From Amphiscolops sp. MND2022 (taxonomy: Eukaryota): a stretch of DNA of 60,000 nucleotides. The stretch covers positions 29,204,001-29,264,000 of the forward strand of contig OZ076409.1 of NCBI GenBank assembly GCA_964187785.1, read 5' to 3'. The notes beneath the pieces were generated by a model, which worked only from the letters and a program-made list of their open reading frames with translations, made no database searches and was not told the origin of the DNA. Shown here piece after piece: positions 1 through 60,000 of this stretch. The first letter of the stretch is position 1. Every line of letters starts with the position of its first letter. The translations under genes and the position numbers were made by a program.

Positions 1-2955
1 TTGAATAAGTTTCGGAAGTCGGTGAAGCAATTACTGCATCTTTGACTTTGCACTTATTTTGTTTCGCAAACATAAAGTAGCTTTAAACTGTGACAATAGG
101 AATCAACTTAGCTGTTCTGATGAAGAGTAGCTTCTGTTGATCTGCTAAACCAATTGATCGATCCCAATCCTTGTGTCCACGATAACTTTCTCAAGCAAAA
201 ATATCGCAACCATATGCAATATAATAAATTGACGTTGGAATTTCGAAACAATATAATATCACTTGTTTAACTCCAAAAAAGCTCTTCAATAGCCAGAGTT
301 AACTGAATTAATTGTATGAGAAACTTCCAAGCTTTCACTTTCTTCAATACTTGAGTAGCAAAGTCGACTGATATGAATCTCTACTTGGTTGCTGTGAGTC
401 TTAGTAGGAGTTAACTCTGGTTACTTTAGCATACAGGAAATACCAAATGGCGGATGTTTGTGGTTAAATTTACCATCGCCATACAAGCGCCTTGATATAT
501 AGAATAAGCAGAAACAAACTATTTAACTGGGCTAGATGTATACACCAAATTATGTAAAAGTATATATAAAAGGCATAAATTTAAGCAAGATTAAGGCATA
601 CATTTACACATGTTATTTGCTGTCAAATACTCAGTGAAGTTGACAAATAGTCCTCGTGGGTCCTAGAGACACCCACGTAGCCCAAATATGGAGTTCATAT
701 TAAGTTAAATACGATAAACAAAGAATAAAGTCCAAATATACACTGACTTTGAAAAAGGAATCCAAAATGGGACGTAAGAGGGGAATTGAAAATTTTTGGC
801 TTCGATTTTCGATTTTATAGTTTAAATCTCTCATTTGGGTCAAAATATGTCGATTGGGCGAAAACTAGCACTCAAATTCAATTCTACACATTTTTACAGC
901 ATTTTAAAACTGGCTAACTCGACTTATTTTTCCTTCAATTTTTCGGAACAAATTTTGAGGCGCCAACATATTCAATTTTAATTTACTGCTTGAATAGCAT
1001 TGCAAATGCGTCTACATTCCACAGGAGGGATGTATTTACCAGGACAGAGAGAATTGAGAAATGTAGTACGATGCATTCGGTTCGCAACAGTAATAGCTTC
1101 TGAAGTTTCACCGCTTGGGGCTGTTGAATTAAAGTTTTTAGACTGACTTTCTTGAAGAAAGTTTTTCACCTTTCTTGCTTGTTTTCAACATTGAGTGAGT
1201 GGCTCCAGATGATTTTGGATCCAGAGTCGCCATTGAGCCGTAGTTTGAGCTGCTAGGCGTGTAAGAGTGTGCTGGGTTTGCATTGGTGTAGGTTAATGAT
1301 TGTTTTTTGGTTGTAGGGTACCGGGTACCGGGTACAGTAACTTTTGGGGGTGAAATCGAATGTAATTTCTTATTGGTCAAAATTAACCATTTGACCCTTT
1401 TGTTGGTATCCTGAGGCAGTCGGTGCATTGTAAACGGTAATTATGGCTGTTGTTGCTAGTAATTTAATGATTTCTGAATCCTTGTTCGAAATAACACATC
1501 GCATTTTTTGTAACAATTTCTTAGAAATATGAGCAAATTTTGTTAAAATGTTGTCAGATTCTTGTTAGAAATTCTCGCAAAATTTGCGTGTCTTGTACAA
1601 ACTTGCAAGATTCTTAAATAAGAAATGCATAAATGGTAAGAATTTAGGTCGAATTTTGCAAAATTTGTGATTTCCGAAAACTAGGGTTATTATGGACTTA
1701 GAAGAGTCTCGAAAGATTCTATCTCTTTCTATCTCTAAGCATTTGACTTTTCCTATTTTCCACTATCAAATGTTTCAAGCGAAACTGTTTTCAGTGACAC
1801 CTGAAACCTACTTTCCAATCGTTTCTTAGTCCAGGGAACTATGGGGCCGGTGAATTTTACAGTCGCTGTCAGACATGGGAAAGATATGTTAGAGCTGGAG
1901 CTAGACCATAAAAATGTCTCAAGTAGCAAATCGGGACCTTCTCTTTGTATTAAAGTCTCCTTACATTTCTGACACAATTAGTTTTAACAATAAGTTTGTT
2001 CAAACCTAAAAGAGTTTCAGACAGCAGGCAATGTTTCTGGAGAAACTTGAATTGAAGCTGCGATCTATGGAGGGTACCGAATAATGCAAAGTTAAGCAAT
2101 CTTTATGAAAAGTTTTAAGAGGTTTCTGGAAAACTCAAAAAAGGAAGTTCATGAATCACTGGCATAGTAACCAAAATCAATCAATTCATAGTTATTGAAT
2201 ATAGTTGTTTGATGAAAATTACTGAACAAAAACTGATAGCAATTGCAATTACAATCACTAAACTACTAAGCAAGCATTTCCACAGTTCACATTTAGGCAT
2301 TTTACATACGGGTTGACTTACCGGGTTTTGCTTTTTCTACTGTAATTAGTGTTAAACAAAAAGGTTACCCATTTTAACCACTGGAACATCGTCATCTTTT
2401 TTTTTCACTATAGACGAGAACCTAAGGAAACAGTTACAAATCAGCTATATATCAGCCGGTTAAACATTGCCTCGTGGCTTGGACGCTGGATTTCATCCAA
2501 AGTTCAAGTATAGAATGGTGTGATTAATGTTTTTCACTCTTATTTATCAAAAAAGTTTAGAGCATAAAATTCTTTTGCTGTAAACTTGAAAATCACTGAA
2601 TTTAAAAATTCGTTCAAGGGTCGAAAATTTCCTAACTTGCTTTGAAGGTCATACTTGATTCAAATTGAAAAATACAATCAAAAACATGAAGCTTTATGAC
2701 AAATAAAAGTGTATGTATCATGTTTGGACTTTAGTTTGATTCATCTTTGTTCAGCTATTCTAGTTTTTAAACTAACATCAATGACTATTTTGCAGTTTTT
2801 GCCAAAAATTACAATCACCAATTGAGTCCACTCAACAAGAGGAATAAGATATTGGGCATCATTGCATCAGCTGAAATGAATTATTAGAAAATGTTATCAG
2901 GTTGAACACGAGAAACTTTGATATCGAGCATTTCTACTATCCTAGTGCATAGAAA

Positions 2956-3095
2956 GATGATTATAAATTTTTCCTGTCTTCCTTGTCTTGGATGATTATA
3001 AACTTTTCCCGTCTTCCTTGTCTTGGATGATTATAAACTTTTCCTGTCTTCCTTGTCTTGGATGATTATAAACTTTTCCTGTCTTCCTTGTCTCG
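2956..3095. repeat. Tandem repeat, 35-bp unit x4
   Basis: GATGATTATAAACTTTTCCTGTCTTCCTTGTCTTG repeated four times with single substitutions; no spacers. Confidence 0.95.
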
Positions 3096-3415
3096 GAAGA
3101 TTCAAGAAACAGCAATGTCCAGAAAATTTCAACTTGAAAACTTTTTAAAAAATTTTTGAATGTTGCTGATTATTCTACAAAAAAACATCGTACGGAACTT
3201 TTTTCGCAGACAGGAGTATGAAACATTAATCACACGATTGCACCATATTGGTCTCGCTATTTGGCGCTTTTTCCACACCCTGGCCTTTTGAAAAGGCGCA
3301 CTTCCCGTGAAAGGAAACGATTCGTGGATCGGGAGTCTCAACAATAAGATGAACTGTATATTCAATGTCTTCATACATTGCGACTTCACTAGAAGTCAAG
3401 AGGTCAGATTTAGAG

Positions 3416-3620
3416 CCCAGTGTTCGAGGCCAAGGTATCCTTGCCAAGATCCATGGCAAGTTCCTTGCTATCCTTGTTAAGATATTGATCTTGCCATGAT
3501 CTTGATAAGCGTTCCATGTATCATGATTTCCCATGATCTTGACAAGGGTAGCATTGTTAACCATGATTTAGCAAGGATAGCCATGATCATGGCAAGCGTT
3601 CCATGGCTTCGAACACTGGG
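3416..3620. mobile_element. MITE with CCC...GGG termini (CACTA/EnSpm-like, non-autonomous)
   Basis: TIR CCCAGTGTTCGAGGCCAAGG / CCATGGCTTCGAACACTGGG (2 mismatches), AG on both flanks, internal CTTG.CAAGAT repeats. Confidence 0.75.
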
Positions 3621-3824
3621 AGGGGTGTTAAATAGAGTGTTCAAAATTATATGAGACCCTGCTTGCAAATTGGTGCACTAGAATAGCAATCGTATCCTGG
3701 ACTCAATGGAGAAGTTCACAAGGTGCGCAGTGGCACTGCGATATTTTCCATGTACTCTTACACGAGGTTGATAGACATCAAACTGAGATTTGCGAACATC
3801 ATTTGCTCAAAATAGGAAATGATG

Positions 3825-4294
3825 CGTGTCCGTTTAAGTTCGCCACTTTTAAGTGCGCCACATATAAGTTAGCCCGTAAATCTTAGCCATATTTAATTTA
3901 GCCACCATATATGTTCGCCACATACAAGTTCGTCACATTTTCGGCCAATCAAATTCGAGCATTCAAAATTACGATAACGTAGTCAGATATGTTCACATAC
4001 CCCTAGTGCCCTAAATGCAGGAGCGAAGCGAAGCGGAGCGACGTGCCATATGGCCATGCCTCAATGTTGCTACTTGGCGAAGGGAGCGAAGCGACCGAGC
4101 CATACAACAAGTATGCTAATCGCCACTAAATATAACCAAATTAAAATAATCGCTGATATGGAATTCTTTCATTAGCTGAAATGTGGCGAAAATAAACGTT
4201 GCGATCTTATATGGTGGCTAACTTAAACGTGGCTAAGTTTTACAGGCTAACTTATACGTGGCGAACTTAAATATGGCGAACTTACAACGGCACC
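3825..4294. mobile_element. Mutator-like foldback MITE
   Basis: 9-bp direct repeat GAAATGATG at 3816-3824 and 4295-4303; arms built from inverted AAGTTCGCCAC repeats. Confidence 0.75.
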
Positions 4295-5059
4295 GAAATG
4301 ATGCTATAGTTTCAACTAAAAGTGTATCCACAGGTCTTAGAACCAGTTCAAACAAGCATATGGAGTTCCGGAATAACAATTTAAAAACCAGACAGGTATT
4401 TTTTGTCCGAACGGTTCCAGCAACGACATATTTTTGAGGCATAATTTCTTTGCAAGATCTTGTAAGGCATGTGTTTTTTGCAATGATCTTGCAAGATCCT
4501 TGCACGGTATGTATTCATTCTCAACCAGGGTAAAAACGTCAAGATGTGGGAAATTTTGTTGTTTTAAACAATTTTGGGTCATTTTGAGGAACATTTCGAA
4601 CAAACACTGCTAATGGTTCTTCAAAAATGAATACTGGATTCCGTCGCTGTTGAAAGTTTACACTAATATAACCCACGAAATCGCTCAAAAAATTGCATAA
4701 AAGCGTCTGAAATGTTTGGATTTTGGGTCATTCTGTGGTTATTTTCAACCTGGAAAAATGCAAACTTTTCCTCTAAAAGGCGTTTTGCATAGCTGGTTTA
4801 TTTGTCTGGAGCCTATAGAATATAACATGGCAAAAAGGGTCGGAAAATATTTTTACGTTTTAAACGCACGCCAACTCCTTTTTAGACCAGGAAACCGTTT
4901 CGGCCACTCGAGCCACTTTCGGTAAATCCGGTATTTATTTCATGCGGAAACTGCTGGCTTTTTTTGAAAGCAAAAAGCTTTGAAACAATGTTTTTATCTA
5001 TAGAAAACTTAGAAAGAATTTCAAAACATATCAGCCGAATATATAAACTTTATCTGTGA

Positions 5060-5381
5060 TACTTAGCGAGATACAGTTTGATTGAAAATGAAAATATTAT
5101 CAAATGAATCCCAAACTAATCAGTTCAAACGACGCCCATAGAACACCGGAATTTTTCCGTCCTAAAGTAGTTCAGCGACAACATAGAAAATAAAAAGAAT
5201 TTCGAATTTATCTATGAGAATTCTCATAGATATATTCGAAATTCTTTTTATTTTCTATGTTGTCGCTGAACTACTTTAGGCCGGAAAAATTCCGGTGTTC
5301 TATGGGCGTCGTTTGAACTGATTAGTTTGGGATTCATTTGATAATATTTTCATTTTCAATCAAACTTTATCTCGCTAAGTA
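5060..5381. repeat. Long spacer-less palindrome (161-bp arms)
   Basis: Centre TCTATGAGAA|TTCTCATAGA at 5220/5221; arms are reverse complements with about 3 mismatches. Confidence 0.95.
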
Positions 5382-6501
5382 GCTACCCGCTTAGTACCCG
5401 CTTAGTACCAGCTTAGTACCCGCTTAGTAGCTACACGCTAAGTAGCATCCTTAAGGAATGCTAAGTAGCTACTAGTTTTTTAGAAATGAAAATCCTAAAA
5501 ATACATCAAAATTGCGTGAAAATGGTTGAAATTTAAATGTTTTAAGAGTATAAGTTTGAAACATCAAAATTTGTCAAAAAATTCGGCTGGGAGATGAATT
5601 TTCTTCTTCCTATGAATTTGGTTGGAATGCTGAAGAACACTAACACTGTTCTTCTTTGTTCTCGAACTCTTTTTTCTTGTCAGACCACTCGAGCCAGAGA
5701 AACACCGTGCCTGCGATGGAACCGACGAATACCAGTGCATACACGAGGTACACGAACACGGCTGCCAGGAATCGCAGCAGGATCAGAATCACAAACGACA
5801 TGCCTTAAACAGAAGCATAATAATATGGACTGAAAAAATATATGTGGCGACATGGAGTTATTACAAAATAGTTTGAGATTGATGGGTTATTGTGTGCTTT
5901 TTCATCTTTGGACCTCGAAAGTAGCTGAAGGTTAGGCGAAGAATAATGAGTCTGAAAGCGAGAGTGCGCTTTCAACTTTTTTTGAAATCTTCGGTGACTT
6001 TTTCTGTTTCTACCAAGCTTCTCAATTGAAATATTGAACAGAAATTTCTTTCATATTTTCTTTCTTGTTGGAATACAAATCTTTCACCGATGGCATGCAT
6101 AGACCTGAGAACGGAACCAGTTTCCAAAGTTTATTCAAAATTGCCAAGTTAGCTGATGCAGATATCAACTTTTTCCAACACTGGTCTGTAATTATTGAAC
6201 TGAATTATTTCGTGATCGACTTTTAGTATACTCTGACAGCACTTATCATTAGAATGGAAAAAAGAATCATCTAACCGACTCCAACCAATGAGATGTAAGT
6301 TATCTCTTTCCATGACCTCTCGACCTCGGAAGCGAATGTCTTGAGGGAGTCTTCACCCAAACTGGAAGTGACCTTGTTGGCCTGGGACATAGCCTCACCC
6401 GCCTTCTTCAGGGCAGATGTGGGGGTACATCGATGCAGAATGGGCTTGCTGGAAACAGAAATCTTAAAACAACCGAAGAACTCATTCAGATGTTCAGATG
6501 T

Positions 6502-7625
6502 TGTCATGCCCGCCAAGCATGAAGGAATTAAACGAACTCTAAAGCATTAATTTATACATCAAACTCCCTAAAATACAGATCATCATGAAAATACATTGCA
6601 GTAATTTATTCCCCGAACAATACAGTTGAAAGTATAACGACTGGAACTAACAGTCATCAATACTAAATTCATTCATGTTATTGTGCATCGTTTAGAAACC
6701 AAGACTGAAATATTCAGTCACCACAAATGATTCCCACAAATAAGACTGAAACAATCAGTCATCAGCTATTGCGATAGTATATCATTTAATCATTCTTCAT
6801 CCATTTTTTATATTACATGTATAGTATTACCAGAATACTCAATCATTCATAACAACAACATTTCATTCATTCATATCAGCAATTTGTACAATGCCTTTTA
6901 GTAATTATCCTCCAAACGATAATTGAATCAGTCACCATGATGATAAGGATACACGGTAGTAAAACCTCAGTTTAAGAGGTAATTGAGACAATTGCGTGCT
7001 AAAATGACTGGTGCTTGCGGTCATACTAGATCAGACATGAATAATTAAACGCCGATTATCACCCGTCACGACTGTAGCCACCAGTCGTCAAGTGCAATTA
7101 AATAGCAATTAGTAAATCGAATGTCATTGGCTAAAAGGAAAGGTGCTAACACACCTTTATAGTTACACAATCGGGTAAAACCGAACTCACTCACAAGTTG
7201 TAACTATTGATATAACCAGTTGCCTACTACCTTGCTTACGAGTTATCAATCCTTATCTTAACATTAAAATATTTCAATTCAACTTAAAACTTCCAGACTT
7301 TTCATGGTAATTACCAGATCTCAAAGTAGTCAAAATAGACAAGTAGAAGCTGAAAATATGGATAGATCAAGCGATAATGAAAGTGAATCCAGTTTCCCTG
7401 AACTCTTATCCAGAGACCAAATTGTAGACCTTGACTCTGACGACGTTTTAACTAGACGTCAAAATGGTAATAATTATAACATTGATCAACGATTTAACGA
7501 GATAAATAGACAGATCGGAGACCTTACCAATATAGTCCTTACATTGACCAATCAGTTTGCCTCCGTTAATGGAGAAGGGAACAGACTAAATCCAGCAACT
7601 ACGAGTACTGACAGTCGTTCCGACA
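6502..7625 (+). repeat. 5' LTR
   Basis: TGTCATGCCC...TTCCGACA, nearly identical to 20145-21268 (about 6 substitutions by eye). Confidence 0.97.
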
Positions 7626-7638
7626 TGGTGACAGGAGT
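7626..7638 (+). promoter_or_regulatory. Primer-binding site, most similar to tRNA-Leu(CAG) 3' end
   Basis: TGGTGACAGGAGT directly after the LTR-terminal CA; the complement of the tRNA-Leu 3' end as I recall it is TGGTGTCAGGAGT (1 mismatch). Confidence 0.7.
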
Positions 7639-8826
7639 CCCGAACCCACGACCATCAGGATCTCGAACAACACCACCCAACGGGACACCAAGGAGTGACG
7701 AAAGTATTCCGCAGATAGCAGATGTGATGACGGAAATCCACCATCTCCGCAGTACAATGGGGGAAACCTTGACCCAACCAAAAATCCTGCAGACCCAAGT
7801 ACCTCTATTCAAGGGAAATCGAGACAAATACAATGAATTCGAGCATTTATTGCTCAACCACTTACGACCACATGCCCACAAACTAACTGAAGAACAAAAA
7901 CTCAACTACTTTCAGAGTCTTCTCAGCGATGACACAATTGAGTTTTGGCAAACCCTGACAATCACAACAGAAACGACACTGAGAGATATACTGACGGCAT
8001 TCAAAAAAGAATACGCAAAGGAAGAACTCTCAGAAGTCTCGAAGTTCAAATTCGACCAGCTACGATACGATCCGGCCACTGAGTCATTCAGTACCTTCCT
8101 CGCCAATTACAAAAAGATTGCCAAACAAGCCTACGGCGAAAAGGCACAGGAAATTGTCCAGAACTTCCTGTTTGCCAAATTACCGATCCAGCTCCAAAAC
8201 GAACTGGCAATTGCAGGAAAACACAATGCCAGCATTGAAGACATCAAAACATTCGTCCAGAGAAGATGCCAATATGCCCAGTTATTACCAAATCAACAAC
8301 TCCTCCAACCGTTCAACCAAGCTATCCAGACACAAGAAGTCCCAAACAAGCCAGTTGTTCAGAAAAGAAACGAAAACGAACGACCAACAATAAAAAAGAA
8401 ATTCGATGGCAATTGCAGATAATGCGCAATTTACGGACACAAATGGGCTGAGTGCCGAAAACGACTGCGTGACGAAGCAGCGGGCAACAACAACTCACAA
8501 GCACAGAAAAAGCCCGAACAGCAAAACAACAACGCAGAAACACAACCAAAATACAATGCCAAACTGGTCTACCAAATTTGCGGATATACAGGTCACTCCG
8601 CAAAAGACTGCCGTTACAGAATACCCCAAACTTCCGCCTACGGAAGCGTGCCATACAAGAGGCAATCCACAAATGAAAACAGGGACTTCCGACGCGACTT
8701 CCGAAGAGCACACAACTACCCTTACCCAGCAAATGAAATGAACGAACTTGCACCAGGGGACCAACAACAGCGAACCAGTGACGACTACTACCAACAGGAA
8801 TTAACCGAAGGATCATCCAGCCAGCC

Positions 8827-8833
8827 AAAAAAC
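8827..8833 (+). promoter_or_regulatory. -1 ribosomal frameshift slippery site A_AAA_AAC (gag to pol)
   Basis: Heptamer is in the correct phase just before the gag stop; pol is in the -1 frame and open across the site. Confidence 0.8.
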
Positions 8834-8874
8834 TTCTGAAGTCACGTCATCCGACTGACTATTACAATAACAAA

Positions 8875-11800
8875 GTGCGCAACATGAACAACTACTACTA
8901 TACAAAGAACTACAAAAACCGGGCAACTGATCTTCGGCAGGATCAGAAACCTAAGACTACAACTACCCACGAAACAACCAATGACAAAGTGAACCCGCCC
9001 TCCGAACCGACGGACGTGAACTTACAAACGACAGAAGACAAACAGCACTCCAACTCGACTACAACGACTGATTGTATAAGGAAAACAATGAACCGAAAGA
9101 AAGACGTGGCGATCCAGGTGTTAACAGCAACACTCCAATTAAACAAAAAGGACAAGATGTTGTACGTCCCATTGCAATTCCGAGAATACGAGAACCACGG
9201 ACTCCTCGACACAGGAGCAATAAGAAGTGCAATGTCAGAGGACGAACTCAGACGAATCCTGTCTGCACACCCAGCCGCACTTCTCGAAGAGTACCCAGTA
9301 CCGGACTTCAAAGTCCAAATCGCAAACGGAAGCATCGTCCCAGTCCGGAAACAGGTACTACTTCGCTTCTTCATCGGAGGTAAAGTATTCGAGGAAACCT
9401 TCATGATTCTTCCAACCATAGGTAACATCTTGATCGGATTGTCATTTTTCAAAAAGTATTCAGTGACACTCGACCTTGCCAACAACGTAGTCAAGTTCCC
9501 GGACATTACCCTGCAACTAAAACCAGAAAGAGGACGATACAAAATCCAGATGATCGAATTACGAACGACACAGAAAACAGTCATTCAACCGGACCACCAA
9601 ATCATTGTCCCCGTCCTATCAGAAAGGGACCTCGGGACAATCCAGGGCACAGTGGAAACCTTTCCTGCCTTTGAAAGGAAGACACAATTACTGGTGTCCC
9701 CCGCCCTAACGCAAATCACTGAGAAGAAAAACCATGTCCATATCACCAACCTCACCTGCCATACAATTACCCTCAACCCGAACACGACAGTGGCCACCTT
9801 CAAAATAATGACTCCCAATCAATCAAAAAACCTACAACCGATGTCAAACGAACAATTCACACTAATAACCAAATACCCGGACGAAGCCAACAACGTACTG
9901 AACCAGCTGTTCCAGGAACCCGGCACTGAAACCAACCGCAGATGGTACCCAACCCCGGAGACATGTGATGACCCGTCCAAGCTGAACCGCCTTGAAAGGC
10001 GGATATATGACGAAATCACTCAACTCCGTGAAGAAGAGAAACTGGACCCAACAGCAGACGACCAACAGCGCAAGGAGTTCCTTGCTTACTTCAAATGGGA
10101 AAACTCAATCCTGAATGAACACGAACAACAACAGACTGAGAACCTCCTTGTGAAGTACAACAATGTATTCGCCAGACACCGCCTCGACATAGGCATCAAT
10201 ACTGACTTCAAAATCAAACTCACTCCGAAGCATGATGAACCAGTCTACGCGCAGAGCTTACCTACACCCACCAACCTCAAAGATGACCTGCTCGTCGAAC
10301 TAGCGCTGATGCAAGAGTACGGGATCATCACGACGTTGCCGTACAGCAAGTATTCCTCACCAATATTTGCTCAGCGCAAACCCAATGGGAAACTTCGCAT
10401 TCTTGTAGACCTGCGCAGAATCAACCACCTCTTGAAAAATGATTACAACCAACATAATCATCCAGTCACCACCATCGCCGACGCGAAGTACCACGCGAAG
10501 ACGCTGGACTGCTCGCAGGCGTACCACTGTTTGCAGATGGCGGATGAACAATCCATACAACTCTTAGCATTTAATTTTGGAAGTCGAACTTTTGCTTATC
10601 TACGACTGGCACAAGGACTCAACCGATCCCTATCAGCATTCAACAGCACGGTACGAGAATACGTTGATGCACTGGTGAAAGCGGATAAATGTGCCCAATA
10701 TGTCGACGACATTGGGATTGCTGCCCACACGGTAGATGAGCTACTGTCAAACATCGAAGCTGTGTTTCAACAAATCCAAAAAGCAGGACTGAAATTGTCG
10801 AAGTCAAAATGTGCGTTTGGCCACCCACAGATCGATTTCCTCGGGAGAAGCATCACATCAAAGGGTGTCGCCCCACTTGAAGACAGGATCGACGAACTCC
10901 TCAAGAAGATCAAATTGCCCACATCAATCAAATCCCTCCAAAGGTACATCGGGTTTGTCCAGTTCTACAGGCAGTACATACCACGCCTAGCAGAAAAACT
11001 CACCCCACTGTACAAACTACTCCAAAAAGACGTCAAATTCTAGTTGACCCAGCAGCACAAGGACATCATCTTTGAGATTAACGAAAATCTTGCCAAAGCT
11101 GCGAAACTTTCGCTGCGTCTGCCGTTACCCGATAAACAGCTTGTTATAATGTGCGACGCCAGCGAGCATGCGACAGGATATGTCCTCCTGATAGAAGACT
11201 ATACCGAAACAAACGATGGACCACTGAAGACGTACGCCCCAGTATCATTTGGATCCCAACGATTCACGGAGGGCCAAATGTCCCTAACAATGTACGCAAA
11301 GGAATTCCTGGCGATGCATTTCGCATTCGACGAATTCGCACACATACTCTGGGGTGCCAAAAAACCAACAATAGTAATGACGGACAATAAAGCACTGACC
11401 CGATTTTTTCAGTCCAAACGGATTCCCCCGAAGCTATGGAGTTACTGCGATCAGACGCTCCAATTCGAATTCGTACTTGCCCATGTTCCGGGAACTGAGA
11501 ACCCTCCTGCAGACTACCTGTCTCGTCTTGACATACGACCAGAGGAAAGAATACACCTCAAACTCAACGACGAGATACCAGTCTTCCACGTCGAGATCGA
11601 CCTGGCATCAAGAACACCCAAGCAGGACGAAGAAGAAGAAGAATACATACCTGATGACCAACACACTACCACCACCAAACAAAATGAAGCCATCAACGCC
11701 ATCCTGGACCAGGTCCCCATGTGCAGCAACGAATCGAGTGGACAGTTTCTCGAGAGGATAGAAACCATCCGTCATCAAATCACACCCATCATCACAGGGC

Positions 11801-13315
11801 AATATGACGAGATGACGTTCACCAGATTCAGACGAAAGCTTCATGACAACGTGGTAAACCAGGTATGCCCAATGGGGAGTTTCAAATCATCCAGGATCAA
11901 GTCGTAAACCTTGACATCCAACGCATGATTAGAGTTTTGAACCAAAAGGAAACCCTTCCTTATCATGTCAACTTTGAAAGCCAGTTTTTCCAAAAACTAG
12001 TTAAATACAAGAAAAATCTTGAAGTAGTGAACAACGTTTTGTACAGGAATTTTTTTGGTGGTACAGGTAAAATCAAGTGTAAACAAGTTGTCACTCCCCC
12101 TGAAACCATTCGAAAAAGCATTCAATCCCTGCACGATGACCCTCTGCAAGGTCACCCTGGTTGTAACAAAATGCTCCAGGAACTGCGTAAAAGGTACTAC
12201 TCACCAAACCTCTCTGAACTGGTACTGCAATACGTCTCGAACTGCCAGGACTGCATCCGCTCAAAACCAATCCGAAAAGCTGCAATCACACCACCACTTC
12301 AACAAATATACGACCCCTGCAACGGGCCAGAAGACATACTAGAAATTGATTTAGTCGGTGAACTCCCACCTTCCAACGGATTCACACACATACTCACTGC
12401 ATGCGACTACTTTTCTAGGTACCTCTTCGCAATACCAATCCGTAAACCGGACACAAAGTCGGTCGTGGAAGCACTCATGCAAATCTTCACGCAGCACTCG
12501 TATGTACCCAAAACAATCTTAACTGACAAGGGAACGACATTCACATCTCAACTGACGTCACTGGAATACTAGATAACATGAACAAAAAATTCCAACAAAC
12601 ACATGACAACATAATCGAAGCCTTTCACAAATACAAGAATTACTACGACCGAAAAGCACAAGCTTCACCTCTGAAAGTAAATGATTTCACCTTTCTGCTA
12701 AACAAAAGACTGTCTCAGCAATCTGACAAAATTCCATTCAAGGAATTCAAGTGAGAAGGCCCATACAAAGTGGTCAAAGTCTTGTCAAATTCAAATTACA
12801 TCATACGTAAGATTGGCACTCTTCGCACCCAATGCGTTCACAGAATGAGGCTTCGCCCATTCACGCCAAACGAACCAATCGAAGACATTCAAGACAATGC
12901 ATCAAAATATTTCGAAGATCCTGACGCCCTCAACGAACAGGAGTTATTTGACAATAACCTACCCGATCATGTCCATGAACAGCCACAACAAGTAATACCT
13001 GAACAATCAAACTTCGAAGAGTTACACGCAGACCATGGAATGATCTACTATGAACGGCAAAACATAGAATCTGATCAAAACATCTCCATACCTGAAAGCC
13101 AAGCTGAAACACAAGAACCACAACCGGATAATGCTAGCATGAACAATTCCGAACACCAAACAAATGACCGCCCTCCAGCGCCATCGCGACACACCATGTC
13201 TCGATACGGGCTCAGACACAACCCAAAACCTACCACGTACCCTGATTTCTTAATGCACGAATTACATGGAACGCCTTCACTGCAACAGTTACTTCTGAAA
13301 AACAGAAACCTGTAA
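8875..13315 (+). pseudogene. pol: Pol polyprotein (protease, RT, RNase H, integrase, GPY/F) with lesions
   Basis: LLDTGA protease; YVDD RT; CDAS RNase H; H-H-C-C zinc module and IDL/TDKG integrase aspartates; GPYKV motif; stop at 11041-11043, frameshift near 11877, deletion near 12550 removing the integrase Glu region, stop near 12752. Confidence 0.93.
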
Positions 13316-13949
13316 AACACCCATCCCTCATTGCATTTCTCAAACCAACGACTGCTAACAGCAGTCATAAACAGTCTCGCTCCTTGACCGTAAAAGTAAT
13401 TGTTTTACAATTACGCCCCTATATACCAGTACTCAACAAACAGTATTGAAAATTCCGGACAACCTAGCACACAATCCAATTAATACGATTAAATGACCAT
13501 CCACTTCCGTCGACACTGTTTGAACCGTCTAATTACTTAGCATCAACCACTACGTAAGAAGCAAACAAACGGTAACATAACGACTGCAAACGCCAATCAT
13601 CCCGACACTCGCGGTCCGCAAGCACACGTAGCGCGTAAAAGTGTGAACGATAATTTATTCAATTCGCACCAAAACTACCACATCAACAACCGAAACGAAA
13701 CACTTCGCTTAGAAAACCGTCGAAACACAACTAACGAAACGTGAACGAAAACAACGTTCCCTAAAAGCGCAACAAACTAACAGTGACGATCTGCTGCCTG
13801 GCAAACGTTAAGACAACACAACCAATATTCCACCCATTTCGACTTAAACCCATAGTGCTGGCTGTGTGGGTGCGTCGTCGAAAAGCGCGCTTGTGTGGTT
13901 GGTCGTCACCATACAGATGAAGGTTGCTCTTTAGCAACTGGATTCAGTG

Positions 13950-14760
13950 TTAGTTTTGTATAGGTGGTTCCGACGGGAATTCACCTTTTCCAATGATCTG
14001 AACATCAAAAATAAAAAACCAACCATAGACGATAACACAACGCCGGTAAGAACAAGAACTTACCAAATCCAGAAAACAATGAATGCCCGGCCCCTTAAAA
14101 GTAACCAGATATGCGAAGGCTTCGCCTCGTTTGGGAAAAGATTCATGAGTGCGCGGCCCCAACCTCCGCTTAGTATTAAAAACCACACACACCCATAGTT
14201 CTCAGTCCAACAACTTCCTACCACCGAAGTTAACATAATGTAAGAACCCGCGATCTTGACGACACACATCACGTATGATGACGTCCCAGAACACACATCA
14301 ACGATGATGACGTCGCGTACACAGACCGCTACATGTAATATATTGAAACCCAATAAAATACATGTAAAATAATAGTCCATAAGACTTATAACATGAATCT
14401 TACATGCAAACAAAATAAATCATGCATCAAATCAAGGATACACTCCTTAAGTTTTCCGTCATTGAAATGAACAAACTGCTCAGTCACGTACCTTGCAGTG
14501 CGGTGCTAAGGACTGGAAAGCCAGGGTCTAAATGTCTCGTTACCATTCTCGAGCCTTCACTAACAACTTACATGAAAACCTGGCTCTCGAGTACCATGCA
14601 CAGCACAGTTTGACGCGTGAACAAATGTTTATGTTAGTAGTTACCGCAGTGACAACCATAACCAATATGAACTTCCTCAAAAAACTCTCTGAAGACGCCG
14701 TAACAATTAGAGCGTAAGTCCACTCGAAACCATAGCGAAGTATGGGTTACCCCATACACA
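13950..14760 (-). pseudogene. Candidate second antisense spliced gene of unknown function inside the LTR element
   Basis: Exon 14328-14064 (acceptor CATGTAG, donor TTG|GTAAGT), 66-nt intron, next exon from 13997 in frame; in-frame stops in the main exon are TGA. Confidence 0.4.
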
Positions 14761-15128
14761 CACTTAAGAAAGACAAAGCCAGTCCAGCATCATGCATAAA
14801 CGTACATACAAACAACAAAAAAAGCAAGCATAAGAGCCATGCAACTTAAGGTTTCACGTCCTACAAAAAAATGAAATTGTCACATGCAAAACAAGTGAAA
14901 AACCTCTTGTGACGTCCGAACTGTCCAGTCCTAAGGAAAAACAAAGAAGAGTACTATGATGGTTGAAACCATCTAATTAAATTACTAGAAAGTGCAAGAC
15001 CTACTCAGGCCAAAATAAAATGCAGCATTCAAAGCAAATCACAATATCAGGACTCAATAAATAAACAAAAAGCTGAAAACACAAAGAAATATGGAAAGTC
15101 TGATTACTAATACAAGTCCTTCTGCCAA

Positions 15129-18100
15129 CTAATACTCTGTAGAACGGCTGGAACCGCCCTCGTTACTGCTTTCTTCTAGTGAAAAAGCCCGCCTGCTAGC
15201 TTGTACAGGTTCAGTCTCAAAGGTAGCCAGAGTGCGCTTCCCTTTCTTGTCCGGCTTCCCATCGGTCCTCTGTCCGTGATTGCCCACTGACGTCCTACTG
15301 ACCGCTTTGCGCTTCGGAGCTGACTCACTCGGACCTGCTGATGACACTACGACCTCGGATTGCAATTTCGGCGCTTGAGCTGCTGAACGCCTTGATTTGA
15401 TAGGACTCCGACGGGGAGCAGTTGGACTCGACTCCATTGTCCGCAACTGATTACAAACAGCAGACACATAAACGTCAATGACAGGGCGAGTAGGTAGACC
15501 ACCAGTCGTCTCCAGTACAGTGACACAGCGCCCAAGTGATTCGTCAACCCCCCTCTTAACCAATTGGTCCCAGGGGATAGCTCTGCCTTCATCGGTTAAC
15601 CGCGAAACCTGCATGTCTGTAGTGCTGCAGTGTCTAACAAAACCAATCATCGAGCGTCGAGAGTGCCCGCCGAAACCACTCGACATCCAGCTTCGAATAA
15701 TGTTCAAACTTGACAGCATGATACTGTCATCGAGGGCTGTGTCTCCTACATCTTGAAAATCAGCAGCATACGAATCATGGAGCATTCCCACAAAAAGAAT
15801 CTCCACAATGCCCCGGAATTCTTGGCACCGGTCCCACGAAGGATATGACAGGCACAAAGACATGGCATCGTCAATAACTGGCACCACCGAAGCATTGGAC
15901 TCCCATCGATGCTTGAAGTAGTTGACTACCTCGCGATACTGCTGTAAGATGATGGCACCTTGGTCTCCTCTGCATAGATCTCCAAAGCTGAGGACAGAAA
16001 GTGTACCCACAAGGATGTCCGTCAGCCGATCCATTGACACCGACTGAATAGCATAAGGATCCAGCGGCAACAAGCTGAGGTGCTTAACCCACCCTTGGTC
16101 ATAATCGCCAATACAAGACTCGCACACAGTCCTGAGGAAATTCTGCACTTCTTTATAAAAGAAAGGCTTCTGGCTGACCACGTCGAAGCGGAAATACTGG
16201 CCGAACAGCACTTGAAATCGGGCCTTGTCGACAGGCTTACTCTCGCCCAGTCGCAACTTCAACACGGCGAGGACTTCAAAATCAGGTGGTAACGATGAGG
16301 GTTCGACGACCAGACACAATATCTCTCAAAGGAAAGCAGCCAACTCCCGCTCGAACCACAAGTTCCGATTTCGCCCAGCAGAACACAAGCGAGGACACTT
16401 TACAACAACTGAAACACACAGGCGAATCACAACCAACATGTCGAAAAACTACACACCCTAGCAACTCAGACGTCGATAACACCCAAATCAACAATTACAA
16501 CAAAACTAGTACCGACACACCCGTACACAAGAAACACTCAAAACTCTTATACTGACCTCTCTGCCAGAAATTTCAAAACAGCAAATCGCGGCCTCGACAA
16601 AGCATCGTTGAAGACTTGAGTTTCCATACTGGCTATACTCCGCGTTTCGGACACAGTATTTGACCGGTGAACACCAAAGTAGGCACCGAGGTCGTCCCAT
16701 CGCTCCACATGTTCGGTGCACAGAGCCGACAACTCCTGGAAGCGCGCAGCACCACCGCGGACGAACTAAAACAAAATCAGCACCGAGTTAGAACAAAGCA
16801 GACCACGATCACACATTACCACACATACTCACACCAGTCCCCGAAAAAAAAACAAAAATGCTTTAACAAACTTAAAATCAATTACCTCTCGAAGCCTAGG
16901 CATATTGTCAAACGACGAACCACCGATGACGGCAGCTAAGCGGAACCGGAAATACTCCAACACGCAGAAAGGTTCCAGTCCACTCAATTCTCGCAGAAAC
17001 GTGCGCCGCAGCAAATCCTTCAGCCAGTCCACATCGAGACGACGAGTAACCAAAGGTATGGCTGGGTGCGCGATGCTAGCTAACGCACGCCCAAGACGCA
17101 GATTCTCCCCCACACTCACAGCACACAGACCCGCATGAGACTCCACACAGGCCAGAACAGAGACAACGATCTTGAGTAGTGAGCGTTCCCACTTACCACC
17201 CCCAGGAATAGCAGCTAGCACAACCATCTTGACTGTCAGAGCGTCAAAAATGTGGCAATCCACTCGCTTCAACGACCCATCAGTGCGGACGTGCAGACCA
17301 AACCGCGCCCCAGCAGAGAGTAGATCGCTCAGCTTCTCCATGACAAATGGATACAGGCCGTATAATACAAGACTCTACAACAAACATACAACAGTGACAC
17401 TCCTCAGCAAGTACTGCTAACGAAAACAGTAAGCAACCGCAAACGCGAACTAGCAGACAAGAACCAACATTCACGAACACAACACAAAAAAAAGAGACGA
17501 ACAAAACATGTATTAACTGACATTTCGGGTATGATAGCACCCTCTCACTGAAAACCAGCTCGCCCCGCATGCTACTGGACCACACTTTCATGGACCGCAC
17601 AACGCTTGAAAAGTCCTTCAGTTCAACAAAGTTATTGATAAAACAGCATAGCCAGAGGTATGAAGCACTGGACTCCGACAACTCGGGTTTCGAACCAGCT
17701 GCCTCCTCTTCTAATTCGACCGCAATCCGCTCTTCAACTGTCAGCTTCACCTCTGACTCCAGATTGACAGGTGGCTCTGACACTCTGGCTGCCCGAATTC
17801 TCCGATCCTCGTCCAATGACACGGGCCTACAGGACTTGTCCAATAGAGGCCTATTAGACATGATGCGGAAGCGCTGCTCAAGACGAGTGTGCTCTCGCCC
17901 TTTCCAATGATCCCACAAGTTGTGTAGCCCGCGTCCGGCAATACTTAAATCAACGCGGCACAGACGACCCCTTGCGAACCCGTCCACCACACGTTTGTTT
18001 CGGGGGAAACCAACGAAGGTCCCCACGACCCCAGAAACGAAGAAAGATGGTTTCAACGTTTTGATAGCACGCTTCCGTCCTGCTAACACACAACACAAAT

Positions 18101-19325
18101 CACATAGCACCACTGTCCAGTCAAAACCTTCCAAAACAAAACGTGTTTGTCCTTAATCACTAGTCGTACGTTATATACATCCCTTATTTCTTTACCACTT
18201 AAAACTAAAACCCCTCACATGATCTTTTGAGAGTTCTTACCAGGCTTTGATGTGGAGGCAACAGCAGACGAAGTCCCCCCAGAAGGAACGACGCTTTTCT
18301 CTCCAAACTCAGACGGCACATCAGATTCCACTGCCGCACGACGATCGTCCACACCAGAGATGCTCCCAGCTACGGAGCGTGGTAGAGAAGAAGTCTCACC
18401 ACCACGGGGAACGACAGGAGCTTGACCCAGTTCTCGCAACGCTTCCTTCAATTTGTCCAGGAAATCCTCGACAGCGAGAGCACCCACTGTCCCTAGCCGG
18501 CCCAAACTAGACTCGATTGCAGCCTTCACCCACTGCTGAATTTCCCGTTCCACACGACGAAACTATTCAGTGAGTTGCCCCACAACGACATCAGCTCGAA
18601 CGTTGGCATCTGCAAAGTAACCCACAGTTCACAGCACCTACTTTGGACTCAACGACTGACGGCACCTATCACCGCCTGGTTACAGAACAGCAACCGTATA
18701 CTGCATGCCATGGTATTGAACAGCAAAAAGAACCAAAAGACCCGCCCCAAGCAGATAACCTAGCTTCACAGTAACCGTGAATTCACCTACCAAGTTGCGA
18801 TGTCAGAAAGGCATCCAGTCGACGAAGGATGGGCGCTGCCTCCGTCTCAGAACCCTCAGCAGTTCCAGCGGCTATCGAAGCACGAAAGCGACGTAAATAA
18901 CTGAGCACGTCGAACATATTGACATCAGCTACAAACACGAGAACGCCCTAATTAAAATGCTACGCCTGACACTCCCTAACATTACGGGACTCAAACTTGA
19001 AAGTATGCAAACTTGAAAGAAAGTCTAAACTCTCCCTCACGCTTTAGACATACCACTGATAGTAGTACAATATACGAAGTGAGCACTTACCAAATTCCTG
19101 GGAGAGAACGACATCCAATAAATCGCCTAAACCAGCGATATTAGCAGGGGATACACGAGCCGCAAACTGACAGCAGTAACTAGTCTCCAGCAATAATCCT
19201 AATAACTCCAGATCGCCTCCACTTCCACCTAGCTGAGCCCCCTCTCCGGCCATCTGATTCTCCACTTCAGCGACTAACTCAGCTAATCCGGGATCAAAGG
19301 ACTGACCTGCCTCATCATCAGACAT
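15129..19325 (-). CDS. Antisense multi-exon accessory gene, about 1,090 aa, hAT-transposase-like with BED-type zinc finger (two in-frame stops in this copy)
   Basis: Exons 19325-19091, 18928-18791, 18609-18241, 18079-~17518, 17374-16886, 16765-16557, ~16400-15129; GT-AG junctions 1, 2, 3 and 5 keep the frame, junctions 4 and 6 are ambiguous; motif AR(G)RLCRVDLSIAGRGLHNLWDHWKGREH. Confidence 0.75.
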
Positions 19326-20131
19326 ATTGGATAACGCTAAGAGCAAAGGAAATAACTGAAACTCTTCGGGGAAATAATAATCGGCGACGAAGACACGACT
19401 GCAAAAGCTCATTCTTCCATTTATTGTTGTTATAGACTGATCACCTATTCCAATATACAATGGATACCTGACCTCCTCATCAAACAGTCTTACTCGAGTA
19501 ATACTGGACATTCAAGGAACCATATTTTGGACCTACTTCCACCAAATATCAAATGCTAATTACAAGAAGCAGAAAGAAAGCAGTCGTATTTCCCAGCCAA
19601 AAAAGATTAATTCCCCCCACAATCTTATCAGTACAATCGAAACCCGAAAAATACAGGACTAACAGTGCAAAAAACAAAACAAGGATATATTTTCATCATT
19701 GTGGAAGAACGAGCAAAGCCAACGGTTGACAAACGAAGGTGAATACTCTCAAATTAAAGCGGGATCAAATTTCAATTCAAACAGTAATTGACTCAACTGA
19801 CTTTCACTATAGCAACACAACAAATCAATCAACTGCCGATGATCGATGAAAAGTTGCTTAAACAAACATTACACTCAATGCGCACTACACGGATGACGTG
19901 GCTGTCAAACCGTTTCTATAAATAGACTTCAACTTCCGACTACCTACTATTTGCCTGCCTCACCTTGTCCATTCACGCTTCCGAAAATTTCCAGAAGCTA
20001 CATTGCCACCCACGCGTTTCTCTATACCCTGCATGCCACTTCAGCCGCTGTTCAATACTCCACTCAAACACCTGCTACCTATCAACTCGACCGTTCACCT
20101 TACCCATTACCCCTACAGCTTGCTCTCTCTC

Positions 20132-20144
20132 AAAAAGGGGGGAA
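20132..20144 (+). promoter_or_regulatory. Polypurine tract
   Basis: AAAAAGGGGGGAA immediately before the 3' LTR. Confidence 0.9.
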
Positions 20145-21268
20145 TGTCATGCCCGCCAAGCATGAAGGAATTAAACGAACTCTAAAACATTAATTTATAC
20201 ATCAAACTCCCTAAAATACAGATCATCATGAAAATACATTGCAGTAATTTATTCCCCGAACAATACAGTTGAAAGTATAACGACTGGAACTAACAGTCAT
20301 CAATACTAAATTCATTCATGTTATTGTGCATCGTTTAGAAACCAAGACTGAAATATTCAGTCACCACAAATGATTCCCACAAATAAGACTGAAACAATCA
20401 GTCATCAGCTATTGCGATAGTTTATCATTTAATCATTCTTCATCCATTTTTTATATTTCATGTAAAGTATTACCAGAATACTCAATCATTCATAACAACA
20501 ACATTTCATTCATTCATATCAGCAATTTGTACAATGCCTTTTAGTAATTATCCTCCAAACGATAATTGAATCAGTCACCATGATGATAAGGATACACGGT
20601 AGTAAAACCTCAGTTTAAGAGGTAATTGAGACAATTGCGTGCTAAAATGACTGGTGCTTGCGGTCATACTAGATCAGACATGAATAATTAAACGCCGATT
20701 ATCACCCGTCACGACTGTAGCCACCAGTCGTCAAGTGCAATTAAATAGCAATTAGTAAACCGAATGTCATTGGCTAAAAGGAAAGGTGCTAACACACCTT
20801 TATAGTTACACAATCGGGTAAAACTGAACTCACTCACAAGTTGTAACTATTGATATAACCAGTTGCCTACTACCTTGCTTACGAGTTATCAATCCTTATC
20901 TTAACATTAAAATATTTCAATTCAACTTAAAACTTCCAGACTTTTCATGGTAATTACCAGATCTCAAAGTAGTCAAAATAGACAAGTAGAAGCTGAAAAT
21001 ATGGATAGATCAAGCGATAATGAAAGTGAATCCAGTTTCCCTGAACTCTTATCCAGAGACCAAATTGTAGACCTTGACTCTGACGACGTTTTAACTAGAC
21101 GTCAAAATGGTAATAATTATAACATTGATCAACGATTTAACGAGATAAATAGACAGATCGGAGACCTTACCAATATAGTCCTTACATTGACCAATCAGTT
21201 TGCCTCCGTTAATGGAGAAGGGAACAGACTAAATCCAGCAACTACGAGTACTGACAGTCGTTCCGACA
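20145..21268 (+). repeat. 3' LTR (contains a copy of the first 107 Gag codons, ORF 20947-21300)
   Basis: Direct repeat of 6502-7625 followed by TSD GATGT. Confidence 0.97.
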
Positions 21269-22870
21269 GATGTTATACAGAAACTGGAGAACTTTTTTAA
21301 CCGTTGCTATATATCATGGCTTTCGTTTAAAAAAGGTTGGTTTTGTGAATTATTTTTAAACCCCAAACTTAAATCCATAAAGCGTTTGAAACTGATTAAT
21401 CCGGCAACGTAATTTATAGACTCTTTCGTATATGTTTTACGAACACTCGTCATTAGGTAAACTCCGCTATGTGTCGCTTTCTCGATGCGTTCAAAATGGG
21501 GAAATAGCAGAATCTCTACATGAACCCTCGAGCTGATATAAAATAATATGTAACTATTTTGTCTTCACTCATAAATATTTATTGGAGTTAATAATATTAA
21601 TCGTATAGTCTATCTTTTAATAACCATTTACCAAACGATACTTTCAATCTTCTGAGAACAATGAAAATTTCAAAAACAAAGTCGCTTTTTTGATTTCTGC
21701 AAAGTGAATACCAAATGAGAGTGAGACCCCATGTGTCAGTTCAAATCTTTCAGTATTAGTGAGCTTTCATGGTTGAATTTCGGAAATGGTTACTCACGAT
21801 CTGAAGAGTGGAGTATCAGGACAGAGTTTGTCGTCGCCCCGAGTAGCCCCTGGAAGACAGAATTCCAAGGGTATCTCTTGTGCCACTCGGTAGTCTCTGT
21901 CGGGACACTTATTAACACATACAGCTTTCACGTACTTCGAAGTGGCCAAGTCTTTAGGGTTCAGCCAAAGCAAATTCCTGTAATGCCAATGTAGTAAAAA
22001 CAAAAAGACATTGAACACAAATTGTCGGCTGTGGAAAAATTCTGTGGAAAATAAAAAAATACATTTTATCTCCAAATCATTTTGGTTCGAATATGAATGA
22101 TTTCAACTTCGTCTGCCTTTTCTTGTCCTCAAAACAAAATCATAAATCTTTTACCAGCGATATCGTGATCCAATCTAACGTGTATATTGGTCTGGTCTCT
22201 CGTTTGCTTTGAAAATGCTGATTTCACTCAACTTCTATTTTACCGTCTTAGGGTGTAAACCATCAGGACGTTTCTAAATTTTAAATCAACTTCCCACTAA
22301 GTTTGTAAGGCCATCATAAAAATCCTTCGTGATTAAAAAGAACAAAAAGTTTCTTTCTGAAGGCATCTTTAAATAACGGCACCATTCAGACGGCAAACGT
22401 TAGGAGTTTTTGACAGCAAGTTGTTATAAAAGTGACGTCACTCACGGCTTGTCAGTCATGTCCTTTCCAGACTCTTTCACGCCTTCAATAGGATCGTTAA
22501 GTTCCCCACAAATGTTTCCATAACTGTCATAGCCACGAATCAACAGAGCGACGTTTCCTCTGTCGTATGCCACCCAAGATATCACCCCCTATGCAACAAA
22601 ATCCAGACTTTTTCTGATGAAATTGGAAATGTTTTTTTTCAGGCTTCGTAATCTAAGATCATAATTTCGCAGGAAACCGAAAACTATATAAACTATATCA
22701 AGGGTTTTAGAAATTTGTTTAATGAGAAAGCAAACACCAGAAAAAACTATCAGGGTTAACATGGATGACAAATTTTTTCAAGTGCTTGTTCGGTCTATGT
22801 TCGCAAATTACTTTCAACATTTCGTAGCGTCTGCAATAAATCTTTTGACAATCGGGCACTGAAAAAAGAA

Positions 22871-24455
22871 CCCTAGTTAAAACTGCTTGAAACATTTACA
22901 TGATTTCATAGGCTACCAAGCACTTTTAGCATGATTTTGGGAGTTTCATAGACAATCATTAACGCAAAATATTTCCCTGATGCAATGCTAATTCTTCAGG
23001 TATTTATTAGGATTTCTATACATTTTGGCGGGTTTTCAGAGCAACATCAAGGAAATTAAAGAACAGAGTCCCCGCAAAATTTTGCAGTTTTCCGCGGGGA
23101 AAACCTTAAATTTTGTAAGCACAGACGCTACAATATGATGTAAACAAATTGTCCACATGTGCCAGTGTGGTAAACAAATTCGTATTACTGGAATGTTTTC
23201 GGTGGAAAAAAATTTTTGTTGCATGAAAACTGTCGGAATAGGCAATATTTATCACTTTTCGGGTTTGATAAAACGAAAACAATTCCATAACAAAGTTCTA
23301 CACGGCTTTTTCAGGGAACTACTTTAGAACGGAATATCAAAACAAGGCTGTTTTTAAATGGTTGAAATTTGAATTTTTTCAAAACTTTCTCCAGCATCAA
23401 AGAAGTGGGAAAGTCCGATAAAAAAACTAACAAAAAGGAATATGTTTTTCCAAGCATTTCTACGAGAGTTTCTTGCAGGAATCGAAAAAATTAGGTGTTT
23501 GTCGGAAGAAAAATCAACAAAATGTTTGAAGATGGAAAATTCGAATCCGAAAAATTCAGTTGAATTTCGGGCCGTAGTATTTCATTTCTGATGACTTCTG
23601 ATTAAAAAAGACCAAAAGACTCCATTTTCTTAAAAATTACGTCCAAATTCAAAGTATTTTACTAGAATAATGTCTGAAATCACAGTATTCTGGCAGAATA
23701 ACGTCTAAAATCATTATTTTTGCGGAATAACGTCTAAAATCATTTTTTTGGGGAATAACGTCTAAAATCACTATATTTGTGGAATAACGTCTTAAATCAC
23801 TCTATTTTGATAAAATAAGATCTAAAAACACTGTATTTCACTAAAATAATGTCTAAAATCACTGTATTCTGGTAGAATAACGTCTAAAATCATTATTTTT
23901 GCGGAATAACGTCTAAAATCACTGGAGGAGTTATCTCTGGCACCTGATGTGTTCTGTATACGAAACAAGTGTTCTGGGTTCCGGTTTCCTTATTACAACT
24001 CCGAAAACATTTTTAGACTATGGTTTTGCATAATTTTGATTAGATTTTATAAATTTGTAGATTTTCACTACTTTTTTAAAAGTTTTTATATTGGTTACAA
24101 TTCAATTTTTTTCTTAGCTGTTATATTAGGTTGCGAGATGAGGACCTTTTTGAGAGAACTAACTTTCGTGGGCAAAAAGATGAGAGATCAAAAATACGAA
24201 AGATTGCGTCTTTTTCAAGAGTTTCGCTGAAGTTTTTTGTCAAGGCTTAGTGGATATTTTTCCAAGTTTCTACAAAATGCAAGAAAGTTTTCCAAGTTTT
24301 TCCAAGATGCAGGGAAGTTTTTCAAGATTTTCCAAGATGCAGGGAAGTTTTACAAATTTTTCCATGCAGGGTTCTTGATTTTTCTATTTTTTATCAAAAA
24401 TTAGCCTGCATTTTATTCATGTGCTTACAAAATTTCACGGCATTCTCAACTAGGG
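22871..24455. mobile_element. Non-autonomous CACTA/EnSpm-like element, copy 1, with an internal ~30-bp minisatellite (~23630-23923)
   Basis: TIR CCCTAGTTAAAACTGC / GCATTCTCAACTAGGG, AA on both flanks; homologous to 58190-59822. Confidence 0.85.
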
Positions 24456-27424
24456 AAGTCCATTTTGTTTAAAATTTTTTCCAAACTTATTGAACAAAAA
24501 GCTGCTTCTCACCATTCCGCTGAGGAAAACAATGAAGAGCGCTAAGAAGATAACATCGGTGCAACTTCTGTCCGCAAGAGGGCCAGTCAACTCCGCTTCT
24601 TCTTCCTTCTCTTCCTTCTAAACAAAAGATTTTGCTTCGGAACTTGGGTAACTTCAGGATTGACATCAGTGCATTTGACATCACCTTATCCATGTTGTAT
24701 GTTCTGCTCGCGCTCGATGAGCACTCGAACCCTTTCGTCTAGAGTTAATTCCCTGGTGCAAGCGTCACTAACTCATGATGACGGTGTTTAAGTCATTAGT
24801 TGAACCACTGCTGAATCTAACTAACTGTTTACTAACATCTTTGGTTTTTCAAGATGTTTATCTCAGATAATGTTCGGTATTGTGACACTTTTAAAAATTT
24901 ACTCAAAAACAGCTTGAGAATTTTTAAAAGACTGCTGAGCTTTATACTATTGCCGTCTTCTTTCATTTATTTCAGCGCTTGATATGAGTTGTCATCGTGC
25001 GAAGCCCTGACGGTGACTGAAAATCCAACAAGATTGACAGCACAATTCGGACCCACTAAAAGATCAAAAAGTCTTTAAAAAAATGCTTGGGGCTATTCTT
25101 TGAGAATTTTGGAGAATCACACAGCGCCGAACGAATTTAAAAACAGAAATGAGGTTCTTTCTTCCCACGTTGTTGCAATTGGTCAAAGTATTGAACGTAG
25201 TTGAATTAAACCAAAAACGACATAATTCGGTGCCCCGTCTAAGGCTAAAAAAGCAGCTTTTCAAATCGTCGAGGACTTGCTTTTTTGAAAAAATCTCACA
25301 TTGCCGGAAAAGCTTGAAAGGAGCAGGACCCTTCTAGCTTAAGAAATTTTGTAATATGGTTTTTAAATTAAAGGAAAGACCATTTGAATCATTTCTATGA
25401 AATTAAATACCTTTCGGGAAATACGATGATATTATAATGACGAGATTTTAATTATAGCTGTATTTTACTCATAACGATATTTCAGTAATACTTAATCACT
25501 GTGCCCGGCAATTTAAACTTTTGTCACGCCGTTCACCCTATGAAGGCTACGATGGAATTCTTCAGAAAGAACTGTAACGTCCGGCACCCAGCGAAACAAA
25601 ATTTCGTTGAAATTCAAAAAGTGTGCGATATCAAATAAGACAATTCAAAAAGGCCGACCTAGCAGGTACCGAAAATCGAAGAGGACGCAGAAAAAACGCA
25701 CCCTAGGCATTATCCCACTTCTATGATGTACGCTGCTAGCTGGATGTTACAAACGATTCCCCATTTAGTTGTGAATGAGAGGATAAGAGACAACGTGGGG
25801 TGGCTAACGATTATCATAACAAAAATATCTACAAATTGTGTTGACCGAGAATTTTGGTAAATGAATCTAAAAGCGGTGATTTTACATGCAATATAGATTT
25901 CATATACGATAACTTTGGTTTTGTTCGTCTACTAACAGAAATTATGTTACTTGGAGAGCGGTATGACGCGGAGCAATGCTTTTGAAAAAAACTACAAAAA
26001 AATTCAAAACTTTCTTCCAACATTCCTTTTTAGCTCAAAAGTTGATCCTATATCAAGGAACCAGCTGTTTGTGTACATTAAAAAAAATTAGAAAGGAATT
26101 TTTGACAGTAAGGTTTGAAATTAAATGAAAAAATGAATCATTTAACTACCAGTTCTTACAAATTGTGCTCTTTCTGAAAATGTAAGTATTCCTATTTAGA
26201 CGCAATAGCGAAATGCTGCCAAAAACTTTCAATCCTTTTTTCTTTGAACGTTTTCAAGAAAATTAGTGCTCTGGAGTTGAACGTTTTTCAGCTCAAACGA
26301 GTTCACGCTTCACTTCCGGCCATATTTTCAATGTTTGAAGTTACTCTGAGACCAGCTAGCCGGCATTTATTTTTTGCCATGTGGTTCAACAAGAGTGGTA
26401 TAAACAACTGCTGGAACTATTGGAAGTTCTTTAGAGTCCTTATGTGCCAATAGTTTGCTGAATAATGTGAAACTTTTGGATCTTGCAAAATTGTAACACG
26501 GGATCACAGTCTTCTGTAGAGTCTAAAATTGACAAATTGATGACTTTTAATTACATTTCTGAAGATTTCAATTTGGTAGAAACTTTACTCGTCTCATTTT
26601 GATTTTTTTGGATTGAATTGACTTGATTTTTCAGTAGGATAACCGGCTTTAGTCATTACTCTGCGAGACTTTATTTAAAAGCTTTTCTAATATTAAAAGG
26701 CTAAATTACAAAAGTCAGTAGAGAATGTTCAGTGGTTTGATGAAGTCCGAAAAACTCATGATTGTCAATGGGATGCCACATTGCTAGCGATGAAGAATCG
26801 AACTTCCTTGCAATTTCTTTATGAAGTAAGTCAACTGACTTATTTTAAGGACTTCAACTCGTCTATCTCCTTGGACATTCCAAATTTTCCAAGATTCGAT
26901 TCGTTTTTTTTTCATTCCCGATTTTTATTCCCTCAGTTAGATGCTTGTCAATCTCCAACTTAGTTTCTCCAGATGAACTTTTTCTGATTTTGAGTCACTG
27001 CCTTCTATGCCAAAATCCGGTTCAAGTAACCTATTTGGTCAAACTTTCTATTTCCTTCTCCAAGAAATTATCTATTAGTTCATTTGGATTACATGGATTT
27101 TCTCAACATCTGATAACATATCAGCCTCTTGGAAGCCAATTACTTCTGTGACATACACAGACTTGACCTTCAACCGAACTCAATAATGCGGACAATTGAC
27201 AGAGAGACACTTGGTGCTATTGACCAACAAACTTTAATTGCTGTCTATTTTGTGTTGTTTAGATTTGAACCATTTAGTAAACTTTTGATGTAACATTGAG
27301 ATTAAGATGGATGATGATAATTAACTCTTAAACATCCAACAGCGTTTTAGAACCAAGCACGATTATACACCGTTTCTTTTTTCTTTTTACAGTGTAATAC
27401 CCAGTTTTAACCAAGCAAGAAATA

Positions 27425-30400
27425 ATGACAACAACCACAAGCAACATACAGCTACCGTACTTCGAAGACACCGCACTTGACGGGACGAAACTGAACACAC
27501 CAAAAGAATGGACGGAACGGCTACGAGACTATAACAAACAGATTTATAATATCGACATAAAAACGGTATTATCCGAGGCGACAAAAAAGACAAGACTTTA
27601 TCTGGGGATCCGGACAGTCAGCAATCAAGAATATACCCAAAGGAGAGTTTAACACGGACCCCGACACCATTGATACGGAAAGAAGATTGCTACAATTATT
27701 CGAAGACTACTACATGCCCAAACGAAACAGGTACCACAGACAAGGGGACTTTTTTGGGCAAAACAAGAAGAGAACGAAACCCGGAAGAACACTGGAGAAA
27801 ACTAGTGTCCCTTGAAAAGAGCTGCGAATTCAAAAATGTCAAACAGGAGGACCTACTTATCTCGAAATTCATCACAAGCATCACCGATAAAAAACTTCGG
27901 GAAACATTTATACGCGAAAAAACACTGAATCTCAAAAGAAAATAGAACATAGTAACTGAAGACAGCTACGAAAAAAGACACAAACAGTCAACAATACCCA
28001 CAGCTTTTTTAAAAGAAAAAGAAATAAAACAAGAACAATACAAAAAATCCAAAAAAACTACCGAACAAACAACAACACCGGAAAATCAGCACAAAAAAAA
28101 ACGATTGCGGATTCGGCGGAGAAAAATATTGGACACCATTACACAAACGCCCGGCAAAGACCGTAGAGTGCCACAGAAAGGGACACTTTGCAAGAGTATG
28201 CCGCAGCAACACCGAAATTACAAGAAAAGGAATGAACTGTATCGTGGAAACCGGGGAAAACTACAACGACGAAGAAGAAAGCGATTCAGAAGAACTCCAG
28301 CAAATAACACAAATCAACCAAATACTACCAGACAAAAACGACCCTTACGAAGTCAAGAAGAAGATCAACGATAATTACAAAAATTTCACAATCAACACCG
28401 GATCCCCGGTCACAATCATGCCCAACAACCCGAAACTATACAACCAGGAAGACAACCAACCGCTAAAAGAAATATACCAAGATGTGAACAAAAACGAAAT
28501 CAAATTTCTCGGGAAAAAATGGGCAAATATCGAATACAACGGCGAGATCACAAAATTATCAATACTCATCACACAAAGAAGTGATATCACACCATTACTG
28601 GGCGTTAACTGGCTAAACAGCTGCCAATCACCATCAACAAAATCCTATTGGACGAATCCACCAACCAATCAGATGCCATTCACGCAAAATTCCACAAACT
28701 ATTTGAAACGAACCGCACAATCAAGAATACATAGGTAAAAATCCAGAAAAATCCAGGATGCTACCCTATCTAACAAAAAGTTAGGCCGATACCATACCAC
28801 TTACAAGACGTGAAACATGAACTTGACCGAATAATAAAATCCGGATAGCTCGAGAGACTAGAAACAATTGAAGAAGACTGTTTCGTATCACCGGTAGTAA
28901 TTATGGCAAAAAAGTACAAAACGGTAAAAATTGCAATGGACGCCCGTAAAATGAACAAAAGCTGTGTGTAAAAAAAGACCACACATGCCAATCATGGAGC
29001 AATTATCAAATCAAATATCCGCTTAACTATCAAAAACCGACCACAACCCAAATTGGATATCCGTTATAGATCTCCACTACGCCTACGGACGGATGAAATT
29101 AGCACCTTGCCATTTTGCAGTAACCGGCGAGAACATGAACAGATATTACAGATTTCTAAAAGGATTCAACGGCCCTGCCGACATACCAACTTTTTTCCAA
29201 GGGATAATAGATAAAACGCTGGGACATCAAACATCCGTATGGCTTGACGACATTTTTGTCGTCACCCGCGGGACGAATTAAGAACACACCCGAAAGCTAT
29301 ATTCGGGACTCACCAAATTAGAAAACGAAGGATACAAAGCAAGCAAAAATAAATCAAAACTCCACCAAAAAAACAATATGGCTCAGACACCGAAACTCAC
29401 GAGACGGAATCAGACCCAACAAAAGAAAAACAGACGCAATAAACAAACTAAAACACACAATCAACACCAAAACCCTAATATCATTTCTGGGTGCAATTCA
29501 AAATTTCGCAAAATTTATACCAAGTCTTTCTGAAAAAACACATAACATGCGACAACTACTGAAGAAGGAACAAAATGGGACTGGGCATGAGAGCGCAATA
29601 CAGCAATATAAAACAAGAGCTAACATCTCCACCATGTCTTGCCCATTACAACGGAAACAAAAAATTATTGTAACAACTGACGCCTGCAAAACCAGCCTTG
29701 GAGTAGCTCTGTGGCAAAAGCAAGGAAACGGGGAGTTAAACTCATAGCATTTGCCAGTGGCTATCGAAATGACGCGTAAAAGAAAATATTCCATCGGTGA
29801 ATTAGATCAATTGGCCGTAGTTTGGGGATGTCGCTATCTAAATGACGCGGAAAAGAAGTATTCCATCGGTGAATTAGATCAATTGGCCGTAGTTTGGGGA
29901 TCAGAGAGTTTCCTAATCTATCTATACGTGAAACAAGTTCAACTATTTTCAGAACATCAAGCGCTTGAACCACTATAAAGAGAAACAAAGCAAAAAGACA
30001 GTACAGCGCACGGCTACAAAGATGGCTGGATAGAGTAAATCTTTTCAACATTATCCTAAAACACACCGCCGGCAAAAAAATCATATTTCTTGATTTTATC
30101 AGCCGAGTTCCCACCAAAAATCCGGAACCGGAAGAAAATTACGAAAAATTATTTGTAATCAACGCTATCGCACAACTAGCAACGGTAAACGCCCGTATAG
30201 AACGGATTTCCAGCCAATCAGAAGGCGCGAACACAGTCAGCGAAACGAACATGCATGACACGCGCATGCTAATTGATACGGGACGCTACCAACAAAACAA
30301 AAGCCATATTTATTCTGATTACCACACGTAACAGCCGCTTATTGACAAAACCACCGTGAATTTTTCAACAACGAATAACAACGATAATTAAAATGCAAGG

Positions 30401-31720
30401 TTCTTCCGAACATACGGACAACTGCGTTAACACTGGGGCACAGACGACCAGATTATGTCAACTATCAAAAGACGAGAAAAATCTCCGAAATCACGGAAAT
30501 CGTAAGAAGGCGCATCGAACTAGCAAAACAAGGAGCGATGAGACCACAGTGGCACAGAGGCCTGGGCAGAGAAATTTACGTTCCCAGACAACCCGAAAAC
30601 GATGACAGAAGAGAAATAATATGAAACGACATGCAATTGAAAAGGAAAGAAAGGGAGTCACGCATCAGCGGGGGCTTTTTCAAGAATTTCGGCGAAGAGA
30701 TACCGCCAAGACAGGACCAAACGGACAGAAACAACGAAGCAAACAGAGACACCGAATCAACCACCTCATCGAACCAGGACGAAGCCGTGGCAACACACGA
30801 GCCAAGAGTGTACCCCGGCATACCCGAGAAAAACTATCGAGACGGTCCAATCAAGGTCATCGCTGTTCATTACATCCGAAAAAATCGGGTGGTCGAACAA
30901 AAAGCGACCAGAAATACACAGCAGGAGGACAACGTCAGAGCAGCTGAACTAGATTTCATGCTCGACCTAGAGACGCTAATCAAGGAAACGGCCGCGGACG
31001 TCGATTTCATAGAACTAAATTGCTGTATCGAGGACAACAAATTCCTCCAACCCAAAAAACTAAAAATGAACCACCGAAAACGCCATGCGAAAAAATCCAA
31101 ATTGATTTCACAGGCAACATCCATAGCAAAAAACTACAATCTAGCCCGTACATAATAATCGCAGTAGATAAAAATAGCCCGTGGCCGGTAGCTAAAATAT
31201 GCAAAAACACCAAGAACGATACCGTAATCGCATTCTTCAATGAGTTTATAAATGTTCAAGGAAACGAATAAAAAAATTAAAAAATATCGAAACGAATAAA
31301 AACGGATAGAGGCGGCGCCTTTATCTCAAAAGAGTATAGAAAATTTTGTAAATCACAGAATGTAAACTGCGAATACTCACCGCGAACTTATTTACTGGCG
31401 CCGGATTGGTCGAACGAACGATCCAATCAAAGAAGAACCTGATACTGGCAAATCTAGAAGACTTCACCAAATAAGATTTACAGCACATTCCGAAATTAGG
31501 AACACACCGTGCGAAATACATTTCGGATGCGAACCTTGAACTAAACTATCTAACCTGAAAAATGCCGTTTCAGTGGATTCAAAGGACCTCTCAGTCTATA
31601 TTACCCGAACTTCGGCTGGAGTGATCACCGACTATCTGGTTATGTCAGAGAAGAAGACGGTCGAACCGAAACTCAGACGAATGACCTTCTCACAGACCAA
31701 AAAACCGACTAGTTCGTAAA
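27425..31720 (+). pseudogene. pol: Fragmented gag-pol (protease INTGSPVT, RT WLDD, RNase H TDAC, integrase remnants)
   Basis: Successive short ORFs with recognisable motifs, separated by many stops and frameshifts. Confidence 0.85.
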
Positions 31721-32445
31721 TAATCACCTCACCAACAAAGCGGATAAACACCCGCCCGAACTTTGCTGATCAACAAACTTGCTCAGTGGAAAACAGCGAC
31801 GACAATCCATGCATATATGCGAGAAAGAGAACGCCACAGCCAATCAACCACGAAAGAAGTGAGGATTTGTTAAAAAGAAAAAATCAACCACGAAACAACA
31901 AGGGACAGTTTACGTCACCAGGCAAAAGCGCAGAGAAGGAAGTGCACCTGAACCTGAGCATTGTATCAGACGAATAATTGGACCACTACAACAAATCCGA
32001 AGGCAAGCCGGTCCACACCAACATTCATGACGAACTACAACTGCTCTCGAAAGAAATCTATGATTAACTCTCTGTCAAGGTATACAAAAAAGGAAAAATA
32101 AAATAAAAGAACCGTTAATATCGGTCAGAAGATCCAATAGACTGCCTTTTACAAAACAAACAGAAAAACTAGGCGGAGTACCATACCACACCAATAATAA
32201 CAAAAAGACATTAATTAATAACGGTAATCAATTACAGGAAAAGACGCCAACAACAATGGAGAGGACTGAACACGAGAACCACCGCACAGTACGGCGAGAA
32301 GATGAAGAAATCCGTATAATACGGTCGCATGGAAACTTTCAACAAAACGTTACCGGAATAATCCGGAGGGGGGAATGTCACATACACAGACCTGACCTTC
32401 AACCGAGCTTAATATTGCGGACAATTGACAGAGAGACACTTGGTA

Positions 32446-33217
32446 TGTAACGGCAAGCTCTGGTACAGCAATATCAACCGATTTTCCAACTTTGACATGT
32501 TCAGAAATTTTGTCAAAAATTCTAATCCGATGTGTGACGTGGCACTGAGCATGTGATTGCTATTTTCGCTGTTTCCACGAAATTGGCAGGTACTTCGACA
32601 ACAAAGAGCAAGAACGAGCGAAGATACGGGCGCGCCGCCATGACAGAAGCCAGAGACGGCAAGAACATCCGAAAATAGACTCTTTTTGAGGTGCTAACAC
32701 CGGTTTTATCGATTTTCAGCACTATGCTACCCTATGTAGCAGAAACCGTAAAAATGAGTCTTTTCGCCTAAAGATCCTTGTTTGGTGCTTGGAGCCCCTG
32801 CGCCCCAGCTTGTAGCTGTGTGGTTTGCCATATTCGTGCCTGTTTTCATGTATTTTCAGTGATTTTGGCTGTATTCAGTAGCGCTAGCGCTAGTTTAGAT
32901 CTTATTCCCCAATTTTAGATCTCATTCACATGTCACCCTGGAACTGGAAATTTACCTTATTCTTGGCATTGTTTTTATATGCTAGTTAAGCGGTGGTCTT
33001 TAGAGAGTCAGAAAGATGCCCGTTACTATTAGCAATCAAAGACTAGGACCGGTTGGACAGTATTCGTCGAAGCACCCGCGGCCCCGGGACGTATTTCACC
33101 CCTGGAGGCAAAATGGATCTGTGGCGATGGGCGCCTGTCCCGAGCGAATCACCCATTCCTGCAGGTTCCTCCACCTCTGTTAACGCGTTAAGCGACCGAT
33201 AACAGCTTGCCGTTACA
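32446..33217. mobile_element. 772-bp insertion in the 3' LTR (solo LTR or TIR element)
   Basis: Perfect 14-bp terminal inverted repeat TGTAACGGCAAGCT, GTA duplicated on the flanks; removing it restores the match to the 5' LTR. Confidence 0.85.
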
Positions 33218-33689
33218 GTACTATTGACCAACAGAACTCTAATTGCTGTCTGTTTTGTGTTGTTTAGTTTTGAACCTTTTAGTATACTTTTGATGTAACA
33301 TTGAGATTGAGATGGATGATGATATTTAACTCTTAAACATCCAACAGCGTTTCAGAACCAAGCACTTCGAGATTACAACAACTTCTTGTTTTGTTTTCTT
33401 GTAAAAAAACATTTAAGAAGAGTTTTTTGCTTTTGAGTTTCGAGGAACAGTTTTGAGAGATTGAAGTTAACAGTAACAACAATTGTGATATCTTATAATA
33501 TACATTATTTAGTATCTTCTAACAACAGGCAAAGGTATATTGACCGAATACTTCGTTACAACGATAGTTTTTGGCGTCACGGACAAACTTGGAAACGAAT
33601 CACACCAGTGTGAAGTTTCTTGAAATTTTTGAAGAGATTCCGCGATTTTTGTGAAACCCCCTTGGTAATATGTTCCGTTTACCCCCCTT

Positions 33690-34179
33690 GGTAATACGAC
33701 ATTTCGTTAAAAATCAAAACCCGACATTTCGAACAAAAAGGAAACCCGCCATTTTGTACAAAAACGAAACCAGACATTTCGTACAAAAATGAAACCAGAC
33801 ATTTCGTGCAATTTATATTATACAATTTATCATTAAAACGTAGTCAGCTATGTTCACATACCCCTAGTGCCCTAAATGCAGGAGCGATGCCATGCCTCAA
33901 TGTTGCAACTTGTCGAAGAGAGCGAAGCGACCGAGCCATACAACATATATGCTAACCTCTTCAATTGAATCAAGTTCCATGCATATTGGCTGTAACAGCA
34001 CTGAAGGCTAGTAATTTTGTTGTTTGAGACCTATTTTGCAAATCTGTTTAGTTTAATTTTGTACGAAATATCTTTTGTACGAAATGTCGGGTTGCATTTT
34101 TGTACTAATGGTCCGTGTACGAATTGTCGGGTTTTTGGCTATTGTACAAAATGTCGTTTGTACGAATTGTCGTGGTGCC
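33690..34179. mobile_element. Foldback MITE sharing its core with 3825-4294
   Basis: Inverted arrays of CGACATTTCGTACAA; core ACGTAGTCAG.TATGTTCACATACCCCTAGTGCCCTAAATGCAGGAGCGA. Confidence 0.7.
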
Positions 34180-34621
34180 CCATCAAACTATCGCTTCCTG
34201 AATTTCAATACTCCGTGTTGTCCTATGAGCAACTCTCTAAATAATGATATTGTAGCTGGTAGTGGGAACAGTGGCAGAGTGATTGTAAATTAAATAAATC
34301 TTTGTTTTGCAAGTTTATTGTTTTCTTGAAACTGTTCTTAAAACTCTTAACAAGATTCGTTTTAGGAATTTCGAGGGAGTTGTTTGAAGCAAACAGAAAC
34401 AAGATCTTATCAAGGTTTTCAAATGTAAATGAGAATATGTAAGAATATACAAGATATGGCAAAAGTTTCAAGATATTTTGCACTTGGACCTCAATATCTG
34501 CTTTTAATAGTATTGCACTTGATTTATACTTGCATGGAAGAGCCTGTCAGTTGGTTTATAAAACGCAAACAAATTTCATTCAGGTTTGCTAACTGGTACA
34601 TGGACATTACATGCAACTACA

Positions 34622-35210
34622 CCCGAGTTGGGATCCCAGGGCCATCGATGGATCATCGCATTCCCATCGATGGTCCGCCGACCTTTTTGCTAAGACCCAT
34701 CGATGGGCCATCGATGGACCATGCTGAGGTCCCATCGATGGGCCTTTGCTATTTTTGCTAGGGTATAAAAAACATCTTTCTAAGGGACTTCTATCAAAAA
34801 AGATTGGAAATAAATAATTTACATGACAGTATAAGCTCAAGAGAATGCTCAAAATGTAAGAAATGTATCGGCTACTCCAAAAATACCTGAAAATACCGGA
34901 AAATCTTACCTATCAAGCGGCTTCAGGAAACGCAGTGCCGAAAAGCGTCCTTATTGCTACCCGGGTCATTAAGGTAACATAAACAACCAAAAAATATGAA
35001 AGAGACACGATTATAGAAAATCAACCAAGCTTCCGGAGCAACTCGAATTTTTCAGACATCGAAGTTTTTCTCCCCCATCGATGGTCCATTGATGGGCCAT
35101 CGATGGGTCGTCCATGGAAAAGCTTTTTTGGATCCAAACTTTACCCATGGATGACCTATGGGTGGACCATGTATGGCCATGCATGGGAGTCCATGGGATC
35201 TCAGTACGGG
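34622..35210. mobile_element. CACTA/EnSpm-like MITE rich in CCATCGATGG
   Basis: CCCG...CGGG termini, imperfect TIR, CA on both flanks. Confidence 0.7.
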
Positions 35211-38200
35211 CACTATAACACATGATAGTTCCGCCTTAAATGTCAGAAACTTAACAGCAAAGTGAACTATGCCAGTTATTTTTTGTTCTATGTTTTGCAA
35301 TTTCTGGCATCTTCACGTCTCAATGAGCAAGATTTTGGATCAACCAAGCAGTGTTAGGAAATAATAAATTGTCACTAGAATATATTGTGACTGCAATTTG
35401 ATAATGTATCATTAGCTTTTTTCAGAACTAATAAATTTGACAATTTCTTGGAATATGGGTAATATATTTGTGACAAAGTCATGACAAAGACATGACCAAT
35501 CTACTTTCAGTATTTGTTCGCATTTCAGTAAAGCTCGTGACTACAAAATTCTTACTTTTGTAAAACGTGTATACCGATAAAGTGATCCTGAATAGCTGAT
35601 TCACTGAGAATCAAATCACTAAATTCACCGGCAAAGAAATATCTGACTTTTATTCCCATGTCCGGGATGACTCAAAGTCTCCTGTGATTTAATGTTAATG
35701 TAGATGCAAGATAGCAAGAGCTCAAACTATGCAACAAATTTTGAACATGACCAGTACCGATAGAACTATTCAAATGCAATCTCAAATATTGTGCGTGCAC
35801 AAGGAGTTTTCCCATTTATATTCCTGGTTAGAATGGACAATTATCAACCACAACCTTCTATCGTTTTATGAAAAACATTTGGGTAAAAAATAATCCAAGT
35901 TAGAGTCCGTTTGTTCAAAGACAATTGACAAATATATCGGACTTTTATCACGAAATGTTTCTTTATGTTGCAGTGTTTTGTCTGCGTGTTTTTTATTCCA
36001 GTTATAATTTCAAGACTTTCAACTCTCAATTTTGCGCTTCTAGTCGATGAAAACTAAACAATTGCATGTATTTATCGGACTATTGGACCTATAGTACATT
36101 GCATTTATTGCAATAAATTATTGTCTAGATATTTGGAAACCATGGTTGGTAAAATAATTATTGCAATAATATACTTTTAGGAATTATTACTTCTAATACT
36201 ATTGCAATATATTATTTCCGAACACTGCAACTAAGTAATCGTTTTAGGCGAAATTCCACTACTAATTTGACGAAAACGAGGTGACTAGACCAAGATATAG
36301 AATTTTTGCGTCATTCTATAGTGATGAAAATTCAACAACAATATGTAGACATCAGGGCATCTTCAAATGCAAGCCAATTATCTTTTTTATGGTCATCGGA
36401 ACAATTTGTCAGTCTAAAGATGTATTGAATTTCCAAATTTTGCATGAGTTATATGGTTCATATGATTCCATGAATTGAACTGTTTGGAATCGCAGGTTGC
36501 GTTGGATCGATGACTATCTCCTCTTTTAGGCTGTGATCGCAAACGTTGTTGATAGATTTATAAATACAACAGTTATGACATATTCGATAACAAACTGCTC
36601 GAGTACAACTAGATCTGTTGTACTGCTTTTAGGTACGGTACAGTGAAATAAGTTGTTAGAACAACGGTTGGTCACTTTTTTCAGCAGATTTGAGACTTAT
36701 TTTAAGCTTTGGACCGTCCAGTGACTGCTCTAGTTTGGTTTTCAGAGTTTTTTTATTTTCGCGAATCTAAATTCCCAGCCGTGAGAAAACAGTTGCTCCC
36801 GTTGTGCTTTGGGAAACCCAAAATATTCGTTGACAAACCTCTTAGATGTAACCAGGCATCAGTGAGCTATGCAAAACTTTGGCTAACAAGCGGCCTTGGA
36901 CACATAACTCAGTGTTATAACCATAAAATGATACAATGGTTTTAGCGAATGTAAAATGTCCACATGTAGCTGAAGAAGTTTTAAAGGTCAAACTCAAAAC
37001 TCTGGCGACTTTTCTTTCTGCCTTTCCGAAAACACGGTAAACTCATTTAGCTTATCAAGTTTTAAATACATTTTTGCATTTCGATCAGCAGTTTACATCT
37101 GCCATCATTAAACTCTAAGTTTTTGTTCATTTTTTTGTTCATTTGAGAAACGAAAAATTTTAGTTTAAGCACGGAATTTGCTTTCAACACTTTCTGCCAG
37201 TGGCTACTAGATGCGGTGGTGGGAAGCTGGAAAGTACATTCCACTTGGCCTACAAGTCGACGCTGGCTACTTCGCGAGTCCATTGAGGCTGGGAAGGCTG
37301 TGAACAGGTTCGCATCTTGCGCGGGATCACTGTTTTTGCTTGCAAATGTAGAGGGAAATCCTAAACTGTCTTTTTTGAGTAATTCCGTGTTTCTGTGTTT
37401 CTTGAAAAAGTGTTCAGTGAAATTGTAATTTAATCAAAAGTAAGACACTTGACCTCTTTGGCTAAATTTGATGTTAGTCTAGACGAGAACAAAACAAATC
37501 ACTGTAATATGGTTCTATAGAATATAATCTTGTGGCAAATCTACAATGCTCAATGAATCTTACAAAACTCATTCACGCAAACGCTTAAACAGCTTTTCTT
37601 TCACGGAATAATTTATTTTTGCACTTCCATCGTTTTTGAAAAAAGTTCTAGTTATTCATTCTGGGCCGATTTTTCTGCATTCAACCCAACTACTTCATCA
37701 TTCACTTTCCAATCGCTTTCTTCTCGTACGTTCCCACGTGATGTTTTTGTCAATTGACGTTAATTGACGTTAACGTTTTAATTTAGCGACAACAGAATAT
37801 TTTAGCTATATCTTATCGTGGAAATATCTTGCTATACGCTCATGGAGCAGGAGACTGCCTTCAGTGTTTGAACAGTTTGACGAGTTTCAGCATTTTCAGC
37901 ATAAATTTCTTCCGAATTATGAAAAGACTTGCATAGTCTTTCAAAAATCAAAATTTAGTTCCTACGTGGAATTTCCTATTTCTTCTGCATATTTGCGTAA
38001 TTGAGAAGCTTTCAAGTGCGTTCTTCAAAGTTGGGTTTAATCTTGTATGTTGTGCCATTTGCTCGTGTGGTGCTACAGATTTTTCGTGGTAACTTTTCTA
38101 TTTTTCTGAAAAAATCTATAAAATTGAAAATATATTTACAGAAAACGCACTCTTACTTTTTCTTCTTCGTCCGACATGTCACAGCTTTGTCACTTTTTCT

Positions 38201-39104
38201 CAGACGCTTGTTTTGACTGCACCATAAATCAGCCTCATAATAACAAATAGATAATGTATCTCGTGTAAACTATTTGCTACAGACGCTTCAAACAAAAATT
38301 GTAATGATATTTTTATTGAGTTGTATTAATAGCAATAAACGAATGAAAATCTAGTCGAGGATGTTCCTTCACAGTTGGAAAATTCAACATTTATTTCCAT
38401 CCACGCTTCGTACATGTTGAGAGAACGGCCATCGTTGTTATAATTTTGGTTATAAGTCTTACCAAGTTAGAAATGTGTCACTGGCGAACATGTGCGATCT
38501 GAAATTCCACTTGGTCTCCAACCACGGGGGACGATTCCGAGTTACAGAATTTTTTGTAAAACAATATATATGTAAAAGTTGTAATTCTATTTCGGTAACA
38601 TAAGGATAAATTAAATTCTCTCAAAGTACCGCCGCCACAAAACTGTTTTGTTTAAAAACGTTTTTTTTCAATTTCCGTAATTGCTCAACCGTCCCTAAGT
38701 GTGGGCTATAACCGAGTGTAGTTAAAACCATATGCCCCTAATTCACTCCCACTTGCTGTTGTTTATAGTTATAAGTATGAAAAGTTGTTGTTTTTTTAAA
38801 TTTTATAATTTAGGTCACAAAAATTTCCAGCGCATGAAGCAATGAATATAATTAAAAATGTCAATTCTACAAACGTGCAAAAGTAGTCCTCCTGAAAGCC
38901 ATGTAAGCAATGTCATGAATGGCGCAAAAATAGAAACAGCAAAATCACAAAATCAACGTACCATTTTTCAGTTTATAAACTATAGCCAATACGTCCAACC
39001 CTGTTTCTTTTGTTATTATTTTCCGCCCACATAAATGGGGGAAGAAAATCATGATCTGTGACGCGTTTTTTTTTACAAATTCTGCCAAAACTCCACTTTA
39101 TCTC

Positions 39105-39240
39105 CACTCCATCGAGTGAAGTGCACTTCACTTATTGCTTTCCCAGCCAGTAGGTCGTGTGTTCGAACCCGGCCTGGTGCTTGAATTTTTTCGTGTTTCC
39201 CAGCCAGTAGGTCGTGGGTTCGATCCTCTCCTTCGCCATA
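39105..39240 (+). other. Tandem tRNA-derived fragments (SINE-like, not a functional tRNA)
   Basis: Two copies of TTTCCCAGCCAGTAGGTCGTG.GTTCGA.CC (T-loop/B-box); no complete cloverleaf seen. Confidence 0.5.
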
Positions 39241-40480
39241 CTTTTTTTGCAATAAGAGTGTCGCGGAAAATATCCCGGTAATTAGCGGGTGTCTTGTTAA
39301 AAATGTCCTGTTTTGCGCGCGTCCCATTTTACGTCTTATAAACACGGAATTCATTATATTCCCGTACTGAATCCCATCGCAGTTCATCGATGGCCATCGC
39401 AGTCCCATTGGGCCCATCGATGACCATCGATGAAAATCAAAAGTTTTTGATCACAAAAACTCGTTCGAACCGGCCATGTTTAAAATTTCGGAGGATTCTA
39501 TAGATTCAACCAAAACTGCAATTTTTCACGTCCATTAGACCTGTAAACTGCAGTTTTGGTTGAAAACAGTTTGAATACTCAAATCCTTTGATCGGGCACC
39601 GTTGTACCTGAAGATTTTCCGTTTCCGATACAATTTCGCCCTAAAATTGACGGATCTCAAAACTGAATTGAAATTTTTGGCAAAACTGCATTGTGTAGCC
39701 GAAAGTTTTTCGGACGTCACCACTGCTACTAGCTGAGCAACAACCAATCGAAAAGAACCAATGTCAAAACAAACAATTGAGTGATTTTCAGGCGCGATAA
39801 AGCTTACACAGTGTGAAAATTATTGGAACTCTTGATAACAATCATGAATTTTCGTGAAAACCTTGGTAAGAATCTTGGCAAGAGTCCTATCAAGATCACC
39901 AAGAATATGTACGATCTTGCAAGATCTGCCAAAAATACAAGATAAAAACTGACAAAAGTGAATGAAAACAAACAAAAACCGACGCCAACAGCGCTTGATC
40001 AGGGTACCTATTATACCGCAGCAGTTCACGCTACCAACCAAGCAATCACGTCCTGAATTAAATTACTTTGTGTTGTCAAATAAGCAATGCTTCAAAGAAT
40101 GATAGTATAGCTGGTAGTGCGACAATTGCAAAGTATTTGTAAACGAAATTGTTGTTTGTTTTGCAATTTATTCCTTTTCTTGACACTCTTGATAAGATTC
40201 TCGGCAAAATTCAAATCAAGCAATTCAAGAAGTTTGTGTGAAGCAAGAATAAACAAGGTCTTATCAAGGCTTTCAAGAGTAAACGGGTATACGTAAGAAT
40301 AAGCAAGATCTTGGCAATAGTTTGAAGAGTTTCAAGTTGTTTTGCATTGAGTAGATAGGCTGAAAAAGAAATGTCAGTTGGTTGAAATTAGATATTTGCA
40401 TCTCTAGAAGGCTCCCAAGGTGCCACAATGCGTTGGGCCATAATTGAAATCTAATCAATGGCCCATCGATGGGCTGCGAT

Positions 40481-41558
40481 CAGGGATTGGAAAAAAACTG
40501 CATTATTATGGTAGCTACTGAATCATTTATTGTTATTGAAAAAGTGGAGACAATCATTTATTGCATTTATTGTAAATGAATTTTACATTAATGTCTGCAT
40601 GGTGTTTACATTCCAATAACTTTTATTGATATGCAAAAAGAGATGAGTTTCAAGATGCTCTGCAGAATGGCAAATCTGTTTGGACCCATGAACTACTTGG
40701 CCGTTGAAAAAAATTGTTCTATATGATTCGAACTTGTGAACAGGGGCTTTCAAAAATTAATTGCTAAACAATTAATTGCCATTAATTGGTTTTTATAATC
40801 AATTGGCACCCGTCCAACTAAATCAATTAATATTGCAGAGCAAACAATTAATTGCAATTAATTGCAATTAATTGGCATACTATCGTATTCACCATTTCTC
40901 AGAAATATGTTTCGCATTCACTTGTAGTTGGTCATTGGCATTTCTCAGAAATCCATTAACTGTCTCATTGGCATTTCTCAGAAAATATTGTTCTATGTGA
41001 CGCTAGGGTCCTCTTTGAAGAAGTCTTGAAATTGTACAAAGAAGAGGAATTTCGAGAATATTTGTCAACGGAGAGCAGTATTGTCCACATGCCTGTTTTT
41101 GAGAGTGCTGTTATCAAACTGCCCAAACATGATGAAGAATCGTTAACCTCGGAAGAAAAAACAGCTGTAGAAAGTTTGTTAATTCGTGTGAATGCAGATC
41201 CTGACGAATTGGGTACATTTTGATGTGTTAACAACTGGAAACATTTAATTGCAATTAATTGCAATTTTAATTGTTCTACTGCCAATTAATTGTAAATTGA
41301 TTGCTCCGGTGCCAATCAATTGCAATTTAATTGTTTTGTCTCCAATTAATTTTTGAAAGCACCTGCTTGTGAATACATGGGAATACAAACATCATCTTTT
41401 TATCACAAACAAACTTGAATTTCATTGGTTGAATTAAATTGGTTAGGTTATTGGTATTCCAGCATTCAATAATTGTTTTTGCTTTTGCAAACCATTCATT
41501 TTTTGCACTTATTATATTGTCATTAATTGTTCACGCCTTTAATATTTTCCAATCCCTT
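40481..41558. mobile_element. hAT-type non-autonomous element
   Basis: TIR CAGGGATTGGAAAA / TTTTCCAATCCCTT, 8-bp TSD GCTGCGAT. Confidence 0.85.
40741..41365 (+). mobile_element. Nested hAT deletion derivative with a transposase remnant
   Basis: 23-bp TIR CAGG(G/T)GCTTTCAAAAATTAATTG, 8-bp TSD CTTGTGAA; fragment YLSTESSIVHMPVFESAVIKL. Confidence 0.9.
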
Positions 41559-41799
41559 GCTGCGATGGGCCGATCGACGGGATTGAATGGAATCAGTGCG
41601 AATTTGCTTTTCACCATCAATTTCAAACTTAAACATCGAACTTTATATTGAATATTTACCATAATGAGACTTTTTCTAAAATTCTTTCCTATCGGATATA
41701 TCAAATGTTAATTGAATTTCGTTTGTTGTATCAGATCAATCTGAAGAAGTGTAAACAGTAACATCTCAGAATAAATACAAAACTTTGTAATGTTGAAAG

Positions 41800-42301
41800 C
41801 AGACCCCTTCAAAAATTAACTGCCCCCAAAATTAATTGCAATTGATTGGCGAAATAATTGATTGTTGGTACTTCACTAATTGCATTAATTGATTGTTGGC
41901 AAGCTCAATTAATTGCAATTAGTTGCCAATTAATTGGTCTAAGGACATGAGCAGGAAAAATAGATGTCAATATACATGCACATAGAGCACATTGTACAAT
42001 TTCATAATTTAGTTTTTCTACCACTATCACTTCTATCAACCCATTGTCGCAAAAAGTATCCCCTCGCGACCCGTTTGGTCACATTGGCAAGGCCTTACGC
42101 CAATGAACTTGGAAATGCAATTATTTCTGAAGATCAACAAAAAGTGTTGGGACGCTGAAACTGTGACTGAACTGTGCTAATTGTAAACAATTAACAAAAT
42201 TAATTGCAATAATTGATTTATGCTCTTTTGCAATTACAATTAATTGATTGTTTTCAAATAATTGATTTTCTGACCAAGCAATTAATTTTTGAAGGGGTCT
42301 G
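41800..42301 (+). mobile_element. hAT deletion derivative with a C-terminal transposase remnant
   Basis: TIR CAGACCCCTTCAAAAATTAA, TSD GTTGAAAG/GTTGGAAG; fragment LTPMNLEMQLFLKINKKCWD. Confidence 0.85.
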
Positions 42302-43224
42302 GTTGGAAGTTCTATTAGATGCAATTACTGCTAACAATTAATTGATTGGAAACTATTTCCAATTCCAATTGATTGCTGAAAGCGTGTACAGACAGCGCCC
42401 CAAAGAAATACGCCTGTCAAATGTGCCGACAATACACAGTCAAAAGCGCGCCAGTTATTAGCGCCCCAATACAAAATGCCTCGCTATTTTTCGAGCAGAT
42501 TTCCCCCGCATCTATTTAAATCTATTTAAAGGTATTCTTTGAAAAGAAAAATTACTGGTTTGACATTTCCCTTATATCAAGTTATATCTGAAAATCTGTT
42601 AATTTTGGTGCTTCTGGGTAAACAATTCTTTTCTTTATGAATCAGTTTGTCAATGCATCGTCTTGAAATGAAAAGATGATGGTTATTTATAATGAGAGAG
42701 TGAGGCACCTTAAAAGAGTCAGCAAACCGCCAGTGGCCTTTGATTGGGCGCTTCTGACTCTGTATTTTGGGAGCTTTTGGTTCGGGTGTTTTTGTCTGGT
42801 GACAGTTGGAACGACTGCAATCATTGCAATTCAACTGCAATGAGGGTGCCTTCGAATTTGTTGTCATTCGTCATTTATATGAGAGACAATTCCATTTTCA
42901 AATATGACTTTGTTTTGGCACTCAACCGCAAAAACCCTTGACCACCAGTGCAACACCTGTGAGGTGGAGGCAATTTTGGATCATCGGTCAAATATTTCCA
43001 GTAATGGCCACCAGTCAACACAGGATAATTTTTTTTCAAAACAAAGTAAACAATGAATTTATGAAAATTTTTGAACTAGTAACGTTTGACTGGTGTTATT
43101 TTTGAATGCGGAGGTTTACGTTAAATACCTTTGTAACATTCAAGACAAGTTTAGGCACCGCGTGTTCGGAAGCTGTGATTCAGGCAATGCTGGTAAGTAA
43201 CAAGACGAGAACGTCTAAAGTCGG

Positions 43225-44909
43225 TGTCATGCCAGCATGATGGAAATATAATCTACTAAATATCTATAATGTAAATAATATGTCTTATGTACTTAGATAT
43301 GGGCAATATGATGTCATATAATAAGAGCTATGGTTGTGAGCAACCCTACGTTACTTGTACCTAATCCCCTATCCCCCCTTTGAGATTGGAGCTGTTTATT
43401 TATTTAATACTGAGCATTCTAGTTCCGTTTGTCCGCAATTCATGACCGTGCTAATAAGCAAATGATGCTATTTTATATTTGATGGCTTGTCACGAGAAGG
43501 GAAAGTAGTTTCTCGGTCAAACTGGACCGCTAAATGAAAGAAACAGAACTGACACCGTTAGGAAGCTCCTGCCTCAGAGCAAACTAACGTGACAGGTTTA
43601 ATCTCACTCGATAACTGATTGAAGATGCTAAAACGATGAAATCTGTCTCGAATCCCTTATTTCAATACAAAGTTAACAAGTTTCATCTATATTACATCGT
43701 CTAGCCACATAGCACAGCCAGAAATTAGAATCTAGATGTGAAACCGATGGAACTTGTCATTACTTCAATTGGCGCTAACTCCATGACGATGTAAAACCGA
43801 TAAAAATGTTCCATCGTTTGTACATCGCTAATATTTTGTCAGCCCAACGCGAACGTACAGACGATGAAGAAACGATGAAAACCTTTCATCGTTTAGACAT
43901 CGCAGAGGACGTAAATTACTGACGATGATGAACTGATTTAACCTCTCCAATTTATTGAACTACTGTCCCCTGCTCACCTGCCTCATCGTTTTCACATCTA
44001 GTTGATCATACAGAACACCGACTAGACCCCTTTCATCTATATTTTATCTACTACCATACTAACGTGAGCAACTAGTGGAAAACGATGGATAAACGACAAA
44101 ACTTATTGTGTTTTACCATTTAATCATCTCAGTGCTTCCAAATCATCATTTACGCATCTCTATATTTCAGAACTTGGATTATGTCCATTTTAGAGTTATA
44201 TTAGTACACTTACAGTACTTGCCATGACTCAGGAAAGCGCCTGTTGATGTTAGTTCATTATAAATGCATGATAATTGGTTCAAATGGATTTAGCACGCAA
44301 TTCCTAATTGGTAGCCCTCCTGCGACTTGCAGAACAACCGGTCACGTGACCAAGTGCTAATTAGCACCTTACCCAACGTCCGATGAGAATGAAGCGATGG
44401 TAAGAATTGAGTCTTACTATCGACCTGGTGAGGGGGCTAACTTTTAACGCATACACTTCGCTATAGCTACACTGTACAAGTACTTACATTACCTGCTTTT
44501 CATACGTTTTTATTGCTAGACTTTAACAACATCTCTCACAATTCAACTCTTATCCAACATTCCTATTTCTCCTTGCCTATGAGTATTGAATGCTCTAAAG
44601 TACTTAGAAGCGGCAAAGTATTAACTGATCCATCACCACAGTCGTCCATTAAAAATACAAATTACAGTCCTAACTTAAACATGGAATCTTCTAGTAATTC
44701 CGCAGATGAGATAAACCGATCTGGTAGAAATTCACCAACTAACGAAAGTTCTGCTCAAACAACAAATGAAGAAAGATTTAATCATCTGCAAATTGAAATG
44801 TCAATGTTAAAAGCTATGATGGAGAAAATCATAAGCCAGAACGAGGAACGAGACAAACAAAACGGTGGTTCCATCGCGACGTCATCTTACGCCGTAGGGA
44901 CCTCCAACA
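43225..44909 (+). mobile_element. Solo LTR (1,685 bp) with a Gag N-terminal coding segment at its 3' end
   Basis: TGTCATGCC...CCAACA, 5-bp TSD GTCGG; ATG at 44579 opens MSIECSKVLRSGK...EERFNHLQIEMSMLKAMMEKII, running to the LTR end. Confidence 0.9.
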
Positions 44910-45229
44910 GTCGGCGCTATATCTAAGGCTCAAAAAGCGCAAAGTTTTTTTAAAATGCCCAAAACGTATTTATGAAAAGCTCAGAAAACAGTTTCAAGAC
45001 TCCCAATCGGTGCCTTTCAAGCTCGATAAGACTCGGAATCCACTTTTTCCCAAAGTGGGAACAAAAAACGTCGGAGTTTTCTTCCAAAAAATGTCGCATA
45101 GTGCCAAAAATGTAAAAGGGGACCCGTTGGGATTTATTAAAATACATTCAGTTGCAACATATGGAAAACGTGGACGGGGGACCCTTTTGAGACATGAAAA
45201 AAAAATCCGGGAAAAAGTCGCACAGTAGA

Positions 45230-48200
45230 CAAGTTAAGTATAACTGTACTTATACAAACTCAAATAATACAAACTCAAATAGCATCTCTCACTGGTGTTT
45301 CATAGTTTTTCTCCTTCACGACCGGTGAATGTTCACGTTGCTTCAGATCCTCTCCGTTCTTCTTTCTGCTTTCTGTTCTTCCGCCGTTGCGTCTGACTAT
45401 TTCGCAAACTGTCCCGTTCGTCTGTTAGTCATCTTCTCTACGGTTTTTCCTGCAAATGTTAGTACGTTATTGGATTTCCTAATCTAATTATTGGATTAGC
45501 GGTTTTCATACTGGTCTCTTCGAACTTGTACATTAATGTTTTCTGGTTCTACTCTTTTTGTTTTGTTTTATAACAGTTACCATCATTACCGTTGTCGACG
45601 ATGGTTATGTTGTTAGCGTCCTCAAATAAAGTTTCGATCGCTTGTTGCAACTGGTCCTCGTTCATGTTTTCCACATGCATTTTTAAGTTGCCTTCTCCAG
45701 GCGTGTTTGTTTTTGTGTCTTTGGGCTGTTTTGACCTTCCTCTTCCTATTTGTATTGGTGCTGCAAAATCAAAGCTATCATCTAGAGTGTCGATTCGATT
45801 GATGTATTGGGAGTGCTCGGTTCTTGTTCTTCTGTCTCCTCTATTTCTTCTGGTACTTCTTCGGTGTCTTCTTCGATTGGTGGTGATGTCTGTATAGCAA
45901 ACTTTCATCCGGTCCTCTCCTGTTTGCCCCTGTCGAGATAGGGGATTTTGAAATCAATTTGGTAACGGGTTCCTAAATAATTTTCGGTGTATAAACTTGT
46001 TTGTGTCCGTGGTTTTTGTGTTTGTTCCCGCTATGGCTGTTTGTGTTTTTGTTTCGTAATTAACTTCAAACTTGTTTGTGTTTTGTTTATTGGTATGGAA
46101 ATTTGTTACTAACGGCGCATTTCATTATTCGTGGTGCCTTCATTATCAGCTGGTCGTACTCGCCTTCTCCAATGTTGAATGAGTACACTTGGAGGGTTTC
46201 CGGTCGTGCAGAAACAATTTCATTTATATCCGTTGGTAAGTTTAAATAGCTTGTTATTTTCGATCTTGGCTTTCTTCCGTAGTGTCTTTCGAACGGCGTT
46301 TCTTTTATGCTTGAGTGGACCGTCGTGCGCATGACTGGTTAGAGATCGGCTTAGAGCTTCATTTACGGTACATTTATCTTCCAGATTTGTTCTCATTAAG
46401 TCTTTCAGAGTTTTTATGCCTCTTTCGACTAACCCGATTGCTGTATGTATATATGGCGTGCCATAAATTAGTTTTATGTTTAGTTTTTTGCATACTGATC
46501 TAAATTCGTTTCCGGTAGAGGCCATGCCTCTATCCAATCTGATAGTTTGCGGAATACTATTTAGAAGGATTAATTGTTCCAGAAAAGGTTTTATAGTTTT
46601 TCCGATTGGTGCATCGCATATACATACCGCCGGCCACCTGCTGTATCGGTCGATGGAAATTAGTATAAAGAATCGCCGCTGCTTAAATCTTATTGGACCA
46701 ATGAAATCCAATTGCATTTCTTGGTTTGGTTTATTGGCCGATGGTTAACAATTTTGTTTTGACGTTGCATTTTGTGGTTTAATTGACTTACCGGCCATTT
46801 TGCAGGGGATACATTCATCGCATACATTTGATTTGTATCACTTTTGTTAATTTCGGCCACCAAAATGGCTTTGCTGCTGCGGACACTTTGTTAATTGCTG
46901 GATGTCCCTTGTGTAGTAAAGTAATAATCGTTCTTCTCAGCGCCTGGGGAATGATTATCTTGTCGTCGCAGAAGACAACGCCGAACATTGTTAATAATTG
47001 TTTTTTTTGTGTTCTTTGTACTCTTTTGGTATTTGTTCAAATGTTTTTTTCTATGCATATCAGTGTTTTTAAAAAACTTCTCGTCGTTGGTTGTTTCCCA
47101 GATATTGTTTTCAGGTCTGTGGCGAATTTCTGCTCTATTTGGCAGATTCTTTTTTCCAGATCCCATTCGTTGTTGGTTTGTATTTTGCTCGTCAATCCCA
47201 TGTTGATATATCTGACACCGGTTGCTCCCAGATATCGTTTAAAGTTAGTCGCCGGTACCGCGATTGTGTTTTCCGAACCGGATGACATTGTTTCTGCGTC
47301 TTCAAATTCCGGTATTTCTAGGTCGGGCTGTATTGTTTCCGCTTGTTGTCTACTTGTTCCTTGTCCGAGCTCGTTTGGTTTTTGCAGATTTCTTGTTTTG
47401 TCGATCACTCTGTGGAATTCTCTCTTCCGTTCAATCTCTTTTTGTGTTTCTGTATTCACTATTTCTTCCATTCTCTGCCACAGAAGTATATTTTTTCTTT
47501 GCCATAGTTCGATTTCAATTTTCTTTTGGTCCGTTTTTGTGGGTTCTCGGGGGGTTATACCGCTTCTACTGTCCTTGGATATAACGGTAATCTCCCGGTT
47601 TCGTTTTTTCTCTCCATCGGGTTGTCAGTTTCAGTGTTTCTTCAGATGGATCTTATTTTTGAATGATTTCGACAAATTTGAGGTCTATTTCTTTGTTTTG
47701 AATGTGGTTATCTTTGTACTCGTAAATGCGAACTGTATTTTGTTGTGGTAGCAAAGAACTGCGATTTTGCTGTTTGTTATCGCTCGTTTGTAGCTTCAGC
47801 ACGTGTCTTGAATCTGATTGGCAATTTGTTTGGTGTGTGTTCGTTTGGTCCGTTCGCGTTGTGCTTTGTGATGGTGCCGTGGTTGTTTTTGAACCCCAAT
47901 AAGTGGATTAAGCAATTTATTACGTTTTCTTCGTCGTAATTTTCAATTGGTTCCGGATTGGAAATTGGTTTCTACTTAAGTAATTTGGTAAAATTAGGTG
48001 CTTGCCTGCAATGTGCTTTGTTTGAATATCGAAGTGCGCTAGTCTGTCCAACCATCTTTTTAATCTTTTGCTGTATGTTTCATTCGATCTATTTCTTTTA
48101 ATTATGGTTTCTAGCGCTTGATGATAGGTCAATAATTTGACCGGTTTATCATGAATGTATAGTCAAAAATGTTCCAGTCCCCACACTACTCCGAGGAGTT

Positions 48201-50910
48201 CCAGTTCATTTATGGCGTAATACTTTTCCGTATCCGATGAAAATTGGCTTGCGAATCCAATTGGTTTTAAATTTCCGTCCTTCTGTTTCAGCCATAGTGT
48301 AGCTCCCAATCCTTTTGTGCTCGCATCCGTTGTTAGAATGTTCTGTATTTGAGTTGTAATGTGCTAAACATGGTAGTTGCGTTATCAATTTTTGAGATTA
48401 TTAATAGTTTCCGTGTGTTTGTCTGTCCATATCGACTTGTTTTTTTTAAAAAAAAAAAATTTCTTAGTAAATCTGTTTGTGCTGACAGGTTTACGATATA
48501 CTTTGACTGTTATTGTATTGCTCCCAGGAAGGTCTTTATATCTTTTTCGTTTTTCGGTATTTCTATTTTTGTTATCGATTCCAGTTTGTCTTGTGGAGGT
48601 CGTATTCCGTTTTGGTCTATTTTGTGTCCGATCCATTCTGCTTCTGTTTTGAAAAACTCGCATTTTTTCGCGTTCAGCCTGTATCCTGCTTCTTCTAGTT
48701 TCTTCATCGTTTCTTTTACCTCCGTTTCATGTTTCTCTACACTTCCTTTGGCAACAATTATTATATCGTCCAGCCAAGCGGGATGTTTGAATTCAAGTGT
48801 TTTGTCTATCCGTTCCTGAAAGATGGTTGGTATGTCTTCCAGTCCGTAAAATCCTTTTAGGAAACGGTAGTATCCGGTGAATTCCCCGCCTGTGATTGTG
48901 ATTATGCACAAATTTTTTGTTTGTTTGTCCAACTTTAGTTGTCCGTAGGCGTAATCGAAGTCCAATTTTGGTTATCATTATTTTGCCTTCCGTTTCTTTT
49001 GTCTTTTGATATTTTCTGTGTTATTCTTGATATCAGTTCTTCCTTGTTCGGCATTTGTGCCTTTCTTTTGAATGTTGCCTCGTTTAGTTTTCTTGAGTCC
49101 AATGCAATTTTTATTGATTTATTCTTCTTTACCGTTATTACCTTATCCTACGAAGCAGTCTTCTGTGATCTCCGTTGCTCTTCATCAATCTTTTCAGTTC
49201 TTCGGCGACCTGGTCTTGTAGGTGGATTGGGATTGGTCATCTTTTTTGTTGTACTATGTTCGCGTTTTCTTTTAAGTTGAGCTTGACTACCATGTCTTTA
49301 TTTCCGTGTTGTTATAGAACAAGTCTTTGAATTCATTTTTCAACTTTAGGATTTTCTTTTCGTCTTTTTGTTCTCGTCAATTCTTGTGTTATGTATTTTG
49401 ATAGCTTCGGTGCTTGAGTTGGTTGTTATTTTTAGCCGTTTCATCCACTATAGTCCCATTAGCGGTGTTATATTTGCTTTTGTAATTAGTAGTGGTAGTT
49501 GTAATGATGTTGTGTTTGTTTTCACCGTTACGTTAGTTTGTCCAAAAGTTTCAATCTTGTTATTGTTGACATCTTTGTAATCGGTGTTCTTTTTCTCCAC
49601 TTTTGTTGTTTTGTTAAATAGGCGTTGAGGTATTAGTGTCACTGGAGAGCCACTGTCAATGATAAATTTTATTGGTGCGTTATTAACCAATAAAGTTACG
49701 TAGATGTAGTCGCCTTTCTTTTTGTTGTTGTTTATCTTTTGGATTTTGTCGTAATCCCAGATATCTTCTTCTGCTGATGATGCTATTCTATCCACATGTT
49801 GTATTCTTTTGAGAATACGATACATCTTTTCGTAGTGGCCTCTCTTCTTGCAGTTTTTACACTCCACGGATTTTGCGGAGCATATATGCTGTCTGGTCCC
49901 GTTCGGTGCGCCGCAATGTCTACAACAGTTGTTTTTGTATCTTTCTTTGTTGTAGTCCGGCCTTCTTTTGTTTCTTTCATAACTGAATTTTTCTAGCTAT
50001 TTTCTCTTCTGTAGCCGTTCTTGAACATGTTTGACGTCTCTTCCATCGTTTGAGTTATTTGAATCGCTTAGCCCATCATACATGTATTCGTGTATTAAGT
50101 CCGTTATTGTCTCAATTGTCATGTCGCTCTTGCGGATCGTTTTCTTTAGTTCGTAATCCCCCGTAGATCTTCCAATGAGGGATAAAAACTTTGATGCGAG
50201 TAGTTCAGCCGGAGTTACTTCATCGAACTCGCAGTTTTTCTCCGTTTGTAGAATCCTTGACCAGACGTCCCCCGCTGTTTGGTTCGGTTCCCTTGTTATA
50301 CCAAAGAAGCCAGCCCCTCTATGGAATTTATTTCTCTCGGGTATAAAATGTAGTCTGAATACGTCATACAATTGGTTGATATTCATCTTGTTCGGGTCGT
50401 TTTCTCATACTGTTTTTGTCCTTTCGGTTACTGCAGCTTCACCCAATGCCCAAATGAATATGTCTTTGATCTTTATTTCCAGTTCTTCTCGAAATTCAGG
50501 TAAAATGTCTTCATCGGTTGTCATGTTGTTCAGGTCTATATCTTGGGTCATTTTGACATATTGTATAACCTCCACCATAGCTTCGCCTCTTGAATGGTCT
50601 TCTTTTCGAAAATCGGTAATGTGATTTTTGATGGGGTTTGTTCTTCCTTTTCCTTCGGATTCTTCGCTAGTAAAAGTTGGTCCTGTCGCCTCGTTCGTGG
50701 ACATTTTTGAACTATTTGAAGTCATTCTGACTGCGCCACGTTGTAATCTCAATGATAATAGAAAAATAAGAGAGGGTAATACTGTATTCGGACGTTTCTC
50801 ATTGGTATACTAATAGAGTTTGTTCGTGTAGCTAACATTGTTGTGGCTGGTACTTTATTAAGATTACATAATGTTATGTAATTTAGTCTGACCTCTAGAC
50901 TCACTCCACA
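45230..50910 (-). mobile_element. Degenerate, 3'-truncated Ty3/Gypsy element
   Basis: LTR 50910-50739, PBS TGGCGCAGTC at 50738-50729, gag with knuckle CKNCKKRGHY, protease IDSGS, RT WLDD, RNase H, integrase QLDFIGP; no 3' LTR seen. Confidence 0.88.
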
Positions 50911-51279
50911 GGACCCTTTGCACTAAGTTTGCATTAGCTGGACTTGGCCTTAGTAGTTTCAGGAGTTTGTCTAAAAAGTGGACCGATCAGTGTGAGGTCT
51001 GTGGTCTGAAGAAGAAGGTCACAGTTAGAGTCGGTCATTTTTCTTTAAAAGCGTTGACAAAACATCAAAATATAAGGGCTGATATGGCAGATGTACAATG
51101 CTGGATTGTCAATAATAATATCACAGGTTTGCATCACAATTATTGTTTATATTTCGCATGAAACTTTCAATGTTTCCACCTGTTGGCCACCCGTTGACCA
51201 CCGAATACCACAAAAGCTGCAGATGTGACCTAACCTAACTAGTGGTCCACCGGTGGACTGTGCTTGGTCGCCAGCCGCG

Positions 51280-51420
51280 TTCAGATTCCTCCTGACATCA
51301 AACATCATGAAGCGCTTTTTCAGCAATGCCGGTTCTGCTTCAAACAATTTACTCTAAAGATTGAGCCCGAATAGTTTGAAAATCATCTTTTTGGAAGGTA
51401 ATCCAAAGTTTCGGAATCAA
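51280..51420 (+). pseudogene. hAT transposase C-terminal dimerisation-domain remnant
   Basis: LTSNIMKRFFSNAG...RLSPNSLKIIFL resembles the TS..ERxFS.AG...R.RL motif. Confidence 0.6.
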
Positions 51421-52590
51421 TTTACTGGGAATTCCATACTAAATTGACATTTTTAACAACAATTTATTGTGAACGTTTGCAAATAATTGCAGGGTCCAAT
51501 ATTGCTATAATTTTTTACACCCCTGTTTTGACGCGCATAAAAGTTCAAGCGTTTGTCTTAAACTCGAAGCACGGCTCAGAAAAAAACCGTTTAGTTTCGT
51601 TCAGTCGTTGCTCGAGGAATTTTTTATATCGTACACAGAATGAGTTATAACTTTTCAGTATAATTGTTTCCGCATAATTTAATGCAATAAGTTTGAGCTT
51701 TGACGACAATTTTGGTTTTCTCTCGCACATGCAAAGAAAAGCACCCCAACTGTTCTTTCGAAACTTTCCCTTGATTGTATGGCCTTCAACAGCAAGAATC
51801 TTTGAATTCGTCATTCTGTATCACTGCTGACACCCCTTACTCTAACTGCGTTGTCTGTTCTAATTCGAACAATTATTGCTCCCATGAGGTGCCGTTTTTT
51901 CTCATCTGTTCACTGGCCATGGAGAATTCCACAGTTGTAATGGGCGTCTTGTTGATCCTGATGACACAAATATTGAGACATGATAAGCAAAAGCAAATAA
52001 TTATGCGTATTTAATTTTCGTACTGACATTCTAGCGTCTTAGCTCCTTAACACCTCAAAGTTTACAACTCCATTCATAGTCTTGTTCTTAGCAGTCATCA
52101 AAAACGCACTTGAAACTTGTGAAAAATTCAAATTGTCAACTCTCTTGCTCCAGTCATCAAAGAAGCTGAACGTAGATAAGTCTTCAAAACACTGGCATTT
52201 GTTAATTTTTACCAATTTTTGGGGTTAGATTTTTGTCAACACGGGTTAGAACATCATGATCTGAAATCAATATAGATATGCTAAACGAACTCTTGACACT
52301 TTAGAAGTTTAGGTGTTTTTGCTTTAAGAAACTATGCATGGACCGAAGCAACAAAATGGTCATGCATTGAAAACCACTGCAAGTCAACGCAGTGGTAGAC
52401 TACATTTGGCCGACTTTGGATACAAATGCTACCAGCAGGAAACCTAATTTTAGGCGTTATTTTTGCTGGTTAGGCGCCTCAGAATGAAAGAGAATGGCGG
52501 AAATGCATGAGAATGGCTCGGAAAAGTATTTAACAAATGCGTTTTAAACGTTTCCGAAACGTGAATTTAGTCTGATGTTGGATACAATTT

Positions 52591-53244
52591 TTTAGTCGGC
52601 GCTTTTCGTAGAAAACGCAGACTATAGCAGTGACTTTTCTTTTTTTCAAGACCAACGAAGTTCGAGTCTCATCCTTGACCAAATTTTTTCGTGCATGTAA
52701 TTTCGGCTTTGTGAGACTTTTTTTCCGCAAATTTTTTTAAATGTCTCCAAAGCGTCCTTGATTTTTTGCAACAGAATGGACGTTCAAAAATCCCAAAGGG
52801 TCCCCCTTTCACATTTTTCGGGGGGAGACTTACCGGAGACTTCAAAAAAAATCGGTAAAATTGTTTCTCATTTTTTTTCATTATTTCGACATAGTGTGAC
52901 TTTTTTGAGACAAAAAAAATTCCGCAAAGGTTCCGCCTTCATTTTTTCTGGAGTTTTGCGGCAGAATGGATGTTGAAAAATGCCAAAAGGTCCCCCTTTC
53001 AGTTTTTTTCGGAATTGTTAGACATTTTTTCAATTTTTTCACCAAGGGGTTCCTCCTTCAATTTTTTTGATAATTTGCGATTGAAGGGATGAAAAATGAC
53101 AAAGCGTTCCCCTGGCGCGCCAATCCGGTCCAACTTTTTTTTGGTTTTGTGGTGCTTTAGAAGAGAATACTTTGACACTTTGAAGTCCTTGTGCTATTTT
53201 TGAGCCTTAGATATGGCGCCGACTTGGGCCGTTCCCGACTTGTT
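52591..53244 (+). mobile_element. Helentron/DINE-1-like non-autonomous element
   Basis: 5' subterminal AGTCGGCGC with a local inverted copy, 3' GCGCCGACT plus short hairpin and TTGTT, T-rich flanks. Confidence 0.65.
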
Positions 53245-53622
53245 TGTTATAGCGTATAAACATCAGTTGTTTTATGGTTCGATCAAGCATATTTGGACGA
53301 TCTTCCACAACGTTTTTCTGAATGTAAGAAAAGTTTTCCACGTGCACAGACGCGACGGGGGCGTTTGCATTTCAATCGGCTCTTTGGCATTTTGCTAGAC
53401 TCTCAGCAGCTTGTTTTTGACCATAACCGCGGTGAATTTTTCCGAAGCAATTTCGGCATACGGACTTGGGTTTCTTCCAAGTCTTGCTTCGATATTGTTT
53501 AATCCAGCATTAGCTTTTGAGTGTGGAAATTTTCGCTTGGAACTCTTTTAAATATACGTTTTCCAATGCTTGCAATGGAAGACTGGCTTCAATTTATGCT
53601 TCAACCAAACTCAAATCACGCA

Positions 53623-54130
53623 TTTTTAGTCGGCGCCTTTTCCCTTAAGGAGAAAAGCCCGACTATTACAGAGGGGCAGTTTTTTTTCGTCTGACAATCT
53701 CTCTCTGAATGGTCCACTTTTTTTTACAATCGTTAGTTCATTTGTTCAACTAATTTTCCGAGAAGCAGGAGATTGCGTGTTCGATTCTCGCACTAAACCG
53801 CAATTTTTTTATGCTTCCAAAAGTAGAGGCGAGACCAAAGCCCCCCTTTGGGGTTTTTCGGCACTATGCAACTTTTTTTGGAAAATTTTCGAATTCTATC
53901 AAAGGGTCCCCCTTACATGTCCCCTTACATTTTTTTGAAGTTTTTGGTTTGTAAAAACGTTTAATGAGCATAAATGGCCTTTTTTGAGTTAGTCGGAATT
54001 GTGCGACTTTTTTCAAGAAAACACTTTTTTTGAAAAAAATATCAATTTTTTCCAAACGTTTCCAATAGTTGTTCCTTGAATATTTTTGAGCCTTAGATAT
54101 GGCGCCGACTTGGGACGTTCGCGTCTTGTT
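53623..54130 (+). mobile_element. Helentron/DINE-1-like non-autonomous element
   Basis: Same subterminal repeats and 3' end TTGAGCCTTAGATATGGCGCCGACTTGGG...TTGTT. Confidence 0.65.
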
Positions 54131-54320
54131 TGACAGTTGCTAAGGTTGATTGTTTCGTCTTTTTGAGCTCAGTATCAACCATATGAGTATCAAAGGTTAC
54201 ATGGCTATCGATGTGATTGGATTTGTAAGCTTTGAATCCCTAGAGGCAAGTATGACAAAAGATCTTGTAAAAACCCTTTTTTTACATTAATTTTAATGAT
54301 TTCATTTTAAGCAATTCAGT

Positions 54321-54730
54321 CGCGGTATCAGGTCAAAATCTCCTAAGTTAAAATCTCCTAAAGTTATAATCTTCTAGACCTAAATCTTGTAAGCTAAAAT
54401 CTCCTAGACGTAAATCTCCAAGGTCATAATCTCCTAAATTGAGTCTCATAGTGTGAAAGTAACTTTGTTTAGCATTAATAGCTGAAATAGTCATTGAAAG
54501 ATTATTACATAATTGACTAATGAGTGAAGGTTTGCAATTAGGTTTGAAAAGGGTTAAAAATTGAGGTTAGCCTTTGTTCTTAATCCAACAGCTTTCCGCT
54601 TCAGCTAAGTTGGCGAGTTTTTTGATGAGTTTCTTTTATATTAATTTCAGGAGAGTTTGACCTAGGAGAATTTAACTTGGGAGATTTTAACCTAGGAGAT
54701 TTTAACTTGGGAGAGTTGCTTGCATTCGCG
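54321..54730. repeat. Foldback element with inverted arrays of AAATCTCCTAAG
   Basis: About 15-bp tandem units at 54335-54440 and their reverse complements at 54645-54715. Confidence 0.65.
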
Positions 54731-54856
54731 TGGTCAAATGTTTCTGAAAAAGAAAACCGCAGGTGCAGCAGATAATGTAAGGACAACGTGAAACGAACAG
54801 GAGGCGGTGATGAGAAAAGCAATGAGACAAGGTTCTGTTCACACGACGAATTCATT

Positions 54857-55870
54857 CCCGGGTTGACCCTCTTACTAGCATCTTGGTTGTCTTGGCAAGA
54901 TCTTACCAAATTCTTACTACATCTTGGCGACCATGGATATCATGGCAAGATTCCTAATAAGATCTTACTAAGATAATACATTATTCCAAGATCGTTTCTT
55001 ATCACGATGGACAAAATTCTAAGATTATAAAAAACACTTTATCTTCGGTACAAGCAGCCGATACTTACTTTGAAGGCTCATTTCACCCAACAACGACTAT
55101 TTCTACTCATTTTCATAACTGAAATGCTTCAACCTGTTGAAAAACTTTTGCATGCAAAATGGTGCGAAAAATTACAATAAGGTATTCTGGCTTCCGAAAT
55201 TCTGAGGAGAATCCTAAAAACTTCTCTCTGTTTAAGACTGAGATGCAAATGTACCAAATGAAAGCTCATTTCAAGGGCGTTTGAAAACTTGTAACTTATC
55301 ACTCCAGTCGATTCTAAAGACGGAGAAAAATGGTCTCAAACGTCCAAAGCCACTATCGGAAAGTTATTCAGGGAACGCTGAGAAATTCGGTTGTAATTTG
55401 GTCAATTCATATCTCCAGCTTTCTTTGATAATCTTTTAGCAGCCCTATTACAGCTGGAAATGGTGGTCATTGTCCCGGTTTTGGCAATGATTGAGCTCGA
55501 GGCTTTTCTGACGCCGCTGTTAGCAACGGTTTTGCAATTGAAAGAACAATTTAATCAGTGCATCCCTAAATAAACAGCATAAGGACTCTTCAATCAATTT
55601 TTATACCTTGCTAACAGAAATATTTTATGTCTAACAATATAAGTCTGCAAAAATTTGGATTTTTGTTGAATTCCTTTCAGATTTTTTTCTGGCCAAACAA
55701 GATTTTGCAATAAAATGTTTCTTGGGATCATGGCTCGCTTGATAAGATCTTACCATGACATCTTGCAATTCTTGACAATATCTTGGCAAGATCTTAGCTA
55801 AGATTTTTTCAAGATCTTTGCAAGATCTTGCCAAGATCTTATTAAGATACCCATAGAGGGTCGACCCGGG
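54857..55870. mobile_element. CACTA/EnSpm-like non-autonomous element
   Basis: TIR CCCGGGT(T/C)GACCCTCT, TT on both flanks, subterminal CTTGGCAAGAT repeats. Confidence 0.8.
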
Positions 55871-56307
55871 TTTTAACCAGCCAGAACGTGCTATTTCACG
55901 TTTGGTGTTCAACCGAAAAGTGGCCAATTAGGCACTAAAACGGTAAATTAGGCATATAGATGCACAAACCCAAGTGCCCTGAAATTATTTTCCTGGTGAC
56001 AAGGCATCTTGTCTTGATCAGCCATAACACGCTGATACTACGTTTGTATAAAATTTGTGTAAGATACTACGTTTGTATTAGACAACAATTGTGAACTTGA
56101 ATATACATACTCTGTAGCCTGCGTAAAAACTATCAACAGTTAATGTTTAATAAATTAGTATGACAAATCATGCAACTGTGGAAACCAAGAGGCATGAATT
56201 CGAAATTCTTCATTCGTTTCTGCGGTTTCATCACACATGTTCCGGAACGTTACAAAACAAACAAGCCCATAAGTGTACAAATCTTGCGTAATTGAAAATA
56301 CACTTCT

Positions 56308-57344
56308 TTATAAAAATTTAGATTTAATTGGATCTGCTCCGAAAACCGTCTCTGTCATCTCGTCAAATTTCTTGACTATTTCCGGATTCATCACAGACTT
56401 CCATGATTCTTTTTTACCTTTGTTCACGAAGTCTTTCGTCCTTGGACCGTTATGACCAGTTCATCCTCTTCAATTTAAAGTAGTGCCTCAAAATGGAACT
56501 TACCTTTTCCTGCTTGAATGATTTAAGTCATGTGTAAAAGCATCTGCAAAGATCATGGAAAAATACGTAATCATGAATCTTCACCATGCTCAAAATAATT
56601 TTCAAATGGTTGATATCTATCATAACGATATCATGGGATGTTTGATGGGTTTTGGCAAAAGAGAGCGAATGCTAAAAGATCATGCCAAGTAAATCATTTT
56701 AATTGAAAAAGGTACGATTTTCTTTTGACCTCATCTCTTGAACATCTCAATCTGCAAATCCTTACCAAAATATATTCGAAGATTAAACTAATAATCACTT
56801 TTTCTATTATGACTTCAGATGATGACACAAAATACCACAGCCTTATCCTTCCCTAGATACTCGGTCACAGTTTTGCAGTATATTCAAATGTTCCTCAACA
56901 AAAAACTACAACGAAAAAATGAGTTAGGAGTTGAATTTTTAGAGAATTCAGAGCGATCTTCAATCGCAATCATCAATGAACTTCAAGCTCAAAAAATGCA
57001 GACAATTAATTCATTGAGTAATTTCTCTCATACCCCAGTCAAATAGTTTTTGAAGCCTGATTGTCACGCCTAAATTTCCTTTTCCCTCTTGAGTATTTAT
57101 TTGTTCTGGAGCAGCAGGAAAAGAGTATTTCTTTGAATTGAAACTAATGGAACTGGTCATGACTTGCCTTTCAGCTTCGCTGTATCTCTGCTTCATGACT
57201 CCAACGTGTGTTTTCTCTCTCAGAAGTTGCAAATTGTCGTCGCTCAAAGGAGCAATGTTCAAGAATGACGTCAATCTAGAGATTTCTCGTTCAAAATGAT
57301 CGTGCAGATCTTCGTAGTGAATCAACAGCATGTTTTGTGACTGC
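56308..57344 (-). CDS. 3' exons of a cytosolic-type sulfotransferase (Sulfotransfer_1-like)
   Basis: Exon from 57344: LLIHYEDLHDHFEREISRLTSFL...MK; terminal exon 56440-56308: FVNKGKKESWKSVMNPEIVKKFDE (RKGxxGxWK-like); internal junctions uncertain; 5' exons not identified. Confidence 0.75.
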
Positions 57345-58189
57345 CTGAAATTGTGAGAAGCAACCATCGTTAAGTAACGTGTAGAAACGGAAGATCTCAA
57401 AATTAAAAACTGGTATAGCAAATCTTGTTTCCTTGGATACCTTAGTCGAGACTTTTTTTATAAAACCTTTAAAATTAGGTCAACTTCCCGTAATAAATCT
57501 TGTAGGATTACACTGCGGCTTCCACAATTGCAATTGAAATCTAAAATTTTTCGACACGATAACGTTGTATTCACCCTGTGATTTCTCAACTTTCGTTTTA
57601 AAGTATCCACTGTTTCTTAAATAGCGCGCTGAAACGTGACTGAAAGTACTTCGGATCAAAATGTTGGTTTATTTGACGAGGTCTCAGCTCCATTTAAAGA
57701 CGGAACTGGTGCATAATAAAAATTGTGAAACTTCACGGTATAAACTTCCAGCCAAATTTCTGATGAATCTTTCAAGTGGGTTGATAAAAGTCGAATACAG
57801 CAGGGATATGTTGTCACAGGAAATTTGAACTAACTATTGAACAAGGGTATCTCTAATTATATGTTCAGATTAAACAAAGTTGAACCAAAAACGCCCCACT
57901 GCGTTTTTCAACAAATTCTGCCAATTTTTTCATTTTAAAACAGGCCAAGTAGTATTCTAATACCGGCAGCCATCGCGGTAGAAAGTCTTCTTACTTGTAA
58001 ATTGAGCGTCAATAATCTGCCAATTTAGCAATCCAACTACTCAATGCTGAAAACTCAAATTTTAATCGGCACTGCAAAGGTGAATTTTAGTTGAAATTGC
58101 ATCAATATTGAAAAAACTATATCTCATTGTATTTAACAATTATTCTGAAAATCCTTTCCTGGAAAATAAACAGCCAAAAACGCTTACAA

Positions 58190-59822
58190 CCCTAGTTGAA
58201 ATTGCTTGAAACTTTTACATGATTTCATAGGCTACCAAGCACTTTTAGCATGATTTTGGGAGTTTCATATACAATCATTATTGCAAAATAATTCTCTGAT
58301 GCAATGCTATTTCTTCAGGTATTTATTAGGATTTCTATACAATTTGGCGGGTTTTCAGAGCAACATCAAGAAAATCAAAGAACAAAGTCCCCGCAAAATT
58401 TTGCAGGTTTGCGTGGGCAAAACCTCAAGTTTTGTAAGCACGACGCTACAATATGTTGTAAACAAATAGTCAACGCGTGGCAGTGTGGCAAACAAATTCG
58501 TATTACTGGATTTTTTTTCAGTGGGAAAAATTTTTTTTGCATGAAAATTGTCGGAATGAGCTATATTTATCACTTTTCGGGTTTGCAAAAACGAAAACAT
58601 TTCCAAATAAAAGTTATACACGGCATTTTTAGGGAACTACTTTGAAACGGAATATCAAAATAAGGCTGTTTTGATTGGTTGAAATTTCAATTCTTTTTTG
58701 AAACGTTTTCAGCGTCAAAAAAATTCAAAAAATCTGATGGACTAACAGAAAGGACTTTTACAGCTTTTTGTGAGCATTTCTGTTGAAGTTTTTCGAATGA
58801 GATGAAAAATTTGGTGTTTTTCAGGAAAAAACTCAACAAAATTTTTGGAACTGAAAAATTCTAATCCAAAAATTGTGTGGCATCGGGTACGAAACCATTG
58901 GAGGAGCTATCTCTGGCACCTGATGTGTTCTGTATGGGAAACCAGTGTTCTGGGTCTCGGCTTCCTCAGAACAACTTCGAAAGGTCTCAATTTTTTGAGA
59001 ATTTGAATGTTTTTTTTTCGCTCTTCACTATAAGTTTTTAGTGTTTTCAGAAAATTTTTCGGAAACGTAGCCTTTCGCTCGAAAAAAGTTGTTGCCAAAT
59101 CTAGCGTTTTAGTGTTCCCAGTTCTTGAAAAACTCAAACAAAAAGAATCATGGAAATGTAATATCTAGTCCTCGAGTTTTTTTCCGCTGTTGTTTTTTTT
59201 GATATGTCTTTCCTAACTCCTCGGTGTGTCAAGGAATAACCAGTTTTTGTTTCAGACGTTGTCTTCGATAAAGATGAAAATTGTGTGGCATCTGGTACGA
59301 AACCATTGGAGGAGCTATCTCTGGCACCTGATGTTTTGTATGGGATACAAGTGTTCTGGGTCTCGGCTTCCTCAAAACAACTCCGAATGGGATACAAGTG
59401 TTCTGGGTCTCGACTTCCTCGAAACAACTCCTAAATTTTTTTTGGACTTTGATTTTGCATAATGTTGATTTGTAGATGTTCACTAGCTTTTTAATTTTCT
59501 TTTAGTTGGAATTCAGTTTTTTCTCAGCTCTTATTAGGTTGCGAGAAGAGGACCTTTTTGTGAGAACTAAAAGATTGAGAGATCAAAAAAATACAAAAAA
59601 TGCATCCTTTTCAGGATTTTTGCTGAAGATTTTTGGTCGAGGCTTAGTGGATATTTTTCCAAGTTTTTGCAAAATGCAGGAAAGCTTTCCAAGATTTTCT
59701 AAGATGCAGGGAAGTTTTACAAAATTTTCCATGCAGGGTCCCTGATTTTTCTATGTTTTATCAAAAATTAGCCTGCATTTTATTCATGTGCTTACAAAAC
59801 TTCACGGCATTCTCAACTAAGG
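58190..59822. mobile_element. Non-autonomous CACTA/EnSpm-like element, copy 2
   Basis: Same termini and body as 22871-24455, AA flanks, different internal tandem duplications. Confidence 0.85.
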
Positions 59823-60000
59823 AATTTTGTCGAAACAATATTTTTACGGAATAAAAATAGACGATTTAGTAATTTGTAATAATTTCTCGATGTAAGTTGT
59901 TAAAGAGAGCGTTTTCAGAAAAAGTGTTGAATTCAAAAGTTAGAGATCTGAATCAAAGGTACAAAGTTTGTCTCAAACACTTTTTGTTGAAACCAGCGGT

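Follow-up and report, generated by a model that had tools for sequence, protein, structure and literature searches.

The window, a stretch of 60,000 nucleotides, holds a 14.8-kb LTR retrotransposon on the plus strand whose gag frame opens deep within the 5' LTR, together with a solo LTR of a distant sister family that carries an open Gag frame of its own. The features are the following.

6497..6501, plus strand: 5' target-site duplication GATGT, a 5-mer repeated at 21269-21273
6502-21268, plus strand: LTR retrotransposon of 14.8 kb with two LTRs and the flanking GATGT duplication
6502..7625, plus strand: 5' LTR of 1124 bp, TGTC...GACA, with 99.47% gap-free identity to the 3' LTR
7124..7303, plus strand: ATG-free stretch before the gag ATG, the longest ATG gap in the LTR
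7304..7625, plus strand: predicted LTR-encoded Gag N-terminus, with an MVxTRS start motif, an acidic low-confidence stretch, a heptad helix and a linker
7304..8839, plus strand: gag, encoding a capsid and two CCHC-type knuckles, with an in-frame stop at 8420-8422 (homolog P0001)
7481..7558, plus strand: heptad repeat, residues 60-85 (I60 F64 I67 I71 L74 V78 L81 F85), a predicted coiled-coil helix
7626..7638, plus strand: primer-binding site (PBS) of the tRNA-Leu type with a 12-nt complement, translated in frame as (M)VTGV
8782..13315, plus strand: pol (PR-RT-RH-IN), shifted to the -1 frame with respect to gag
15132..16430, minus strand: antisense accessory gene of the element, with homologs and without a known family
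20132..20144, plus strand: polypurine tract of 13 nt, recognised by its sequence and adjoining the 3' LTR
20145..21268, plus strand: 3' LTR, in which the 107 Gag codons recur unchanged (ATG 20947)
43225..44909, plus strand: 1685-bp solo LTR from a distant sister family, TGTCATGCC...CCAACA, with GTCGG on both sides
44579..44909, plus strand: 110 open Gag codons within the solo LTR (ATG 44579)

The element has the hallmarks of an LTR retrotransposon, namely direct TG...CA repeats within a short target-site duplication, a PBS 3' of the 5' LTR and a polypurine tract 5' of the 3' LTR. The two LTRs align over 1124 nt with no gaps and six substitutions (99.5% identical). All six lie upstream of the Gag-coding part, but their position is not counted as evidence, because it has a chance of about 0.13 and because the differences are younger than the insertion. 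The sequence TGGTGACAGGAGT directly abuts the 5' LTR end. The 12-nt complement of the PBS has two mismatches to each of two tRNA-Leu 3' ends and is identical to one of them over its last nine letters (PMC13524379, excerpt of supplement 2), the primer type being judged from tRNA ends of other animals.

This copy is dead: in addition to the stop in gag, pol is interrupted by a stop codon at 11041-11043, changes frame near 11.87 kb and has lost part of the integrase core near 12.55 kb. Gag and pol thus show several lesions and 92-95% identity to the nearest cluster representatives despite 99.5% identical LTRs; perhaps the defects preceded a movement in trans, or a recent conversion made the LTRs alike. 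Just 5' of the end of gag, in gag phase, lies a heptamer A-AAA-AAC (8827-8833), which we take to be a likely -1 frameshift site, pol being in the -1 frame; the residues K-N are retained at this place at the Gag end in several homologs. The region after pol (13316-20131, ~6.8 kb) contains minus-strand open reading frames at 15132-16430, 16829-18152, 18215-18562 and 19044-19511. The first encodes an accessory protein with 31 homologs at 50-99% identity (the match to P0513 spans 433 aa) in a family of 433-458 aa, one cluster of which has 80 members; it has no match in Pfam, and its atlas matches all lie below 0.9. The other three gave no match in a Pfam scan. No env frame was found on the sense strand of this region, where no frame exceeds 129 codons; the long ones lie on the antisense strand and lack a Pfam match.

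By domain order and by the ranking of its PDB similarities, the element belongs to Ty3/Gypsy. Pfam matches in the window pieces and in the homolog P0210 give the order PR-RT-RH-IN (the protease match lies under the Pfam cut-off), with integrase after RNase H and not upstream of RT as in Ty1/copia. A single RNase H (residues 738-866 of P0210) aligns contiguously with the Ty3 RT-RH, and the dual arrangement of tether plus RNase H that marks Odin elements and retroviruses is absent from P0210. The top PDB match of an uninterrupted Pol of the family is Ty3 Gag-Pol (1.9e-48). The Gag has a capsid and CCHC knuckles: the capsid matches in Pfam and Foldseek are weak and all under the cut-off, the zf-CCHC match is over the cut-off in P0105, and the predicted capsid fold is nearest, if weakly, to Arc and retroviral capsids (best E 0.007). 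Pol order, a single RNase H beside RT, the weakly Arc-like capsid and the 5-bp target duplication are traits of Ty3/Metaviridae. The RT-containing piece of the window copy scores best with foamy-virus Pol (6e-30, vs 4e-18 for Ty3), which recalls the Odin retrotransposons and foamy viruses as described in the accessible text (PMC9040795); unlike these, however, the element has no second RNase H and no env was found, and its full-length Pol matches Ty3 best. The clade is large, with Pol clusters of up to ~1500 members.

The gag ATG at 7304 lies 322 nt inside the LTR, which accordingly contributes 107 whole codons and the A of a further ATG at 7625. The frame runs for 372 codons to the stop at 8420-8422 and crosses both the LTR end and the PBS, so that the predicted Gag reads ...RSD-MVTGV... 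at the junction before it continues into the capsid and the zinc knuckles; it shares 95% identity with the uninterrupted homolog P0001 (511 aa). An earlier note on this DNA had described the start, the 107 LTR codons and the reading of the PBS as MVTGV correctly in every checkable detail. The chance of 107 open codons is about 7e-4 given how often stops occur in the upstream LTR, and 3.5e-4 from 20,000 segment shuffles, such a run being expected about once per 1500-3000 segments of this kind. The other two frames of 7304-7625 have 8 and 19 stops, and no other ATG frame of the LTR, on whichever strand, exceeds 30 codons, against 107 for Gag. Further in-frame ATGs lie at 7358 (M19) and 7625.

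Directly upstream, both LTRs of the window have their longest ATG-free gap (counted from ATG to ATG, 183 nt in the main LTR, where the next is 90 nt, and 182 nt in the solo LTR), and in both it abuts the gag ATG, as would fit a leader ending at that ATG. The stretch 7124-7303 is thus likely to hold the transcription start and the 5' leader. Within the main LTR there is no canonical TATAAA or AATAAA, 7200-7900 contains no strong splice-donor motif, and the predicted folding of the RNA from 7230 to 7680 is as stable as that of shuffles (z -0.07). A 10-mer, CAATTCAACT, occurs at 7275-7284 and at 44539-44548, 20-30 nt upstream of both gag ATGs; the coincidence is marginal at ~4% (194 of 5000 shuffles, 12 of 276 control window pairs), and the 10-mer is possibly an initiator element.

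Among the Gag homologs, the same layout recurs. The 120 that were examined are those listed among 151 found, and 93 of them carry the junction motif. Before it, 79 of these 93 have at least 60 open codons, seven have 20-59, one has 1-19 and six start at the motif itself, i.e. at the junction ATG, which gives 14 with fewer than 60. When the capsids are clustered (77 of 121 proteins were usable), 10 of the 11 groups have members with 69-118 upstream codons, the eleventh being one decayed singleton, and between the deep clusters the N-termini are just 13-33% identical. More distant Gags from a profile search have 113-223 residues before the motif, which occurs in 123 of 262 proteins and at the first residue in 12. 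In two distant singletons, P0394 and P0423, the predicted gene begins at the junction ATG; decay, contig ends or a real absence of the upstream part are possible reasons. All homologs are gene calls, in which the longest frame is favoured and copies with stops are hidden. On these comparisons, the LTR-coded Gag N-terminus is a trait of the whole clade. Protein-led scans found no DNA of relatives in metagenome or viral contigs; a further 88 and 17 loci with the junction pattern were chance matches, none of the 105 encoding a relative of Gag or Pol. In P0444, several H-(H)-M/V-(V/M)-T-like units lie ahead of the capsid (residues ~185-227), perhaps the translation of an LTR end and PBS that stand there in tandem.

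The earlier note had also suggested that U5, the integrase attachment site and the PBS are under dual coding constraint, and this holds in part, for the start motif and the helix, where the protein constrains the LTR. It does not hold for the attachment site and the PBS, where the DNA dictates the peptide. The invariant (S)(D/N/H)MVTG is the translation of ...ACA/TGGTGACAGG, and in 106 of 111 proteins MVT is preceded by D (93), N (9) or H (4), all of which have xAC codons, as forced by the ...xAC-A/TGG of attachment site and PBS. Being DNA-forced, the junction peptide is evidence neither for a protein function nor for a start at ATG 7625. Nor does the constraint extend to most of the LTR-coded residues beyond the start motif and the helix, whose evolution is near-neutral. 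Along a spanning tree of 24 real representatives, divergence is 5% for residues 1-6, 45% for 7-58, 20% for 59-84 and 44% for 85-104, and then 5% at the junction, 24% in the post-PBS spacer and 8% at the start of the capsid; the LTR-coded flanks thus diverge faster than the spacer (44-45% vs 24%). Over the whole LTR-coded part, the share of conservative changes is 0.40 between families vs 0.36 for private ones (p 0.5).

Within the helix the pattern is different. AlphaFold2 predicts a helix at residues 48-88 with a pLDDT of 82-85 at residues 61-80 and low confidence for the rest of the N-terminus, a two-copy fold of residues 45-92 scores 0.04, and the atlas matches of the LTR-coded part all lie below 0.9. 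At the eight core positions of the heptad repeat, selected on the pattern seen in the window itself, 26 of the 28 changes found in the 24 representatives stay within L/I/V/M/F, against 54% expected from single-base changes (p 1e-5, or 0.003 if the counts are halved); over 31 representatives the figure is 38 of 44. At twelve other hydrophobic LTR-coded positions just 37 of 79 changes stay hydrophobic. The 3-4 hydrophobic pattern is retained in both families of the window. The frame also stays open: at least 365 amino-acid changes among the 24 representatives without a stop would have a probability of ~1e-7 under neutrality, a rough bound subject to gene-call bias, and all 15 alignment gap blocks preserve the frame, with the same bias. 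Protein-level selection on the LTR part therefore appears partial and local, keeping the helix core hydrophobic, with near-neutral yet open flanks.

The solo LTR shows the arrangement a second time. Its first nine bases are identical to those of the main LTR; between the termini, the DNA of the two shows no alignment above shuffles (score 35, shuffle maximum 42), and BLASTP finds no similarity between their peptides, yet layout and phase are equal. Together with its duplications it spans 43220-44914, and it carries a frame of 115 open codons, 110 of Gag and five of flank, with a second in-frame ATG at 44681, and the chance of 110 open codons is again ~7e-4. The peptide is 64-74% identical to residues 1-110 of P0101, P0102, P0104, P0105, P0114 and others, full Gags that are just 35-37% identical to the window Gag, and the match stops exactly at the last base of the LTR. 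Predicted proteins from LTR-only copies break at the same place. In the cluster of the 3' LTR product (64 members, 15 listed), 12 of the 15 listed members have the 107 LTR residues and then unrelated tails from the junction onward, the first residue of each tail being encodable by a codon that begins with A; the other three end earlier. In the most distant family, P0478 switches to an unrelated tail after 195 residues. The 3' LTR of the window likewise reads ten further codons into its flank.

Taken together, the LTRs of this clade carry an open, conserved frame for 70 to ~200 Gag residues, and it is very probable that Gag is translated from an ATG in the LTR, through the attachment site and the PBS, into the capsid. 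That Gag begins within the LTR, as the earlier note had read the locus, is supported by the homologs down to 35-37% identity, the solo LTR, the LTR-only proteins and the selection on the helix. Transcription would start in the ~180-nt ATG-free stretch, initiation would take place at ATG 7304 as the first AUG met, and the Gag-coding part of the LTR would then fall within R-U5. In the resulting Gag, a short conserved start motif would be followed by a flexible region, then by an oligomerising helix, the junction peptide S-D/N/H-M-V-T-G dictated by DNA signals, and the capsid; the start motif and the four-heptad helix are the segments through which the protein would constrain the LTR. From the heptad pattern and by analogy, the helix is most likely an oligomerising N-terminal segment of Gag. 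As a by-product, each 3' or solo LTR bears an ATG and an open Gag fragment running into flanking DNA.

Gag might instead start at ATG 7625 or later, the LTR frame being open by inheritance or chance and untranslated. The almost invariant junction methionine, the six of 93 listed homologs called from the junction ATG and an overall substitution spectrum close to neutral fit such a start. However, this ATG is forced by the LTR-end A and the TG of the PBS, the changes without a stop and the in-frame gap blocks speak against an untranslated frame within the limits of gene-call bias, and the heptad-core selection and the second family are left unexplained; we regard this start as very unlikely. That both starts are used, the LTR ATG for a long Gag and the junction ATG or M19 for a short one, through leaky scanning or a shorter transcript, is unlikely: the in-frame ATGs at 7358 and 7625 and that at 44681 of the solo LTR would permit it, but M19 is common to just 38% of the 24 representatives, and a selection signal for a second start is inseparable from the constraint on the PBS. 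The repeat could also exceed the true LTR, if a template switch or an assembly error had placed a second copy of part of gag at the 3' end. Nothing was found in favour of this reading, and the target duplications contradict it, since beyond its terminal ...GACA the left copy of the repeat meets the PBS and the right copy the target duplication; LTR-only copies elsewhere and the solo LTR moreover break at the same residue, and the chance of such a duplication is practically negligible.

A start in the LTR also leaves room for other roles of the encoded segment. It may mainly be a long flexible leader that brings the ribosome to the capsid, in which the helix has no part in assembly (targeting, host-binding or none). 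We consider this somewhat unlikely. Residues 7-58 and 85-104 drift freely, the deep families have no detectable shared sequence in the LTR-coded part, and metaviral N-termini are typically variable single helices with disorder, according to the accessible text (PMC10516033); the hydrophobic pattern shared by both window families and the 38 of 44 conservative changes over 31 representatives argue against it. With regard to the LTR-only copies, each 3' and solo LTR of the clade would hold a promoter besides the ATG and the open frame for the helix, and the capsid-less Gag fragments made from them might bind full Gag via the coiled coil and so limit the spread of the element, a copy-number brake within the LTR for which the odds seem decidedly poor. 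Ty1 p22 offers an analogy for such a brake by a Gag fragment. Both LTR-only frames of the window are open, as are 12 of the 15 listed cluster members, which says little for a brake because young copies are open anyway.

In Ty3/Gypsy elements gag normally starts after the PBS, and the present element differs from the others in its gag start deep in the LTR and in the ~6.8 kb after pol with antisense frames. The contrast drawn in the earlier note with Ty1, as the element with a much shorter overlap, stands, as the Ty1/copia element Ty1 of Saccharomyces cerevisiae has a 53-nt leader before Gag, with the PBS (nt 95-104) and cis signals within the coding region, and thus ~40 nt of gag before the PBS, vs 322-331 nt here and ~585 nt in the P0453 family (PMC5454406, in the portion available). 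The depth of the start, on the other hand, has a precedent in Tca5 of Candida albicans (Ty1/copia, Ty5-like), where one long frame that crosses the PBS has its first in-frame ATG at 382 bp of the 685-bp LTR, ~300 nt inside it, the start used in vivo being unclear (PMC4139406). The two share a Gag ATG deep in the LTR and a frame through the PBS. However, Tca5 is a single element of Ty1/copia order from a yeast host with a tRNA-iMet primer, whereas here a whole Ty3/Gypsy clade is concerned, with a Leu-type PBS and with selection on the LTR-coded helix. In Diaspora and Ogre the LTR is followed by a long gap (PMC1142308, accessible part), a literature remark on choanoflagellate elements mentions codons overlapping LTRs, and the accessible texts on Tor, errantivirus and microsporidian elements contain no statement on a gag start in the LTR. 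Narrow phrase matching in open-licence literature turned up no Ty3/Gypsy clade in which a long part of Gag is encoded by the LTR; the trait may be annotated already in Repbase, GyDB or subscription papers.

LTRs are treated as non-coding in annotation, in dating and in structure models of Gag, and here 100-200 Gag residues would lie inside them, so that pipelines which split the LTR from the internal part would lose the Gag N-terminus. Minus-strand strong-stop DNA would have to cover at least 322 nt of coding sequence. The junction peptide can serve as a protein-level marker of LTR ends without DNA, and solo LTRs become potential mini-genes; if LTR-only Gag fragments are indeed made, the host would gain a great many start exons ready for use. 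The gain of sequence within the LTR is also a possible route to the variable and poorly understood N-terminal helices of metaviral Gags that the available text describes (PMC10516033).

The window further contains two unrelated, heavily decayed Gypsy-like elements, at 27147-33365 and at ~45500-51000 (minus strand), the former with short LTRs of which the right one is apparently interrupted by an insertion. At 5060-5381 lies a near-perfect palindrome with arms of 161 nt that are 98% complementary and adjoin each other without a spacer.
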